From Gemmataceae bacterium (GTDB taxonomy: Bacteria > Planctomycetota > Planctomycetia > Gemmatales > Gemmataceae): 58,880 nucleotides of DNA. The notes under the pieces were generated by a model. That model did no database searches. It was not told where the DNA came from and was given only the letters and a program-made list of their open reading frames with translations. Each line of letters starts with the position of its first letter. Positions within the stretch are counted from its first letter, which is position 1. The stretch lies in assembly GCA_964201235.1 (NCBI GenBank), contig CAXNFS010000001.1, positions 1 to 58,880 on the forward strand, read 5' to 3'. The translations under genes were made by a program, and so were the position numbers. This document shows, in pieces, positions 1 to 58,880 of the stretch.

Positions 1-87
1 AATTTTTGCGGGAACACTTATCGCAGAGCGCTGGACATACGCAATTAGGGCAGCCATGCAAAGCATGCTTAACACCCAGTAACGCAT
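1..87 (-). CDS. MFS-type transporter, N-terminal fragment (continues beyond left edge)
   Basis: The minus-strand ATG at 87..85 shares one base with the TGA stop of the aldolase gene (TGATG). The 29 visible codons read MRYWVLSMLCMAALIAYVQRSAISVPAKI. That is a hydrophobic TM1 followed by a Y-x-R-x-x-x-S type motif, as in sugar-acid MFS permeases. It is too short for a firm call. Confidence 0.4.
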   Translation of the reverse strand, partial: MRYWVLSMLCMAALIAYVQRSAISVPAKI

Positions 88-986
88 CAAGATTGCTCCA
101 GGGATAACGCTTTATCAAGAATTTGAAGCAACCTTAATATTTCAGAAGAAGTTTCAAGGTCAAGATCCCAAGAGTAGGGCGACCTACGCACTTCGTTCTT
201 AAATATCCCCCTGTGCTTAAGAATGAATTTTTCGATTGCCAGAAATCCATCCAAGCCCGCCTGCAACTGCAGAGCGACAATTGCGCAGATAGGAAAATAA
301 ACACGATAGGTCGATTTTTCATCTCCATTAACCAACGCATTCCACAACGAAACAATTCCATCAAGAAGATCAACACCAGGCATGGTGCCGGTGATCCCCC
401 TCCTAAAACTATCTACCAAAAGGATTCCTCCAGAACCTTCAAAGATTTTTGCTTTTCCTGATGAGGCATCTCTTAAAGCGGAAAGATTTGGGCCGATAGG
501 CGATGCTTCTGGTTTAAACAGAATCTTCTCGTTGCCATAAAGTTCAATTAGCTGAATATAAATGCGAAGGGGAATTGCCTGGCCTACATAACCAGAAGCA
601 TCTTGAACAATCAAAGGTAGATTCACCTCTTCTGCAAGCGTTCGAAAATGTTTTAAAACAGCTTCTTCTGGAAGGCTTGTTGTGACTGGAGGGATTGCCA
701 TGATGCCATCGCAGCCTGCTTTTTCAGCAGCCTTGGCATAAACTAATGCCTGCTTTGTGCTTTCTGCACCAACCCCTGCAAAGGTTGCGCCTCTTCCTTC
801 AGTAAACTGAACAATATGATTGGTTAGGGCGATTCTTTCTTCGAATGTCAGTCGTAATATCTCCGAAACCATCCCGGTTCCTAATCCTTGAGCTTTTACT
901 GAAAAGATCCAATCGATTTCTTTTTTCAAGGTTTTCTCATCGATTGTTCCATCATCTTCAAATGGAACATGAACAATTGGCAACAC
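87..986 (-). CDS. DapA/N-acetylneuraminate-lyase family class I aldolase (2-keto-3-deoxy-sugar-acid aldolase-like)
   Basis: 299-aa ORF with a DapA-family N-terminus (LPIVHVPFEDDGTID). It also shows GVGAEST, MAIPP and a FKPEAS Lys region. It lies directly downstream of a sugar-acid dehydratase. The in-frame start is a GTG at 986 without a convincing SD (see the homopolymer finding). Confidence 0.8.
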   Translation of the reverse strand: MLPIVHVPFEDDGTIDEKTLKKEIDWIFSVKAQGLGTGMVSEILRLTFEERIALTNHIVQFTEGRGATFAGVGAESTKQALVYAKAAEKAGCDGIMAIPPVTTSLPEEAVLKHFRTLAEEVNLPLIVQDASGYVGQAIPLRIYIQLIELYGNEKILFKPEASPIGPNLSALRDASSGKAKIFEGSGGILLVDSFRRGITGTMPGVDLLDGIVSLWNALVNGDEKSTYRVYFPICAIVALQLQAGLDGFLAIEKFILKHRGIFKNEVRRSPYSWDLDLETSSEILRLLQILDKALSLEQS

Positions 987-995
987 GCCTGCTAA

Positions 996-1005
996 TTTTT
1001 TTTTT
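996..1005 (-). repeat. A10 homopolymer (T10 on + strand) between an out-of-frame ATG (1008..1006) and the aldolase ORF
   Basis: Direct reading of gctaa-tttttttttt-catga on the + strand. Confidence 0.9.
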
Positions 1006-1013
1006 CATGACTA

Positions 1014-2192
1014 TTACCAATCACCTACACTGCCATCGGTATAAAACACACGCTGCGGTAATTCCTGTTGGAATGGATGTTTAATCAACTCGGCTTCATT
1101 AATTTTAATACCAAGGCCAGGCCGGGTATTGGGTTTTACAATCCTACCTTTACGCTCGGTAATAAAACCTTCTTCAACAACATCCTGCCTCCAGGGAACA
1201 TCATTATGAACTGTTTCGCAAATAATATAACTTGGTTGAGAAAATCCAAACTCAAGCGAAGCGGCAGTGCTAACCGGGCCTTGCGGGTTATGCGGGGCTA
1301 AAGATATCCGGTAAGCTTCAGCTAATGCTGCGATTCTTCGAGCCTCACTTAATCCACCGCAATGTGTGATATCTAACTGGCAAATCTCACAGGCACGCGC
1401 TGCAAATAGATCCCTGAAGGCCGCAAGATTTGTAACCCTTTCACCTGTGGCAATCGGCGTGGAAACAGAACTATTAATTGCCGTAAGCCCTTCAACACTT
1501 TCAGGCCAACATGGTTCTTCCAGAAAATATAAGCCGTATGGTTCCAGGGCTTTGGCAAATTGCATCCCCATTGCAGGTGATGGTCTAGCATGGCAATCCA
1601 CCATGATATCAATGGAATTGCCAACAGCTTCACGCATCGCAGAAACGCATGCCACCGCTGTTCGAATTGGTTTTAGCCCTTCTAAAGGAAGCGTAGGAGG
1701 AACCGCCATGGATTTAAAAGCCGTGAACCCATCTTCTACTGCCTGAAGCGCAAGGTCAGCAAAACGATTGGCATCTTCAGAAGCGGTTTCATAAAAGTCT
1801 TCCATTTTTCCACCGCCAAGATGGCAGTAAGTGCGAATATGATCACGAACCGGACCGCCCCATAACTTTGAGCAAGGCACCCCGAGCGATTTTCCCAGAA
1901 TATCCCATAATGCAATGTCAATTCCTGCAATGGCGGTAGATCGCACAATGCCATTGCCATGCCAGAAATGCTGCCGATACATCATCTGCCAGAGGTATTC
2001 AATCCGGGTTGGATCTTGCCCGATCAGAAGTTCCGCCAAATCATCAATAGCTCCAACAATACTTCGCGTATGCCATTCTAGCGTTGCTTCTCCCCATCCA
2101 AAAAGGCCATCTTGATCAGTTAATACTTTGACAAAAATCCAGTTTCGCATTCTCGCATGGCATACATGAGATTCGATAGCAGTAATTTTCAT
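1014..2192 (-). CDS. Enolase-superfamily sugar-acid dehydratase (D-galactonate dehydratase / mandelate racemase family)
   Basis: The translation [11 protein letters not shown]...[26 protein letters not shown]... is typical of this family, as are the later DCH, LEEP and ATGER segments. The longest ORF starts at 2219. The ATG at 2192 (MKITAIE) matches family N-termini and has an AAGG-type SD upstream. Confidence 0.9.
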
Positions 2193-2232
2193 AACCTTAC
2201 TTTCCTTTTGATCAATCAACTATCTAACTTTA

Positions 2233-3624
2233 TCAAGCAATTATTTTTTTAACCAAATTCCCATGCACATCGGTCAATCGAAAATCACGACCTGCATAAC
2301 GATAAGTTAACTTTTCGTGATCCATGCCCAGCAAATGAAGCATTGTTGCATGAAGATCATGAACATGCACAGGGTTTTGTTCTGCCTTAAAACCAAACTC
2401 ATCCGTAGAACCAACAACCGTTCCACCTTTTACCCCGCCCCCGGCCAACCAACAAGTAAAACCATAATGGTTATGGTCTCTACCACTTAGCCCAGGCATT
2501 TCAGCTACAGGCGTTCTGCCGAATTCTCCACCCCAAAGAACAAGAGTACTATCAAATAATCCGCGTTGTTTAAGGTCCAGAAGAAAAGCAGCAATTGGTT
2601 TATCCCAATCACCAGCAAGCTTTTTATGCTGCTTTTCCAAACTATCATGGTTATCCCAAGGTTGCCCAGCCCCACTCCAAACTTGGATAAACCGAACACC
2701 TTTTTCGATTAATCGACGGGTATAAAGCAATTGCCGACCGTTGGTTGTATCGCCATAAAGTTCCCGTATAGATTTGGTTTCTTTTGTAAGATCAAAGGCA
2801 TCAGTGGCTTCTGATTGCATGCGAAATGCAAGTTCGAAAGTTCGAATTCTAGACTCAAGTTGCGGATCAAAATTACGAGAAGCTAGATTTTCTTCATTAA
2901 GTAGCCGAACTAAATCCAACTGTTTTCTTTGTCGAGCGACAGGCATTTCGGAATTTCGTATGAACGCCACAAGTTTGTCGGGGTCTGAGTTTTTAGTATC
3001 TAGATACGTTCCCTGATAGACACCTGGTAAAAAACTAGAACGCCAGTTTTGCGTGGTCACAATAGGGTAACCACCCGGGCACATTACTACAAATCCAGGG
3101 AGGTTTTTGTTTTCAGATCCAAGGCCATAGGTTACCCAGGAACCAAAACTCGGACGGGGAAGACGGCCATCGCCACAATTCATCAACATTAATGATGGTT
3201 CATGATTTGGAACATCTGCATGCATGGAACGGATTATGCACATATCATCTACATGCATTGCAGTGTTTTCGAAAAGTTCACTTACTTCAATTCCAGATTG
3301 CCCATATTTTTTAAACTTAAAAGGTGAACGCATTGCTGCGCCTGTTTTTCTTTCCGTGCGAAGGTTGGTTTCAGGTAAAGGCTTTCCATGATACTTATCA
3401 AGCATTGGTTTAGGGTCAAAAGTGTCTACTTGGGAAGGCCCACCATTCATGAATAAATGAACCACATGTTTTGCTTTAGAGGGGTAATGCGCTTGCTTCG
3501 GAGCAAGTGGATCCAATTTTCCAACTTCAGCTTTGGATTCATTTGCCATCAGATCAGCAAGTGCCAATGAACCAAAACCTGTTCCAGATCTTAACAAGGC
3601 TTCCCGCCTTGAAAGTAAATTCAT
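2233..3624 (-). CDS. DUF1501 domain protein (sulfatase-like fold, Tat signal)
   Basis: SRREALLRSGTGFGSLALA is a twin-arginine leader. The motifs FMNGGPSQVDTFDPKP, PSFGSWVTYGLGSEN, GGEFGRTP and GRDHN are characteristic of DUF1501. It sits 12 nt downstream of a DUF1553 partner. Confidence 0.9.
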   Translation of the reverse strand: MNLLSRREALLRSGTGFGSLALADLMANESKAEVGKLDPLAPKQAHYPSKAKHVVHLFMNGGPSQVDTFDPKPMLDKYHGKPLPETNLRTERKTGAAMRSPFKFKKYGQSGIEVSELFENTAMHVDDMCIIRSMHADVPNHEPSLMLMNCGDGRLPRPSFGSWVTYGLGSENKNLPGFVVMCPGGYPIVTTQNWRSSFLPGVYQGTYLDTKNSDPDKLVAFIRNSEMPVARQRKQLDLVRLLNEENLASRNFDPQLESRIRTFELAFRMQSEATDAFDLTKETKSIRELYGDTTNGRQLLYTRRLIEKGVRFIQVWSGAGQPWDNHDSLEKQHKKLAGDWDKPIAAFLLDLKQRGLFDSTLVLWGGEFGRTPVAEMPGLSGRDHNHYGFTCWLAGGGVKGGTVVGSTDEFGFKAEQNPVHVHDLHATMLHLLGMDHEKLTYRYAGRDFRLTDVHGNLVKKIIA

Positions 3625-3636
3625 CTCGCTCTCCGT

Positions 3637-6324
3637 TTAGTCAACAAAGGCAAACTCGTTGGTTAAAAATAATCCATGAGTTAAATCTAGCCATACTTCA
3701 TTTTCATTGGACCCCATGACGAAATTTATCATCTGAAGCTTTTCTTTTGCAGTGGGTTTTCGGCCTAATACAGCAAGCATGATTGCATCTGCTTTTTGGT
3801 CAGCACTTTTAATTTCTTTAATCGTATTTAAGTTCAAAACTTTCTTTGCTGCTTCCCGAACAAATGGACCATTCATCAGGTATAAAGCTTGTGGTGCTAC
3901 CGTTGTGGAAGTTCTTTCTACGCTGGAAGAAGCTGGGTTGGGGATATCAAATGTTGCAAGCAGGCTAGGGAAATCCAGCCTGTCAATATATCCATAAACT
4001 GCTCTACGATTTTTGCCTGTAAAAAAAGAAACCGAAGGGCCGCCCACTTTTAAATCAAGATTCCCAGATACTGATAAAACTGAATCATGAAGTGATTCGA
4101 AATCCAGCCTTCTGCGATTCTGCTTCCATAACAGCTTGTTTTCAGGATCTACCTTAAGGCAATCTTCACGATCATTACTGCTTTGTTTGTAGGTGTTCGA
4201 GGTTACGATAACCTTATGAAGTTTTTTAATACTCCAATTGTTTTCCATAAAATTCATTGCAAGCCAATCTAATAACTCTGGATGGGTTGGAAGATCACCA
4301 CGCACGCCGAAGTCCCCTAAAGTTCCAACCAAACCATTTCCAAAATGATGGGCCCATACTTGATTCACAAAAACTCTGGAGGTGAGGGGGTTCGTATTGG
4401 AAGCAATGGATTTAGCGAGTTCTAAACGCCCACTTCCCTTTACAAAACTCTGGCGATTTGAATCAAGAACTTTCAAGAATTGTCTGGGAACTTTATCCCC
4501 TGTCCGATTAGGTTGACCCCGAATAAAAATATTAGGCTCATAAAGTTCGTTTGAATCCAGAAGAACCATAGACCTAGGAGGCCCTTTTACTAAATGTGTT
4601 TCAAGGTCTTTGATTATAGCCTTATATTCCCCCTGTGTAGCACGGTCAGGAAATAGGTCTAAAAATCCCCAATCTAATGCCAAAGGCGCATCAGCAGGAG
4701 AGTTTGGCCCATAAAGAGCAGAGCGAATCATTTCAGCGTTTTTATCTTTTAATGGGATTGTTCCGCCTGAAGAAAGCCAGGCTTTCTCCGTTTCACCAAG
4801 CAGTTTTCCATAAATATCTGCAACCTGCTTCATTGACTTTGGGGGAACCTCAAATGCTTTTAAAATGTTCGGGTTGTCAGACAGTAAATTTCTGACCTCT
4901 AATGCAGATTGAGAAAATGAAGAAGGATTCAGACTGGAATAACGATGCCAAATTGTCCAAGTAGGGTCTTTTTGCATTTTCATTCGTTCGAGAAATGCGC
5001 GCCATCTTGCAATCATTGCTGGATTAAGATCACCTTTGTCCGCAAGTAACATGAAATCATCTGCAGGAGGTTGATTACCAGCTTGATATGCTGCTAAAAG
5101 ATAATCAGCAACTCTTGACCTTGATTGAGTTACAAGGTCGCGATGTTTTGCTTGCACAAAATCCAGTAGCTTTTTTTCTTTGATTTTTAGTTCAAGCGCG
5201 AACTTTTTGTATTCCTCAGTAATTGGTTCAGCATCATAAAGAGGTGGAGTTATAGGTTCGGACGAACTTCGCATTATTCCATAAAGCGAATAATAGTCGG
5301 CAGCGGGTATGGGATCAAATTTGTGATCATGGCATCGGGCACAAGTTACTGTAAGGCCCATTAACCCACGCGTCATAACATCGATTCGATCATCAATGAT
5401 GTCATGGGTATTCCCCATGAAGTGCCCGCCAACGGTTAAAAAACCTAATGCTGCAAGTGATTTTTTATCTTTTGTTTCTAGTTGATCTGCTGCGATTTGC
5501 TCGATGATAAATTGGTTGTAAGGCAGGTCAATATTCAATGAATTAATTACATATTCGCGATATGTCCAAGCCCAAGGGTAATTCTTATCTTCAAAAAATA
5601 CATATCCTTTGTTGTCCGCATATCTTGCAATATCAAGCCAATGCCTTGCCCAGCGTTCTCCATACCTAGGAGAAGCAAGTAACCGGTCCACTACTTTTTC
5701 ATAGGCATCAGATGATGGATCATTTTCAAATGCAGATATTTCTGAAATCGAGGGTGGAATGCCGATAAGATCAATACTTAATCTGCGAATCAAAGTCCGT
5801 TTATCAGCAGTCGCTGATTGTTTGATTAACCTTTTGTTCAATTTTTGGTGAATAAACGAATCAATAGGATGGGACATTTCGTTAATAGGGGGAACAGATT
5901 TTTTTACGGGTAGAAATGACCAATGCTCTGTTTCAGATTTGGTATTTTTCAAGGTGATTTTAATACTTTCTGGCCAAGGTAGGCCCAAGGTAACCCATTT
6001 TTCGAAGGCTTTAATATCAATATCGGGAAGTTTTTTATCACGAGGCATTTTCAGTTGCCCTTCGTGTTTTATGGAAGTAATTAATTTGCTTGTATTTGGG
6101 TTACCAGGGACAACTACAGCACCATTCTTACCACCTTCAATCACCGCTTTCCTAGAATCGAGCCTTAAACCACTTTTTTGAACTGCACTTCCATGGCATT
6201 CAACACATCGTTCTAATAAAACAGGCCGGATCGATCGTTCGAAAAAATCATCTTCAGCTTTGTCTGCTTTTGCATCGCACACAAAAAAAAACAGAAACAA
6301 CAGTGTAATTAAAATTTTAGACAT
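3637..6324 (-). CDS. PSCyt1/DUF1549/DUF1553 protein (Planctomycete cytochrome-c-like N-terminus)
   Basis: Signal peptide followed by IRPVLLERCVECHG (a CxxCH-like PSCyt1 motif). The RRLSIDLIGIPP, CARCHDHKFDP and HPELLDWLA blocks are typical of DUF1549/DUF1553. Confidence 0.9.
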   Translation of the reverse strand: MSKILITLLFLFFFVCDAKADKAEDDFFERSIRPVLLERCVECHGSAVQKSGLRLDSRKAVIEGGKNGAVVVPGNPNTSKLITSIKHEGQLKMPRDKKLPDIDIKAFEKWVTLGLPWPESIKITLKNTKSETEHWSFLPVKKSVPPINEMSHPIDSFIHQKLNKRLIKQSATADKRTLIRRLSIDLIGIPPSISEISAFENDPSSDAYEKVVDRLLASPRYGERWARHWLDIARYADNKGYVFFEDKNYPWAWTYREYVINSLNIDLPYNQFIIEQIAADQLETKDKKSLAALGFLTVGGHFMGNTHDIIDDRIDVMTRGLMGLTVTCARCHDHKFDPIPAADYYSLYGIMRSSSEPITPPLYDAEPITEEYKKFALELKIKEKKLLDFVQAKHRDLVTQSRSRVADYLLAAYQAGNQPPADDFMLLADKGDLNPAMIARWRAFLERMKMQKDPTWTIWHRYSSLNPSSFSQSALEVRNLLSDNPNILKAFEVPPKSMKQVADIYGKLLGETEKAWLSSGGTIPLKDKNAEMIRSALYGPNSPADAPLALDWGFLDLFPDRATQGEYKAIIKDLETHLVKGPPRSMVLLDSNELYEPNIFIRGQPNRTGDKVPRQFLKVLDSNRQSFVKGSGRLELAKSIASNTNPLTSRVFVNQVWAHHFGNGLVGTLGDFGVRGDLPTHPELLDWLAMNFMENNWSIKKLHKVIVTSNTYKQSSNDREDCLKVDPENKLLWKQNRRRLDFESLHDSVLSVSGNLDLKVGGPSVSFFTGKNRRAVYGYIDRLDFPSLLATFDIPNPASSSVERTSTTVAPQALYLMNGPFVREAAKKVLNLNTIKEIKSADQKADAIMLAVLGRKPTAKEKLQMINFVMGSNENEVWLDLTHGLFLTNEFAFVD

Positions 6325-6480
6325 ACTGCCCTTGGTGTGACTTTCGTAATTGTATTTTCATCAATTTTTAAAATTACATCAAGAAATATCTTGATAATTA
6401 AGCAAAGAAATATAAATGCTTTTATGGGAATATTCTATTGTGTGTTTGTTGTTTTAATTTCCTAAATAATTCTTACTACA

Positions 6481-6788
6481 ACCTATTTATCAATAACGAA
6501 ACCAAAAAGATATTTTCCTTCTTGAAAAGTTTATGTCCAGATCATGCTAATATCAGATGCAAATAATTATCAATTTAACCCATTTGATATTACCGAGGTT
6601 TGGTCTTTAAAAGATTATCAAAAACTAGAAATTGGTCTGATGATTTAAAACAAAACCCTGATAATTATTTTGCAGAAGTGGAGCAGGGCGAAGATTTATA
6701 TCGTAATATGGGTGAAGCTGAGAAAGCTAAATTGATGATAACATTACGGGCGGTCTTTCCTGAGCCAGCAAGAAAGAGATTAGTTTAA
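6481..6788 (+). pseudogene. Catalase gene relic (nonsense codon, 1-nt frameshift, large internal and N-terminal deletions)
   Basis: Frame 1 reads [46 protein letters not shown]. Frame 3 continues [14 protein letters not shown] and is joined directly to GEDLYRNMGEAEKAKLMITL. These match the catalase blocks YPSW-x-L-x-QVM, FNPFDLTKVW, NRNPxNYFAEVEQ and the C-terminal LY..M.e.E...L segment. Confidence 0.6.
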
Positions 6789-6906
6789 AAAGCATAGAAT
6801 ATTTCTTGATTGCTGATTCTGATCTCGGAAACAGGCATAAGAAATGTTTAATACCAAAAGGCAAGGCAAGACCTTTGCTAATTTAGTTTCATGGAGCGGC
6901 GATAAA

Positions 6907-8220
6907 ATGTCTCGATTTTTAGTTGCAGGAATTGTTTTAATAGCATTTGCTGGGTTCTCTTTTGGCGAAGCATTTAATTGGCCTACTTGGAGGGGCCCGC
7001 AATCTAATGGTATTGCCCCAAAAAACGCATCACCACCCATTAAGTGGAGTGAAAAAACCAATATCAAATGGAAGGTTGAACTACCGGGGAAAGGAAGTTC
7101 ATCGCCCATTATTTGGGGTAATCACATTTTCTTAACAACTGCAATCAAGACTGACCGTATTGCAAAAAAAGATGAGCAACCAAAACGAAACGAAAATTTT
7201 GAAGCTAAAACTGTTCCTACAGCTAATTTTTATCGTTTCGAAGTCCTCTGCTTCGACAAAAACACTGGCAAATTGAAATGGAACAAAATTGCAAACGAAG
7301 CTTTCCCGCACGAAGGTCACCATTCTACACATTCTTATGCAGCAGGGTCTTGTGTCACCGATGGCAAAAGACTTTATGTCTCATTCGGCTCTTTTGGTTT
7401 TTATTGTTTTGATTTGTCTGGAAATTTATTATGGCAAAGAGATTTTGGAAGGTTAACCACCCGTTTAGGTTGGGGCGAAGCTGTCACACCATCTTTATTT
7501 AATGATTCGTTGGTTCTAAATCTTGATCAAGAAATAAATTCTAAAATCGTTGCGCTAGATTGCAACACTGGAAAAACAAAGTGGGAAAAAGATCGCAATG
7601 AAAAAACCACTTGGAATACACCTTTAATTGTAACTCATCTAGATAAAACCCAGGTGATTTTAAATGGGACTAATCGAGTTAGATCTTACAACCTTGCAGA
7701 TGGTTCCTTGATTTGGGAAACATCCGGGATGACTACTAATGCCATTCCTTCCCCTATTTCTGCAAATGGTATGGCTTATGTGATGAGCGGTTATCGCGGC
7801 GCCGCTGCTATTGCGATACCTTTAAATTCAACCGGAGTATTGGATACAGCCGAAAAAGTTGTTTGGCAATACGCAAAAGGGACGCCTTACGTTCCATCCC
7901 CTATAATCAATGAAGACATGTTGTATTTCACCAAAGCTAATACAGGCATATTAACCGCGCTTGATTTAAAAACGGGGAAACCGATATTTGAAGAATTTAG
8001 GTTAGAAAACATATCAACCTTATATGCTTCTCCTGTTATTGCAAACGGGATGATTTATTTTATGGACAGAGATGGCACTACGGTGGTTATTAAAACCGGA
8101 AGAAAGCCTGAAATAATTGCAACCAACAGATTAAATGAATCGATCGACGCTTCTCCAGCCATTTCAGGTAAAACGCTGTTCATTCGTGGTGATAAACATC
8201 TTTTTGCAATCGAAGAATAA
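6907..8220 (+). CDS. PQQ-like beta-propeller repeat protein (BamB-like fold), secreted
   Basis: NWPTWRGPQSNG follows a signal peptide (MSRFLVAGIVLIAFAGFSFG). Repeated ...G.l.W... blades run throughout. The longest ORF starts at 6844. The ATG at 6907 has GGAGCGG upstream. Confidence 0.8.
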   Translation: MSRFLVAGIVLIAFAGFSFGEAFNWPTWRGPQSNGIAPKNASPPIKWSEKTNIKWKVELPGKGSSSPIIWGNHIFLTTAIKTDRIAKKDEQPKRNENFEAKTVPTANFYRFEVLCFDKNTGKLKWNKIANEAFPHEGHHSTHSYAAGSCVTDGKRLYVSFGSFGFYCFDLSGNLLWQRDFGRLTTRLGWGEAVTPSLFNDSLVLNLDQEINSKIVALDCNTGKTKWEKDRNEKTTWNTPLIVTHLDKTQVILNGTNRVRSYNLADGSLIWETSGMTTNAIPSPISANGMAYVMSGYRGAAAIAIPLNSTGVLDTAEKVVWQYAKGTPYVPSPIINEDMLYFTKANTGILTALDLKTGKPIFEEFRLENISTLYASPVIANGMIYFMDRDGTTVVIKTGRKPEIIATNRLNESIDASPAISGKTLFIRGDKHLFAIEE

Positions 8221-8248
8221 GCACTGTTCCATTGGTGCTTGATTTTTA
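8219..8248 (+). terminator. Rho-independent terminator candidate
   Basis: AAGCAC (8219-8224) pairs with GTGCTT (8235-8240) across a 10-nt loop, followed by gaTTTTTa. The stem is only 6 bp. Confidence 0.45.
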
Positions 8249-8329
8249 TTGTGTAACAACATTGGTTTTATGCATTAATATATCTTGTATAGAAATGAAT
8301 GCGATAATTTAAATTCCAAGGGTGGCAAG

Positions 8330-8812
8330 ATGATGATTAAGATAAGTTTATTTGTTTTCATGGTTCTGGGCTTCGAAGAACCAGACACCTCGATTATCCG
8401 AAAAAAATTCGACCAATTGAAAACAAAGGGAACTGCCGAAAGGGTTATCGCTGTTAAGGATGGTACCAAAACAACTTTTTTCAAACGAAAGTTTGAGCTT
8501 GTTAGTTACAACATAGAAACAACGAGTACAGGGAATAAAATTATTCCCTATTTTGCTGTAATCAAATTTCGGGCCAAAGTTAAAACATCAAAAGAATTTG
8601 AAACTACAGAACTTGCTTCTAACGCTGTTTTAAACAATGAATCAGAATCTTTTTTACAATGGCAAGCTATCTACAGACTTGTCAAAGAAAATTGGGCACT
8701 AGAAAACATTGTTTATCGTTCTTCGAATGGCGAGGTATTTGGCGATTTGAAAAACACTACAGATGCTAAACATTTTATCTTTGATTGGTTTAATGCACTT
8801 GATGGTTATTAA
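8330..8812 (+). CDS. Hypothetical small secreted protein
   Basis: The ORF has a hydrophobic N-terminus (MMIKISLFVFMVLG) and GGTGG upstream of ATG 8330. It is bracketed by hairpin terminators. I recognise no family. Confidence 0.5.
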   Translation: MMIKISLFVFMVLGFEEPDTSIIRKKFDQLKTKGTAERVIAVKDGTKTTFFKRKFELVSYNIETTSTGNKIIPYFAVIKFRAKVKTSKEFETTELASNAVLNNESESFLQWQAIYRLVKENWALENIVYRSSNGEVFGDLKNTTDAKHFIFDWFNALDGY

Positions 8813-8830
8813 ACGCATCTAAATAAACAA

Positions 8831-8869
8831 AGCCAGTGGGTGAATATCTACCCGCTGGCTTTATTTATT
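8831..8869. terminator. Bidirectional rho-independent terminator between convergent genes
   Basis: AGCCAGTGGGT (8831-8841) pairs with ACCCGCTGGCT (8850-8860), 11 bp including one G-U pair, across an 8-nt loop. It is followed by TTATTTATT and preceded by AAATAAACAA, which gives a T-tract for the opposite strand. Confidence 0.65.
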
Positions 8870-8881
8870 ACAACTAATCGA

Positions 8882-10291
8882 TTACTGAACAGTTACATTG
8901 AAGGTTTTAATCGTTGCTTCATTACGATTATCAATCAGAGTAACGGTGATTACTGCTGTTCCTGCATTTCCACCTGCAACCAATTTAACCTGACTAGGTG
9001 AAAAAGTTCCCTTTAAACTTCCAATAGTCGCGGTGACTATTGAAGTATCACTACTTGTTACAAGGTAATTCAAAAACCCTGCTGGAGTAGTACCTGTAAT
9101 CGTATTTGTAATTGCCAAATTAGTTGTTGCAGTGCCTACTGGATTGTTGGGGACACTAGCACCGGTAAGCGCAGGTAACGATGCAAGTACATTCCCATTA
9201 ATAGTTGCAGCTTGAGGAGTATAACTGGTTGCAAAACTTTGTAGATTTGTCAAGCTTGCAGAATTGGCAACATTACCAAATACGGCATATCCATTACCAG
9301 TTTGACCAAGCGAACTCGTGTTATCAGTAAGGTTAAAATAGAATTGGCTTGTAGCACTATTTAAATCCGCTGTTCGTGCCATTGCTAATGAGCCAATTGC
9401 ATTTGGGCGAGAAGCATCAAATTCATTAGCAATGGGCTGATAGGTTGCTACATCAGTAAAACTATTAACCACACCAGAAACTGAATTTGTAGTAAACTGT
9501 CCGCCCTGAAGGATTTGGGAAGCACCAGTGCCTGAAAGATTTGCCATTCGATGGAATAAATCATCAGTATATGCGTTATTCTGAGCATAACTTAAAAAAT
9601 TAGTTACAGAAACTGGAGCAGCGGAATCCAATAAAGTCACATCAATCGCGCCTTTGGAGGTGTTGAATGTAATGGTGGTATTCGTGGTATCAGGACTTAA
9701 ATTAAAAGCCGCAAGGTTGTAATAAGAGGTTGAATTTTTTGCGACGGTAGAGTCAGTAAATGCTTTTATCTGAGTCATGGTAAAACCGGTGGCAGTACCC
9801 GAACCAGCGGTAGGAGCTGTGACCCCACTAACACCTGAAGCCCAAAGCCCTAATGAAACCTTTGCAGGGGTAAGTCCGCCAAGACCAAGATTTTGGGTAA
9901 TACTTTGCCCTTCAACAATATTCAATTGAGCAGAGGTTGCAGTTGTACCAGATAAAAATCCTGCAGGAGTTGATCGAGTAACGTTGTAAGAACCAGGAAG
10001 AAGTTGATCGATGGAGAAATTTCCATTCGTATTCGTAACAATAGAATAATTTACGGACCTACCAGTTGTGGTTTCGCCTGTAATTCCAATAGTTACCCCC
10101 GAAACACCTTTGGTGCCCCCATCAACTATGACAGACCCAGTGAGCAAACCGTTGGCATATATAATTGATGTTGTAGGCGTAATTCTTTCTTCAAAAGATT
10201 CTAACTCCGGCCTATATAAACATAAACTAGATGGCTTCTTGCTTTTCTTAACTTCAGCGCCTTTTAACAACTTTAAAAATTTGTTTAACAT
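8882..10291 (-). CDS. Secreted multidomain protein with a cyclophilin-type peptidyl-prolyl isomerase domain
   Basis: An N-terminal LESFEERITP motif is followed by a carboxypeptidase-regulatory/SdrD-B-like segment (TNTNGNFSIDQLLPGSYNV). The cyclophilin blocks are VTNFLSY, FHRM...ILQGGQF, SLAMAR...SQFYFNL and YAVFGNV. There is an Ig-like C-terminus. Confidence 0.75.
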   Translation of the reverse strand: MLNKFLKLLKGAEVKKSKKPSSLCLYRPELESFEERITPTTSIIYANGLLTGSVIVDGGTKGVSGVTIGITGETTTGRSVNYSIVTNTNGNFSIDQLLPGSYNVTRSTPAGFLSGTTATSAQLNIVEGQSITQNLGLGGLTPAKVSLGLWASGVSGVTAPTAGSGTATGFTMTQIKAFTDSTVAKNSTSYYNLAAFNLSPDTTNTTITFNTSKGAIDVTLLDSAAPVSVTNFLSYAQNNAYTDDLFHRMANLSGTGASQILQGGQFTTNSVSGVVNSFTDVATYQPIANEFDASRPNAIGSLAMARTADLNSATSQFYFNLTDNTSSLGQTGNGYAVFGNVANSASLTNLQSFATSYTPQAATINGNVLASLPALTGASVPNNPVGTATTNLAITNTITGTTPAGFLNYLVTSSDTSIVTATIGSLKGTFSPSQVKLVAGGNAGTAVITVTLIDNRNEATIKTFNVTVQ

Positions 10292-10485
10292 CTATATCTC
10301 TCCAAGTAAAAATAAAGCCATCTATGAAATCACTGAACAATCCCTACGGATTACTTAATCGGCATAAAGCATATTAAATTATAGGCGAGAGGCTGAAAAA
10401 TGATCAAAAATATTTAATAAATCCAGATGCGTTGACCTATTTCACCAGCTTTCACTAACCTTACAATCATTATTAAGAACATTTA

Positions 10486-10587
10486 GTGCAAAATTGGTGC
10501 AATCTGTATTTTCAATAAAATTAGCAAAGTTAACCCAGTTTATTGCCGATAATTACTTTGTGCATGGTAGGCATTTATAAAGTGCAA
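10486..10587. promoter_or_regulatory. Four helically phased GTGCA(A/T) hexamers upstream of the BBP7 gene
   Basis: GTGCAA occurs at 10486, 10497 and 10582, and GTGCAT at 10560. The spacings are 11, 63 and 22 bp. Confidence 0.3.
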
Positions 10588-10628
10588 CAAAAACTACCAC
10601 ATGTATTTGCAAAGCTTGGGAGCTTATT

Positions 10629-11861
10629 ATGAAGAATTTAAAGGCATTATTTGCATTGTTGGCGATCACCTCTTTGGCTTATGGTCAAAAAGAATTACCT
10701 AGTGATAATGCACCTTCAGCCAGCAAAACCGAAGTCGCTGAAGTAAACGACGCACTTAATAACGCTGAGCCAAATACCAGAAGCAAATCATGGGCTGATG
10801 CCGAATTTTTACTTTGGTGGATGAGGGGTCAAAATTTACCTGCTATCGCAACCACTAATCCTGCAGGAACAAGTGCAGCTCAAGCTGGAGTACTAGGAGC
10901 GCCAGGCACCTCAACAATTATGGGGGGATCATGGGCCAATGATGGCATGCGTACTGGTGGAAAGTTCTCCGCAGGTTATTGGCTTGATAACGCAAAAGAT
11001 ATTGCGGTCGAAGCCGATTTCTTTTTCTTGCAGAATCTTACCGAATCATACAATCAAGTTTCAGATGGATCTACAATTCTTGCGCGCCCATTTAATAATG
11101 CGCTTGATGGAACACCCTCTGCTGTTCGCATTGCTTATCCTGGTGATGTTTCCGGGAGTATCTCTGCTCAAGTTGCAACCAACGGATTTGTAGGGGGCGG
11201 CATTGGTTTAAGGCAGAATCTTACCTCTTTTCAGACTAGTAATTTTAGACTTGATGCCCTTGTTGGTTACCGCGCAATGACTTTTTCTGACAAGGTAAAT
11301 ATTGACTCAAACTTAACTAACATTAACCCTGATAATGCAAATTTCGTTGCAGTTGGCACATCAATCAATGCTTCCGACAGATTTAGTTCATCGAACACAT
11401 TTAATGGTTTTGACACAGGATTCGCAGGTGAATACAACACCGGTAAATTCTCTTTCCAATCTTCATTTCGCATTGCATTAGGTATAACTCAAAGTAATGT
11501 GAAAGTTAATGGTAGCACCACGACTTCTGTACCAGGAACCGACAGCATCAGCTCGGTTGGTGGGCTTTACGCTTTATCCAGTAATATTGGAGATGTAGGC
11601 AATAAGGCTGTTTCGATTATCCCCCAATTCAATACTAGAGCTGGGTATATGATTACTGATTCAATTAAGGCGAGTTTGGGTTACAACTTCTTGGTTTGGA
11701 GCGGTGTGGTAAGGTCTGCAAACATGATTGATACTACGATTAACCCAAATCTTATTCCTGGTTCTTCAACAACTGGCGGACCAGCTAGGCCCTCACTTAG
11801 CATGGCACAAAGCGCAATCTGGGCTCAAGGCCTTACTTTTAGCTTGGAATACAATTACTAA
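10629..11861 (+). CDS. BBP7-family outer-membrane beta-barrel protein
   Basis: A signal peptide is followed by WADAEFLLWWMRGQNLPAIATT, the BBP7 hallmark. The body has alternating beta-strand character and an aromatic C-terminus (LEYNY). Confidence 0.75.
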   Translation: MKNLKALFALLAITSLAYGQKELPSDNAPSASKTEVAEVNDALNNAEPNTRSKSWADAEFLLWWMRGQNLPAIATTNPAGTSAAQAGVLGAPGTSTIMGGSWANDGMRTGGKFSAGYWLDNAKDIAVEADFFFLQNLTESYNQVSDGSTILARPFNNALDGTPSAVRIAYPGDVSGSISAQVATNGFVGGGIGLRQNLTSFQTSNFRLDALVGYRAMTFSDKVNIDSNLTNINPDNANFVAVGTSINASDRFSSSNTFNGFDTGFAGEYNTGKFSFQSSFRIALGITQSNVKVNGSTTTSVPGTDSISSVGGLYALSSNIGDVGNKAVSIIPQFNTRAGYMITDSIKASLGYNFLVWSGVVRSANMIDTTINPNLIPGSSTTGGPARPSLSMAQSAIWAQGLTFSLEYNY

Positions 11862-11936
11862 GCAGCTTAATGGCAATGCCTTAATATTAATTATTACCCG
11901 TACCAACTCAGAGAGTCAGTCATGTTCAATAAAGTG

Positions 11937-11976
11937 GCAATGATTGCTTAAGAAACTAGCATCATTGCTTTATTTT
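11937..11976 (+). terminator. Rho-independent terminator
   Basis: GCAATGAT (11937-11944) pairs with ATCATTGC (11961-11968). The stem is extendable by 3 bp with one bulge and is followed by TTTATTTT. Confidence 0.6.
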
Positions 11977-12153
11977 GAGCATTTTAAAAAAATTCGCCAA
12001 ATCATTTAGCTTATTACCAATCATTTTTACTGTTGTTTTAGCTGATAACTCATTTCTAGCTTTGGTAAGCAAAAACAAATCAAAATTGGCATACAATTTG
12101 CTCAGATTAGAGTTTAGGGGTGCTCTATATTTGTTCTTTTCTAGGGTGTTAAC

Positions 12154-13668
12154 ATGGGTTCGCAAACATCTTCATCAAATAGAATTCTTGGAATTGAAGA
12201 CTCTTCTGCAATTAGGCAACAATCTATTTTTCATGCGTATAAACCTCACCTCAATGCACGAGATGAACTTATTGATTGGAATGGAAAACCTCATCCGCAT
12301 TGTAAAACACTTGTAGATTCAATCGGAAAATTATCTTCAAATGAATTCCAAGACAAAAGATCTGCTGCTGATCTTGCCTTTGTTACCCAAGGTATAACTT
12401 TTTCGGTTTATTCAGATTGCAGAGGGGTTGAAAAGATATTCCCCTTCGACCTTGTGCCGAGACCGGTAGAGGGAAAAGAGTGGACCCGATTAGACATGGG
12501 GCTTAAACAGCGAACCAAAGCTCTTAATCTTTTTCTTTATGATGTTTATCATGAACAAAATATCCTTAAAGATAATGTGATACCGAGGGAAATGGTCGAA
12601 TCTTCCAAAGGTTTCCGAAGGGAAATGATTGGTTTTACACCGCCAGGCAAGCAATATATCCATATCGTTGGCACTGATTTAATTCGAAACCCTGAAGGTG
12701 AATTTTTAGTACTTGAAGACAATTGCAGAACCCCTTCGGGTGTTAGTTATGTAATTGAAAATCGCGTTGTTATGAAACGGATTTTTCCAGACTTATTTAA
12801 AAATATAAAAGTTAAAAGAGTTGAAGATTACCCTCAAAAACTTCGGGATGCTTTATGTTCGGTAGCACCAGAAAATTCTGGCCCTAACCCTCGGCTAGCT
12901 TTATTAACTCCTGGCCCTTTTAATTCAGCCTATTTTGAACATACCTTCCTTGCAGGCAATATGGGTATTGAACTTGTAATGGGTAGCGATCTGTTTGTGC
13001 ATAACGATCGTGTTTATATGAAAACTACTGGTGGACCTAAACGCGTAGATGTCATTTATCGAAGGGTAGATGATGAATTTCTTGATCCCAAAGCATTCAG
13101 ATCGGACAGTATGCTTGGTGTTCCTAATCTTTTTAATGCTTATCTAAAAGGAAATGTGACCATTGCAAATGCAATTGGTACTGGGGTTTGTGACGATAAA
13201 GCAATCTATCTTTATGTTGAGGATATGATTCGTTATTATCTTTCTGAAGAGCCGATTCTTAAAAATGTACCAACCTACATTTGCTCCAAAAAGAATGATC
13301 TTTCGTATGTTCTTGATAATTTAGAAAAATTGGTAGTCAAAGCTGTCAATGAATCCGGTGGTTATGGCATGTTAATGGGACCATTTTCTACCGCTGCTCA
13401 ACGATCTGAATTTAAAGAAAAAATTAAAGCAAATCCAAGAAACTATATTGCTCAACCTGTGGTCACTCTTTCCGCTTGTCCAACTTGGACAGAGGAAGGT
13501 TTAGCACCAAGGCATGTCGATCTTCGCCCATATGTTGTCAGTGGAACCGATACATGGGTTCTACCTGGTGGTCTTACCCGCACAGCATTGGTAAAAGGTT
13601 CACTAGTTGTAAATTCAAGCCAGGGTGGCGGAAGCAAAGATACTTGGGTTATGGAGACTGATGTATGA
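12154..13668 (+). CDS. Circularly permuted type-2 ATP-grasp protein (DUF404/DUF407 type)
   Basis: 504 aa. The blocks GITFSVY, PFDLVPR, VLEDNCRTPSGVSYVIENR, LLTPGPFNSAYFEHTFLA, VDVIYRRVDDEFLDP, KAVNESGGYGM and SSQGGGSKDTWV are typical of this family. Confidence 0.9.
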   Translation: MGSQTSSSNRILGIEDSSAIRQQSIFHAYKPHLNARDELIDWNGKPHPHCKTLVDSIGKLSSNEFQDKRSAADLAFVTQGITFSVYSDCRGVEKIFPFDLVPRPVEGKEWTRLDMGLKQRTKALNLFLYDVYHEQNILKDNVIPREMVESSKGFRREMIGFTPPGKQYIHIVGTDLIRNPEGEFLVLEDNCRTPSGVSYVIENRVVMKRIFPDLFKNIKVKRVEDYPQKLRDALCSVAPENSGPNPRLALLTPGPFNSAYFEHTFLAGNMGIELVMGSDLFVHNDRVYMKTTGGPKRVDVIYRRVDDEFLDPKAFRSDSMLGVPNLFNAYLKGNVTIANAIGTGVCDDKAIYLYVEDMIRYYLSEEPILKNVPTYICSKKNDLSYVLDNLEKLVVKAVNESGGYGMLMGPFSTAAQRSEFKEKIKANPRNYIAQPVVTLSACPTWTEEGLAPRHVDLRPYVVSGTDTWVLPGGLTRTALVKGSLVVNSSQGGGSKDTWVMETDV

Positions 13669-14654
13669 TATCACGCTTGGCGGAACACTGTTTTTGGCTA
13701 AGCAGATATATTGAACGCGCAGAAAACATCGCTCGTTTACTAGAGGTTAATCAAAATTGGTTGCTCGACTTTGATATTCCAGTTGAACTACAATGGAAAC
13801 CACTTCTTATTATCAGTGGCATTCATGATTACAAAGGTAATCTTGATAAGGAATCCATTCTTAATTTCATGACTTGGGATCATGAAAACCCTTGCAGCAT
13901 TGTTTCTTCGATGACTCAAGCAAGAGAAAATGCGAGAGTTATAAGAGAAATCATTAGCGCTGAAATGTGGGAACGACTTAACTATAATTATCTTTGGCTT
14001 CAAAGTAATACAGCTAAAGATTTATACGACAACAATCGGTACGAACTTTACAACCAAATCAAACGAATCAACCAACTTCTTCAAGGTATTGGTGAAAGTA
14101 CCATGCTTAGAACTGAGGCCTGGGAGTTTTACCAATTCGGCAGGCACTTAGAACGGTCTGGCCAAACAGCAAGAATATTAGATGTCAAATACCATATGGT
14201 GCAAAGTAATCCTGATATTTCCGGATCAAATATCGAGATATCCTATTGGACTTCGATTTTAAAGAGTTGCTCAGGTTATGAACCTTTCCTGAAACATGCG
14301 AATATTATTGAAAATCAAGTTGGAAATGCTGTTGCAGAGTTCCTTATTCTTGAAGAGTCTTTCCCTAGATCTGTTTTATATTGCCTTAAAGAATGTCTTA
14401 ATTCCGTCACAGCAATTTCTTACCAATCAAAATCAAAAATCAGCAACAGGACAATTGAGTCTTTGAAAACATTAAACGCTTGGCTATCAAACCAAGAAAC
14501 GAGGCAATCAATAAAAATTCAACTTCACGCTATTCTTACAAAAATAGTCGACAACGTTCACTCGATAAGCGATTCAATGACTAGCACGTATTTTGATTTT
14601 AATCCTGATGATCATGTTTTAGAAATGAATGAAATCGAAAAAATTAACTCTTAA
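13665..14654 (+). CDS. Alpha-E domain protein (DUF403)
   Basis: Starts within ATGA, overlapping the ATP-grasp stop. The N-terminus SRLAEHCFWLSRYIERAENIARLL and the later W.F...GR.LERS block match the alpha-E family. Confidence 0.9.
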   Translation: MISRLAEHCFWLSRYIERAENIARLLEVNQNWLLDFDIPVELQWKPLLIISGIHDYKGNLDKESILNFMTWDHENPCSIVSSMTQARENARVIREIISAEMWERLNYNYLWLQSNTAKDLYDNNRYELYNQIKRINQLLQGIGESTMLRTEAWEFYQFGRHLERSGQTARILDVKYHMVQSNPDISGSNIEISYWTSILKSCSGYEPFLKHANIIENQVGNAVAEFLILEESFPRSVLYCLKECLNSVTAISYQSKSKISNRTIESLKTLNAWLSNQETRQSIKIQLHAILTKIVDNVHSISDSMTSTYFDFNPDDHVLEMNEIEKINS

Positions 14655-14672
14655 TTACAATAAGGAAAGTTA

Positions 14673-17600
14673 ATGGCTATCAAGGTTGCACTTACACACA
14701 CGACCGAGTTCACATATGATAGGCCAGTAACTTTAACACCCCAAGTGGTCAGGTTAAAGCCAGCACCTCATTGTCGAACCCCAATCAAAAGTTATTCTCT
14801 TAAAATTGAGCCCTCCGAGCATTTTATTAATTGGCAGCAAGACCCTTACAACAACTATCTTGCAAGAATTATTTTTCCTGAGCCCACCAGAAAATTTAAA
14901 GTAACTGTTGGACTTATAGCCGAGATGATATCCATAAATGCTTTTGACTTTTTTCTCGAAGATTACGCGGATAATTTTCCATTTTTATATGAAGAAGGAT
15001 TAAAAAAAGAACTTGCACCATTCCTAGAAACCACCGAGAAAGGCCCTTGCTTACTTTCATATATTGAGAAATATTTAAATAAAAAAATTCGAACGGTTGA
15101 TTTCCTTGTTTCATTAAACATGGATCTTCAAAAACACATTGGCTATGTAATTCGGCTTGAATCTGGAGTGCAATCACCCGAAGAGACTTTGACTTTAACG
15201 AAGGGATCTTGCAGGGATACTGCATGGTTACTCGTTCATATTTTAAGAAACCTAGGGCTTGCTGCTCGTTTCGTTTCTGGCTATTTAATTCAATTAACCG
15301 CAGACACACAGTCATTGGACGGCCCTAAAGGCACTGATAAAGATTTCACCGATTTGCATGCTTGGACAGAAGTTTACCTTCCCGGAGCAGGCTGGATTGG
15401 CCTTGATCCAACTTCAGGAATGCTAGCTGGTGAAGGCCACATCCCTCTTGCCTGCAGTGCAGACCCTGGACAGGCAGCACCTACTTCCGGCTCATTCACG
15501 TTCGACAAAAACCCAGACATTATTGATGACGAGTGTAAGTCCGAATTTAAATTCAATATGTCCATTTTCAGAATCGAAGATACTCCTAGAGTCACAAAGC
15601 CTTACACAGACGAACAGTGGAGCAGTATTTGTGATGTTGGTAGCAAAATTGATAATTATCTAAACTCCTATGACGTTAAATTAACTTTAGGCGGTGAACC
15701 CACCTTTGTTTCCGTTGATGATAAAGATGGCGAAGAATGGAACACTTCCGCTCTTGGTCCAACTAAATCTTTATTTGCTGACACTCTTTTACACCGATTA
15801 AAAAACAAATTTAGTCCAGGAGGTTTTTTACATCACGGCCAAGGAAAATGGTATCCAGGCGAAAGCCTTCCCCGATGGGCTTTTAGCTGCTATTGGAGAA
15901 AAGACCTTGTTCCTATTTGGTCGGATTCAGATTTATTTGCTAGAGAAAACACCACCTATAATTTTTCTGAAGTTGACGCTAAAAAATTCCTTGAAGAACT
16001 TGCTGCAAGACTACACGTCAATGTTAATTTTGTGCAACCTGCGTATGAAGATTTATGGTATTTCATGTGGAGAGAACAACGATTACCAACAAATGTTTCA
16101 CCATTAAAAAACAATCATGATAATCCCGAAGAACGCAATCGCATCTCGAAAATTTTCAACCAAGGGCTAGGCAAAGTTGTTGGTTATGTGCTTCCTTTAA
16201 AGTATGAATCGCTAAGCAATCAAAAACATTGGGTAAGTTGCAAGTGGTTATTAAGAAGAGAAAATATTTTTTTAATCCCTGGCGATTCTCCGATGGGTTA
16301 TCGGTTGCCATTAGATTCTATTACTTGGATTGATCCTAAAGATAGAGACCAAATATTCAACCATTGCCCATTAACACCTGCTGATTTACTTCCGAAATTT
16401 CAATCGCAAATTAATTCAATTATTAATACGAAGAATGTAAACCCACCATTACCGACAGAATCAGCAATAAGAACCAGTTTGTGTGTTGAAACTCGTGATG
16501 GGCGAATCAAAGTCTTTATCCCACCTTTAAATTCTGTGGTTGAATATCTTGAACTGCTAAAAAACATTGAGTCAACGGCCCGCTACCTTGGTTACCCTAT
16601 TCAAATTGAAGGTTACCCACCACCTTATGATACCAGGCTTTTAAATTTTAAAATCACTCCGGACCCAGGCGTAATTGAAGTGAATATTCATCCTTCGTCA
16701 AGCTGGGTTGATCTTCACGAAAAATCTTTTATCATTCACGAAGAAGCAAAGAAAACTAAGCTCTGTTCTGAAAAGTTCATGCTGGATGGTCGGCATACAG
16801 GAACTGGTGGGGGAAGCCATATTGTTCTTGGCGGGCCTTCGCCATCTGAGAGTCCTTTTTTACGACGGCCAGATTTACTTCGCAGTATGCTTTCTTATTG
16901 GAACAACCATCCATCGTTATCTTATCTTTTTTCAGGCTTATTTGTTGGTCCTACTTGCCAAGCTCCGCGGCTTGACGAGTCTCGTCTCGATATCATCACA
17001 GAATTAGAAATTGCATTTGAACAAATCCCCGACAACGGAAACGCTTTACCTTGGCTTGTTGACAGGGTTTATAGACATCTTTTGGTTGATTCCAGTGGAA
17101 ATACCCACCGGTCAGAATTTTGTATTGATAAGCTTTATTCCCCTGATAGTAGCACAGGGAGGCTAGGGCTTTTAGAGTTGAGGGGATTTGAGATGGCTCC
17201 AGATTCAAAAATGGGGCTAGTTCAAAACCTTTTGGTTAATGCACTTATCGCAATGTTTTGGAACAAACCTTATAAACAGAAAATGATTAGATGGGGCACT
17301 CAACTTCATGATAAATTTATGCTTCCTCATTTTCTAGAAGACGATTTGAGAGATGTCGTCTTAGAACTTCAAGCTTTTGGTTTTGGTTTGGATGAAAACT
17401 GGTTTAAACCTCATCTAGAATTCCGCTTCCCTAAAATTGGATCTATTTGCAAAGACAATATTAATTTAGAACTTCGAGGTGCTCTTGAACCATGGAGGGT
17501 ACTTGGTGAAGAGAATAACCCTTCTGGAACTGTTCGTTTTGTAGATTCATCACTTGAACGAATTCAACTTAAAGTTGAAGGTTTAATAGACACTAGGCAT

Positions 17601-18089
17601 GTTATTCTTTGCAATGGCTCGAGGATTCCATTTCATCCTACAGGTGTAAATGGCGAATATGTTGCTGGGATCCGTTACCGAGCTTGGCAACCTTCTTCTT
17701 GCTTGCACCCTACCATTCCTGTTCATTGTCCATTGGTATTTGATCTTTATGATACTTGGATGAGTCGCTCTGTAGGTGGATGCACCTATCATGTTGCACA
17801 TCCGGGTGGAAGATCTTATGATAGGTTCCCTGTTAATGCTATTGAAGCAGAAGGGCGAAGATTATCAAGGTTCATCAAGGAAGGGCATACTGCGGATCAG
17901 TTCGGTATTATCGATGAAGAAATCCGGCCTGATTCTCCGTTTACACTTGATCTCCGATATGAAGGAAAACATCAATGGTTAAAGAAGCATTCTAATGATA
18001 AAATTTCAGAAGTAGATTCTAATGATATCCGGGCTAAAGTTTCAAAAGTAAACGGCATTGTTTCACCAGTAATTAGTGGACTTAGTTAA
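14673..18089 (+). CDS. Transglutaminase-like cysteine peptidase fused to a DUF2126-type C-terminal region (1138 aa)
   Basis: The N-terminal Bact_transglu_N-like region reads ALTHTTEFTYDRPV. The transglutaminase core has Cys180 (GSCRD), His229 (DLHAWTEVY) and Asp245 (GLDPT). About 800 further residues resemble the conserved DUF2126 partner of this operon type. Confidence 0.9.
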   Translation: MAIKVALTHTTEFTYDRPVTLTPQVVRLKPAPHCRTPIKSYSLKIEPSEHFINWQQDPYNNYLARIIFPEPTRKFKVTVGLIAEMISINAFDFFLEDYADNFPFLYEEGLKKELAPFLETTEKGPCLLSYIEKYLNKKIRTVDFLVSLNMDLQKHIGYVIRLESGVQSPEETLTLTKGSCRDTAWLLVHILRNLGLAARFVSGYLIQLTADTQSLDGPKGTDKDFTDLHAWTEVYLPGAGWIGLDPTSGMLAGEGHIPLACSADPGQAAPTSGSFTFDKNPDIIDDECKSEFKFNMSIFRIEDTPRVTKPYTDEQWSSICDVGSKIDNYLNSYDVKLTLGGEPTFVSVDDKDGEEWNTSALGPTKSLFADTLLHRLKNKFSPGGFLHHGQGKWYPGESLPRWAFSCYWRKDLVPIWSDSDLFARENTTYNFSEVDAKKFLEELAARLHVNVNFVQPAYEDLWYFMWREQRLPTNVSPLKNNHDNPEERNRISKIFNQGLGKVVGYVLPLKYESLSNQKHWVSCKWLLRRENIFLIPGDSPMGYRLPLDSITWIDPKDRDQIFNHCPLTPADLLPKFQSQINSIINTKNVNPPLPTESAIRTSLCVETRDGRIKVFIPPLNSVVEYLELLKNIESTARYLGYPIQIEGYPPPYDTRLLNFKITPDPGVIEVNIHPSSSWVDLHEKSFIIHEEAKKTKLCSEKFMLDGRHTGTGGGSHIVLGGPSPSESPFLRRPDLLRSMLSYWNNHPSLSYLFSGLFVGPTCQAPRLDESRLDIITELEIAFEQIPDNGNALPWLVDRVYRHLLVDSSGNTHRSEFCIDKLYSPDSSTGRLGLLELRGFEMAPDSKMGLVQNLLVNALIAMFWNKPYKQKMIRWGTQLHDKFMLPHFLEDDLRDVVLELQAFGFGLDENWFKPHLEFRFPKIGSICKDNINLELRGALEPWRVLGEENNPSGTVRFVDSSLERIQLKVEGLIDTRHVILCNGSRIPFHPTGVNGEYVAGIRYRAWQPSSCLHPTIPVHCPLVFDLYDTWMSRSVGGCTYHVAHPGGRSYDRFPVNAIEAEGRRLSRFIKEGHTADQFGIIDEEIRPDSPFTLDLRYEGKHQWLKKHSNDKISEVDSNDIRAKVSKVNGIVSPVISGLS

Positions 18090-18098
18090 AAAGCATCA

Positions 18099-20663
18099 AT
18101 GATTAACACTACCATTCAAAAAAACCACTCACCTCAAAACCAATTTTTTTTGGAAAATTACATTCCATCAAAATTTTCATTCGATGAGTTAAAATCAGGT
18201 ACAGATATTCGGGACCATTGGAAAATATTTGCCCGCTCACTCGAAAGGCTATCACCCGGTGAGTTTAATCGAAGATGGAATGAAGCAAAAGAACAACTTC
18301 GAATTAATGGTGTAACTTATAACCTTCATTCGGATACCCGGGGTATGGACCGACCCTGGCAATTAGACCCTATCCCCTTATTGATTTCTGAAAATGAAGA
18401 AAACCACTTGATAAAAGGCCTTGCCCAGCGGGCACTTTTACTTGAATTAATTCTTCAGGATATTGATGGGCCACAGAGACTTCTTAAAGAAAAACTTTTG
18501 CATCCTGAACTTGTTTTTGCAAACCCTAACTTTCATAGGGCATGCCATGGTTTTAAGCCTGCAGGAAATAAATACCTTTATTTGCTTGCAGTTGATCTTG
18601 CTCGTAATTCCAACGGAACTATCCATGCCATCAGTGATCGGTTGCAGTCCCCATCAGGAACAGGTTACGCTCTCGAAAATCGAATTGTAATGACGCAAAT
18701 GTTGCCTGATATTTTCAACAATTGCAATGTTCAACGACTTGCAATGTTTTTTAGATCTTTTAAAGAAACCCTCAAATCAATCGCTCCTAACAACAAAGAC
18801 AACCCAAGAACAGTACTTCTTACACCCGGGCCTAGAAGTGAAACTTATTTTGAGCACTCCTACCTAGCACGATATCTTGGTTTAACACTTGTTGAAGGTG
18901 GAGATCTCACGGTTCGGGACAACAAAGTTTATCTTAAATTTCTTGATGGTTTACACCCTGTTGATGTAATCATGCGAAGGCTTGATGATCGATTCTGCGA
19001 CCCTCTCGAACTTCAAGCCAACTCATTACTTGGGGTTCCAGGCCTCCTGCAATGCGCAAGAAAAGGCGGGGTGGCAATCGCCAATTCTCTTGGTTGTTCG
19101 TTTATGGAAGCCCCATCTTTAACAACTTATTTGCCAGCCCTTTGTAAAATTTTCTTGGGTCAGGAACTTATAATACCTGGCGTTCCATCATATTGGTGCG
19201 GGGACCACGAATCCCTGAAATATGTATTAAACAATCTTGATAACATGGTTTTAAAAAATGCGTTCACCTCAAGGCGATCAGAACCAATTTTTATAGAAAC
19301 ATTATCCAATAAAAAACGCGAAGAATTCATAGCTCAATTTAAAAACTCACCACAAAATTTTGTAGCACAGGAAAAGCTTCAACTTTCCACTGTTCCGGTA
19401 ATGGGGGAAAACGGGATTGAACCTCGACCTTTAGTCTTAAGAAAATTTTTGTGTTCACATAATTCAGGTTATTCTGTAATGCCAGGGGGGTTATGCAGGT
19501 ATTCATCAAGCCCTTCCACGCAGCTCATATCGGTGCAGCAAGGGGGCGGTAGCAAAGATACTTGGGTATTATCTTCGGGAGAAGTCAGTACTTTTAGTCT
19601 ACTTAACCAAAGTACCGACCCAATTGAAATTAGTAGAGGTGGTAGTGATCTTCCAAGTAGATCTGCTGACAATCTATTCTGGCTCGGCAGATATACTGAA
19701 AGAGCGGACGGCTTAGCTAGACTTCTTCGAGGCATTTTCCTGAAGCTTATTGAATCGCTTAAAATTGCTGATGGTGCAGAAATTAAATCCTTGTTAAAAA
19801 TTCTTTCTCAATATTCACAAGCTTTTTCTTCCATCAATTCTGAACCTAGCGACAAAGAGGAACCAGGCAATCACTTAATATCGATGGTATATGATAGAGA
19901 AAGAATAGGCACTTTTGCAAATGATCTTCAAGCTATTTACCGTACAGCAAGTTCTTCGCGAGATAGAATATCAATTGATATGTGGCGCGTTATAAGCACT
20001 CTGGAAATCCCTTCAAACCCAGAACTGAATATGATGCTAGAACAACCTGAACATTCAAACCTGATTACCATTCTTGATCTCCTTAACCACAACATTGTTG
20101 TTTTAGCTGCTTTTGGTGGATTAATTGCTGAAAGTATGACTAGAGGGCATGCTTGGCGCTTTCTTGATATGGGCAGAAAAATCGAAAGGGCCTCACAAAC
20201 CATACGCTTATTAAAAGGATGTATGATTGATGTTTCAACATCCGAGATACCCTTATACGAATCAATTCTAGAAATTGCTGATAGTTTAATGACTTTTAGA
20301 CGAAGGTATTTAAACAAAATAAATCCTGCTGCTGTTTTAGATTTACTTCTTTCCGATTCATCAAATCCACGATCACTTGTTTTTCAATTAAATTCCTTAC
20401 AAAACAATATAAATCACCTTTCAAAAATGAAAGATACTGGTCGTATTACTCCCCAAGAAAAGTCCATAATGTCAATGCATACTTCTGTTTTATTGGCAGA
20501 CATAGAGTATTTAGTTAGTTCAAACGAATCTGGAAAAAGGATATATCTAGAAAATCTTTTAAGCAACTTGTTTTTAGAATTGTCACAACTATCAGAATCA
20601 ATCGCCCACCATTATCTTGGACATTTGCAATTATCAAGACATCTATCAGGATCTAATTCGTGA
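18099..20663 (+). CDS. Fusion protein: circularly permuted ATP-grasp + alpha-E domains
   Basis: 854 aa. The first ~500 aa parallel the 12154 gene (GVTYNLHSD, LLTPGPRSETYFEHSYLA, VDVIMRRLDD, VQQGGGSKDTWV). The remainder carries alpha-E blocks (ADNLFWLGRYTERADGLARLLR, W.FLDMGRKIERA). Confidence 0.9.
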   Translation: MINTTIQKNHSPQNQFFLENYIPSKFSFDELKSGTDIRDHWKIFARSLERLSPGEFNRRWNEAKEQLRINGVTYNLHSDTRGMDRPWQLDPIPLLISENEENHLIKGLAQRALLLELILQDIDGPQRLLKEKLLHPELVFANPNFHRACHGFKPAGNKYLYLLAVDLARNSNGTIHAISDRLQSPSGTGYALENRIVMTQMLPDIFNNCNVQRLAMFFRSFKETLKSIAPNNKDNPRTVLLTPGPRSETYFEHSYLARYLGLTLVEGGDLTVRDNKVYLKFLDGLHPVDVIMRRLDDRFCDPLELQANSLLGVPGLLQCARKGGVAIANSLGCSFMEAPSLTTYLPALCKIFLGQELIIPGVPSYWCGDHESLKYVLNNLDNMVLKNAFTSRRSEPIFIETLSNKKREEFIAQFKNSPQNFVAQEKLQLSTVPVMGENGIEPRPLVLRKFLCSHNSGYSVMPGGLCRYSSSPSTQLISVQQGGGSKDTWVLSSGEVSTFSLLNQSTDPIEISRGGSDLPSRSADNLFWLGRYTERADGLARLLRGIFLKLIESLKIADGAEIKSLLKILSQYSQAFSSINSEPSDKEEPGNHLISMVYDRERIGTFANDLQAIYRTASSSRDRISIDMWRVISTLEIPSNPELNMMLEQPEHSNLITILDLLNHNIVVLAAFGGLIAESMTRGHAWRFLDMGRKIERASQTIRLLKGCMIDVSTSEIPLYESILEIADSLMTFRRRYLNKINPAAVLDLLLSDSSNPRSLVFQLNSLQNNINHLSKMKDTGRITPQEKSIMSMHTSVLLADIEYLVSSNESGKRIYLENLLSNLFLELSQLSESIAHHYLGHLQLSRHLSGSNS

Positions 20664-21532
20664 AATACCTGATTAAACACACTACTTGTTACAACTATAT
20701 GGATACGGTATCCCTTTGCAGGAATATCATCCATGTATCACCACGAGAATACGAAAATCAACGCAATATTTTTGAAAATATAACCGTTACACCTACTCCA
20801 GAAATAATTGAATTTCAAAAAGATTATTTCGGAAACAAAGTTTGTTTTTTTACAATAGAAAAGCCTCACAAAAATTTAACAATCATTGCTGAATACGAAA
20901 CAGAAGTAACACCTAAAAATTACACTGGGTTTCTAGACCAACCTTGGAAAAAAGTAATCGATTTATTGCATGCAGATTCCTCCATTGAAACCATTCAAGC
21001 GCTTGAATATTTATATGATTCTTATTATGTTCAGAAACATGATGATTGGAAAGAATATGCAAGCAAATCATTCCAGCCTGGGAATTTATTTTTAAACTCA
21101 GTTATGGATTTAACTTCACGAATATTTACTGACTTTAAGTACCAACCGAATGCAACTACCATCGCAACTCCATTGCATGAAGTTTTCTTACAAAAGTCTG
21201 GAGTATGCCAAGATTTTTCGCATTTCCAAATCGCATGCTTACGAAGCTTGGGAATTCCAACCCGCTATGTTAGCGGATACTTACTGACCACCCCCAATCC
21301 TGATAAACCGAACTTAATTGGTTCAGATGCTTCTCATGCTTGGATTCAAGTTTATTATCCTGGAATCGGCTGGTTTGATTTTGATCCAACCAATAATCTT
21401 AGACCTTCAGACCAACATATTATTATTGGTTGGGGCAGGGATTATGATGATGTTAGCCCAGTTAAAGGTGTCATTTTGGGTGGTGAAAACCACACCATAA
21501 CAGTAGGTGTAAGTGTAATTGGAGCAGAGTAA
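20660..21532 (+). CDS. Transglutaminase family protein (Bact_transglu_N + transglutaminase core)
   Basis: GTG start within GTGA, overlapping the upstream stop. N-terminus is IKHTTCYNY. The triad is Cys183 (SGVCQDF), SHAWIQVY and FDFDPTN. Confidence 0.9.
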   Translation: MKYLIKHTTCYNYMDTVSLCRNIIHVSPREYENQRNIFENITVTPTPEIIEFQKDYFGNKVCFFTIEKPHKNLTIIAEYETEVTPKNYTGFLDQPWKKVIDLLHADSSIETIQALEYLYDSYYVQKHDDWKEYASKSFQPGNLFLNSVMDLTSRIFTDFKYQPNATTIATPLHEVFLQKSGVCQDFSHFQIACLRSLGIPTRYVSGYLLTTPNPDKPNLIGSDASHAWIQVYYPGIGWFDFDPTNNLRPSDQHIIIGWGRDYDDVSPVKGVILGGENHTITVGVSVIGAE

Positions 21533-21536
21533 CCAA

Positions 21537-24296
21537 TCATCCTGTGTTTTTCAAACCAGAAGCTATGCTACTTATACTTTCCATTACGCCGATTTTTATT
21601 TCTTCAGAGCAAGTTGCTTCGCATCTTGATTTACCAAGCAAAACAATTTGCAGATAACTTAGTGGATCAACATAAGGATTTCTTTTCTCAATTGATTTTT
21701 GAAGAACTGGCATTTGCTCTAATAGAAATTTCTGTTTTGTTATCAAGCAAATGCTTTTTACCGATTTATCATACTCTTCAAAAATAATATTATAAATACT
21801 CTCGGCTATTTTTTTATCTTCAACAAGATCAGCATAAAGCCTTGCAATGGTCATATCAGCTTTAGCAAGAATCATTTGGCAATTATCTACCAAACTTTTC
21901 CAATAAGGCCAAGAATCATACATTTTTTGCAACAATAAAAGGTTATCAGGGTTTTCTTTAATTTTAAAATCTAGCGCACTACCAACACCAAACCACCCCG
22001 GTACCGTATGCCTACTTTGCATCCAACTAAACACCCAAGGAATTGCACGAAGATCATCAATTTTTCTGTTTGAATCTCTTCTAGCAGGCCGAGAACCAAT
22101 TCTTAATTCACCGATTTCATTAATTGGTGTAGATTGCTCAAAATATTCACGTAAACCAGGATTTTCGTAAATTAATCCCCTATATGATTTGCAAGACAAT
22201 ATTGCCAAATCATCAAGTAAAACTTTCCATGAAGTATCTAGAACCGTATCAACTTTAGAAAAACTTGAAAGTAATACCGCGTTGACAACCTGATCAAGAT
22301 GCCTTCGCGCAATTCCTGAATGGTGATAACGATCAGCAATCATCTCGCCTTGCTCTGTTATTCGTAATCTACCATTAACAGTGGCACGAGGTTGAGCAAG
22401 AATTGCTTTATTAGCAGGGCCACCACCTCTTCCAACGGCGCCACCCCGACCATGGAATATTTGAATTCGAATACCACGATCAATTGCTAGTTTTGCCAAT
22501 CTTATCTGAGCATTATGCAATGCCCAAGAAGACGCTAGCATACCACTTTCTTTACTGCTGTCAGAATAACCGATCATAACTTCTTGAAGGTTATTCCTAT
22601 ATTTCAATTGCGAGACATACGCAGGAACACACAACAATCTTTCAATGATTGAATCTGCAGATTGGAGAGGTAGCAAGGCTTCAAATAAAGGCACAATATC
22701 GATTAAACTATAATTATATTTGAGTGAAAAAAGCCCAGCTTCTCGAGCAAAAACCAAAACTTCTAAAATATGATAAGCATCGGTAGTCGAGCTAATGATA
22801 TAAGTAGACAAAACTTCAGGATTTTGTTGCTCCGTTATTGAAGCCATTGTTCGGAATGTTTTAACAACTTCGCAGGTATCTTCGGAATATTTTAATCGTG
22901 CTGGAATCAAAGGGCGATTTTTGTTTAATTCTTCAGACAAAAAATCCAGCTTTTTAGCGGGATCTAGTTGTGAATAGTTCTCCAGTACACCTTCACTTTT
23001 TAATATTTCAGCGAGGGCACGACCATGCCTATTACTATTTTGCCTTATATCTACCCTAAACAAATGAAATTTAAACACTTTAACCAAACAAATCAAATCC
23101 TTGATTGACCCATTTCCTGCATTAGAAAAGCCTTTGGATAACAAATCATCAGCGATAACTTTTAAATCATCTAGTAATTGCTGAGAATGAAAATAAATAT
23201 TTTTAGGTAATTCAACAGGGGAACCCCAACTTAGCTGTAATGTTTTTAAGTACGCAAGAGTATTTTTAAGCTTCTTATCAATTAACAAACACTTCAAACG
23301 ATAAGGTTCATTCATATCCCCTGATTCATCTATAGTGAATAACAACTTGTCATTTGATATTGAATCAATTAATTTTTGGCCTGGCGATATAAAGAGATCA
23401 GCATGACTAAGAATCCCACCAAGAAAATGAATTTGTTTGATGTAATATTTCAGAATTGTTTCTTGATTTAACTTGATAGCACTTTCCGTGACATCGTGCG
23501 TAACAAAAGGATTTCCATCACGATCTCCCCCAATCCAAGAACCAAAACTAAGAAATGCTGGGACATCTATCACTTCACCAGGGAAAACTTTTGTTAAGGC
23601 GTAATCAATATCCCGATAAAACCTTGGTACAATTTTCACCAAACTATCCATTACTGTTTCGATGACCTGACGAACCTCATCTATAACCTTGGGTTTGTCG
23701 TCACGAACGGATTTGGTTACCCAGAAAGTTTCAATTTGTTCGGCGATAGAATTTAATATTTCCGTTTTTTCACTGGGTAAAAGGATTTCATATTCCAATC
23801 GATCAAGGCATAAAGCCAAACAATCTAATTTGTCCAAAACTGTCCTTCGGCGAGCTTCACTCGGGTGAGCAGTAAATACCGGAACAATATTAGCAGATTG
23901 TAAAAGCGTATGAATTTCACAACCCTTAACCCCGGATTCACGGAGCTCTATTAATGCAGCTTCAACACTTTCCCGAAGTGGTTCACGATTATTCAGCATT
24001 TCTTTTTTACGAAGTGACCTTACCCTAGCTTGTTGCTCTGCAAGGTTTAACAAATCAAAATAAACGCCAAAGGCCCTAATAAGCAGCCTTAGATCTTTAA
24101 TTTCAATCCCATCAAGTTTAGAAATCAATTTCCGGGCTTCTATAAGACTGTTAGTTTCTCGAATTACCAATGATTTAGATTTGATTTCCTCAATTAAAGC
24201 AAAAGCCGTTTTACCGGCTTGTTTTAATATGGCATCCCCATGGATTTCACTTAACAAATGAATATCAGAATCCAATGTGCGGGGTATAATGTTCAT
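21537..24296 (-). CDS. ppc: Phosphoenolpyruvate carboxylase
   Basis: 919 aa. It has TAHPSEARRRTV, VMIGYSDSSKESG, FHGRGGAVGRGGGP and the C-terminal ...LKNTG. Confidence 0.95.
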   Translation of the reverse strand: MNIIPRTLDSDIHLLSEIHGDAILKQAGKTAFALIEEIKSKSLVIRETNSLIEARKLISKLDGIEIKDLRLLIRAFGVYFDLLNLAEQQARVRSLRKKEMLNNREPLRESVEAALIELRESGVKGCEIHTLLQSANIVPVFTAHPSEARRRTVLDKLDCLALCLDRLEYEILLPSEKTEILNSIAEQIETFWVTKSVRDDKPKVIDEVRQVIETVMDSLVKIVPRFYRDIDYALTKVFPGEVIDVPAFLSFGSWIGGDRDGNPFVTHDVTESAIKLNQETILKYYIKQIHFLGGILSHADLFISPGQKLIDSISNDKLLFTIDESGDMNEPYRLKCLLIDKKLKNTLAYLKTLQLSWGSPVELPKNIYFHSQQLLDDLKVIADDLLSKGFSNAGNGSIKDLICLVKVFKFHLFRVDIRQNSNRHGRALAEILKSEGVLENYSQLDPAKKLDFLSEELNKNRPLIPARLKYSEDTCEVVKTFRTMASITEQQNPEVLSTYIISSTTDAYHILEVLVFAREAGLFSLKYNYSLIDIVPLFEALLPLQSADSIIERLLCVPAYVSQLKYRNNLQEVMIGYSDSSKESGMLASSWALHNAQIRLAKLAIDRGIRIQIFHGRGGAVGRGGGPANKAILAQPRATVNGRLRITEQGEMIADRYHHSGIARRHLDQVVNAVLLSSFSKVDTVLDTSWKVLLDDLAILSCKSYRGLIYENPGLREYFEQSTPINEIGELRIGSRPARRDSNRKIDDLRAIPWVFSWMQSRHTVPGWFGVGSALDFKIKENPDNLLLLQKMYDSWPYWKSLVDNCQMILAKADMTIARLYADLVEDKKIAESIYNIIFEEYDKSVKSICLITKQKFLLEQMPVLQKSIEKRNPYVDPLSYLQIVLLGKSRCEATCSEEIKIGVMESISSIASGLKNTG

Positions 24297-24516
24297 GTTA
24301 AACCTTTTCTTTTTGAAATAAAAAAGTAATTAAACCTGTAAATCAATATTTAGATAGCTGTAACTTTAAAGATTCAAAAAAACTTATCCCGAGAATTTAT
24401 TAATTATAAAACTTAGCTTTAAAACCTCGACTACGAAAACTTCACATTTTATTTTATAAATTCTAACAATGTTTTCATCTTAAACTAACAATCATTTTCG
24501 AATTGTTTTAACACGA

Positions 24517-25950
24517 TTACGACAAAATATCTTTTATTATTTTTGCAGGTTCGACACCAGTCAACTTGGCATTAAGGCCTTGAAATTTAAATGTTAAAGA
24601 ATCGTGGTTAATACCTAGCTGATTTAAAATAGTAGCATTTAAATCGTATACACTTACAGGATTTTCAGTGATGTTATAACAAAAATCATCAGTTGAACCA
24701 TATGCAAAACCTTTTTTAATGCCGGCTCCTGCTAGAAAAACAGAATAGCAACGGGGATGATGATCTCGACCATAATTATTCTCTGTAATACCGCCTTGCG
24801 AATAAATCGTTCTGCCAAATTCTCCACCCCAAACTATCAAGGTATCTTCTAATAAGCCTCGCTGTTTAAGATCTATGATTAAAGCTGCAGTAGCTTTATC
24901 AACATCGTTACATTGGCCTTTTATCGCATTTGGCAACCCGCCATGGTGATCCCACCCCATATGAAAAAGTTGGATAAATCTAACATTTCGCTCTGCCAAC
25001 CTTCGTGCAAGCAGGCAATTTGAAGCATAGCTTCCAGGCTTAGATACGTCGGGGCCGTAAAGATCCATAATATGTTTTGGTTCTTTAGAGGTATCGAGCA
25101 GATCAGGAACACTAGTTTGCATCCGAAACGCCATTTCATATTGGCTAATTCTTGTTTGAATTTCCGGATCGCCAACAGCATCAAAATGCTTTTTATTTAA
25201 AGCAGCAATTCTATCAAGCGAATCGCGCCTAGCCCCGGAATCCAAACCTGCCGGGTTTGATAAATATAAAACAGCATCGCCTTTGTTTCTGAACTTTACT
25301 CCTTGATGTTTTGAAGGTAGAAATCCTGCACTCCAAAGGCGATCGTAAAGAGGTTGGTCATCAGGTCTTCCAGTGCCGAATGAAGTAAGGACAACATATG
25401 CAGGCAATTCCTGATTCTCGCTACCCAATCCATAACTAACCCAAGAACCAATGCTAGGTTTACCAGCTAATTGAGAACCTGTTTGGCAAAAAGTAATAGC
25501 AGGGTCATGATTGATTGCTTCGGTATGCATAGATCGGATTAAAGTTATATCATCTGCAACAGAAGATATTCCAGGAATCAATTCACTTAACTCCATGCCA
25601 GACTTTCCATGTTTAGCAAACTTAAAAATGGATGGGGCAATGGGAAATTTAGACTGGCCTGAAGTCATCGTAGTAAGGCGTTGGCCTTTTCTTATAGAAT
25701 CAGGGAGATCCTCTCCTTTTCTAGATATCATTAATGGTTTATTGTCAAATAAATCCATCTGTGAAGGAGCACCCGATTGAAAAAGATAAATAACTCTTTT
25801 AGCTTTGGGTTTAATGTTGGTTGTATTTCCAAACAAACGTTGTGGACGCAAGGAATCCATTGCTGCAGCAGTCATCACCGAAGAAGCACCTTTAAAAAAA
25901 GTCCTTCGGTTCAATTGATCTTGGAATTGCAAAAGATTAGAAATTTTCAT
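24517..25950 (-). CDS. DUF1501 domain protein (Tat signal)
   Basis: NRRTFFKGASSVMTAAA is a Tat leader. It has FQSGAPSQMDLFDNKP, PSIGSWVSYGLGSEN, GGEFGRT and GRDHH. The longest ORF begins with a GTG at 25959. The ATG at 25950 has AGGCG upstream. Confidence 0.9.
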   Translation of the reverse strand: MKISNLLQFQDQLNRRTFFKGASSVMTAAAMDSLRPQRLFGNTTNIKPKAKRVIYLFQSGAPSQMDLFDNKPLMISRKGEDLPDSIRKGQRLTTMTSGQSKFPIAPSIFKFAKHGKSGMELSELIPGISSVADDITLIRSMHTEAINHDPAITFCQTGSQLAGKPSIGSWVSYGLGSENQELPAYVVLTSFGTGRPDDQPLYDRLWSAGFLPSKHQGVKFRNKGDAVLYLSNPAGLDSGARRDSLDRIAALNKKHFDAVGDPEIQTRISQYEMAFRMQTSVPDLLDTSKEPKHIMDLYGPDVSKPGSYASNCLLARRLAERNVRFIQLFHMGWDHHGGLPNAIKGQCNDVDKATAALIIDLKQRGLLEDTLIVWGGEFGRTIYSQGGITENNYGRDHHPRCYSVFLAGAGIKKGFAYGSTDDFCYNITENPVSVYDLNATILNQLGINHDSLTFKFQGLNAKLTGVEPAKIIKDILS

Positions 25951-25981
25951 TGGTATCACGCCTATAACTAAGGTTTTAAAA

Positions 25982-28900
25982 CTATTCTCGATTTACTACT
26001 TCATCTAAATTGAGAAGAATATTGGCAGAAAGAGTAAAAGCTGCCAATTCATTAATATCAATTGTGTTTGCACTAGAGGATTCACCGAGTGAGGTAAATC
26101 GTTTAGCATTTTCCGGTTTCGATTTAAATTCTTGATAATCTTTATAAAATCCCTTTAGTAATATTGATAACTCCGATGAATCTGGATGTCTGCCGGTAAC
26201 GATTCTAAAACCGGTAGTTAATTTATCCTCGGGAGTATTCCCACCTTCACGAATCATTTTTTCAGCAAGTTTTCGTGCAGCTTCAACATAAGTAATTTCA
26301 TTTAATAAAACTAATGCTTGAAGTGGGGTATTAGTTCTTGATCTTTTAACGCTGCAAGCTTCACGGTTAGGCGCATCAAAAAGAAGCATGGTGGGTGGAG
26401 CCGCTGTCCTTTTCCAGATGGTGTACATTGTCCTTCGGTAAAGGGCTTCACCTTTGTCGTGCTTATAATTTCTAAGATCCCCATATCGACTTGTTTCATC
26501 CCAAACGCCTTCAGGCATATAAGGGCGAACGGAAGGACCACCTGTTTTACTTACCATTAATCCACTTGCAAAAAGAGCTTGGTCTCTAAGAGTTTCACCT
26601 GACAAACGAAGCCTAGAACCCCTAGCAAGTAGTCGGTTTTCAGGGTCTATATTTAGCAAGTTAGGATTAAGATTAGAAGATTGCTGATAAACCGAACTCA
26701 TTACCACTATTTTTTGCATCGCTTTCATGTCCCAATTCAAAGATACAAACTTACTTGCAAGCCAATCAAGTAATTCCGGATGAGATGGGAATTCGGACTG
26801 AGAACCAAAGTTTTCGCTAGTACGAACTAAGCCATACCCAAAAAACTTTTCCCACATGCGATTAACCCAGACCCTTGATGTAAGAGGATTTGAAGGGTCG
26901 ACCATCCAATAGGCGAGACCTAACCTATTCATAGGTTTATCTTTGGGAAGCGGGGGAAGAACTGAAGGTAGACCTGCAACCACCTTAGGGCCCTTTTTGT
27001 CATATTCGCCTCGAATAAGCATGAAAGTATCTCTAACTGGTCCTTCTTTCATTACCATAACACCAGGTATATTTTTCTTACTATCAACAAGATTTGTTTT
27101 AAGAAGAACAAGTTTATCGCTAGCTACCTTATGTTCTTTGAACGATGTAGCCTTGTAATATTTTTTTAATTCTTCTTTTTGTTGAAGCGATCTTTTTTGG
27201 ATATCAATTTCAAGTATTTTTGTAATATTTAATGGAATTTGAAAACCATTGAGGGTGATCAATTCTCCGGGAACTGATGAAATAGCAATCCTGAAACGAC
27301 CAATATTATGCTGGGATAAAGCTTGGTGAGACAAACTTATTTTTATTGTGGCATTTTCCGGAATATCAACCAACTGAGGCGATAAAAACATGGCTTTAGT
27401 ATTATCCCGTCGAGTCGGCCCATCAACAGCCCAGCCTTTGGAAGAATCATTGCCTAGGACATTAGTAATATCCCAACCTTTCTGCGAATAATCCGCGATC
27501 GCTTTATTGAAAGATATTTTAAGAGGTATTTTTAAAGATGGGGATGATAACTCAGCTTCAATTTTTGAGAGCACAAAGTTCCCATTAGAAAACCGGCCCA
27601 AACTTTGATTGGGCAAAGATGGATCTGGAAAGCATTCCAGCAAAATTGCTGAAAAAGCACCTTTCGAAACATTAGATGTAATGGTGTAAACATCATTGGC
27701 TGGATTTTTACCACCAGCAAGATAGGAGCCATCTGGAAGCTTGCTAAATTTTGCACCGCCTTCGGATTTAACATTCGTTGGATTTAAAGGAATCCAAACA
27801 TTATTAGTTGATTTAGTTTTCTCTTTAAATTCTGGTTCCCATTCCTTGATCAGATCATCTACTTTTCCATCAAGTTTTAGAATTAGAGCTTCTTGCTCTT
27901 TGATTGCAAGTTGGATCTTCAAAGACTCCGCATTTTGTAGAGGAGATTCAATTTCTTCAACTGGGTCTGTGTTACCACCCGTTTGATTTCCTGCCAAGGT
28001 CCCACTTTCAGGAAGATTATTAAAGAACGCAAAGAATTGGTAAAACTCTTTTTGTGATATTGGATCGTATTTATGATCGTGACACCGAGCGCAAGCCAGG
28101 GTTAACCCCAACCAAGTTTGGCTAGTGGTGTCAACCCGGTCAATAACATTTTCAATCCGCCATTCTTCTGCAATAAGTCCACCTTCGCCATTGAGTCGGT
28201 GGTTCCTATTAAATCCTGTTGCAATAATTTGAGATTTGGTTGCATTAGGAAGCATGTCACCAGCAATTTGTTCAATGGTGAATTGATTAAAAGGCATGTT
28301 TGCGTTGTAAGCATTAATGACCCAATCTCGCCAAGGCCACATACTTCGACTTGAATCGGTTTGAAATCCATTACTATCAGCAAACCTTGCGTAATCAAGC
28401 CATTGCATAGCCATTCGCTCGCCATACTGATTCGAGGCAAGCAAGCGATCAACAACTTTTTCATACGCTTGGGGAGAATCATCACGAATATAATCATCAA
28501 CTTCCTTTAGGCTTGGAGGCAAACCAATTAAATCCAAAGTAAGCCTTCGGATTAAAACCTCTTTGGAGGCTTGAGGCGATGGATTAATATTGTTAGATTC
28601 GAGGCGGTTAAGCACAAAAGCATCGATAGGATTCTTTACCCACTTGCTATTAATAACACTAGGAACATTACTTAATTTAGGAACAACAAAAGCCCAATGC
28701 TCGCCATAATTAGCACCTTCATTAATCCATTGTTTGATTAATTTAATTTGATCAGCGTTTAGTTTTTTACCTGACTTTAGCGGGGGCATTAACCCATCGT
28801 CTTCTAGTTCAATTCGATGAACTAATTCACTATTCTTCGCATCTCGCACTAAGATGTTTTTAGCCCCTGATTTACCAACAGCGAAAACCCCCTCTTTGGT

Positions 28901-29089
28901 ATCCAAACGATAGTTAGCTTTTCGGTGGGACTGATCCGGCCCATGACACTGAAAACAATTCTCAGAAAGAATAGGGCGAATCTGTCTATTAAAATCAATC
29001 TCGACTGCGTAAATAAATTGCCCACAGATAGAAACAACAAAAAGAGTAATAAGTATATTTTTAAAAAATACAATGATATTCATGATCAT
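25982..29089 (-). CDS. PSCyt1/DUF1549/DUF1553 protein
   Basis: IRPILSENCFQCHG, RRLTLDLIGLPP, CARCHDHKYDP and HPELLDWLA. The longest ORF starts at 29167. The ATG at 29089 (MIMNIIVFF..., signal-peptide-like) has GGCGGA upstream. Confidence 0.9.
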   Translation of the reverse strand: MIMNIIVFFKNILITLFVVSICGQFIYAVEIDFNRQIRPILSENCFQCHGPDQSHRKANYRLDTKEGVFAVGKSGAKNILVRDAKNSELVHRIELEDDGLMPPLKSGKKLNADQIKLIKQWINEGANYGEHWAFVVPKLSNVPSVINSKWVKNPIDAFVLNRLESNNINPSPQASKEVLIRRLTLDLIGLPPSLKEVDDYIRDDSPQAYEKVVDRLLASNQYGERMAMQWLDYARFADSNGFQTDSSRSMWPWRDWVINAYNANMPFNQFTIEQIAGDMLPNATKSQIIATGFNRNHRLNGEGGLIAEEWRIENVIDRVDTTSQTWLGLTLACARCHDHKYDPISQKEFYQFFAFFNNLPESGTLAGNQTGGNTDPVEEIESPLQNAESLKIQLAIKEQEALILKLDGKVDDLIKEWEPEFKEKTKSTNNVWIPLNPTNVKSEGGAKFSKLPDGSYLAGGKNPANDVYTITSNVSKGAFSAILLECFPDPSLPNQSLGRFSNGNFVLSKIEAELSSPSLKIPLKISFNKAIADYSQKGWDITNVLGNDSSKGWAVDGPTRRDNTKAMFLSPQLVDIPENATIKISLSHQALSQHNIGRFRIAISSVPGELITLNGFQIPLNITKILEIDIQKRSLQQKEELKKYYKATSFKEHKVASDKLVLLKTNLVDSKKNIPGVMVMKEGPVRDTFMLIRGEYDKKGPKVVAGLPSVLPPLPKDKPMNRLGLAYWMVDPSNPLTSRVWVNRMWEKFFGYGLVRTSENFGSQSEFPSHPELLDWLASKFVSLNWDMKAMQKIVVMSSVYQQSSNLNPNLLNIDPENRLLARGSRLRLSGETLRDQALFASGLMVSKTGGPSVRPYMPEGVWDETSRYGDLRNYKHDKGEALYRRTMYTIWKRTAAPPTMLLFDAPNREACSVKRSRTNTPLQALVLLNEITYVEAARKLAEKMIREGGNTPEDKLTTGFRIVTGRHPDSSELSILLKGFYKDYQEFKSKPENAKRFTSLGESSSANTIDINELAAFTLSANILLNLDEVVNRE

Positions 29090-29215
29090 AAATCCGCCTA
29101 TGTAAATAATAAGATGCAGTGTCTTTGATAACAGAAGCAAGATCAACAACTGTAAGTTAAAAATCAAGCCATTGAAGATTGTAACTTAAAGTTTCATCAT
29201 CAAAACCAAATAAAT

Positions 29216-29362
29216 CTAAACGGGAAGGTTTTGAGGTCCACTATCCAAACCATAAAAAATCCACGCACCCATGCTGGGTCGAGCAAGCTGCTGAAAACCC
29301 ATATTGAAAAACATCTTAGCTGAACCATTAATAAACTTTACTGTCCTTATGAATTTACTACT
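29216..29362 (-). pseudogene. DUF1501 gene fragment (relic of the central region only)
   Basis: The minus-strand reading is ..SSKFIRTVKFINGSAKMFFNMGFQQLARPSMGAWIFYGLDSGPQNLPV*. It aligns with IRSMH...NH.P......G..L..PS.GSW..YGLGSEN.NLP of both intact DUF1501 paralogs in this window. There are stops on both sides. Confidence 0.55.
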
Positions 29363-29463
29363 TCATTCCTTACTTGCCTGCTTAACAAAAACAACTGCTG
29401 CTCAGTTATCACAGCCATTAATGTTGGATTCAACCTTTAGGCGAAGCTTTACGGTAGCCGAAC

Positions 29464-30378
29464 TTAAACCGGTAAGGGTGGTCTTCCACGCTGAGGCAAA
29501 ACGGCAGGTGGAAATAATCCTCTAGCGTAGTCAGCCAAATGGCACATAGTGTCGCCATAAAAATGAAACTTTATCTTTTTTCGAATCGCAGGAGTTAACC
29601 CTTGCCCACCAACTACAAGAACAGTGCCCGCATTACAAACTTTTTCAAATAGTAAAAGGTTGTCTTTAACAAATTCGTCAACATTAGAAATACTGGTCGT
29701 AGACATCCAAACAAGCCTAGGTTTAAAATGATTGATACCATCAATAAACGACTCAATCGGGGTATTGGATCCAATATTTACTGTATTCCAACCAAGATCA
29801 AACAATAAAATATCTACCAACATATTGCTTAATTGATAATGGTCATTAGTGATACAGCCCCCAATCGCAATAGGCCCGTTAGTATTATCTCTTGAGTTGA
29901 TAAAGTTACGCAATTTAAAAAGAGTAGAAATGCAAATCTGAGTAGCGCAATGTTCATAAAAAATTGGGAGGGTACCGTTCACCCACTCTTCACCAATTCT
30001 AGCCATACTAGGTTGAATAATTTCATCTGTAATTTTCTCAATAGGCATTTTGTTTTTATAAGCAGATAAAATAATATTATTGCAAGATAGTAGACTTTGA
30101 TTACGAAGAGCTTGATAAAAATTATCAGCAGAAATCTGAAGAAATTCGCTATTACTCGGTTGGGTTTCAATTAGAGGCAACTTAGAAAAATCACCAACGG
30201 GCAAAACACCCTGCCGTGAAAGTCTGATTAAATCAGCTACTAAAATTTTCCTATGCCCGCCCGGAGTTATGTCAGCTGGAAGAATTTTGTCATCCACCCA
30301 CCTCTTAACTGTCGAAACGCTAACGCCGAGAATCTTACCGGCTAACTGGCTTGAGATATATTGAGCTACATCCATCAT
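29464..30378 (-). CDS. CarH/LitR-like transcriptional regulator: excisionase-type HTH + B12-binding (four-helix bundle + Rossmann-like) region
   Basis: The N-terminus LAGKILGVSVSTVKRWVDDKILPA..TPGGHRKI is an excisionase/MerR-superfamily HTH. An exact W-x9-E-H motif (W132...E142-H143, nt 29985..29950) is present. The downstream flavodoxin-like segment is GPIAIGGCITNDHYQLS...NIG...RLVWMS..., with His180 at the lower-ligand position. Confidence 0.7.
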   Translation of the reverse strand: MMDVAQYISSQLAGKILGVSVSTVKRWVDDKILPADITPGGHRKILVADLIRLSRQGVLPVGDFSKLPLIETQPSNSEFLQISADNFYQALRNQSLLSCNNIILSAYKNKMPIEKITDEIIQPSMARIGEEWVNGTLPIFYEHCATQICISTLFKLRNFINSRDNTNGPIAIGGCITNDHYQLSNMLVDILLFDLGWNTVNIGSNTPIESFIDGINHFKPRLVWMSTTSISNVDEFVKDNLLLFEKVCNAGTVLVVGGQGLTPAIRKKIKFHFYGDTMCHLADYARGLFPPAVLPQRGRPPLPV

Positions 30379-30458
30379 TTAACTCGCTGAAAACTATATT
30401 AAAACAAGTAACCCTGATCTTATCGTCATTCTATAGCATAAAATGACAACCAAAAGCT

Positions 30459-30527
30459 AAATCGTGCAAATCGTTTTAATTATGTTGACACTGCCAAATT
30501 GCTCCGGTAATGTAAATAGAACGATTT
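30459..30527. promoter_or_regulatory. Candidate operator repeats around the sigma-factor promoter
   Basis: AAATCGT occurs at 30459-30465 and 30468-30474 (direct, 9-bp register). Its complement ACGATTT occurs at 30521-30527. Confidence 0.3.
30485..30513 (+). promoter_or_regulatory. Sigma-70-type promoter candidate (TTGACA-17 nt-TAATGT)
   Basis: A perfect -35 hexamer lies at 30485-30490. After a 17-nt spacer, TAATGT lies at 30508-30513, 40 nt upstream of the sigma-factor ATG. Confidence 0.35.
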
Positions 30528-30552
30528 GAACCTTTAGCGACGGAGTGTTTTA

Positions 30553-31350
30553 ATGACCACCAAACTTATCAAAGATCATTCATCCCAGCCTTCAGAGTCC
30601 GGGATTAAGTTTATTTACAATAAATCTTTTAATACCAGAAAAGCGCTTAAGCTTTACCATCCTTCGAATTTTTCTTCTGTTGATTTTACTGATTCCTACA
30701 TGCCTGAAGATTACACAAAAGATATCTCCAGAAGAATGCACTATGCTGGTTTTCGTTTTTTCAATGAACCTAATGTTTCCCGCAAAAAGTTCTGGAAAAA
30801 GGCTTATTTTGATTTGAGAAACTTAGTTGTTGAAGGTAACCGAAAGTTAGTTTTTAAAGCCGTGAATAAATGGACTCCCATGCGATTCATGGCGGATGAC
30901 AATTCAAGCAATTGTACAATTGTTCTGATACAGGCAGTAGCTGCTTTCAATCCTTGGAAAGGTATAAGATTCAGTACCTATGCATTCACTTGCCTCATGC
31001 GCGCTTTGTCTAGGCTCAATTATAAAAATACTGCAGAAAAGATGGTACAGTGTGAATCATTAGATCATTTGTTTGGAAACAATTTTGATGTTCCAGGCAG
31101 TTCTTCGGTTCCGGTTTCTCATACTAATTCACTTGCGGTTCTTGATACCTATTTTTCCAAGGATTGTGATATACTTGATGAGAGAGAAAAATTGATTCTA
31201 TCTGAACGATTTGGATTAGGCGATAAACCCCTTACAAGTTTGGAAGAAGTAGGTAAACTCCTTAAACTTTCAAAAGAACGGGTAAGGCAGATTCAATTTA
31301 TTGCTCTGGAAAAACTTCGTAAAGTTTTAATTCCTAACAATGCCTTTTAG
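30553..31350 (+). CDS. RNA polymerase sigma factor, sigma-70 family (group-3-like)
   Basis: Region 2 is NRKLVFKAVNKW...LIQAVAAFNPWKGIRFSTYAFTCLMRAL. Region 4 is EREKLILSERFGL...SLEEVGKLLKLSKERVRQIQFIALEKLR. Confidence 0.8.
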   Translation: MTTKLIKDHSSQPSESGIKFIYNKSFNTRKALKLYHPSNFSSVDFTDSYMPEDYTKDISRRMHYAGFRFFNEPNVSRKKFWKKAYFDLRNLVVEGNRKLVFKAVNKWTPMRFMADDNSSNCTIVLIQAVAAFNPWKGIRFSTYAFTCLMRALSRLNYKNTAEKMVQCESLDHLFGNNFDVPGSSSVPVSHTNSLAVLDTYFSKDCDILDEREKLILSERFGLGDKPLTSLEEVGKLLKLSKERVRQIQFIALEKLRKVLIPNNAF

Positions 31351-31377
31351 TATTAATTTTTTTATGTAGGAAATCTT

Positions 31378-32121
31378 ATGTCTTTCAGTAATTCTTCTTT
31401 TATAGTGATCGGTGCTTATGGTGGTATTGGTTCTGTTGTTTCTAAGATTTTAAAAGAAAATGGTGCTAACTTACTTTTAGCTGGCAAAGATGCATCAAAA
31501 CTTGAAGCTTTATCGAATGATTTAAATACTCCGTTTTTTAATCTGGATGCCTCAGATTTTTCCCAAGTGGATTCTCTCATTGAGTTTGCTATCAAAACCT
31601 TCGGGGCTATTGATGGGATTGTTAATTGCTGTGGATCTCTCTTATTAAAACCAGCCCACATTACCTCTGAAGCAGAATACTTTTCTGTAATACAATCTAA
31701 TCTTACATCTTCTTTTGCTACCATACGAAGTGGGTGCAAAGCGATGATGGGTCGAGGCGGTTCTGTTGTTTTAATTTCCTCCGCTGCTGCTAAGGTTGGT
31801 CTGGCTAATCACGAGGCTATTGCTTCCGCTAAAGCCGGTATAATTGGGTTAACAAAGTCTGCTGCAGCAACTTATGCATCTAAAAATATAAGGGTAAATT
31901 GCGTAGCACCCGGATTAATTAACACACCTTTAACAAAATCCATCACCAACAATGAAAATGCCTTGAAAGCATCTGTTTCTATGCATCCTCTTGGTAAAAT
32001 TGGATCCCCCTCCGACATTGCTTCTGCAGTTGTTTGGCTTCTCGACCCTTCGAATTCTTGGATTACTGGTCAAACTATTGTTGTCGATGGTGGGCTTTCA
32101 TCGCTTAAAACTCGTGGATAG
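31378..32121 (+). CDS. Short-chain dehydrogenase/reductase fold protein lacking the catalytic Tyr
   Basis: GAYGGIGS is the glycine-rich NAD(P) motif, and VNCVAPG and ITGQTIVVDGG are classical SDR blocks. The YxxxK position reads I148-A-S-A-K152 (att at 31819-31821). The gene starts 27 nt after the sigma gene. Confidence 0.85.
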   Translation: MSFSNSSFIVIGAYGGIGSVVSKILKENGANLLLAGKDASKLEALSNDLNTPFFNLDASDFSQVDSLIEFAIKTFGAIDGIVNCCGSLLLKPAHITSEAEYFSVIQSNLTSSFATIRSGCKAMMGRGGSVVLISSAAAKVGLANHEAIASAKAGIIGLTKSAAATYASKNIRVNCVAPGLINTPLTKSITNNENALKASVSMHPLGKIGSPSDIASAVVWLLDPSNSWITGQTIVVDGGLSSLKTRG

Positions 32122-32230
32122 TTTTATCACCTGATTATTGCTCAAACCAAGCCCCTTGTTCATTTCGACAAAAGACTCATTCTTATTTATTTTTGGTTTC
32201 CAAACACTATTGATTTAGGTTATTTTAAGT

Positions 32231-32965
32231 ATGAACAATTTTTTCATACTGGAGAATAATGTGCTTATATTTTCAAAAATCAATGTATCTAAGATGACTG
32301 TTTTTGCCCTTCTCTTAGGCTTCCTTTTAGTTGCTAAGACTGGATTTTCCCAGGCACCCAATGAAAAAGCTGAATGGAAATCGCTTTTTGATGGAAAGAC
32401 TCTCAAAGGATGGAAGCAATCTGATTTTTTTAAACCCGGGAAGAGTTCTGTGAAGGATGGTGCTATTATTTTGGAAAAAGGTACAAAAATGACTGGGCTT
32501 ACCTACGATGGCAAAGATTTCCCAAAAATGAATTACGAAGTCAGTTTGGAAAGTAAGCGTGTTGATGGCAGAGATTTTTTCTGCACCACTACTTTTCCCG
32601 TTGGTGATTCTTTTTGCTCTTTTGTGGTTGGAGGATGGGGTGGATCTGTTACCGGTCTTTCAAGTATTGATGGTATTGATGCATCTGAAAATCAAACCGG
32701 GCAGGGTATAGAATATAAAAATGATCAGTGGTACAAAATCCGCATCCGTGTTACCGACAAAAGAGTTGAAACATGGATAGACAAGGAACAAACTGTCGAC
32801 CTTGACACCTCGGATGTAAAGCTTGGGATCCGAATTGAATGTAATGTATCCACTCCTTTTGGTATTGCATCGTATGACACCGTTGGCGCAGTCAAGGATA
32901 TAAAAGTACGGAATCTTTCCGTTGCTGAAATTAAGGAAGTTGCCAAGAAATCGATTAAAAAATAA
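32231..32965 (+). CDS. DUF1080 (3-keto-disaccharide hydrolase family) protein, secreted
   Basis: WKSLFDGKTLKGWKQ, later GGWGGS and QWYKIRIRV, on a concanavalin-like fold. The true start is probably internal: GTG 32261 preceded by GGAGA, or ATG 32294. Either gives the signal peptide MTVFALLLGFLLVAKTGFS. Confidence 0.8.
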   Translation: MNNFFILENNVLIFSKINVSKMTVFALLLGFLLVAKTGFSQAPNEKAEWKSLFDGKTLKGWKQSDFFKPGKSSVKDGAIILEKGTKMTGLTYDGKDFPKMNYEVSLESKRVDGRDFFCTTTFPVGDSFCSFVVGGWGGSVTGLSSIDGIDASENQTGQGIEYKNDQWYKIRIRVTDKRVETWIDKEQTVDLDTSDVKLGIRIECNVSTPFGIASYDTVGAVKDIKVRNLSVAEIKEVAKKSIKK

Positions 32966-32983
32966 GGCTTAAGAAAGGCTAAA

Positions 32984-33718
32984 ATGCAAAATCAAGCTGC
33001 AATTGTTACTGGTGGTGGTACTGGGATTGGTAAATCAACATCTTTACTTTTAGCATCCAAAGGTTTTAAAGTTGTTGTGAATTATTCCCGGTCAGCCAAG
33101 GAAGCTGAAGAAACTTGCTCGGAAATTATTAAGCTTGGGGGTGAAGCCATCCCCTACAAAGCAAACATATCGGATGATAAGGCTGTAAAGGAAATGGCAC
33201 AAAAATGCTCAGCCATGTTTGGCGGAATCGATGTTCTCGTTAACAATGCTGGGACAACTCATTTTATTGATCATAACGACCTAGATGCTTTAACAGATCA
33301 GGTATGGGATGACATTTTCTCAGTTAATATGAAAGGCACCTTTTACGCTTGCAGGGCAGTTATGCCGGAATTGAAAAAATCCCGTGGGAATATTGTAAAT
33401 GTTACTTCGGTTGCAGGCTTGGCAGGAAATGGCAGCTCAATTCCCTATGCGATGAGCAAAGCTGCGCTTAACTGCATGACAAAATCGCTTGCCAAAGCTT
33501 TTGCTCCTGAAGTTCGGGTGAATGCCGTTGCGCCTGGCCCCGTATTAACGCGATGGTTAGCCCCACACCCTAAAATGATTGAACAATCGTTGGCGTTAAC
33601 CCCCATGAAGCGGGCGGCAACCGGAGATGATATTGCTGCTGCTATAGTTTTTCTTGCAACCGGAACAAATCTAATGACTGGCCAAATAATGGTAGTTGAT
33701 GGTGGCAGAACCATGTAG
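32984..33718 (+). CDS. SDR family oxidoreductase (FabG-like)
   Basis: TGGGTGIGKS, NNAG, canonical S...YAMSKAAL, and VNAVAPG. Confidence 0.9.
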   Translation: MQNQAAIVTGGGTGIGKSTSLLLASKGFKVVVNYSRSAKEAEETCSEIIKLGGEAIPYKANISDDKAVKEMAQKCSAMFGGIDVLVNNAGTTHFIDHNDLDALTDQVWDDIFSVNMKGTFYACRAVMPELKKSRGNIVNVTSVAGLAGNGSSIPYAMSKAALNCMTKSLAKAFAPEVRVNAVAPGPVLTRWLAPHPKMIEQSLALTPMKRAATGDDIAAAIVFLATGTNLMTGQIMVVDGGRTM

Positions 33719-33761
33719 GGTTATTTAAAGTTCCTTTTGGTTAAATACATTTTAATTACGC

Positions 33762-33790
33762 TTGACATTAGATGATTTTGACCCTAATTT
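33762..33790 (+). promoter_or_regulatory. Sigma-70-type promoter candidate (TTGACA-17 nt-TAATTT)
   Basis: TTGACA lies at 33762-33767. After a 17-nt spacer, TAATTT lies at 33785-33790. This is in the 110-nt gap before the propeller/photolyase/GIY-YIG genes. AGGAG lies 7 nt before the TTG start at 33829. Confidence 0.35.
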
Positions 33791-33828
33791 GTGAACGATA
33801 TAGTCGTTTATCTCTTTAGGAGTTTAAT

Positions 33829-35076
33829 TTGCTACACATTTTTCAAGCCACCACTTTAGGGGTTTTATTCGTATTTATTTCATTTGGTTTTGCAGGTGAA
33901 CCGTATCTTTGGAACCAATGGCGCGGACCAAACCGTGATGGTTTTCATTTAGGTAATTCCTTCCCGAGCAATTTAGCAAAGGAATCTTTACAACTTTCTT
34001 GGAAAGCAAATCTTGGGCCTAGCTATTCAGGCCCAATTGTCTCTGATCAACTCGTGTTCACAACAGAAACAAAAAACAAAGAATCTGAAGTTGTTCATGC
34101 CTACGACCGAAAAACAGGAAAAGAAATTTGGGCCACCGAATGGAAAGGTGCGATGTCTGTTCCCTTTTTTGCAGGCTCAAATGGCAGTTGGATTAGAGCT
34201 ACCCCTGCTTTTGATGGCGAATGCTTGTATGTTGCAGGAATTAAAGATGTACTTGTTTGCCTAAACGCAACGGATGGTAAAGAAAAATGGCGAATAGATT
34301 TTGTAGAGCAATTCAAAACACCTGTGCCTAGCTTCGGCTTTGTGTCTTCGCCGTTAATTGATGGCGATGCGATTTATGTACAGGCAGGGGCTTCTGTTTT
34401 CAAACTTAACAAAAAAAATGGCGCCGTTATTTGGAGATCATTCAAAGATTCAGGTGGTATGAATGGCAGTGCCTTTGCTTCACCTTTAATGACTACGCTT
34501 GGGGGCCAAAAACAACTTCTTATCCAATCAAGGGAAAAACTTGCAGGGTTAAATCCTGAAAATGGCGATGTCCTTTGGTCGAAGGTTATACCGAATTTTC
34601 GGGGCATGAATATTTTCACTCCCGTTGTTATTGGGGACACCATATTTGCAAGCACTTACCAAAACAAATCTTGGCTTTATAAAGTCAGTAAAAATGATTC
34701 AGGATTTGCAGTAAATGAAGTTTGGGAAAATAAACTGCAAGGTTACATGTCAACTCCTGTAGTCATCAACGGTTTCGCCTACATGCACCTTCAAAATCAG
34801 AGATTTACTTGCGTCGATTTATCAAATGGAGAAACTAAATGGACATCGCCTAAGTCTTTTGGAAAGTACTGGAGTTTGATTGCATATAAAAATCGAATTC
34901 TAGCACTTGATCAAAAGGGGATTCTCTATCTTATTGAGGCAGATCCGAAAGAATTTAAGGTCTTGGAAACTAGGGAAATAACTGAAAATGAATCTTGGGC
35001 TCACTTAGCGATCAGTGGAGATCAGATTTTCATTCGCGATCTAAAAACCCTTTCTGTTTTTCAATGGAAGAATTAA
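33829..35076 (+). CDS. PQQ-like beta-propeller repeat protein, secreted
   Basis: A signal peptide is followed by WNQWRGPNRDG. Blade repeats contain ..G...W.. A paralog of the 6907-8220 gene. Confidence 0.8.
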   Translation: MLHIFQATTLGVLFVFISFGFAGEPYLWNQWRGPNRDGFHLGNSFPSNLAKESLQLSWKANLGPSYSGPIVSDQLVFTTETKNKESEVVHAYDRKTGKEIWATEWKGAMSVPFFAGSNGSWIRATPAFDGECLYVAGIKDVLVCLNATDGKEKWRIDFVEQFKTPVPSFGFVSSPLIDGDAIYVQAGASVFKLNKKNGAVIWRSFKDSGGMNGSAFASPLMTTLGGQKQLLIQSREKLAGLNPENGDVLWSKVIPNFRGMNIFTPVVIGDTIFASTYQNKSWLYKVSKNDSGFAVNEVWENKLQGYMSTPVVINGFAYMHLQNQRFTCVDLSNGETKWTSPKSFGKYWSLIAYKNRILALDQKGILYLIEADPKEFKVLETREITENESWAHLAISGDQIFIRDLKTLSVFQWKN

Positions 35077-35085
35077 TACACATTC

Positions 35086-36597
35086 ATGGCTACAAGCGTA
35101 CCTCCAATCCGAATTACACTATGCAATAATCGCCCTATAAATCATGAGGGGGATTTTGTTCTTTACTGGATGATTGCTAATCGAAGAATGGATTCCAACT
35201 ATAGCCTTCAACGAGCAATCGAATGGTGCATCGAATTAAAAAAGCCATTAGTCATTCTCGAAGCACTTCGGATTAATTATCCATGGGCAAGCCAAAGACT
35301 TCATAAATTCGTAATTGATGGCATGAAAGATAATGCAAATGCGGTCGAACTCGAAGGCAATAAAGGGGTATTGTACTATCCTTATTTAGAACCTAAGCAC
35401 GGTGATCAAGCTGGATTGCTCGAATCTTTATCCAAAAAAGCCTGTGCAGTAGTTACTGATGATTTTCCTTCTTTCTTTATTCCTGCAATGATTCGACTGG
35501 TTTCGAGCCAAATTCCGGTCCTCTTTGAAAAAGTTGATTCTAATGGAATACTTCCGCTTCATTCTACCGATCGTGTTTTTACCACAGCATTTTCATTCAG
35601 AGCCTATTTGCATAAAAACTTGATAGAGTATCTCGGAGATTTTCCAAAGCAAAATCCACTTACAGGGATTGATCTTCCCAAATTCGGGGAATTACCCAAA
35701 CAAATAACAAACAAATGGCCTTCAGCTTTACCGATACTCAGAGCCAAAGGTGACAAGTTTATTGAAGGCCTTAGTATCGATCATTCTGTAAAAGCATCTT
35801 TCATTTTAGGGGGCGCAAAGGCTGCAAAAAAAGCTACAGAACTATTCTTAAAATCTAATCTTATTCAGTACAAAGATTTAGGAAATGAGCCAGATGAAAA
35901 TGTGCGTAGTGGTCTTTCCCCATACCTTCATTTTGGACACATTTCTTCGCATTATGTATTCAAACAGCTCGCTAAGCAAGAGGGCTGGAACCCTTCACAT
36001 TTGTCTGCAAAAGGCGGAGGTAAAAGGGAAGGGTGGTGGAATATGAGCCCCGCTGCTGAATCTTTCCTCGACGAGTTAATTACATGGCGTGAAATTGGCT
36101 ACAATATGTGTTCTAAGCGTCTTGATTACGATCGTTACGAATCGTTGCCTTCCTGGGCTAAAGACAGCTTAAAAAAACACACTAGCGATAAAAGACCCTT
36201 TATTTACACTCTAGATGAGTTTCAAGCATGCAAGACGCATGATGCCTTGTGGAACGCTGCGCAAAATCAACTTAATAATGAGGGAAGAATTCATAACTAC
36301 CTTCGAATGCTTTGGGGGAAAAAGATTTTAGAATGGTGTGAAACCCCTCAAGATGCGCTCAAAATTATGATTGAACTCAATAACAAATTAGCTCTTGATG
36401 GGCGGAATCCAAACTCATACAGTGGGATTTTCTGGGTTTTAGGAAGATATGACCGGCCTTGGGGCCCTGAAAGGCCAATTTTTGGATCTATCCGTTTTAT
36501 GAGTTCAGTTAACACTCAAAAAAAACTCAATGTTAAAAAATACCTTGCTAAATATGGCGTAGATTCAAATACTCAAGGTGAATTTAATTTCTCTTAA
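35086..36597 (+). CDS. phr: Deoxyribodipyrimidine photolyase, class II
   Basis: 503 aa. It has FVLYWM.ANRR, SPYLHFGHIS, FLDELITWREIGYN, GRIHNYLRMLWGKKILEW and DGRNPNSY.GI.W. These blocks are characteristic of class II CPD photolyases. Confidence 0.9.
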   Translation: MATSVPPIRITLCNNRPINHEGDFVLYWMIANRRMDSNYSLQRAIEWCIELKKPLVILEALRINYPWASQRLHKFVIDGMKDNANAVELEGNKGVLYYPYLEPKHGDQAGLLESLSKKACAVVTDDFPSFFIPAMIRLVSSQIPVLFEKVDSNGILPLHSTDRVFTTAFSFRAYLHKNLIEYLGDFPKQNPLTGIDLPKFGELPKQITNKWPSALPILRAKGDKFIEGLSIDHSVKASFILGGAKAAKKATELFLKSNLIQYKDLGNEPDENVRSGLSPYLHFGHISSHYVFKQLAKQEGWNPSHLSAKGGGKREGWWNMSPAAESFLDELITWREIGYNMCSKRLDYDRYESLPSWAKDSLKKHTSDKRPFIYTLDEFQACKTHDALWNAAQNQLNNEGRIHNYLRMLWGKKILEWCETPQDALKIMIELNNKLALDGRNPNSYSGIFWVLGRYDRPWGPERPIFGSIRFMSSVNTQKKLNVKKYLAKYGVDSNTQGEFNFS

Positions 36598-36615
36598 TCT
36601 AAACCTGAATAGCAT

Positions 36616-36870
36616 ATGAAGAAAAAATGCTGGGTCGTTTATATGCTTCGTTGTTCAGACAATTCACTTTACACAGGTATAAGCAAAGATGTAAACAAAC
36701 GATTGCTTGCACACAATTGTGGCAAAGCCTCCCGCTACACCCGTTGCAGAAGGCCTGTGCAGATTGTTTATTTACAACAAAACTTTGGCCATTCTGCAGC
36801 ATTGAAACGCGAATTCCAGATAAAATCATTCACAAAAAAACAAAAAGAATCCCTAATTATTCAACCTTGA
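36616..36870 (+). CDS. GIY-YIG nuclease family protein (UPF0213-like)
   Basis: 84 aa. WVVYMLRCSDNSLYTGISKDVNKRLLAHNCG...KREFQIK shows the GIY/YIG elements with conserved Arg and Glu. Confidence 0.85.
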   Translation: MKKKCWVVYMLRCSDNSLYTGISKDVNKRLLAHNCGKASRYTRCRRPVQIVYLQQNFGHSAALKREFQIKSFTKKQKESLIIQP

Positions 36871-37002
36871 TAGTTGTTTTCTTTGCTTTCATTTGTTTGC
36901 AAAAATCCAAATAATTCTACTTCAATCTTTCGCAAACCTTGAGTTTGGAGTAGGTTAATATGCTGATTTACTTTTTCCCCAACCTTTCAAAAGGTATTTT
37001 TC

Positions 37003-40000
37003 ATGCTTAGGTTTTTAATTTTACTTCTTACCACCATTTTTTTGGCAATTGTTCCAGCTTGGGGCAACGAAAAACAAGCCGATAACAAAAAGAAACCGAT
37101 TAAAGCCCTTTTGGTAACTGGCGGTTGTTGCCATGATTATGAACGACAAAAATTAATTCTAACACAGGGTATATCCGCTCGTGCTGATGTAGAATGGACC
37201 ATCGTTCATCAGGGCGGCAGCACCACGAACACCAAAATTCCCCTTTATGAAAACCCTGATTGGGCCAAAGGGTTTGATGTTGTTGTTCATAATGAATGTT
37301 TTGCAGATGTAAAAGATTTAGCTTGGGTTGAAACAATTCTTAAGCCACATCGTGAAGGATTACCAGCAGTTCTTATCCACTGCTCCATGCATTGCTACCG
37401 TACAGGAACCGACAAATGGTTTGAGTTTACTGGAGTTCAATCGCCTAACCATGGACCACACTATGGTTACACGGTTAAAAACCTTCAGAAAAACCATCCG
37501 ATCATGAAGGGTTTTGGCGACACTTGGGAAGTTGGTAAAGGTGAACTTTACCATACGGTTAAAGTTTGGCCTCGGGCGGTTCCCCTTGCTGAAGCACCTA
37601 AAAAAGCGGATGGCCAACCTCAGGTTTGTATCTGGACCAATGAATATGGCAAAGGAAAGGTTTTTGCAACCACCATCGGACATTATAACGAAACTATGGT
37701 TGATCCTACTTATCTTGATACCGTTACAAAAGGTTTGCTTTGGAGTGTTGGCAGAACTGATGAAGCTGATTTCCGGAAAACCAATGAAAAAACCAATAAC
37801 GAAATTAAAGCTCTTGCAAACATCGCAATTAAAATCAAACCTGAACCCGCAAAAACTAGTCAATCATGTTGCAAAGAAGGTAACTTAGCTTTTGGAAAAG
37901 ATACCAAAGCATCATCTGAAGAAAAAGTTAAGAATAACTTTTCCAAAAATGCAGTTGATGGTGATTTAGGTTCTAGATGGTGTGCATCCTCAGGAGCAAA
38001 AAATGAATGGTGGCAGGTCGACCTAGGTAAGTCTGAAAAGATTAGCAACATTCGTATTCATTGGGAAAAACCGAATGTTGCCTATCAATACAAAGTTGAA
38101 AGCTCATTGGATCAAAAAGAATGGACTATGGTTGTTGATAATTCCGCCAACGACAAGAAACTAAGAATAGTCCCCCATTCCGTAAGCGTAAAAGAAGCAC
38201 GATACCTCAGAATTACCTGCGTAGGGGCTAATGCAGCTAATTGGTCATGCTTTTGGGAATTTGAAGCTTATGCAGACAAAATGCCCGAACTTCCTAAAGA
38301 TGTTACCAATAATATCCAGAGCAACACTCCACCAAATAATACTGAAACAACTTTGGCGGATGTAAAAGCTCCTGACGATTTCGAAGTTTCGATTTTTGGA
38401 AAACCTCCTGAAGTTAATTATCCCGTATGCATTGCAACGGCTTCTCCAGGGGAATTATTTGTTGGAGTTGATGAGCAGGGCTCTTTGGGAAAAGAAAAAG
38501 GTCGAGGAAAAATCCTTCGCTGCCTAGACACCGATAATGATGGCAAAGCTGACAAATTTAATACTTTTGCAACTGTGGATCATCCCCGTGGACTCTTTTA
38601 TGACAACGGTTCCCTTTGGGTTTTACATCCACCTTTTCTTAGCGTTTTTCATGACGACAACTTGGATGGCGTTTCTGATAGACACGAGGTTCTTATCACG
38701 GGAATTAGTACCGATCAAGTTGGTAAAAGAGGTGCTGATCATACGACAAATAATATTCACATGGGAATTGATGGCTGGATTTACATCGCAGTTGGCGACT
38801 TTGGTTTTTCAGAGGCTAAGGGTACAGATGGAACGACTCTGAGCAGGCGTGGGGGCGGAGTTGTTCGAGTGCGACCAGATGGCAAGGAAATGGAAATTTA
38901 CGCTTGGGGCTTACGAAACATTCTAGATGTTTGCATTGATCCCTTCATGAATATTTTCACGCGCGATAACACTAACGATGGTGGGGGTTGGAATGTCCGC
39001 GTCAATCATATCATGCAATCTGCTGAGTATGGCTACCCTAGTCTTTACATGAATTTTGCAGATGAACTCATGCCACCGTTGGGTGATTATGGTGGCGGTT
39101 CGGGTTGTGGTGGCGTTTATGTTCACGACAGTCGTTGGCCAAAACCTTATGGAAATTCAGCATTCACTTGTGATTGGGGGCGTTCGGAAGTTTACCGGCA
39201 CACTTTAACCCCTAATGGTGCTAGTTTTAACCCTCACCAAGAAGTCTTTCTTAAAATCCCCAGGCCAACTGATGCAGATATAGATGCTAGCGGAGCGCTA
39301 TATGTAAGCAGTTGGAAAAATGGCGGATTTAATTACAGTGGCCCAAATGTCGGTTTTATCACAAGAGTTATCCCCAAAGGTTTTCACCCATCAGCTCTTC
39401 AAGATTTGAAAAAATATTCAGTTGAAAACCTTGTTGATAGCCTAAATAATCCGAGTGCTGTTCAAAGATTAAAAATTCAACGCGAGATATTAAGGCGGGG
39501 TAAAAACCAGCAAACAACAACCAAATTGGAAGACCTTTCATCTAATAAATCATTGCCCCCTGAAGTTAGAGTTGCTGCACTTTACACTCTTAAACAACTT
39601 GATGGCGTAGACGCTAATAAGTTTCTTCTTGCCATTTGCTCAGATCCGCAAATGCAGGAACATGCATTAAGGGTAGTCACCGATAGAAACAAAGAGTTGT
39701 TCATAATGGTAGATGGAAAACAAGTTCCATTACCTATGGATAGTTTTTCAAATGCTTTAAAAAGTGAAAATCTTAAAGCAAAAGCTCAGGCGATTATATC
39801 TCTAGGAAGGCTTCCAAATAATCCCCTTTCAAAAGAAGTACTTTCTTTAACTAAACGAACCTCTGGGCAAAACTCTCCCAAAGAAACGATCAACCACGCA
39901 AACCCAGATTTGGAAAGAGTCATTCCCCACCTTGCTATTAGAACTTTAGTCCAAACTGACTCAACACAAGTTTGTCTGGATTCAATAGGGAATGATTTTA

Positions 40001-40893
40001 CCCCCGGGGCATTTTGGGCTTTACGATATATGCATAATGATAAAGCAGTATCAGGGTTGATTCAAAAATACAGTTCTATGCCTAACAATCTTGTTAAATC
40101 CGAAATTCTAAGCACACTAACAAGGCTTTATTTCAAAGAAGCTATTTACAAAGGGGATTGGTGGGGAACTAGACCAGACAACAGCGGCCCCTATTACGAT
40201 AGGCAACCTTGGGACCAAACTAACCGTATAGGCGAATTTCTTAAAACAACCATGTTTAGTCTAGATGATAAATCTAAATCAGAATTGGCTAAACAACTTG
40301 CATTGCATAAAGTTCCATTAAATGAACCAAAGCTTTATTCTCCTTCGATCACTAAAGAAGAGAATCAAAAACCAATTGTGATTCCAATAGCCAACCCTAA
40401 AGACCCAAACCTTATTGCCAATTTAAGTTTTGAAACTACGATGCAAAGAGCCATGGCTATAAAAGGGATCCCGGAAAAAGGAAAGATTCTTTTTAATTCC
40501 AATACTTGCTCTTCATGTCACACTGATGCCAACGGCTTGCAACCAAAAGGCCCGCACCTAGTTGATATTGGAAAACGCTACAAAAAAAATGAACTAATAG
40601 AATCGATCCTAAAACCCGATGCAAAAATTGCACAGGGGTTTGAAACACTCGCATTCACTACGAAAAGCGGCAAAATTATTACAGGTTTTGTTGTAGGCGA
40701 AAGTGCGCAGATAATTCTTTTAAGGCAAAATACAGGTTTGTCTTTGGATCTTAAAAAGGATTTAATTGACGAACGAACCCCTTTGAAAAATTCTATGATG
40801 CCTGCAGGCCTTGTAAATAACCTTACCCCAGAACAGCTTTCTGATTTGCTTGCTTACCTTGATTCCTTAAATGGTTCTCCAGTTAAGAAATAA
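37003..40893 (+). CDS. PVC-type giant fusion: ThuA domain + F5/8 type C (discoidin) + sugar-dehydrogenase-like beta-propeller + HEAT repeats + c-type cytochrome
   Basis: A signal peptide is followed by the ThuA-like KALLVTGGCCHDY...IHCSMHCY. The discoidin block is AVDGDLGSRWC...WWQVDLG...YLRI. The propeller blocks are PRGLFYDNGSLWV and GLRN. The C-terminus has C1169-S-S-C-H (40507-40521) plus MP as in heme-binding domains. Confidence 0.85.
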   Translation: MLRFLILLLTTIFLAIVPAWGNEKQADNKKKPIKALLVTGGCCHDYERQKLILTQGISARADVEWTIVHQGGSTTNTKIPLYENPDWAKGFDVVVHNECFADVKDLAWVETILKPHREGLPAVLIHCSMHCYRTGTDKWFEFTGVQSPNHGPHYGYTVKNLQKNHPIMKGFGDTWEVGKGELYHTVKVWPRAVPLAEAPKKADGQPQVCIWTNEYGKGKVFATTIGHYNETMVDPTYLDTVTKGLLWSVGRTDEADFRKTNEKTNNEIKALANIAIKIKPEPAKTSQSCCKEGNLAFGKDTKASSEEKVKNNFSKNAVDGDLGSRWCASSGAKNEWWQVDLGKSEKISNIRIHWEKPNVAYQYKVESSLDQKEWTMVVDNSANDKKLRIVPHSVSVKEARYLRITCVGANAANWSCFWEFEAYADKMPELPKDVTNNIQSNTPPNNTETTLADVKAPDDFEVSIFGKPPEVNYPVCIATASPGELFVGVDEQGSLGKEKGRGKILRCLDTDNDGKADKFNTFATVDHPRGLFYDNGSLWVLHPPFLSVFHDDNLDGVSDRHEVLITGISTDQVGKRGADHTTNNIHMGIDGWIYIAVGDFGFSEAKGTDGTTLSRRGGGVVRVRPDGKEMEIYAWGLRNILDVCIDPFMNIFTRDNTNDGGGWNVRVNHIMQSAEYGYPSLYMNFADELMPPLGDYGGGSGCGGVYVHDSRWPKPYGNSAFTCDWGRSEVYRHTLTPNGASFNPHQEVFLKIPRPTDADIDASGALYVSSWKNGGFNYSGPNVGFITRVIPKGFHPSALQDLKKYSVENLVDSLNNPSAVQRLKIQREILRRGKNQQTTTKLEDLSSNKSLPPEVRVAALYTLKQLDGVDANKFLLAICSDPQMQEHALRVVTDRNKELFIMVDGKQVPLPMDSFSNALKSENLKAKAQAIISLGRLPNNPLSKEVLSLTKRTSGQNSPKETINHANPDLERVIPHLAIRTLVQTDSTQVCLDSIGNDFTPGAFWALRYMHNDKAVSGLIQKYSSMPNNLVKSEILSTLTRLYFKEAIYKGDWWGTRPDNSGPYYDRQPWDQTNRIGEFLKTTMFSLDDKSKSELAKQLALHKVPLNEPKLYSPSITKEENQKPIVIPIANPKDPNLIANLSFETTMQRAMAIKGIPEKGKILFNSNTCSSCHTDANGLQPKGPHLVDIGKRYKKNELIESILKPDAKIAQGFETLAFTTKSGKIITGFVVGESAQIILLRQNTGLSLDLKKDLIDERTPLKNSMMPAGLVNNLTPEQLSDLLAYLDSLNGSPVKK

Positions 40894-40981
40894 AATGTCA
40901 TTCACTTATCAGGATTAACATAGCGCACTGTTCAAAATAGCTGTACTTTCCATTAATTACACAACCCCATGGAGTTTCAAA

Positions 40982-41713
40982 ATGCAAATTTTTGGCAAAC
41001 TAATCAAGACTTTTATGTTCTTATCTTTGCTTGGCTTTATAAGCTTTAGCAGCTTAACTATCGCTCAAGAATCAGCTAAATTAGTTACGGGTGAAGGTGA
41101 GGGTTGGGTACCTCTTACTGAAAATGACTTCCAAAATGTTAACACCGCGCCAGATACTTGGAAATGGATGGATGGCACCATTTTTTGCAAAGGTACTCCA
41201 GTTGGTGTGACTAGAAGTAAGAAAAAATATACCAACTTTGAAATGGTTGCCACTTGGCGCCATATGAAACATGCAGGTAACTCAGGAATTTTTCTTTGGG
41301 CCAGCGAAGATGGGCTAGAAGGTCTTAAACCAAATCAACTTCCTAAAGCAGGAATTGAAGTTCAAATCCTTGATCATGGTTATGCTGAAAACTACGAAAA
41401 AGCGAACAAGAAAAAGTCTGACTGGTTCACTACACATGGCGATGTTTTCCCTGTAGGCAAATCAAAAATGACACCTTTTGAACCAAAATCTCCTAAAGGT
41501 AGCCGTAGTTTCCCTTCAAAAAACCTTTCCAAGGGAGTTGGAGAATGGAACCACTATTACATCAAGGCAATTAATGGCGAGGTTCGCCTTTGGGTTAATG
41601 GGGAACAAGTTTCAGGCGGAAAAGATTGCGATCCTAAAACTGGTTATTTGTGTTTGGAATCTGAAGGCTCCCCAGTTGAATTCAAAGGACTAAAAATCAA
41701 GGAACTTCCATAG
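40982..41713 (+). CDS. DUF1080 (3-keto-disaccharide hydrolase family) protein, secreted
   Basis: A signal peptide is followed by GWVPLTENDF...W.W.DGTIFC, NSGIFLW, EVQILD, WNHYYIKAINGEVRLWVNG and GYLCLESEGSPVEFKGLKIKEL. Confidence 0.85.
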   Translation: MQIFGKLIKTFMFLSLLGFISFSSLTIAQESAKLVTGEGEGWVPLTENDFQNVNTAPDTWKWMDGTIFCKGTPVGVTRSKKKYTNFEMVATWRHMKHAGNSGIFLWASEDGLEGLKPNQLPKAGIEVQILDHGYAENYEKANKKKSDWFTTHGDVFPVGKSKMTPFEPKSPKGSRSFPSKNLSKGVGEWNHYYIKAINGEVRLWVNGEQVSGGKDCDPKTGYLCLESEGSPVEFKGLKIKELP

Positions 41714-41756
41714 TTCTCTAATTTCCAGAAACCCATTGTATTAATAAGGCAGGATC

Positions 41757-43097
41757 ATGATTAAGAAATTTTCTAGAAGAAAATTCGTTAAAGCTTCATT
41801 GGCTGGTACTTCCGGTTTTATTCTATCCGCCCCGAATTATATCCGAGCAAAAGACACTTATAACAAGTTAAACATTGCAATTGTTGGGGCAGGGGGTAGA
41901 GGCGCAGGAAACCTTGCAGGGGTATCTTCAGAAAATATTGTTGCACTTTGTGATGTTAATTCTGAAGCAATTGCTAAAGCTTCAGTAACACATAACAAAG
42001 CAAAAAAGTTTTCTGACTTTCGAAAGATGTTTGAAAACGCCAAGGATTTTGATGCTGTTGTGGTAAGCACCTGTGAACACACTCATGCATTTGTAACACT
42101 TGCCGCCTTAAAATCGGGCAAGCATGTTTATTGCGAAAAACCGTTGACTCACAATATTTGGGAAGCTCGTATCATCCGAGAGGTTGCTGCGAAAACCAAT
42201 GTTGCAACTCAAATGGGAATACAAATTCACGCAGGTGAAAATTACCGCAGAGTGGTTGAACTCATCCAAACTAATGCCATAGGCCCTGTAAGGGAAGTTC
42301 ATGTTTGGGTTGGAAGAGCTTGGGGATTACAATCGCAGGAAGACTCTAAAAAGAATGGTGATATTGTCCATGTAACTGAAAGGCCTAAAGAAACCAGTGC
42401 TATTCCGACAGGGCTAGATTGGGATCTATGGGTTGGACCCGCTCCGTTTAGGCCATTCAACACAGTTTATTTTCCGGGACCAAAATGGTATCGATGGTGG
42501 GATTTCGGCAATGGCACAATGTCGGACTTGGGAAGCCACTGGAACGATCTGCCATTTTGGGCGCTAAAACTTAAAGCTCCTACAAGTATTGAAGCTTCGG
42601 GCCCAAAACCCCATCTTGAAATTGCTCCAGCATCGATGCAAGCCACCTACGAATTTCCTGCACGCGGAGAAATGCCCGCTGTTAAAATGGTTTGGTATCA
42701 AGGTGCAAACAAGCCTCCTCATTTGACTGAAGGAAAAATCCCTGCATGGAATAGCGGAGTATTATTTATTGGTGATAAAGGTATGCTGCTCTCTGATTAC
42801 AGCAAGCATGCACTATTACCAGAAAAAGAATTTGTTGATTTCAAAAAACCCGAGCCATTCATTCCAAAATCAATTGGTCATTACGCAGAATGGCTGCAAG
42901 CATGTAAAACAGGTTCCCCAACAACTTGTAACTTCGAATATTCCGGTTGGCTCACGGAATCCAATCACCTTGGTAATGTCGCATTTAGAGCTGGAAAAAA
43001 ACTTATTTGGGATGCAGATAAAATAAAAGCAACGAATTGCCCGGAAGCTGATCCGATGATCAAAAGAGAATACAGAAAAGGTTGGGATCTAGTTTAA
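41757..43097 (+). CDS. Gfo/Idh/MocA family oxidoreductase with Tat signal
   Basis: [16 protein letters not shown] is a twin-arginine leader. [13 protein letters not shown] is the Rossmann motif and YCEKPL is the family motif. Confidence 0.9.
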
Positions 43098-43133
43098 AGT
43101 CAAATACTAATTTTAATACGGAAGGAACCGTTG

Positions 43134-43394
43134 ATGATTTCTGAAAACAAAACAGCGCCCCATAACGATAATTCAACCCTAGGTTTTGTATTTTTTTTCT
43201 TTTATGTGGCACTCTACTCATTCTTTGTTTTTTTAAATGCTTTTTTCCCAGAAAAGATGACCTCCTTCACTATTTCAGGAATCAACTTACCTGTTATTTA
43301 TGGTTTTATTTTAATAACCAGTGCTGTTTTACTTTCCTTAATTTACAGTTATGTTTTACGAAAAAAGGGCAACCATTCTGGAGATAGTAACTAG
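43134..43394 (+). CDS. DUF485 small membrane protein (YjcH-like partner of ActP)
   Basis: Two TM helices, sitting immediately upstream of the symporter and overlapping it by 1 nt (TAGTG). GGAAGGA lies 7 nt before ATG 43134. Confidence 0.8.
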   Translation: MISENKTAPHNDNSTLGFVFFFFYVALYSFFVFLNAFFPEKMTSFTISGINLPVIYGFILITSAVLLSLIYSYVLRKKGNHSGDSN

Positions 43395-45355
43395 TGATAC
43401 ATGAAGCTTCTTGGATTGCTGTCCTTATTTTTGCAATATTCGTTGCACTCACTCTTGCAATTAGCTTTTCCTTTGCAGGAAAAACAAAATCGTCCCAAGG
43501 TTATTTCGCAGCTCATGGCGAAGTTCACTGGATTGTTAATGGTATAGCTTTCGCAGGCGATTATCTTAGTGCTGCATCCTTCCTTGGGATCTGCGGCATG
43601 ATTGCTTTTTTCGGCTACGATGGTTTTCTATATTCAATTGGATATCTCGCAGGTTGGATCGTAGCCTTATTCGTAATTGCAGAACCAATAAAAAGACTTG
43701 GCAAATACACTTTTGCTGATGCACTTGATGCAAAATTTAATTCCCCAGGTATCAAATTTGTTGCAGCAATCAGTACTCTTTGCGTTAGCATTTTTTATCT
43801 GATTCCGCAAATGGTTGGTGCTGGTGTACTCATCCAACCCCTATTGGGATTCCCCCATTATGCTGGGGTTCTGATTGTTGGCACAGTGGTTACTTTAATT
43901 GTCACTACGGCTGGCATGGTAAGTACAACTTATGTTCAATTTTTAAAAGGTTCATTGCTTGTTATTTTTAGTTTTATTTTAGTCGTCATGATTTTAAACC
44001 GTGGCCTAAAAGTTGATATGCAACATGAACACCACAAAAATCACGAGTTAAAAATACTTGGGCCATTTAAAGAAGGAACCGTTTCGGACTCTGCATCACT
44101 TGGGTTTGCTAATTCAGAAGTGATTAAAAGTGAAGGCATTTGGAAAGGAAAACCTTTTGTTAGAGTTCTTGATTCGCAATCAAAACAAACTTCATATTGG
44201 AAAATCGAGAAATCAAAATCTGATGTAGGAGAATTTTATCTCTATGAAACTCAAACGATCTTATCAAACCTGAAAGCAGGCGGAAAACCCTTGGTAAACG
44301 GACTACCAAAAGGTAAAGGCCCCCAAGAAGGCGATCTTTGGGCTGTTGGAAGCATCACAAAATTACCTGCAAATGTTAAAGAAACAGGGCCCCTTGGCCC
44401 TTTGGATTTCATTCGCACGATTCAGGAAAGCGAAATTATCCTTTGGGGTAATGACAAAATCAAACTCGATGATGATTCAACACTTACTATTTATTTCCCC
44501 AAGCCAACCCTTGGTAAGGATGTTCTTAGCCCCGGGAATCACCCCTCACTTAAAGGCATTCGAAGCGAAAAAATCACTGATAAGTTAAACTTTATTTCGC
44601 TCATGCTCGCCCTTTTTTGTGGGACGGCTTCTTTACCACATATTTTAATCAGATATTACACTGTCAAAAGTCAATCTTGCGCTCGTAATAGCACCGTGGT
44701 CGGAATTTCTACCATTGGGCTTTTTTATATTTTAACTTTATTCCTTGGCCTTGGAGCAATGACCAGCGGATCTCTTGATGTAAGCGACAGCAACATGGCT
44801 GCGCCGCTTCTTGCTCGAAGTTTTGGCGAAGTTATGTTCGCAATGATTTCTGCAATTGCTTTTACAACTGTACTTGGTACGGTCAGTGGTTTGATAGTTG
44901 CGGCAAGTGGCGCAGTTGTTCACGATTTGCTTCTAGGTTTTCTTAAAATCCCTATGAAAGATGAAACTAAAGTAAAAGCTGGCAAAATATCCTGCATTTT
45001 TGTGGGAATCATCGCTATTGTTCTAGGTATTTTATTCCAAAAAATGAATGTTAATTACCTTGTTGGTTGGGCTTTTAGCGTAGCTGCTAGTGCAAATCTT
45101 CCATCCCTTGTTATGCTTTTGTTCTGGAAAAAAACGACCAAAGAAGGTGTTATCTGTGCCATTATTGTGGGAATGTTATCATCATTGGGTTGGATTCTTT
45201 CGTGTGCCGATACCTTTAAAGATGTTTACGGATTATCGCCTGAAAGTGCTTTGGTCCCATTCAGCCAACCTGGAATCATTACCATACCTTTGGGCTTTAT
45301 CACTTTGGTTATTGTTTCATTATTAACTGGTTCAAAAAAGCCATTACCTAGTTAA
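43394..45355 (+). CDS. actP: Cation/acetate symporter-like SSS family transporter with a large inserted hydrophilic domain
   Basis: GYFAA, NGIAFAGDYLSAASFLG, GTASLPHILIRYYTV and LVGWAFSVAASANLP are ActP/SSS blocks. Length is 653 aa, with a ~195-aa non-membrane stretch at residues ~203-397. Confidence 0.85.
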   Translation: MIHEASWIAVLIFAIFVALTLAISFSFAGKTKSSQGYFAAHGEVHWIVNGIAFAGDYLSAASFLGICGMIAFFGYDGFLYSIGYLAGWIVALFVIAEPIKRLGKYTFADALDAKFNSPGIKFVAAISTLCVSIFYLIPQMVGAGVLIQPLLGFPHYAGVLIVGTVVTLIVTTAGMVSTTYVQFLKGSLLVIFSFILVVMILNRGLKVDMQHEHHKNHELKILGPFKEGTVSDSASLGFANSEVIKSEGIWKGKPFVRVLDSQSKQTSYWKIEKSKSDVGEFYLYETQTILSNLKAGGKPLVNGLPKGKGPQEGDLWAVGSITKLPANVKETGPLGPLDFIRTIQESEIILWGNDKIKLDDDSTLTIYFPKPTLGKDVLSPGNHPSLKGIRSEKITDKLNFISLMLALFCGTASLPHILIRYYTVKSQSCARNSTVVGISTIGLFYILTLFLGLGAMTSGSLDVSDSNMAAPLLARSFGEVMFAMISAIAFTTVLGTVSGLIVAASGAVVHDLLLGFLKIPMKDETKVKAGKISCIFVGIIAIVLGILFQKMNVNYLVGWAFSVAASANLPSLVMLLFWKKTTKEGVICAIIVGMLSSLGWILSCADTFKDVYGLSPESALVPFSQPGIITIPLGFITLVIVSLLTGSKKPLPS

Positions 45356-45368
45356 TGAAATCCACCAA

Positions 45369-46070
45369 TTAAACTGAAACAATAAAGTCGTAGATTACAT
45401 GAGCCCCAACTGCAATTCCAAAACCTCGGAACATGTAAACTGCGCAGAAGTATAATCCTGCAAGTGCTCTAAAAACAAAAATGTCAAACTGAAAAGCCTC
45501 TCCAAAAACACCCAGATGATGTGATATTGCAAATCCGATCGAAGAAATGAAAAAAGCTAAAGGCAAAGATGGAAATATGTTTCTCGGAAATAGCAATAAT
45601 AAAAGATGGATTCCGAGAAGCCTGAATATTGCTTCCTCATAAATTCCTGCACCCAGATATGTTACCCAAGCAGAGGAAACGCCACTTGAAGCGTCAACTC
45701 CTGAAGCAAGAAAACCTTTGCTCCAGATTCCTGCAACCAACCACAACACCATTCCAAATATTCCGCTTTCCAGAATCATACCGGTAATGGTTTCAATATT
45801 TTCGTGAGGTCTACTCCACCATCTTAAAAAACTTTGGAATGCATAAAAACAAAGCAGGAAAACAGGAGGAAGCCAAATTAGATTTACATCATAACCAGCT
45901 AAATTTTGTCTTAACCAACCATCTGCACCATTTCTAACCCCATCAACTTGATGGTTCGAGCAGTACCAAACAGCAGCCTCATATAATATTACAATAGGTA
46001 ATAAAAATAAAAAATTAGGCCATGGATGCCTGGTCGCTTCAACATAGGTGATGTAACGCCTGGAAAACAT
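45369..46070 (-). CDS. CPBP family intramembrane glutamic endopeptidase (CAAX protease-like)
   Basis: Polytopic membrane protein with YEEAIFR, FAISHH and GAHVIYD motifs. Confidence 0.75.
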   Translation of the reverse strand: MFSRRYITYVEATRHPWPNFLFLLPIVILYEAAVWYCSNHQVDGVRNGADGWLRQNLAGYDVNLIWLPPVFLLCFYAFQSFLRWWSRPHENIETITGMILESGIFGMVLWLVAGIWSKGFLASGVDASSGVSSAWVTYLGAGIYEEAIFRLLGIHLLLLLFPRNIFPSLPLAFFISSIGFAISHHLGVFGEAFQFDIFVFRALAGLYFCAVYMFRGFGIAVGAHVIYDFIVSV

Positions 46071-46085
46071 TTTCCGTAACCTTTA

Positions 46086-47549
46086 TTAGTTCGAGTTCCA
46101 CTCAGGAAATTCAGTCCCAATAAGGTCGTCTTTTTCCTGCTGCGAAATACCGCGAAGTACTGCGGGTGAAGTTCTACCAGCAAGATCTAGGATTTTGGGC
46201 TTAGATAGATAACTACCATCGGGTTCACGCAATACTGCAACAATTTGATTGTTAGATTCTGTCTCTGTATTCTTCGACAACGGATTTGCCAAAACAATCC
46301 CGAGTGAACCATCTGAAAGCTCAACCGCTGTACCAGATGGATAAAACGATATCGCCAGTAAAAAGCGAGCATAAACCTTATCAAGCTTTCCATCTTCACT
46401 ATCCATAAGAATCGAAGTTAACGCACCTTTTGTATTTAAAGGTTTATTAGATGAAGACGACATGCATCGAGCAATGTATCGTTCACAGACTGCAAGAAAT
46501 CTAATGACTGGGGATAACTCTGCCCCTTTAAATCCGGAAGGAAAACCTGACCCATCTATGTTTTCGTGGTGGGAAAGAGCAGCTTCTGCAAGCAATGGCA
46601 CATTAGGAAAGGATTGTCGGAGTAATTCTGCACCAATAAAACAATGCGATTCATAAGCCCGCGACATTTTTCCATGAATTCGTTCTGGTTCAACTAATCC
46701 TGATGCCTGAATTTTTATCATTCCTATATCCAGAAATAATGCTGCTGCAATTATTTCCATACTTGCTAAGCGTAATTGGGCATCTTGGAATATCACCCTC
46801 GCAACAACTCTTGCAAAATTCAGTCCCTTGCAAGCAACATACCTTGCAGGGTAATCATTATCTTCACGAAGAAATCGGAGGGTTTCGCCGTTTCGCACTT
46901 CCTCGAGAATATCTTCAACTATATTCTGAACATCTACAAAATCAGGCTTGCTTCCAGTTAGAATTAAATCAAATAATTCTACAAGCTTGGTTATTTTTTG
47001 AAGTTCTTTTTCTTTTGCATTACAAGCTTGTTTAAGAATTCTTAATCGCTGGGAAATGACTTGGAAAATAGCTTCCACGCCAACACATAGTTGCAATTGG
47101 CTAGATGGAGACTCAGGGAAATTAGGAATCATGCGAAGAGCAGTATCTGCCATCGCTGTTGTTTCACGATATAACTTCAGCAAGGCCCCAGATTCCTGAA
47201 TCCCTTTTTTAGAAACTATTTCATCATCGGTACGATAAAGAAGGAAAGCATTTGCTAAATTACGCAAATCTCCAATCAAATCTTTCCCATGAATTAACAA
47301 TTCCCTAGCTTTTGAAGTAAGTTTAACGGGCAATCTTAGTGCTTGATCCCCTTTACTTTCATCAATAAGTACAGAATCGCATTCATCCGATTCAACAAGT
47401 TTGGAAGCTAATCGATTTTTTCTAGCAATAAATCCCAAGCTATCTTCTGTAATTAATTGGTGCGAAACAGGTTCACGAACAGCCTTTTCAAGCTTTTCTC
47501 TTAAAGCTGTTATTTTTCCCAAAAGAACTTGTGGTTCACTAATATTCAT
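46086..47549 (-). CDS. HD-GYP-like domain protein with degenerate HD motif
   Basis: SHHENIDGSGFPSG is the HHE...DGSG(Y/F)P block. The HD dyad reads L287-D288 (FLDIGM; ctg/gat at 46733..46728). The longest ORF begins with a TTG at 47591, and ATG 47549 (MNISEPQ) is the alternative start. Confidence 0.75.
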   Translation of the reverse strand: MNISEPQVLLGKITALREKLEKAVREPVSHQLITEDSLGFIARKNRLASKLVESDECDSVLIDESKGDQALRLPVKLTSKARELLIHGKDLIGDLRNLANAFLLYRTDDEIVSKKGIQESGALLKLYRETTAMADTALRMIPNFPESPSSQLQLCVGVEAIFQVISQRLRILKQACNAKEKELQKITKLVELFDLILTGSKPDFVDVQNIVEDILEEVRNGETLRFLREDNDYPARYVACKGLNFARVVARVIFQDAQLRLASMEIIAAALFLDIGMIKIQASGLVEPERIHGKMSRAYESHCFIGAELLRQSFPNVPLLAEAALSHHENIDGSGFPSGFKGAELSPVIRFLAVCERYIARCMSSSSNKPLNTKGALTSILMDSEDGKLDKVYARFLLAISFYPSGTAVELSDGSLGIVLANPLSKNTETESNNQIVAVLREPDGSYLSKPKILDLAGRTSPAVLRGISQQEKDDLIGTEFPEWNSN

Positions 47550-47753
47550 CTTTTTACCTAAAAAACACCCTAGCTTTAACGAATAACCCAATTACACACA
47601 GGTTTACCAAAGCATAGGAATCTTACTTCTTTTATCGGTATTACGATCATGCGTTCTTTAACGAGAAAATAAGAAACAAACAGAGACTAGGCAATTAATT
47701 TGGTTAAACTATACAATAAGCTTTGGTTAAATTGTTGCGAAAGTAGGGCGATA

Positions 47754-49337
47754 ATGGTTATGGATCCTGATAAATCTAATCAAATATTAAATCGAAAATC
47801 CGGAGAAGGGATTCGTGTTTTGATTATTGATGATGAAAAACCCCATGCCGAGGTTGTTTCAGAAAGCTTGGAAAGAATCGGATTTGAGTGCACTGTAGTA
47901 TGCAGTGGCAAAGACGGTGCAAAAAAAATTGAAACCGAAACCTTTGATGTCGTTCTAACTGATTTACGAATGGCAGATATTGATGGCCTTGCCATTGTTC
48001 GTAAAGCCAAAGAAGAGTTACCCGAAGTTGAAGTTATAGTAATCACAGGTCATGCGGATATAAAAACCGCAGTAGAGGCGATCAAACAAGGCGCATCCAA
48101 CTACCTAACAAAACCTCTAGACATGGTTGAGCTACGAACCATTGTTGAAAAATCATCCGAAAAACTAAGGCTTGCCCGCACCAATCGTGAGCTTAAACGA
48201 CAGCTAGACGAAAAATTTGGTTTCGAAGGCGTTTTGGGCAACAGCTCTAAAATGCATGATGTAGTTGTGAAACTACAAAGCATAGCACCTACTAATGCAA
48301 CGGTATTAATCCAAGGTGAGACAGGAACAGGAAAAGAATTGGTTGCCAAGGCTATTCATAATAACAGCCCTCGCAAAAACAAACCTTTTGTCGCAATGAA
48401 TTGTACTGCACTAAACGAAAACCTGCTTGATGATGAACTTTTTGGCCATGAACCAGGAGCTTTTACAGGCGCAGAAAGAATGCGGAAAGGGCGGTTTGAA
48501 TATGCCAACGGCGGCACTCTTTTCCTTGACGAAGTAGGCGACATGCCAATGAGCCTCCAGGCAAAATTATTGCGTGTCCTAGAAAATAGTGAAGTGTTTA
48601 GAATTGGTAGCAATGAACCATTAAAGGTTAATGTGCGGGTGGTTTCTGCAACCCATCGTGATCTTGAAGCTGCCGTTACAGAAGGTACCTTCAGACAAGA
48701 TTTGTTTTTCAGGCTCAATCGTTTAAAAATCAGATTGCCCCAACTTCGTGAGCGAAGAGAAGACATCCCCCTCTTGGCTTCACATTTTCTTAAGGAATTT
48801 AACCAACTTCATGCTAAACATGCCATGACCATAGCAGAACCCGTTCGTAAAGCTATGACGCTATATGATTGGCCCGGAAATGTCAGGGACATGCGAAATT
48901 TTATCGAAAGTATGGTTGTTCTTGATGTTGATGGTATTCTAAATATCGATGATGTTCAAGAAGGCAATATTCTTAATCGTATTCAGCCTCTTTCGGGCCA
49001 ATCGCCACAAGCTTCTCATTTAATAGGCAGGCCACTTTCAGAAGTGGAACGCTTTTTTATTGAACAAGCTCTTTCGCTGACCAATGGTAACCGTGAGGAA
49101 GCATCCCGAATGCTTGGGATTGGGGAACGAACGCTTTACAGGGTAATACAAGATTGGAAGTTGCAGGATAAGATTAAAAAGGCGCTTTCTGAAAATTCCA
49201 ATGACATGGAAAAAGCTGCAAAGTCTCTTGGGATGAAGTCTGATTCTCTACAACGCAAGCTAAAAAAACTTGCTCTAACCCCAGATTCAGATGATGATTC
49301 ACCTACTCGCGAAACTGACAATGAAGATGATGTTTAA
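47754..49337 (+). CDS. Sigma-54-dependent response regulator (receiver + AAA+ + Fis-type HTH)
   Basis: The receiver is IRVLIIDDE...VLTDLRMADIDG...KP. The AAA+ domain has GETGTGKE, ELFGHEPGAFTGA and the arginine fingers. The HTH is GNREEASRMLGIGERTLYR. The C-terminal tail is acidic. Confidence 0.9.
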   Translation: MVMDPDKSNQILNRKSGEGIRVLIIDDEKPHAEVVSESLERIGFECTVVCSGKDGAKKIETETFDVVLTDLRMADIDGLAIVRKAKEELPEVEVIVITGHADIKTAVEAIKQGASNYLTKPLDMVELRTIVEKSSEKLRLARTNRELKRQLDEKFGFEGVLGNSSKMHDVVVKLQSIAPTNATVLIQGETGTGKELVAKAIHNNSPRKNKPFVAMNCTALNENLLDDELFGHEPGAFTGAERMRKGRFEYANGGTLFLDEVGDMPMSLQAKLLRVLENSEVFRIGSNEPLKVNVRVVSATHRDLEAAVTEGTFRQDLFFRLNRLKIRLPQLRERREDIPLLASHFLKEFNQLHAKHAMTIAEPVRKAMTLYDWPGNVRDMRNFIESMVVLDVDGILNIDDVQEGNILNRIQPLSGQSPQASHLIGRPLSEVERFFIEQALSLTNGNREEASRMLGIGERTLYRVIQDWKLQDKIKKALSENSNDMEKAAKSLGMKSDSLQRKLKKLALTPDSDDDSPTRETDNEDDV

Positions 49338-49367
49338 GGTTCTAGATTAAATAACACGGAAGTTAAA

Positions 49368-51248
49368 ATGGCAATTATTAAGCTCCTACCACCTGAAGTT
49401 ATCAGCCAAATTGCTGCGGGTGAAATTATTGAGAGGCCTGCAAGTATTGTCAAAGAACTTGTAGAAAATTCCATCGATGCACAATCTAAAAGAATCGATA
49501 TTGAAATCGAGCAAGGCGGACATGATTTAATCAGAGTCGTTGATGATGGCTGTGGAATTTATCCAGAGCAACTTGAGCTTGCACTAACAAGCCATGCAAC
49601 GAGCAAACTAAAATCCTCAGAAGACTTATTCAGAATTTCAACACTCGGCTTTAGGGGAGAGGCTTTAGGATCAATTGCAAGCGTTTCAAAATTCCTTCTG
49701 CAATCGTGCCCTCCCGATCTTGATCAGGGAGCAGAAATCCTTTGTGAAGGTGGATTGCTTCATCCTGCCAAGCCTTGGAATGGCTCCCCAGGCACACGAA
49801 TTGAAATCAAGCATCTGTTTTATAATACCCCTGTAAGGAGAAAATTCCTTAAAGCTCCGCCTGCAGAAACAGCTCAAATCACTGAAACAATCACTAAAAT
49901 GATTCTTTCTTCTTTCCGAAACAACCTTGATAAATGCGAAATTCACTGGTCCTACAAAAACAACGGGAAACAAGTTTTACAAGCATCGCAAGGCGCTAGC
50001 CTAAAAGAAATGATCAGCATCTTTTTCGGAAAAGACATCACCAATGATTTGCTTTACATCGAGTCAAATCATCGCGATTTTAGAATCAAAGGCTATATAG
50101 GATCACCAAACCTTGACAAAAGTAGTGCCAAATCACAATATTTATTTATCAATGGCAGGTGGTTTAGAGACAGAACCATATCGCATGCTATTCAGGAGGG
50201 TTTTCGGGGCCATATGATGACGGGAAGATTCCCAATTGCATTTCTTTATTTTGATTCTGACCTTGAAAAAGTTGATGTAAACATACATCCCACTAAATCA
50301 GAAGTTCGATTCCGTGATCCAGGTGCCATTCATCATTTGGTATTTAATGCTGTAAGAAATATTCTTCTAGACAAAAATAAAGGTGCAGTTTTTCAACTTC
50401 AAGATGAACCACCTTTTACCAGAAAAAATTCAATTGACATCGGGTTGCCTGAATTTACCATTACAATCCCGCATAAAACTAATCCCCCAGAACCTTGGGC
50501 TCTTGAATCTGGGCCTTCACCAGCCCCATCGCTTCCATTCAATTATAAAAACAATGAAAGTGAACAATCTCAACCTGAAAATCCTTCTTCCTCTGAATCA
50601 TCCACCCAAGCGCCTAATTATACTTATTCAGAAAAACCGCAGGCCCCAACAATCGTTCCTGTTTTGTTCAATGAGGAAAACTTCAAGGTATTGCAAGTTT
50701 ACAATTCTTATATTGTGATCGAAACGGATGAAGGGGTTTTAATTATTGATCAACATGCCCTTCACGAACGCATTTTGTATGAACAATTAAAAACCAAACT
50801 CTCCTCTGGGCCTGTGCCTGCCCAAAAACTTTTAATCCCTGAAACCATTGAACTAGCAGCATTTCAATCTGAATTAGTCCTGTCACGACAAGAAGAATTA
50901 CAGCAATTAGGATTTGAAATACGAGGATTTGGCGGAAACACAATTCTCGTTGAGAGTTACCCCGCATTGCTAGGGCGAAAATCGCCAAAAGCTCTTTTTA
51001 ATAAAGTAATCGAACAGCTTTTTGCTAAGGATGAAATACCAAGCAAAGATGCTTTTTTTCATAATATTTTAAGCCTGACCGCCTGCCACTCAGCAGTCCG
51101 ATCAGGAGACACGCTTAATGAAACAGAAATGCATCTTTTAGCCAAAATGCGCCACTTATCCAAATCCCATTATCATTGCCCCCATGGGCGACCAACATCC
51201 TTACTGATAAGTAAAAATGATCTTGAAAATCAATTTGGCAGAACCTAA
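49368..51248 (+). CDS. mutL: DNA mismatch repair endonuclease MutL
   Basis: IKLLPPEVISQIAAGEIIERPASIVKELVENSIDA is the GHKL N-terminus. The C-terminal endonuclease motifs are DQHALHERILYE, ACHSAVRSGD and CPHGRP. Confidence 0.95.
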   Translation: MAIIKLLPPEVISQIAAGEIIERPASIVKELVENSIDAQSKRIDIEIEQGGHDLIRVVDDGCGIYPEQLELALTSHATSKLKSSEDLFRISTLGFRGEALGSIASVSKFLLQSCPPDLDQGAEILCEGGLLHPAKPWNGSPGTRIEIKHLFYNTPVRRKFLKAPPAETAQITETITKMILSSFRNNLDKCEIHWSYKNNGKQVLQASQGASLKEMISIFFGKDITNDLLYIESNHRDFRIKGYIGSPNLDKSSAKSQYLFINGRWFRDRTISHAIQEGFRGHMMTGRFPIAFLYFDSDLEKVDVNIHPTKSEVRFRDPGAIHHLVFNAVRNILLDKNKGAVFQLQDEPPFTRKNSIDIGLPEFTITIPHKTNPPEPWALESGPSPAPSLPFNYKNNESEQSQPENPSSSESSTQAPNYTYSEKPQAPTIVPVLFNEENFKVLQVYNSYIVIETDEGVLIIDQHALHERILYEQLKTKLSSGPVPAQKLLIPETIELAAFQSELVLSRQEELQQLGFEIRGFGGNTILVESYPALLGRKSPKALFNKVIEQLFAKDEIPSKDAFFHNILSLTACHSAVRSGDTLNETEMHLLAKMRHLSKSHYHCPHGRPTSLLISKNDLENQFGRT

Positions 51249-51369
51249 ACAGCAGGCACGGAGGGTTAGGAGGTTTAGGCCAAAGTGTTGCTTCCGTACT
51301 TTTTATTGCTGAAACTCGACCATAAATATTGGCCTATACACTACCACTGATTTTTTTTAAACCATTGGT

Positions 51370-54300
51370 ATGAAAGAAGATGAATTACCTTTCATTCCTG
51401 AACATCATGATGTTGCTTCCAAAGCAACCATGGTTTTTTCATGCCTTAACAAGCTGATTCAATCTTTCCCAATCCACAGCACATTTCTTGTAGGCACAGT
51501 TGCTGGTTGCGAACTCCGATTAGCAGGCTTAGATTTACCTGCTTTATTATTTCAAGTAAACTATGTTAAACCAATAGGCCTTTTAGTTCGATCCATTACA
51601 CCTCTTTCAGGTTTAACTTTAAACGGAAGTTCATTTCAAGAATCGATTCTAAAATCAAATGATAAATTAAATATTGGTAACTACGAATTTTCGTTTATCC
51701 TGACTGATTCCGTAGCTGCAATCACTCCCTCAGAAAACATCGCTCCTAAAATTCATGATCAATCCGCAACCATAAATAAATTAAAAACTAAATCTAAAAG
51801 TAAAAGGCAATTATCGCATTTAATAAAAAAACTAAAGAATAAGAATCAGCTATTAAAAATCGAATTGGATGCGTTAATAGAAAATAATCGAACAATTGCT
51901 GAGCGCGAAATTGATACCTTTTCAAAACGAAGCATGCTCGAATCTGAAAAATCATCCATAGCTGAACAGTTAAACCTTCAAATTATTAAAAGTAAAAATT
52001 ACGCTGAAGAACTAGTTCTGCTTCGAAATGAATTAGACACACTAAAATCAAATTCAAATCATCAATCAACGACCAGTGATTCAGATTTAAAAAATATTAC
52101 CGTGCTTCATGATTTATTAGACCAAAAGACCAGGAATTTACATGAACGAGCCCTTGAAGTAGATCGCAGAAGCGAGGATTTGGAAAAAAATAGCAGAGAA
52201 CTTGAGGCGCAAGCCTTAGAGATAGACTCGTTATATTGCAAGCTCAAGGATGACCGGAAAATATTAGAGGAAGAATATCTTTCAAAAAAACAAGAAAATG
52301 AACATATAATCAAGCAATCTACAGAGATTGAACAGCAAATGGCTGAGATATTTCAGTTAAAACTTTACCTTGAAAATGTCAAAGCTCGAATAGACGAAAA
52401 AGAAACTAATCTAGAAAACAAACTTCTTTCAATCCAATCGTTGGAAACCGATTTGCTAATCATGCAAGAAAAATCAGAAATATTCAAAACAGAATTGTTT
52501 GAAAAAGAGGTTTTACTATCTTCTGGTCTCGAGCTTATTAATCAAGAAAAAGAAGAACTAAAAAACAACAAATATTATTTAGAATCTCGCATTCTTGAAG
52601 TTGAACAAAAAGAACTTTCACTAAGAAGTTTAGAAAACACATTTGCAGGCCGAGAATACGAAATCGAGGCTACAAGAAAATCACTTGAAGATGCAAAAAA
52701 AGAATTAGAAGATTTCAAAAACATCCAAGATAACAAGATCAAACAAACCGATTCAGTTGAAAAAAACCTTGCTCAAATGCAAGAAATCCTTCGGAAAAGA
52801 ATTGAGGATATCCAATTAAAGGAATCCGCCCTAATCGAAAAAGACACTTTGCTTTCAAACCAAATCATTTCTCTGCAAACCCGAAATGAAGAGATGGAGA
52901 ATGAACATAGCAAGCTTGTGATGGAGTTAACCTCCGCCAGAGATGATTTCGAAAAATCTAAGCAAGAATTGCTTAAAAAAACCACTGATATCGATTCTGT
53001 AAAATTTAGGATGGAAACTGAAAATCATGGACATGAATTGATCAAAAAAGAGATATTCGAAGCACTCCAAAGGCTTGAAGATGAAAAAGCTGCTCTTGAA
53101 GAAGTTCAACTTGCGAATCTGGAGATTGAAAAGGTTAAATTTGCACAAGGAATTGACTTTAAAAATCAAATCACTGGCATAAGTGAGAATATCCCAGACC
53201 TCATGGCGGGTGCAGAAAACTGCCTCTCCAGGCTTTTAGGGGCCAGAGATTTACTTCAGGAACACCTTAGGGAATTCCATGATTATGCTAAAATTGCTAG
53301 GGAAGAACTTGAATTATTGCTTAAAGAATCCCGCGATCAACAAAATCGTTCTCAAGATTCTGAAAGCAAAATAATCAAAGCAAGAGAAGAGCACCGCCTT
53401 TCAATTGCATCTTTCAAGCAACAACTCATCGAATGGCAACACAATCTAATTGAAATCAAATTAGCGTTACAAACAGGTGAGTCTGAATTGGAAAGAAAAC
53501 AAGCAAAATTCGAAACTCAAGCTCAAATCCTTCAACAGCAAACAGATAACTTATCTAAAAAAGAACACACCCTTCGCGAAAAAGAAGGTGAAGTACTCGC
53601 TCAAACAAAAGAAGTTCATCGCCATCTTGATGATATGCGGGCGTGGTATCGTAGTAAAATTAAAGATTTATCTGGAACAATTTCTAATTCATTGGTATCT
53701 GGATATTTTGATAATGCACTAAGCAGCCCAGATTTAAACCAGGACAATCATTCTCAGTCGATACCTGAATCCATAGAACCTTCGGATAACAAACTGGGAA
53801 ATCAGCTTATATCCTTGGGGTTGGTAGAATCTGAAACACTGATTGCTCTTATGGCCGAAGCGCAAAAAACCAGAAAATCACTCAGGCAAGCATTGCTAAA
53901 TGGTGGATATTTAACCTTTTATCAATTGGCACTTATCGAAGCAGGCAATATTAACGGACTGATGATCGACCGTTTTCGAGTCATTGACAAACTTCCTTCA
54001 ACGAGCAAAGAATATATTTTTCAAGTATTTGATCCCATCAGAAAAACCGAATGTCTCCTCAGGCATCTTTCCGAGTCTGAACTATCTGATCCATATCGTC
54101 CAGACGAATTCAGGCAACGATTTAGTGCAGCTATTAATCTGCATCATGAAAATGTGGCCTCCACCTATGAAGTATTGGAGATTCAGGGAAGGCCTGCGGT
54201 TTTGGTTGAGCTTATCCAAGGAATCAACCAATCCGAATGGGCTTCAGTCCACCAAAAACCAGATGTATGGTTAAATCTAGTTTTACAAACCATATCAGGA

Positions 54301-54726
54301 TTAGCATCGATTCATGGAGCAGGTTTAGTTTATGGCCCAATCCATCAATCTTCTCTAATTATTACACGAGAAGGGTGTATCAAATGGATTGGAGCAGGTT
54401 GTCCAACATGGCTCTTTTCGAGTGAATCACACGATCTAAATATTTTTAAAAATGATGTTGAAAACCTTGCAGGTGAAATTTTAAAGTGGTTCTACAACCA
54501 TGAAGAAAAACAAAACTTAAAAACAACCTCGGATAGTAGTTTTAATGATTTCATTCTCTGGATTGAAGAAATAGCATCTGGAAAAATATCGGTAGATCTA
54601 AATGAATGGGTAACAAAAACTGCATTAGAGTTGCAAAACACTGAAGATTGGGAATCAAATTACAAAAATTTCATCAAATTGAACCAATCAGAAAACATTG
54701 AACAGTCATTTAAACTTTCTGCTTAA
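51370..54726 (+). CDS. Giant protein: degenerate FHA-like domain + ~600-aa coiled coil + MshEN-like helical segment + pseudokinase-like C-terminal domain
   Basis: The N-terminus is VGTVAGCELRL...LTLNGSSF...NDKLNIGNYEFSF. A heptad-rich E/K/L/Q region spans residues ~135-770. The C-terminus has HENVAS and IHGAGLVYGPIHQSSLII...WIGAG in place of HRD...DFG. Confidence 0.6.
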   Translation: MKEDELPFIPEHHDVASKATMVFSCLNKLIQSFPIHSTFLVGTVAGCELRLAGLDLPALLFQVNYVKPIGLLVRSITPLSGLTLNGSSFQESILKSNDKLNIGNYEFSFILTDSVAAITPSENIAPKIHDQSATINKLKTKSKSKRQLSHLIKKLKNKNQLLKIELDALIENNRTIAEREIDTFSKRSMLESEKSSIAEQLNLQIIKSKNYAEELVLLRNELDTLKSNSNHQSTTSDSDLKNITVLHDLLDQKTRNLHERALEVDRRSEDLEKNSRELEAQALEIDSLYCKLKDDRKILEEEYLSKKQENEHIIKQSTEIEQQMAEIFQLKLYLENVKARIDEKETNLENKLLSIQSLETDLLIMQEKSEIFKTELFEKEVLLSSGLELINQEKEELKNNKYYLESRILEVEQKELSLRSLENTFAGREYEIEATRKSLEDAKKELEDFKNIQDNKIKQTDSVEKNLAQMQEILRKRIEDIQLKESALIEKDTLLSNQIISLQTRNEEMENEHSKLVMELTSARDDFEKSKQELLKKTTDIDSVKFRMETENHGHELIKKEIFEALQRLEDEKAALEEVQLANLEIEKVKFAQGIDFKNQITGISENIPDLMAGAENCLSRLLGARDLLQEHLREFHDYAKIAREELELLLKESRDQQNRSQDSESKIIKAREEHRLSIASFKQQLIEWQHNLIEIKLALQTGESELERKQAKFETQAQILQQQTDNLSKKEHTLREKEGEVLAQTKEVHRHLDDMRAWYRSKIKDLSGTISNSLVSGYFDNALSSPDLNQDNHSQSIPESIEPSDNKLGNQLISLGLVESETLIALMAEAQKTRKSLRQALLNGGYLTFYQLALIEAGNINGLMIDRFRVIDKLPSTSKEYIFQVFDPIRKTECLLRHLSESELSDPYRPDEFRQRFSAAINLHHENVASTYEVLEIQGRPAVLVELIQGINQSEWASVHQKPDVWLNLVLQTISGLASIHGAGLVYGPIHQSSLIITREGCIKWIGAGCPTWLFSSESHDLNIFKNDVENLAGEILKWFYNHEEKQNLKTTSDSSFNDFILWIEEIASGKISVDLNEWVTKTALELQNTEDWESNYKNFIKLNQSENIEQSFKLSA

Positions 54727-54729
54727 AAT

Positions 54730-56052
54730 CTAAAAATTTATTATTTTTTTCTTCCTAGAGTTTTCACAATTTGCAAATTTATTTTTAGTATCTAATATAA
54801 AATTCGAAAAATTCAAAACCATATCCCAATCAATCAGATCATGATCAGCAAGTATGATGCACAGATCTTGATTTTTCAATAATTGCGGACTTAAATCAAA
54901 CTCTCTTTGAACATCCCTCTTAGAAAGATTATTCTTAATCAAAGGGTCATGCCATTTTAAGTTACAGCCAAGATTTAATAGTGAATCAAAAATTTCAATC
55001 GCTGGAGACTCACGCAAATCACTTATATTTTTCTTGTAACCCAACCCAATCAACAACAAATTCGACCCGTTGATTGATTTTGATCTGTTTTGCAAAAATG
55101 TTTCGATTTTCTTAACAATCATTTGTGGTCTTTTTTTGTTTAAATCACACGCAAGATTAATAACCCCTGCATTTGCACCCATACTTTTTAGCTTAGAAAG
55201 AAGATAATATGGGTCGACCGGAATGCAATGCCCCCCAACGCCTGGCCCTGGATAAAATGCCTGAAAGCCAAAAGGTTTTGTGGCAGCTAGTTTAATTATT
55301 TCCCATACATCAAGATTTAACCCCTTACAAATTTCATCCCATTCATTTGCTAGTGCTATATTTACAGCACGATAAACATTTTCCAACAGCTTTGATGCTT
55401 CAGCAGCTTCAATTGAACTCGCCTGATGAACTTCATCAAACAATTGATTAAATAATACCATGGCAACTTTCGAAGACTCATTATCAAGAGCTCCAAAAAC
55501 TCTCGGCAAAGTTTTAGTGGTAAAGGCGCTGTTACCTGGATCTTCTCTTTCCGGACTAAAAACAAGAAAAAAGTCAGTCCCTTGTTCTTGCGTTTCGTTA
55601 TCCAAAATACTCAATCCAATGGTACGCGTTGTACCAGGAAATGATGTGCTAGAAATAACCACTAAAAAAGGTTTTTCAGCTATAGTTCTTATCGAAGTAA
55701 TCGCAGCACAAAAGCTATCAAGGGCAGGGGCACCATTTAAAAGCGGGGTTGGAACACAGACCCAATAAATATCGCAAGGGCCTTCGCAAGAAATGTCGCT
55801 GGTTACAGTAAATCTTCCCGTATCGAATAGCTCTTGAACTTTGACTGTTGAAATCGTTTCGAGATAACTTTCACCACGAATCAACATCTCAACTTTATTT
55901 GTATTTGTGTCGTAACCAACAACTTTAAACCCTGCTTTGACTATACACTCTGCAAGTGGAAGCCCTGTATACCCAAGGCCAACAACCATTATCCTAGATT
56001 GTTTCTCTTGAAGTTGATAGAGAAAATAGTTTAACTGCTCATCTGAAATCAT
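54730..56052 (-). CDS. Nucleotide-sugar dehydrogenase (UDP-GlcNAc/ManNAc 6-dehydrogenase-like)
   Basis: VVGLGYTGLPLA is the Rossmann motif. It has the GGHCIPVDPYYL catalytic Cys block and the C-terminal LIGLGYKKN..D.RESP. Confidence 0.9.
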   Translation of the reverse strand: MISDEQLNYFLYQLQEKQSRIMVVGLGYTGLPLAECIVKAGFKVVGYDTNTNKVEMLIRGESYLETISTVKVQELFDTGRFTVTSDISCEGPCDIYWVCVPTPLLNGAPALDSFCAAITSIRTIAEKPFLVVISSTSFPGTTRTIGLSILDNETQEQGTDFFLVFSPEREDPGNSAFTTKTLPRVFGALDNESSKVAMVLFNQLFDEVHQASSIEAAEASKLLENVYRAVNIALANEWDEICKGLNLDVWEIIKLAATKPFGFQAFYPGPGVGGHCIPVDPYYLLSKLKSMGANAGVINLACDLNKKRPQMIVKKIETFLQNRSKSINGSNLLLIGLGYKKNISDLRESPAIEIFDSLLNLGCNLKWHDPLIKNNLSKRDVQREFDLSPQLLKNQDLCIILADHDLIDWDMVLNFSNFILDTKNKFANCENSRKKKIINF

Positions 56053-56918
56053 GGCGAAGGCTGAAGAACTAATTTCTTATCTTCAGTTCCATTAAATTTT
56101 TCTTGAAGGTCTTTGTCACAGAACTGAACACGGCTAATTGAATCAGTCTTTCCTGTTACTGCATTTATTTCAAGAATTACGCCAGACATTCTGACATCAC
56201 CTGATGCAACCGAGAATTGGTTAGGCAAAAAAGTAATTGTGGTTGCAGTAACTGGTTCAATGCACCGACCCAATACACTGTCATAAGGTCCAGTCATTCC
56301 TAAATCGCAAATAAAAGCCGTGCCTTCACCGAGAATTTGTTCATCAGCAGTTTGCACATGGGTATGGGTGCCTAAAACTGCAGAAACTTTACCTTTTAGA
56401 AAGTGACCCATCAAATATTTATCAGATGTTGCCTCAGCATGAATATCAACAATTATTACATTAGTTTGTTTTTGGACTTCGGGAATTATTTTTTCTGCAG
56501 ATGAAAAAGGGCAATCCACCGGTCTCATAAACGTTCTGCCCATTAATGAAACCACTGCAACGGTAAATCCATCAATGGTGTTCGTAAATGCAAAGGTTTT
56601 TCCGGGAGAAGATGAGGGGTAATTCGCAGGCTTACAGATGCAATTTTCAGATATGAGCGTATTTATTATTTCTTGCTTTTTGTAAATGTGATCTCCCAAA
56701 GTGAAGAGATCAACACCCGCAGCTTTTAATTTTTTAAATATTGATGGCGTAAGTCCAGAACCTCCAGCAGCGTTTTCCGCATTTGCTATAACCAAATCTA
56801 GTCCCATACTTTTCTTAATAGCAAGCAGATAACTCTGCAAAATGTTCACCCCAGGAGACCCGACAATATCCCCCAGCATCAACACTCTCAGAATCTTTGG
56901 CAGATTATTTTGCAACAT
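56049..56918 (-). CDS. ymdB: YmdB-like metallophosphoesterase (TIGR00282 family, 2',3'-cyclic-nucleotide phosphodiesterase)
   Basis: [51 protein letters not shown] and DLGMTGP. Confidence 0.9.
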
Positions 56919-58467
56919 CGACCACTCTTAATTCACGAATAACTGTTACCTTGATTTCACCCGGGTAGTTCATCTGGTCTTCAATAGCACGGGCGATGTC
57001 ATGGCAAGTTTTAATCGCCTGCTCATCGGTGGTGCGAGCCGCACTGGCTATCACACGAAGTTCCCTGCCGGCTTGAATTGCAAATGCCTGTTCAACATCA
57101 GGAAAACCACAAGCAATGGCTTCAAGTTCTTCTAAACGCTTAACATATTTTTCAAGTGTTTCTCTACGAGCGCCAGGCCTTGCTGCACTTATTGCATCTG
57201 CAGTTGCAACTAAAACAGTGTAGATATGATCAACAGTTATATCGTCATGATGACCTGCAATCGCATGTAAAACATCGGGATTACTTTCCCCGTATTTACG
57301 GGCAAGTTCAGCACCAATTTTAGGATGGCCACCTTCCATTTCATGATCTGCAGCTTTGCCAATATCATGAAGCAAACCGCATTTCCGCGCTAGTCTACCG
57401 TCTAAACCTAATTCATCTGCAAGCATTCCTGCTAGAAACGCAACTTCAATGCTATGCCTCAGTACATTTTGACTGTAACTGGTACGGAATTTTAACCGGC
57501 CGAGCAATTGAACAAGTTTATCATTCAATGGCCCCATACCTACTTCATTAAGAGCTTCACGCCCTACTTCCATAATGTGCTTTTCCATCTCTTCTTGCGA
57601 TTCTTTTACTACCTCTTCAATTTTAGTAGGGTGGATTCGACCATCTTGAATAAGCTTTAATAAAGAAAGCCTAGCTATCTCGCGCCTTACACTATCAAAA
57701 GCACTTACGACCACCACGCCTGGAGTATCGTCAACAATCAGATCAACACCAGTAACATTTTGGAAAGTTCGAATATTGCGGCCTTCACGCCCAATAATTC
57801 TGCCTTTAATATCATCGTTTGGAATATCAACGGTGCTAACAGTACTTTCAACAGAATGCTGCGAAGCATATCGTTGAACAGCCATTGCAAGAATTTTTCT
57901 GGCAGATTCTTTAGCAGAATCTTTGAGATGATCATCATGCTTTTTCAATTTATCAGCAACTTGTTTACTAAGAGTTCTTTCCAAGTTTTCAAAAAGCATT
58001 TTTTCGGCATGATCCCGGGAAATACCAGAAATATCCAACAATCTTTTTTCTTGTTTTTCTAGAATCTCTGCAAACTTTTTGTTTTTTACTTCAGTTTCAT
58101 TTTTGCGATCTTGCAACTGATTTTGAAGGACCTCGGTTAAGCGTTCGCGTTTAAGCATATCCCTTGCTTTATCCTCGATGGCATCTTCTCGTTTTTCGAG
58201 ACGCTTTTCTTGATCGCGTAAATCTAGGCGAATATTTTCGAAACTTTTATTGAGTTCTTCTTTCCTACGAAGGGAATCTTCTTTTGAAACTAATTCAGCA
58301 TCTTTGATTATTTTGTCAGCTTTAGCCTTGGCTTCATTAATTAACGAATTATTATCAGCATTTAGACTATTTAACTTGGTACGGTAAAAAACCGTAGCTA
58401 TGGCATAGCCAATTACGCTAAAAACTAATCCACTCAGGAAAATATAAACAAGTTGATCAGAAGTCAC
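56905..58467 (-). CDS. rny: Ribonuclease Y
   Basis: N-terminal TM helix, coiled-coil region, KH domain ([12 protein letters not shown]) and HD domain (LLHDIGKA...GHH). Length is 520 aa. Confidence 0.95.
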
Positions 58468-58880
58468 TTTATCACCTCTATTAATAAAATAAACGAGGTT
58501 TTCGCATGAAAAATACGCGAATAAAAAAAGAAAATGTTATTTATGAAGCAAAAACCCAAAGAGGCTACGAACCAGATAAACATAATTTCCAAAATTAGAC
58601 CAAATAATTGCAATTTGTAACGGTTATTGCCTAACTCTTCGTAAAATAAAGCTCAAAACAAAGAAAACAATTCTGTTACAAAACACCCCAATCAATTTTA
58701 GCCTAAATTTATCGTAACTTTTAGACTCGTAGAACCGTTTAACTCTTAAATAATAGGTTAATTAGCACAAAAATTCATTAATGCTTCACAAATTCAGCTA
58801 CTTCTTTCTTAAAACCCCACAAAACATAAGTCTTTACCACACAATGAATTATTATGCGAAAAGTATGGCTATTTATCCAT

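Follow-up and report, generated by a model that had tools for sequence, protein, structure and literature searches.

A candidate σ54-dependent nitrogen-stress operon joining two modules of the ATP-grasp/Alpha-E/transglutaminase amidoligase system in a planctomycete

A five-gene planctomycete operon appears to join, behind one σ54-dependent nitrogen-stress promoter, two ancient and separately mobile modules of the circularly permuted (CP) ATP-grasp/Alpha-E/transglutaminase (TGase) amidoligase system, a reading we put somewhat better than even. Most likely its products make up a cytoplasmic machinery for forming and breaking amide bonds under nitrogen stress. Module 1 (A1·A2) would pair a competent ATP-grasp ligase with an obligate Alpha-E partner; module 2 (A3–B1–B2) would comprise a TGase/ligase fusion, a dead ATP-grasp fused to Alpha-E and a small TGase-like peptidase. 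The system was reportedly described by Iyer, Abhiman, Burroughs and Aravind in 2009, with or without Anbu and with or without a TGase–DUF2126 protein. We take its defining domains to be active and inactive CP ATP-grasps, free and fused Alpha-E, TGase-like peptidases and a TGase–ligase-like fusion. All of these components are present here, with TGase triads intact, but the window (the whole analysed stretch, 58,880 nt from a Gemmataceae bacterium) lacks an NTN-hydrolase (Anbu) gene. An earlier note on this DNA had traced the gene association to comparative genomics, and passages of PMC5666114 and PMC3597751 do credit it to Iyer et al. 2009; the note's statement that no substrate, product or phenotype had been demonstrated agrees with our full-text literature search, which found none for the system. 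The system is widespread and known since 2009, and this operon is a further member. New here is the σ54 promoter predicted before the operon; the earlier note made no link to nitrogen limitation.

The operon is compact and sharply bounded. Its five co-directional plus-strand ORFs, taken from the ORF listing of the window, span 12154-21532 (Table 1). Two 4-nt overlaps, ATGA at 13665-13668 and GTGA at 20660-20663, translationally couple A2 to A1 and B2 to B1, and gaps of 18 nt (A2/A3) and 9 nt (A3/B1) separate the other genes. A convergent PEP carboxylase gene (21537-24296, minus strand) lies 4 nt beyond the 3' end. On the 5' side, an intrinsic-terminator-like hairpin, whose stem has a perfect 8-nt core (inverted repeat I5, 11937-11944 / 11961-11968), closes the preceding BBP7 porin gene and bounds the unit. 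The layout described in the earlier note was reproduced exactly and its hairpin folds as proposed; all of its domain assignments are right, since the Pfam profile search it suggested recovers every one with scores far beyond chance. No signal peptide or transmembrane segment is predicted in the operon proteins. Oxidase, dehydrogenase and transporter genes are missing from the cluster, and the window has no Anbu/proteasome gene or AAA unfoldase. The earlier note's claim that there is no small precursor ORF is upheld comparatively: in a comparison of 80 related loci no small ORF recurs as a conserved element and none involves the window, nor do the related loci share any other conserved neighbour gene.

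Table 1. Features of the operon and its 5' flank, in window coordinates
Feature	Coordinates	Strand	Details
Terminator-like hairpin	11936..11976	+	12-bp stem then UUUAUUUU; ΔG -16.1 kcal/mol, z = -2.55
Candidate σ54 (RpoN) -24/-12 promoter	12087..12102	+	TGGCATACAATTTGCT, GG-N10-GC
A1, CP ATP-grasp	12154-13668	+	504 aa; CP_ATPgrasp_2 E = 4e-167 (Pfam)
A2, stand-alone Alpha-E protein	13665-14654	+	329 aa; Alpha-E E = 4e-79 (Pfam)
A3, whole ORF	14673-18089	+	1138 aa
A3 N-terminal, Bact_transglu_N + TGase core	14673..15527	+	Bact_transglu_N 7e-24, Transglut_core 1e-16
A3 DUF2126 part	15528..17957	+	Pfam DUF2126 'putative amidoligase', E = 0
B1, fused predicted pseudo-ATP-grasp + Alpha-E	18099-20663	+	854 aa; CP_ATPgrasp_2 4e-140, Alpha-E 3e-69
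B1 predicted pseudo-ATP-grasp domain	18375-19502	+	
B1 Alpha-E domain	19650-20618	+	
B2, short TGase-like protein	20660-21532	+	290 aa, GTG start; Bact_transglu_N 1e-19, Transglut_core 3e-19

Promoter sequence and comparative data both point to nitrogen control. The operon appears to be activated through σ54, the nitrogen-stress sigma factor, as judged from a predicted site that lies 52 nt before the start codon of A1. No other stretch of the window, on either strand, matches TGGCAYN5TTGCW (0.21 expected), and in relatives with 71-84% identical A3 the GGCA...TTTGC elements are invariant while spacer and flanks vary. σ54-type sites precede 41 of 93 homologous clusters and occur in 13 of 539 control leaders, an 18-fold enrichment spread over 25 genus-level taxa and including predicted promoters at Paraburkholderia and Ralstonia loci. 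The remaining 52 leaders, those of the seven Acidobacteriota loci that were examined and of two Planctomycetota loci among them, have no site at the threshold applied. An NtrC-family σ54 activator is encoded in the window; it lies 26 kb away and has no evident tie to this promoter.

Regulation predicted here has been measured in B. cenocepacia H111, where I35_5080–5084 (BCAM1233–1237) are of like families and order: grasp, Alpha-E, small TGase, large TGase, fused grasp/Alpha-E. That cluster differs in that a further small TGase gene stands between those for Alpha-E and the large protein. Under nitrogen limitation these genes are σ54 targets, and mutation of ntrC lowers their expression by log2 3-9 (PMC5491218). 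Anbu, which shares an operon with the grasp/Alpha-E/TGase triad, rises in nitrogen-limited P. putida, and no change in P. aeruginosa Anbu operon expression is reported under many conditions (PMC5666114). In marine metagenomes these domains co-vary with urea-metabolism domains (PMC3597751).

Gene neighbourhoods in 80 related genomes show A3→B1→B2 to be the conserved unit and A1–A2, the split pair, to be a module of its own whose position varies. A3, B1 and B2 are contiguous at 57 of 72 loci, and 35 of these 57 lack an A1-A2 pair within 10 kb; A1-A2 stand directly upstream of the A3 unit at only 8 of 77. The earlier note had described a duplicated module, with A1, A2 and A3 as one set and B1 and B2 as the other, and these counts contradict that division. 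Elsewhere A1-A2 have their own small TGase or an Anbu-type (proteasome-family) neighbour; the arrangement here, with both modules in one five-gene operon and A1-A2 lacking a TGase of their own, occurs at about 10% of A3-anchored loci. With 35%, 27-29% and 23% identity, the A and B copies are ancient paralogues that were not duplicated inside the present operon. In M. tuberculosis (Rv2566–Rv2567(–Rv2569c) and Rv2411c–Rv2409c) the modules, which are united here, presumably sit at separate loci, where we take Rv2566/Rv2567 to be A3/B1 and Rv2411c/Rv2410c to be A1/A2. Rv2411c and Rv2567 have been considered as ATP-binding-domain candidate enzymes, and neither made GABA-trehalose in the assay (bioRxiv 10.64898/2026.04.15.718621).

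A1 is predicted to be a catalytically competent ligase. Its motif residues D175 (12676-12678), E188 (12715-12717), N190 (12721-12723), K349 and K396 and its GGYGM loop are invariant across 23 A-clade sequences, and by motif and spacing logic E188 and N190 would be the classical ExN Mg ligands, although HMMER gives no bridge from the family to classical ATP-grasp enzymes. A close homologue is PDB 3n6x (E = 2e-170; profile E = 1e-238), which the B1 grasp also matches (3e-88). This structural-genomics entry is titled 'putative glutathionylspermidine synthase', a depositors' guess, but A1 and B1 carry no GSP_synth or CHAP domain in Pfam, and no paper or ligand information for 3n6x was found. A2 has two ER motifs, E17-R18 (13713-13718) and E163-R164 (14151-14156), kept in 22 of 22 sequences; its AF2 model is all α-helical (pLDDT 87) and finds no structural relative in the PDB (best E = 0.41). 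The grasp–Alpha-E fusion in B1, together with the ATGA and GTGA coupling, suggests A1·A2 and B1·B2 complexes.

A3 probably combines a thiol enzyme with a second ligase. Its N-terminal part is a TGase-like cysteine peptidase/transamidase core, matching 3isr by Foldseek (E = 2.8e-12) and 3isr (9e-7) and TgpA 6g49 (2e-4) by profile. The triad reported in the earlier note is encoded exactly where it was placed (Cys180, TGC, 15210-15212; His229, CAT, 15357-15359; Asp245, GAT, 15405-15407) and is invariant in two alignments of 48 and 80 sequences. That note also recognised the DUF2126 region but left it anonymous, whereas its predicted fold resembles YbdK (1r8g, probability 0.99), as well as numerous glutamine synthetases (GS) and γ-glutamyl-amine synthetases (probability 0.8-0.99), the γ-glutamylmethylamide synthetase 9qur among them. 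By E-value these matches to the GS class are weak (about 1e-2), and profile search gives no sequence-level bridge to GS-like ligases; the alignment holds dense invariant E/D/H/R/K columns. A GS/YbdK-like carboxylate-amine ligase fold makes DUF2126 the probable second active ligase of the operon.

The ATP-grasp of B1, by contrast with that of A1, is probably ligase-inactive. S179 (18633-18635) and R181 (18639-18641) stand where ExN has Glu and Asn; neither Glu nor Asn occurs at these columns in any of 61 orthologues, and 55 have Arg. K349 is gone in all 61 and the Gly-rich loop is lost as well. Retention of D166, R169 and K386 means that some non-canonical activity may persist. The earlier note had asked whether both ATP-grasp copies are degenerate: B1 is, and A1 keeps every motif residue. 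The Alpha-E ER motif of B1 (19698-19703) is well kept (R in 74/74, E in 69/74). B2 has Cys183 (TGC, 21206-21208), SHAWIQVY and FDPTN as previously described, and its triad of Cys183, His226 and Asp242 is kept in 57 of 57 orthologues.

These residues bear on an improbable reading, taken from the earlier note, in which two parallel sets (A1+A2+A3 and B1+B2) each contribute a single step to a pathway, two-step or two-substrate, for a storage or secondary peptide. The order grasp, Alpha-E, TGase is indeed found twice, and in the eight window-like loci A3 follows A2 without an intervening separate small TGase, so that the TGase domain of A3 may serve A1·A2. Of the two ligase/peptidase sets, however, the first has intact A1 motifs while the second would have no ATP-grasp ligase activity, since B1 lacks Mg/ATP ligands in every orthologue examined, and A3 travels with B1-B2. 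Cross-phylum identity (A3 53-60%, A1 51-58%) and core-genome synteny set the genes apart from secondary-metabolite clusters, and induction by nitrogen limitation speaks against making a nitrogen-rich storage peptide.

A doubtful alternative is protein or peptide tagging, said to go back to Iyer et al. in 2009. The ligases would link target proteins to an amino acid or a short peptide through isopeptide bonds, the TGase-like peptidases would process or remove this tag, and tagged proteins would be degraded to recycle amino acids in nitrogen starvation, as with Pup/PafA/Dop and the proteasome. That system, whose PafA and Dop are of the GS-like ligase class, is tied to survival in nitrogen starvation. 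The likeness is a functional analogy only: both have a GS-like carboxylate-amine ligase fold, here DUF2126, and a deconjugating activity. Nitrogen-limitation control would suit amino-acid recycling, and the TGase-like enzymes are papain-like thiol enzymes whose closest sequence match, TgpA, bears the name protein-glutamine γ-glutamyltransferase. Anbu, which is proteasome-like, adjoins A1-A2 orthologues at two loci (L035, L056) and in the literature (PMC5666114). But no small tag ORF is conserved in or near the 80 clusters, the operon has no Pup-like gene, and an Anbu/proteasome gene is missing from most A3-B1-B2 loci as from the window. The hydrolases here are not Dop-like, PafA/Dop structures are missing from the top fold matches of DUF2126, and co-expressing Anbu with its operon partners produced no change (PMC5666114).

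Very improbable is membership of another kind of system: a RiPP/graspetide cluster, anti-phage defence or secreted virulence-type proteases. Graspetides are made by ATP-grasp enzymes, which offers a precedent, and Rv2569c, presumably the TGase-like B2-type homologue of M. tuberculosis, offers another. Rv2569c has been described as a protease that is secreted and cuts E-cadherin and, according to its authors, carries a cysteine-protease-type domain, but its broad in-vitro proteolysis was unaffected by E-64 and NEM (PMC11081392). Related loci yielded no precursor peptide, PADLOC found no anti-phage defence match for the operon, its proteins have no predicted export signals, and the cluster keeps stable synteny in free-living Planctomycetota, Acidobacteriota, Verrucomicrobiota and Proteobacteria.

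We return to a nitrogen-stress amide machine of two modules. Amide bonds, probably of γ-glutamyl or isopeptide type, would be formed in the cytoplasm by two ATP-driven ligases, A1·A2 and DUF2126 of A3; cleavage or transfer of these bonds would fall to the A3 and B2 TGase domains, and B1 would act as a non-catalytic scaffold or substrate-recognition subunit for B2. γ-Glutamylation pathways (PuuA, GmaS-type GS-like ligase plus thiol γ-glutamyl hydrolase) share the GS-like ligase, Cys-dependent amide hydrolase and nitrogen control, but have no counterpart to the ATP-grasp and Alpha-E proteins, and the operon lacks their oxidase, dehydrogenase and transporter genes and has a highly divergent DUF2126 ligase without sequence-level similarity. 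No gene of the cluster encodes the substrate. We think a small nitrogenous metabolite of ubiquitous occurrence, or a short peptide, more likely than a dedicated protein tag, because very high cross-phylum conservation is typical of enzymes on universal substrates and the closest folds of characterised function belong to small-molecule ligases. The pathway would then serve nitrogen recycling or scavenging when nitrogen is limiting.

The operon belongs to a published system, the gene association of circularly permuted (CP) ATP-grasp, Alpha-E and transglutaminase-like cysteine peptidase (TGase) proteins, and is not a new one. Pfam recovered every domain predicted for the five proteins with overwhelming scores; no NCBIfam model matches any of them. 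The ORF listing and direct reading of the sequence bore out the layout described in the earlier note. The five co-directional ORFs have exactly the coordinates it gave, with overlaps of ATGA at 13665–13668 and GTGA at 20660–20663, gaps of 18 and 9 nt, and 4 nt to the convergent gene. In the 1138-aa protein the codons for Cys180, His229 and Asp245 lie where it placed them, as does that for Cys183 in the 290-aa protein, and the SHAWIQVY and FDPTN motifs are present. Folding likewise supported its upstream hairpin (12-bp stem then U-tract, ΔG −16.1 kcal/mol, z = −2.55). We read A1/A2 and B1/B2 as translationally coupled.

Genes of the operon and their Pfam matches
Gene	Coordinates	Strand	Pfam domains (E-value)
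A1, ATP-grasp	12154–13668	+	CP_ATPgrasp_2 (4e-167)
A2, Alpha-E	13665–14654	+	Alpha-E (4e-79)
A3, TGase-DUF2126	14673–18089	+	Bact_transglu_N, Transglut_core, DUF2126 (E = 0)
B1, fused grasp-Alpha-E	18099–20663	+	CP_ATPgrasp_2 (4e-140), C-terminal half Alpha-E (3e-69)
B2, short TGase	20660–21532	+	Bact_transglu_N, Transglut_core

The surroundings are those of a typical Planctomycetota chromosome. A BBP7 porin gene lies upstream of the operon and a convergent PEP carboxylase gene downstream, GC content across the window gives no sign of foreign origin, and a Planctomycetota MAG from Lac Pavin is the nearest relative in public data (96% identity). An Rfam search returned no match, and scans for σ70 promoter and terminator consensus gave matches at or below shuffle expectation, which were not used. 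Among the genes typical of the phylum, Pfam identifies two pairs of PSCyt1/PSCyt2/PSD1 (895 and 1061 aa) followed by DUF1501 (463 and 480 aa) that flank the operon region, one on each side (2233–6324 and 24517–29167, both −). Elsewhere, a MerR/HTH_17 regulator with B12-binding domains and CarH/LitR-like light- or B12-sensor architecture (29464–30378, −) is divergent from a σ70-family sigma factor gene (30553–31350, +); the two may form a light- or cobalamin-responsive pair. A stretch of sugar-oxidation-type genes follows (31378–45355, +), with two SDRs, two 3-keto-disaccharide hydrolase-like proteins, a PQQ-like β-propeller, a 1296-aa ThuA/F5_F8_type_C/DUF7133/cytochrome c protein, a GFO_IDH_MocA oxidoreductase, a sodium:solute symporter and a 503-aa ORF lacking a Pfam match (35086–36597). 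Another ORF lacking a Pfam match, of 1118 aa (51370–54726, +), is rich in Leu, Glu, Ser and Lys, looks coiled-coil-like and coincides with the strongest AT skew of the window (0.24 at 52001–54000).

The operon juxtaposes two ancient modules. The earlier note had read it as one module duplicated, but paralogues inside the window share only 35% identity between grasp domains, 27–29% between Alpha-E domains and 23% between TGases, and A1-A2 and A3-B1-B2 sort separately across genomes. We anchored a locus set on the DUF2126 protein A3 (596 confirmed matches, with one locus taken per species to give 80) and scored gene order by tblastn with the window proteins. A3 keeps 53–60% identity across Planctomycetota, Acidobacteriota, Verrucomicrobiota, Bacteroidota and several Proteobacteria classes, a range shared by matches in MAGs labelled Binatia and delta proteobacteria. 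A3, B1 and B2 form an uninterrupted same-strand series in 57 of the 72 loci with enough downstream sequence, and in 35 loci no other cluster gene occurs within ±10 kb. The order of the window, with A1-A2 immediately before A3, is seen in only 8 of 77 loci; in the remainder the pair lies downstream, is divergently oriented or does not occur within 10 kb, and 15 of 55 loci have it anywhere in the flanks. Where separate, A1-A2 may have its own small TGase (three loci: L021, L071, L073). Close relatives, with A3 71–84% identical, keep both the five-gene arrangement and its flanks. Together, module distribution and low paralogue identity argue against duplication: by gene order and sequence, a classical grasp/Alpha-E(/TGase/Anbu) module stands beside a second one of TGase-DUF2126, fused grasp-Alpha-E and TGase. 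In four Comamonadaceae loci (L062, L065, L070, L076; ~7100–9990, −), a gene for a ComEC-like competence protein (Competence + DUF4131 + Lactamase_B, 830–945 aa) separates A3 from a divergent A1-A2, probably as lineage-specific synteny only.

The two ATP-grasp domains differ in their catalytic motifs. Mg/ATP-binding hallmarks of ATP-grasp enzymes are a D…E-x-N element with 13/15-residue spacing and a Lys followed by a Gly-rich loop; the D-Ala-D-Ala ligase counterparts are D257/E270/N272. In an alignment of 23 A1-type and 61 B1-type domains, all 23 of the A clade carry G-x-D175-L-x-R178 … V-L-E188-D-N190-L-R192-x-P-S-G, as well as D-D-K349, V-V-K396 followed by GGYGM, and H454-x-D456. The reversed order of these motifs in A1 fits a circular permutation. 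The B clade, in contrast, retains the Asp in 61 of 61 sequences and has lost other elements: none of the 61 has Glu at the E188 column (Ala, Ser or Gly instead), Asn at the N190 column (Arg in 55 of 61) or Lys at the K349 column, and the Gly loop is gone. B1 of the window has S179-D-R181, P339 and RRSEP. Because the blocks flanking the lost motifs align unambiguously (PSG..Y..ENR; YVL.NL..xVxK), the loss is conserved and lineage-wide and not an alignment artefact.

B1 is thus best read, from these motifs, as an inactive pseudo-ligase kept for binding or scaffolding. The earlier note had named degenerate ATP-binding residues in both grasp copies as grounds against its reading; B1 is indeed degenerate, but A1 keeps D175, E188, N190, K349, K396 and GGYGM. 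Its view of two ligase/peptidase sets is probably wrong for B1, as B1 grasp domains lack the ExN Glu and Asn in all 61 orthologues. The pattern agrees with the Pfam description of the CP ATP-grasp family, which includes active and inactive versions. Profile searches of PDB sequences gave no bridge from A1 to classical ATP-grasp enzymes, so the mapping of A1 residues onto them is drawn from motifs. A1 and B1 both match PDB entry 3n6x, named as a glutathionylspermidine synthetase. We rejected that identity: Pfam finds no GSP_synth or CHAP match in either protein at E ≤ 0.01, and no solved GspS is recovered, even with a profile at E ≤ 10.

The TGase triad is complete in all 80 A3 sequences (C180/H229/D245) and all 57 B2 sequences (C183/H226/D242). 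We searched an AlphaFold2 model of A3 (48 homologues, pLDDT 76.5, pTM 0.76) against the PDB. Its N-terminal part matches a TGase-like putative cysteine protease (3isr, E = 2.8e-12), and its DUF2126 part repeatedly matches YbdK (1r8g, probability 0.99), many glutamine synthetases (GS) and γ-glutamylmethylamide synthetase (probability 0.8–0.99, E about 1e-2), which share a carboxylate-amine ligase fold. Invariant Glu, Asp, His, Arg and Lys residues are very dense across the DUF2126 family, consistent with an active enzyme. A profile search of PDB sequences found no bridge from DUF2126 to GS or YbdK, placing that link at the level of fold; the A1 and DUF2126 assignments accordingly draw on motif or fold evidence. 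The Alpha-E model is confident (pLDDT 87) and all-helical but has no structural relative in the PDB, hence offers no functional hint, and the ER motif is present and conserved in both A2 and B1. Taken with the motifs, fold and invariant residues would give the operon two TGase domains, two Alpha-E domains, one dead ligase domain and, probably, a pair of active ligases that differ in fold, namely A1 and the A3 C-terminal part.

The published system is defined by these features, and the operon carries all of them except the optional proteasome-like Anbu. Alpha-E with its ER motif occurs both beside and fused to an ATP-grasp; the TGase fused N-terminally to a COOH-NH2 ligase-like domain corresponds to A3 with its predicted GS/YbdK-like fold; and the pairing of one active with one inactive ATP-grasp would be A1 and B1. 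The gene association has been described since 2008–2009. Iyer et al. in 2009 reportedly put forward both the association and the hypothesis that it serves in protein tagging.

The cluster is self-contained. Across the 80 loci and the window there is no conserved intergenic ORF of 25–89 aa, in agreement with the earlier note, which saw no precursor ORF; one multi-taxon small-ORF cluster proved to be an antisense artefact within the A3 coding region. Clustering of flanking ORFs revealed nothing past genus-level synteny. The tagging hypothesis of Iyer et al. is a serious rival that we nonetheless consider unlikely. A GS-like ligase paired with a deconjugating activity recalls PafA/Dop, and a 242-aa proteasome-family (Anbu-type) gene adjoins the A1-A2 orthologues in two loci (L035, L056). 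Pup- or ubiquitin-like tagging, however, would lead one to look for a small tag gene beside the ligase, and none is encoded; nor does a compartmentalised protease or unfoldase family recur beside A3-B1-B2. The window itself holds no Anbu/NTN-hydrolase or unfoldase partner, and none of its ORFs of at least 150 aa matches the Proteasome family. In L035 (16804–18404) and L056 (16910–18522), which represent two different proteobacterial lineages, a methylene-tetrahydromethanopterin dehydrogenase (MTD) gene lies immediately upstream of the Anbu-type gene, the two sitting between B2 and a convergent A1-A2. Two other identities were rejected. A RiPP or graspetide cluster lacks support in that there is no precursor, the ATP-grasp is of the permuted and not the classical non-permuted type, and 53–60% identity across phyla with stable chromosomal synteny is not a patchy, BGC-like distribution. 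For anti-phage defence, PADLOC matched none of the five proteins.

A candidate σ54 promoter precedes the operon and recurs across phyla. The 292-nt leader contains a −24/−12-type site, TGGCATACAATTTGCT, at 12087–12102, 52 nt before the A1 ATG. It fits the σ54 consensus with the obligatory GG-N10-GC spacing, and neither strand of the 58.9-kb window has another consensus match (0.21 expected). The leaders of relatives have diverged elsewhere, to a mean column identity of 61%, but GGCA…TTTGC is invariant in them and only its spacer varies. Ahead of the first gene of the cluster, a site of equal quality is present in 41 of 93 leaders from 25 genus-level taxa; in control leaders, taken from other genes of these loci, the count is 13 of 539 (odds ratio 32, Fisher p = 3e-27, for loci that are phylogenetically non-independent). 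Such sites occur in Pseudomonas, Paraburkholderia, Ralstonia, Limnohabitans, Alphaproteobacteria, Verrucomicrobiota, a Pedobacter MAG and Phycisphaerae; 52 of the 93 leaders, including those of all seven Acidobacteriota loci examined and of two Planctomycetota loci, have no site at threshold. Database calls of the A1 orthologue as 521 aa (L083 3469–5034; also L084, L085) begin at or just past the end of the σ54 element, so the true start is probably a downstream codon, matching the 504-aa A1. We rejected a second string, TGGCA-N4-TTGC at 11935–11948, as a σ54 site for its GG-N8-GC spacing; it lies within the BBP7 terminator hairpin, and its conservation in close relatives (L081, L086) probably reflects its place in the stem.

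The window's own σ54 machinery consists of one NtrC-family σ54-dependent activator gene (47700–49337, +; Response_reg, Sigma54_activat, AAA lid and HTH_8), rpoN lying outside it. Its presence suggests that the organism uses σ54. The gene stands 26 kb from the operon with no link to the 12087–12102 site, and mutL (49368–51248) follows it. When the leader was searched for repeats that might bind an upstream activator, only short and unconvincing ones emerged.

Independent published data agree, linking related clusters to nitrogen. In B. cenocepacia H111, the contiguous genes I35_5080–5084 (annotated DUF404/407, DUF403, TGase-like cysteine protease, large TGase protein and DUF404/407/403) are common σ54/NtrC targets under nitrogen limitation and among the most strongly NtrC-dependent genes, with log2 falls of 8.2, 9.4, 9.4, 6.0 and 3.1 in an ntrC mutant (fold-changes down to −9.4). 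They are co-regulated with nitrogen-scavenging functions: urease, urea carboxylase, glutamine synthetase and transporters (PMC5491218). In P. putida, nitrogen limitation up-regulates Anbu, which shares an operon with the grasp/Alpha-E/TGase triad (PMC5666114), and in marine metagenomes the cluster domains co-vary with urea-metabolism domains (PMC3597751). For the window operon, the σ54 promoter evidence predicts a nitrogen-stress context; induction dependent on NtrC and RpoN was measured in its B. cenocepacia orthologues.

Among conserved bacterial systems whose enzymology can be recognised but whose substrate is unreported, this gene set is one of the most widespread. Two homology searches returned at least 8000 candidates each, and the system was found in at least six phyla; M. 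tuberculosis and Burkholderia have it as well. In the open literature and bioRxiv to autumn 2026, we found no substrate, product, phenotype or biochemical function for the cluster. Rv2411c and Rv2567 were candidates for GABA-trehalose synthesis and tested negative (bioRxiv 10.64898/2026.04.15.718621), and the non-specific protease activity of Rv2569c (PMC11081392) has no bearing on physiological role. What is new here is the corrected division into modules, the recognition of B1 as a likely inactive ligase and the cross-phylum σ54 promoter evidence. The window's own leverage is that of a compact single-operon version, with nothing unique beyond that. For the family, the analysis points the search for function to nitrogen limitation or σ54-activator control, to A1·A2 and DUF2126 as ligases and to B1 as the non-catalytic partner of B2, and it argues against seeking a precursor gene within the cluster.

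We lean towards a σ54-type, nitrogen-stress operon for making and cleaving amide bonds as the best overall explanation. Under nitrogen stress the cell would express a machine of five proteins, all predicted to be cytoplasmic. A1·A2 and the DUF2126 domain would spend ATP to make amide bonds, which the TGase-like domains of A3 and B2 would then cleave or transfer through a thioester; B1 would present substrate to B2. As to what is joined, a nitrogenous metabolite or peptide of ubiquitous occurrence seems to us, tentatively, a better candidate than a protein tag, because the proteins are as conserved as enzymes of central metabolism, the cluster encodes neither tag nor precursor, the characterised folds nearest to these have small molecules as substrates and the co-regulated genes serve nitrogen scavenging. 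A scheme that dispenses with a tag gene seems to us doubtful: nitrogen starvation would induce conjugation and deconjugation of proteins with amino-acid or γ-glutamyl-type isopeptide tags, written by A1·A2 and the GS-like domain of A3, erased or transferred by the TGase domains and read by B1. If true, bacteria would have a third route of protein tagging besides pupylation and ubiquitin-like systems, one found in thousands of genomes, that of M. tuberculosis among them. The amide-bond model towards which we lean would, if true, add a new ATP-dependent branch to bacterial nitrogen scavenging or recycling.

What the first reader, a model, noticed from the sequence alone, without database searches (positions are those of the whole stretch)
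29464..30378. CarH/LitR-like cobalamin photoreceptor-regulator with an excisionase-type HTH, divergent from a sigma factor
**Seen in the sequence.**
- The 304-aa protein has an N-terminal excisionase/MerR-superfamily HTH (LGVSVSTVKRWVDDKILPA).
- A helical region contains an exact W-x9-E-H motif (EEW-VNGTLPIFY-EH; W132 at 29985..29983, H143 at 29952..29950).
- A Rossmann-like segment follows, with His180 in N-D-H-Y-Q-L where canonical B12-binding domains have (D/E)-x-H-x-x-G.

**Established knowledge.**
- W-x9-E-H is the signature that caps the upper face of 5'-deoxyadenosylcobalamin in CarH-type photoreceptors.
- LitR-type regulators are classically adjacent to a sigma-factor gene (litS).
- CarH/LitR regulons include photoprotection and photolyase genes.

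**Inference.**
- This is a light/B12-responsive repressor of the divergent sigma-70-family gene (30553-31350), and possibly of the photolyase operon about 3.4 kb downstream.
- The non-canonical DNA-binding domain and the degenerate lower-ligand motif make it a variant architecture. I am not aware of one characterised in Planctomycetota.
Basis: partly seen in the sequence, partly recalled or inferred. Interest (0 to 1): 0.7.

Follow-up and report, generated by a model that had tools for sequence, protein, structure and literature searches.

The report
Tyrosine-variant B12-type regulator guarding a sigma/photolyase cluster
This planctomycete gene encodes a CarH-like, vitamin-B12-type light-sensor regulator that most likely switches off a neighbouring sigma-factor gene and a DNA-photolyase operon in the dark, but it and most of its large family carry a tyrosine where all characterised relatives use a histidine to hold the cobalt.

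Summary
ORF 29464-30378(-) encodes an HTH_17 winged helix, a four-helix bundle with an exact W-x9-E-H, and a Rossmann B12-binding domain.

**Closest characterised relative.** It is CtMerR of Chloracidobacterium thermophilum (PDB 8JBS; E 8e-31, TM 0.84), a proven AdoCbl light-responsive protein with the same architecture. The architecture is therefore not new.

His180 is not the cobalt-ligand position. CtMerR His204 aligns with Tyr181.
- That column is Tyr in 60 of 86 genome homologues and 126 of 149 cluster representatives. It is His in only 4 and 5.
- The upper-face residues stay near-invariant.
- His re-arose three times within the window's own clade.

**New here: a conserved operator.**
- The motif is a tandem 9-bp direct repeat, AAWCGTYCA.
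- It occurs in 29 of 33 distant regulator-sigma intergenic regions, about 230-fold enriched.
- A matrix built only from those distant loci puts the window's top three hits at the sigma promoter (30459-30478 and 30517-30536) and at a promoter before the beta-propeller/class II photolyase genes (33791-33810).

**Best reading.** A dark-state repressor in a LitR-LitS-like circuit, with a non-canonical, probably His-off, corrinoid site. Cobalamin binding and the light response are untested.

**Verdict.** New variant of a known kind.

The parts
29464..30378 (-). Regulator gene, 304 aa (likelier start at the second ATG, 30375): HTH_17 winged helix + four-helix bundle + Rossmann cobalamin-binding domain + C-terminal RGRP tail
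   Evidence: ORF. Pfam. CtMerR/8JBS at E 7.8e-31 over residues 9-293. AF2 model at pLDDT 88.1; Foldseek top hit 8jbs_B with target-normalised TM 0.84, then TtCarH.
30223..30342 (-). DNA-binding domain (residues 13-52), excisionase/BldC/RacA-like winged HTH
   Evidence: HTH_17 at 30.7 bits (cut-off 27); MerR at 24.1 bits, below its cut-off of 28.2. Excisionase TIGR01764 at E 2e-4 and HTH_BldC at E 8e-3. RacA 5I41 at E 2e-3 and the CtMerR N-terminus at E 1e-4. The model gives helix-helix-hairpin-helix.
29932..30123 (-). Four-helix bundle (B12-binding_2, residues 86-149) carrying G129-x-x-W132 and E142-H143 (the W-x9-E-H cap)
   Evidence: The motif residues are conserved in at least 90% of homologues. 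They align to CtMerR G153, W156, E166 and H167.
29578..29868 (-). Rossmann-type B12-binding domain (residues 171-267), including G203-S-N-T-P207 (the GxxxP signature) and G257-G258
   Evidence: PF02310 at 29.1 bits (cut-off 32.1). Alignments to methionine synthase and corrinoid proteins. T206, P207 and G258 are invariant.
29836..29844 (-). D179-H180-Y181: an altered lower-ligand motif. Asp is kept, Tyr sits at the canonical cobalt-ligating His position, and His180 occupies the variable 'x' position
   Evidence: Gap-free alignment to CtMerR D202-L203-H204 and to MetH D-V-H. Family census of that column: Y in 60 of 86 and H in 4 of 86; Y in 126 of 149 and H in 5 of 149. Three independent Y-to-H changes in the window's clade.
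29479..29490 (-). C-terminal R297-G-R-P300, an AT-hook-like motif in a disordered tail
   Evidence: P295, G298 and P300 are at least 90% conserved. [RK]GRP occurs in the last 45 residues of 75 of 85 distinct homologues. The tail has low pLDDT. The resemblance to an AT-hook is my own reading.
30459..30476 (+). Operator site 1: two tandem 9-bp units, AAATCGTGC AAATCGTTT, ending 8 bp upstream of the sigma -35 hexamer
   Evidence: Repeat D3. Invariant block across four orthologous loci. Best PWM hit in the whole window, with a matrix built only from distant loci (16.7).
30485..30513 (+). Predicted promoter of the sigma gene: -35 TTGACA (30485-30490), 17-bp spacer, -10 TAATGT (30508-30513)
   Evidence: Read. 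TTGAC plus TAATAT/TACAAT-like hexamers are conserved in the orthologues. A GTCAA(G/C) block sits at the same relative place in distant loci. The simple scan did not call this promoter, because the -10 matches only 3 of 6.
30517..30536 (-). Operator site 2, in inverted orientation: TAAAGGTTC AAATCGTTC TA. It starts 4 bp downstream of the -10 and so covers the expected transcription start of the sigma gene
   Evidence: Invariant block GTTCA.A.CGTTC in the orthologues. Second-best PWM hit in the window (14.0). Tandem repeats hold the same position in 29 of 33 distant loci.
30553..31350 (+). Divergent sigma-70-family factor, 265 aa (regions 2 and 4, with an 88-aa N-terminal extension)
   Evidence: Pfam r2 and r4. 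TIGR02937 at 53.1 bits (cut-off 42.9). Region 4 is closest to RpoS/SigA. An orthologue (38-48% identity) lies divergent from the regulator in 33 of 69 distant loci and in all close ones.
31378..33718 (+). Three co-oriented genes downstream of sigma: an SDR (31378-32121), a 3-keto-disaccharide-hydrolase/DUF1080-like protein (32231-32965) and an SDR (32984-33718)
   Evidence: Pfam. Gene order is conserved in the close clade. No evidence that they are regulated beyond co-orientation.
33762..33790 (+). Predicted second promoter: -35 TTGACA (33762-33767), 17-bp spacer, -10 TAATTT (33785-33790)
   Evidence: TTGAC is invariant in four orthologues.
33791..33810 (-). Operator site 3: TAAACGACT ATATCGTTC AC. 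It abuts the -10 of the second promoter, in the same orientation and position as site 2
   Evidence: Third-best PWM hit in the window (12.1). An equivalent site ranks among the top three hits in orthologous loci L001, L003, L011, L014, L018 and L019, at the same distance from the regulator.
33829..35076 (+). Secreted PQQ_2/BamB-like beta-propeller protein, 415 aa
   Evidence: PF13360 at E 6e-49. A homologue follows the sigma gene directly in 16 distant sigma-linked loci.
35086..36597 (+). Class II CPD photolyase, 503 aa, starting 9 bp after the beta-propeller gene
   Evidence: E 5e-75 to 8OET and 1.8e-74 to 2XRY (Methanosarcina class II photolyase). Conserved in the clade at 72-86% identity.

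Best explanation
**What it is.** The gene encodes a CarH/CtMerR-type photosensory repressor.

**How it binds DNA.** Its CBD-mediated oligomer places BldC/excisionase-like winged-helix domains head-to-tail on tandem 9-bp direct repeats (AAWCGTYCA). Three such sites exist in the window:
- one pair just upstream of the -35 of the divergent sigma gene;
- one inverted pair over the sigma transcription start;
- one pair over the start of a second promoter in front of the beta-propeller and class II photolyase genes.

**How it responds.** In the dark the cofactor-loaded oligomer blocks these promoters. Light cleaves the upper ligand of a bound corrinoid, which is capped by W132, E142 and H143. That changes or dissolves the oligomer and frees the promoters. 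The sigma factor then amplifies the response, as LitS does in the LitR-LitS circuit.

**How it differs from known relatives.** Unlike CarH and CtMerR, no histidine ligates the cobalt from below. Tyr181 lies under the corrin, so the cofactor is probably held His-off: five-coordinate, or with Tyr or water below.

**Shown versus inferred.**
- Shown: homology, fold, motif states, synteny, and operator conservation and position.
- Inferred: repression, oligomeric state, corrinoid binding, coordination mode and light response.
For: **Homology to a proven AdoCbl photoreceptor**
- Full-length homology to CtMerR, E 7.8e-31. CtMerR binds AdoCbl, and light cleaves its Co-C bond (PMC11796333).
- The AF2 model (pLDDT 88) matches the 8JBS CBD at TM 0.84, then TtCarH.

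**Cofactor pocket**
- Three of the four elements of the published light-responsive CBD signature are present: GxxW, EH and GxxxP. They are near-invariant across the family.
- D179 and G257-G258 of the canonical B12 motif are also kept.
- Canonical His re-arose three times on a Tyr background among close orthologues that share synteny and operators. This argues that the pocket still holds a corrinoid.
- Cobalamin can be bound with a non-coordinating residue below the cobalt. In Mmp10 that residue is Leu322 and the cobalt is five-coordinate (PMC8828468).

**Operator**
- The tandem 9-bp repeats are invariant blocks in orthologous intergenic regions.
- The strict tandem pattern occurs in 29 of 33 distant sigma-linked intergenic regions, at 3.4 per kb against 0.015 per kb elsewhere in the same loci.
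- A PWM built only from distant loci ranks 30459-30478, 30517-30536 and 33791-33810 as the top three hits in 58.9 kb. The same three-site pattern appears in six orthologous loci.
- Sites 2 and 3 overlap the predicted transcription starts of promoters with a 17-bp spacer.
- BldC protomers each bind a 9-bp direct repeat head-to-tail (PMC5859096).

**Circuit and regulon**
- Streptomyces LitR-AdoB12 represses the bidirectional litR/litS promoters (PMC11519972).
- The regulon content fits a light response. A class II photolyase lies in the cluster. A photolyase homologue lies near a paralogue in L057. Phytoene-desaturase-family genes lie next to paralogues in four loci.
Against: - The cobalt-ligating His is absent (Y181). 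The column is Tyr, Ser, Ala or Thr in about 95% of the family.
- In the SignatureFinder study, a CBD with Arg at this position was the negative control.
- H180 is not conserved: that column is Pro in 68 of 149 representatives. No alternative conserved His exists.
- The PF02310 match is below its gathering score. The CarH equivalog model scores 39 bits against a cut-off of 400.
- In a third of family representatives (48 of 149) the EH pair is ER.
- B12-independent members of the CarH/LitR family are known, for example class II LitR.
- Single-site PWM scores are not significant on their own. The maximum in 30 shuffles reached 18.4, against 16.7 observed. The weight comes from position and cross-species conservation.
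- No experiment supports binding, repression or a light response.
Confidence: 0.55

Rival explanations
1. A B12-independent repressor, analogous to Myxococcus CarA or class II LitR. The CBD-like module has lost the cofactor and serves only for oligomerisation or for docking a separate photoreceptor or other signal protein. The DNA-level circuit (operators, sigma, photolyase) is as described.
For: - The canonical His is missing in about 95% of the family. The column holds residues that cannot all coordinate cobalt: Tyr, Ser, Ala, Thr and Phe.
- Class II LitRs keep only part of the B12 module, work without B12 and use a LOV partner.
- The EH pair is ER in 48 of 149 representatives.
- The B12-binding Pfam match is sub-threshold.
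Against: - Residues that only make sense as cofactor contacts are near-invariant over more than 1,200 clusters: G-x-x-W, E(H), the Asp of D-x-H, G-x-x-T-P and GG.
- The exact canonical (D/E)-x-H motif was regenerated three times in one clade.
- No candidate partner photoreceptor gene (LOV, BLUF or phytochrome) recurs among the neighbours.
Confidence: 0.27
2. A sensor of cobalamin availability rather than of light. The corrinoid acts as a co-repressor that reports B12 status, and illumination is irrelevant in vivo.
For: - The CBD fold and the conserved upper-face residues are compatible with any corrinoid ligand.
- No cobalamin riboswitch is present in the window, so protein-based B12 sensing is conceivable.
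Against: - The regulated genes include a class II photolyase, and paralogues sit next to phytoene-desaturase-family genes and a photolyase homologue. No B12 uptake, synthesis or B12-dependent enzyme genes were seen near the regulator.
- W-x9-E-H is the cap for the photolabile 5'-deoxyadenosyl group in CarH and CtMerR.
Confidence: 0.08
3. A MerR-style activator that remodels the sigma promoter, rather than a repressor.
For: - The DNA-binding domain belongs to the MerR superfamily in the broad sense (MerR at 24.1 bits; TipA and Mta appear among weak PDB hits).
- In the Streptomyces model, light-converted LitR is drawn as activating litS.
Against: - Both predicted promoters have optimal 17-bp spacers and consensus TTGACA -35 elements. 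They lack the 19-20-bp spacer that MerR activators correct.
- The repeats are direct, not palindromic, and they flank the core promoter rather than lying inside the spacer.
- The protein has no MerR coiled-coil dimerisation helix.
Confidence: 0.05

Closest known systems
CtMerR of Chloracidobacterium thermophilum (WP_157850694; PDB 8JBS dark state, 8JBT light state; Yu et al., FEBS J 2024, PMC11796333)
   Same: - Same three-part layout: a TPGGHR-type winged HTH, a four-helix bundle and a Rossmann CBD.
- Full-length alignment at E 7.8e-31. The CBD model superposes at TM 0.84.
- Shares GxxW, EH and GxxxP.
- The residue after the Trp is not His (Arg in CtMerR, Val here), so the bis-His light state of TtCarH is excluded in both.
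   Different: - CtMerR ligates cobalt through His204. The window protein has Tyr181 there (GxxH becomes N-D-H-Y).
- CtMerR is acidobacterial, and its operator and regulon are unknown.
- Whether CtMerR has the C-terminal RGRP tail could not be seen.
TtCarH / class I LitR (Thermus thermophilus; PDB 5C8D, 5C8E, 5C8F, 3WHP)
   Same: - The CBD fold and the W-x9-E-H cap.
- A regulator that binds direct repeats over a promoter.
- A photoprotective regulon.
   Different: - CarH has a classical MerR-family HTH and three 11-bp repeats (the 11-bp figure is from my own knowledge). Here the HTH is BldC/excisionase-like and the repeats are 9 bp.
- CarH has His177 as lower ligand and His132 for the bis-His photoproduct. 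Both are absent here.
- Sequence similarity to CarH is marginal (E 0.1 to 5C8D; equivalog model at 39 of 400 bits).
Streptomyces LitR-LitS module
   Same: A B12-type regulator gene paired with a sigma-factor gene whose promoter it represses from a shared bidirectional region. The sigma factor then drives the light regulon.
   Different: - LitR has a MerR HTH and a canonical His.
- LitS is an ECF sigma. Here the sigma has an RpoS/SigA-like region 4 and an 88-aa N-terminal extension.
- The regulator here also appears to act directly on a second operon.
BldC of Streptomyces (MerR-like wHTH; PMC5859096)
   Same: A minimal MerR-like/excisionase-like winged HTH without a coiled coil. Each BldC protomer binds one 9-bp direct repeat head-to-tail, and sites hold variable numbers of repeats. 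That is the same periodicity and the same variable repeat number (2 to 4) seen here.
   Different: - BldC is a stand-alone 68-residue protein with no sensor domain.
- Its repeat is AATTxxxxC, not AAWCGTYCA.
- The sequence match to the BldC model is weak (16 bits against a cut-off of 77).
B12-independent CarH/LitR relatives (class II LitR PplR/PmlR; Myxococcus CarA)
   Same: Members of the family that keep part of the B12 module but do not need B12. Their regulons include photolyase.
   Different: Class II LitRs lack the Rossmann domain altogether. The window protein keeps a complete CBD, with every signature element except the His.

Membership tests
CarH / class I LitR (AdoB12-dependent MerR-family photoreceptor repressors) | N-terminal classical MerR-family HTH (PF00376 / PF13411) | tested here: not met
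   MerR at 24.1 bits (cut-off 28.2) and MerR_1 at 11.9 bits (cut-off 21.6). The best match, and the only HTH model above its threshold, is HTH_17 at 30.7 bits (cut-off 27).
CarH / class I LitR (AdoB12-dependent MerR-family photoreceptor repressors) | Four-helix bundle with the W-x9-E-H cap over the 5'-deoxyadenosyl group | tested here: met
   W132-x9-E142-H143 is exact. B12-binding_2 is above its cut-off. The motif is conserved in the family.
CarH / class I LitR (AdoB12-dependent MerR-family photoreceptor repressors) | Rossmann domain with (D/E)-x-H-x-x-G, the His being the lower axial cobalt ligand | tested here: not met
   The motif reads D179-H180-Y181-Q-L-S, with Tyr at the His column. PF02310 is below its cut-off.
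CarH / class I LitR (AdoB12-dependent MerR-family photoreceptor repressors) | Curated equivalog model (NF052513 TransRegCarH) | tested here: not met
   39.2 bits against a cut-off of 400.
CarH / class I LitR (AdoB12-dependent MerR-family photoreceptor repressors) | AdoCbl binding, dark-state oligomer on DNA, and light-induced release | not testable with these tools
   Needs purified protein, UV-vis spectroscopy, SEC-MALS and EMSA.
CtMerR-type light-responsive CBD regulators (SignatureFinder signature GxxW / EH / GxxH / GxxxP) | GxxW | tested here: met
   G129-E-E-W132 aligns to CtMerR G153..W156.
CtMerR-type light-responsive CBD regulators (SignatureFinder signature GxxW / EH / GxxH / GxxxP) | EH | tested here: met
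   E142-H143 aligns to E166-H167.
CtMerR-type light-responsive CBD regulators (SignatureFinder signature GxxW / EH / GxxH / GxxxP) | GxxH (His = lower axial ligand, His204 in CtMerR) | tested here: not met
   N178-D-H-Y181 aligns to G201-D-L-H204. Most of the family reads G-D-P-Y or H-D-H-Y.
CtMerR-type light-responsive CBD regulators (SignatureFinder signature GxxW / EH / GxxH / GxxxP) | GxxxP | tested here: met
   G203-S-N-T-P207 aligns to the G-P-N-T-P of CtMerR. T-P is invariant in 30 homologues.
CtMerR-type light-responsive CBD regulators (SignatureFinder signature GxxW / EH / GxxH / GxxxP) | Full-length homology and the same domain order | tested here: met
   E 7.8e-31 over residues 9-293. 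The DNA-binding domain alone gives E 1e-4. TM 0.84 to the CBD crystal structure.
LitR-LitS-type regulator / sigma module | Regulator and sigma genes adjacent, with a shared regulated promoter region | tested here: met
   Divergent pair with a 174-bp spacer that carries conserved operator repeats on both sides of the sigma core promoter. The pairing is conserved in 33 of 69 distant loci.
LitR-LitS-type regulator / sigma module | Partner sigma is ECF-type | tested here: inconclusive
   Only regions 2 and 4 are detected. The generic r2-r4 model TIGR02937 passes at 53.1 bits (cut-off 42.9). The best matches are RpoS, SigK and RpoD, region 4 is closest to RpoS/SigA, and there is an 88-aa N-terminal extension.
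BldC-family wHTH regulators | Binding to 9-bp direct repeats head-to-tail in variable numbers | tested here: inconclusive
   Conserved tandem 9-bp direct repeats (2 to 4 units) lie next to the regulator gene. Physical binding was not tested. The BldC model scores 16 bits against a cut-off of 77, so this is a working analogy, not membership.

The most novel reading that the evidence does not exclude
The Tyr-type CBD defines a large, unstudied class of corrinoid photoreceptors. It covers more than 1,200 clusters at 50% identity, almost all in Planctomycetota. These proteins would hold AdoCbl without a histidine ligand, either five-coordinate His-off with Tyr packed under the cobalt, or Tyr-O-ligated. 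That would give different absorption and photochemistry from CarH. Natural Tyr-to-His switches would act as a tuning knob. The sensor would be coupled to BldC-like head-to-tail DNA recognition plus an AT-hook-like tail, and would control a dedicated sigma factor.
Probability: 0.35. Interest if true: 0.8.

Novelty: new variant of a known kind. Interest (0 to 1): 0.62.

Why it matters
**B12 photoreceptors.** Those known so far (CarH/LitR, CtMerR and the photocobilins) are found by mining for a signature that includes the cobalt-ligating histidine. That filter would skip this whole planctomycete family. If Tyr-type domains bind and photolyse AdoCbl, the coordination chemistry, the spectral range and the count of B12 photoreceptors would all widen. 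CarH-derived optogenetic tools and light-responsive materials would also gain new parts.

**Testable circuit.** The operator, the promoters and the regulon proposed here give the first testable light-response circuit for Planctomycetota. Carriers that can be cultured exist: Limnoglobus roseus PX52, Singulisphaera sp. Ch08 and strain Pan216. CtMerR-type regulators have had no known DNA site; this work proposes a candidate site for the planctomycete relatives.

**If they do not bind B12.** The family would then be a large example of a cofactor domain re-used as a scaffold, with its upper-face residues unaccountably conserved.

Tried and rejected
- **His180 as a shifted lower ligand: rejected as a general explanation.** The alignments have no gap between beta-1 and the GW motif, so His180 is a substitution at the 'x' position. 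That column is Pro in 68 of 149 representatives and varies within the window's own clade (Y, I, N, F, Q). It is common (D-H-Y) in the sigma-linked subgroup, so a local role is not excluded.
- **MerR-type activation: rejected.** See the fourth rival explanation.
- **Strict tandem regular expression.** It found no hit in the window, because the window's units deviate at one position. A PWM was used instead.
- **PWM site scores against shuffles.** The scores are not significant on their own. I rely on position and orthologue conservation.
- **Promoter scan.** The simple scan did not call the sigma promoter. The promoter was identified by hand and by conservation.
- **Rfam.** No family, and in particular no cobalamin riboswitch, matched anywhere in the window.
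- **Literature.** No paper combines CarH, Planctomycetes and cobalamin. I found no precedent for Tyr at the His position of a CarH-type domain. Only the open-access library was searched.
- **Regulator's own promoter.** A TGcTATAGA extended -10 lies near 30430-30438. It is not conserved in the orthologues, so I make no claim.
- **Cofactor docking and oligomer modelling.** Neither was possible. Model coordinates are not exposed.
Full report
**1. The observation**

The ORF at 29464-30378 on the minus strand is present and 304 aa long. Homologues start at the second Met, so the true start is probably 30375.

Pfam finds three domains:
- HTH_17 at residues 13-52 (30.7 bits, cut-off 27).
- B12-binding_2 at residues 86-149 (23.9 bits, cut-off 23).
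- B12-binding at residues 171-267 (29.1 bits, just under the cut-off of 32.1).

The classical MerR models are below threshold. NCBIfam gives only weak, sub-threshold hits to corrinoid proteins, CarH (39 of 400 bits), excisionase and BldC.

The divergent gene at 30553-31350 is a sigma-70-family factor with regions 2 and 4. The 503-aa ORF at 35086-36597 is a class II CPD photolyase (E 5e-75 to 8OET, 1.8e-74 to 2XRY).

**2. Closest characterised relative**

A sequence search of the PDB gives one strong hit: 8JBS, E 7.8e-31, aligned over residues 9-293. This is CtMerR of Chloracidobacterium thermophilum. Yu et al. [quoted passage not shown] They solved its CBD in dark and light states and defined the signature GxxW / EH / GxxH / GxxxP.

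An AlphaFold2 model of the window protein (pLDDT 88.1) matches the CtMerR CBD best (TM 0.84 normalised to the target). TtCarH, the photocobilins and the MetH/MttC corrinoid domains follow.

That member's operator, regulon and physiology are still unknown.

**3. The lower-ligand position**

The gap-free alignments to CtMerR and to methionine synthase put three residues as follows:
- D179 on the canonical Asp.
- Y181 on the cobalt-ligating His. My count of the 8JBS numbering reproduces the paper's G153, W156, E166, H167, G201 and H204, and places His204 opposite Y181.
- H180 on the variable middle position.

This is not a quirk of one sequence:
- Among 86 distinct homologues taken from species-representative genomes, the column is Y 60, S 16, A 4, T 2 and H 4.
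- Among 149 of the best representatives of clusters at 50% identity, it is Y 126, S 8, T 6, H 5, F 2, D 1 and A 1.
- In the same sets the rest of the pocket is kept. G-x-x-W is invariant in the 86 genome homologues; Trp is present in 140 of 149 representatives.
- E-H is present in 85 of 86. It splits into EH 96 and ER 48 among the representatives.
- The Asp is invariant in the 86 and present in 144 of 149.
- G-x-x-T-P and GG are invariant in the 86 genome homologues.

The family is large. It has 1,220 clusters at E of 1e-30 or better. It is almost entirely planctomycete: Gemmataceae, Isosphaeraceae, Pirellulales and others, including the cultured Limnoglobus roseus PX52, Singulisphaera sp. Ch08 and Pan216.

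Within the window's own AT-rich freshwater clade, a neighbour-joining tree with Fitch parsimony gives Tyr as the ancestral state. It gives three independent Tyr-to-His changes, which recreate N-E-H-H, N-D-Y-H and G-D-Q-H. The window's N-D-H-Y state is shared by four independent assemblies at 94-98% identity and by a 93-member cluster. It is not a sequencing error.

My reading is inference. The upper face is strictly kept, and the canonical His has returned repeatedly. Both argue that the pocket still holds a corrinoid, but normally without a His ligand. Mmp10 is a precedent for cobalamin bound with a non-coordinating residue under the cobalt (Leu322, five-coordinate; PMC8828468). I found no precedent for Tyr at this position in a CarH-type domain.

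**4. Gene neighbourhood**

In close relatives (57-75% identity) the whole arrangement is conserved. The regulator is divergent from this gene series:
- sigma;
- SDR;
- DUF1080-like protein;
- SDR;
- PQQ-type beta-propeller;
- class II photolyase.

In distant relatives (33-48% identity, mostly GC-rich genomes):
- An orthologous sigma (38-48% identity, near full length) lies immediately upstream and divergent in 33 of 69 loci.
- In Pan216 a sigma gene lies downstream.
- In 16 of the sigma-linked loci the next gene after sigma is a homologue of the window's beta-propeller.
- The remaining loci are paralogues without a sigma gene. Some genomes carry both kinds, for example L038 and L039 on one contig.
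- These paralogues often sit divergent from a fasciclin-domain gene (17 loci).
- In four loci they sit next to a phytoene-desaturase-family flavoprotein.
- In L057 a photolyase homologue lies nearby.

**5. Operator**

Alignment of the regulator-sigma spacer from four orthologous loci shows two invariant blocks in otherwise diverged DNA: AAACGATTT..ACGATTT and GTTCA.A.CGTTC. In the window these are two tandem AAATCGT heptamers spaced 9 bp apart (30459-30474) and one inverted copy (30521-30527).

The same feature appears in distant, GC-rich loci. It takes the form of two to four tandem 9-bp units, AAWCGTYCA:
- A strict tandem pattern occurs in 29 of 33 distant sigma-linked spacers. Its density is 3.4 per kb against 0.015 per kb in the rest of those loci.
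- A looser pattern lies within 400 bp upstream of 34 of 38 non-sigma paralogues. I estimate that about 5 would be expected by chance from the background density.

I built a position weight matrix only from the distant loci and scanned the 58.9-kb window on both strands. The three best hits were:
- 30459-30478 (+), score 16.7.
- 30517-30536 (-), score 14.0.
- 33791-33810 (-), score 12.1.

The scores alone are not beyond shuffled sequence, where the maximum reached 18.4. The positions carry the weight. By my estimate, two random positions would both fall in the 174-bp spacer with probability around 1e-5. The same three-site pattern, with the third site about 3.43 kb from the regulator, recurs in orthologous loci L001, L003, L011, L014, L018 and L019.

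**6. Promoter geometry**

The following is read from the sequence:
- Sigma gene: -35 TTGACA at 30485-30490, a 17-bp spacer, and -10 TAATGT at 30508-30513. The hexamers are conserved in the orthologues. A GGAG Shine-Dalgarno sequence precedes the ATG.
- Site 1 ends 8 bp upstream of the -35.
- Site 2 starts 4 bp after the -10 and so covers the expected transcription start.
- Second promoter: TTGACA at 33762-33767, a 17-bp spacer, and TAATTT at 33785-33790. TTGAC is invariant in the orthologues. It lies before the beta-propeller gene.
- Site 3 abuts this second -10 in the same orientation as site 2.
- The photolyase gene starts 9 bp after the beta-propeller gene ends, so it is probably co-transcribed.

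Operators over transcription starts of promoters with optimal spacing point to repression, not MerR-style activation.

**7. How the DNA-binding domain fits**

The domain is a helix-turn-helix with a beta-hairpin wing and one more helix, without a coiled coil. Its nearest sequence relatives are the CtMerR N-terminus, RacA, excisionases and, weakly, BldC.

Each BldC protomer binds one 9-bp direct repeat head-to-tail, and BldC sites carry variable numbers of repeats (PMC5859096). That is the periodicity and the variability seen here.

The window has 2 + 2 units at the sigma promoter. This would suit the four DNA-binding domains of a CarH/CtMerR-type tetramer, but that is speculation.

The C-terminal P-x-R-G-R-P-P tail is conserved in 75 of 85 homologues and predicted to be disordered. 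It looks like an AT-hook and could contact the A/T half of each unit. This is also speculation.

**8. Comparison with known systems**

- The circuit logic matches Streptomyces LitR-LitS, where LitR-AdoB12 represses the bidirectional litR/litS promoters and sigma-LitS drives the light regulon (PMC11519972). Here the sigma is not ECF-like in sequence, and the regulator appears to hit a second operon directly.
- The sensor is closest to CtMerR but fails one of the four signature elements.
- It is not a CarH or class I LitR member. It fails the tests for the MerR HTH, the His ligand and the equivalog score.
- B12-independent relatives exist, such as class II LitR, and that possibility is the main rival.

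**9. Verdict**

The regulatory wiring is now well supported by comparative genomics. The B12 and light input is plausible but unproven, and it is made less certain and more interesting by the family-wide His-to-Tyr replacement.
- It is a new variant of a known kind.

Noticed in passing
window 29479-29490 (residues 297-300): The regulator's disordered C-terminal tail carries a conserved P-x-R-G-R-P-P motif that looks like an AT-hook. It is present in 75 of 85 distinct homologues. Neither CarH nor CtMerR is described as having one.
   Followed up: partly
window 33829-35076; loci L033, L034, L036 and others: A secreted PQQ_2/BamB-like beta-propeller gene is the most conserved gene after the sigma factor. 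It follows sigma directly in 16 distant loci. Its role in a putative light regulon is unknown.
   Followed up: partly
L009 7259-7744 and 16 other non-sigma loci: Paralogues of the regulator that lack a sigma partner usually sit divergent from a small secreted fasciclin-domain (FAS1) gene. They keep the 9-bp repeat motif upstream. I have no functional explanation.
   Followed up: partly
L062 (divergent gene 278 bp upstream of the regulator) and three other loci: A phytoene-desaturase-family flavin amine oxidase (PF01593, E 4e-34) lies next to regulator paralogues, as carotenoid genes do next to CarH/LitR. L057 has a photolyase homologue (55% identity) about 1.7 kb from its regulator.
   Followed up: partly
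family alignment, column of H143: In 48 of 149 cluster representatives the E-H of W-x9-E-H is E-R. The His that controls adenosyl-radical chemistry in CarH is therefore also replaceable in part of the family.
   Followed up: no
window 30375-30378: The ORF opens with ATGATG. Homologues begin at the second Met, so the annotated length is probably 303 aa.
   Followed up: yes
L014, L018, L022, L065, L071 (record titles): MAGs labelled 'Candidatus Kuenenia' or 'uncultured Alcaligenaceae' carry loci 35-94% identical to this Gemmataceae-type gene cluster. These are probably mislabelled or contaminated bins. The window's nearest genome is a Lake Mendota Gemmataceae MAG (98% identity).
   Followed up: no
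window 25982-29167 and 24517-25959: A PSCyt1/PSCyt2/PSD1 protein lies next to a DUF1501 gene immediately downstream of the regulator. This is a typical planctomycete gene pair and shows no sign of belonging to the regulon.
   Followed up: partly
window 14673-21532: A gene cluster of DUF2126 amidoligase/transglutaminase, circularly permuted ATP-grasp plus Alpha-E, and transglutaminase-like proteins. Phosphoenolpyruvate carboxylase follows at 21537-24296 (-). Unrelated to the finding.
   Followed up: no
window 37003-40893: A 1,296-aa multidomain protein (ThuA, F5/8 type C, DUF7133, cytochrome c) lies directly after the photolyase gene. Its position is conserved in the close clade. Whether it is co-regulated is unknown.
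   Followed up: no
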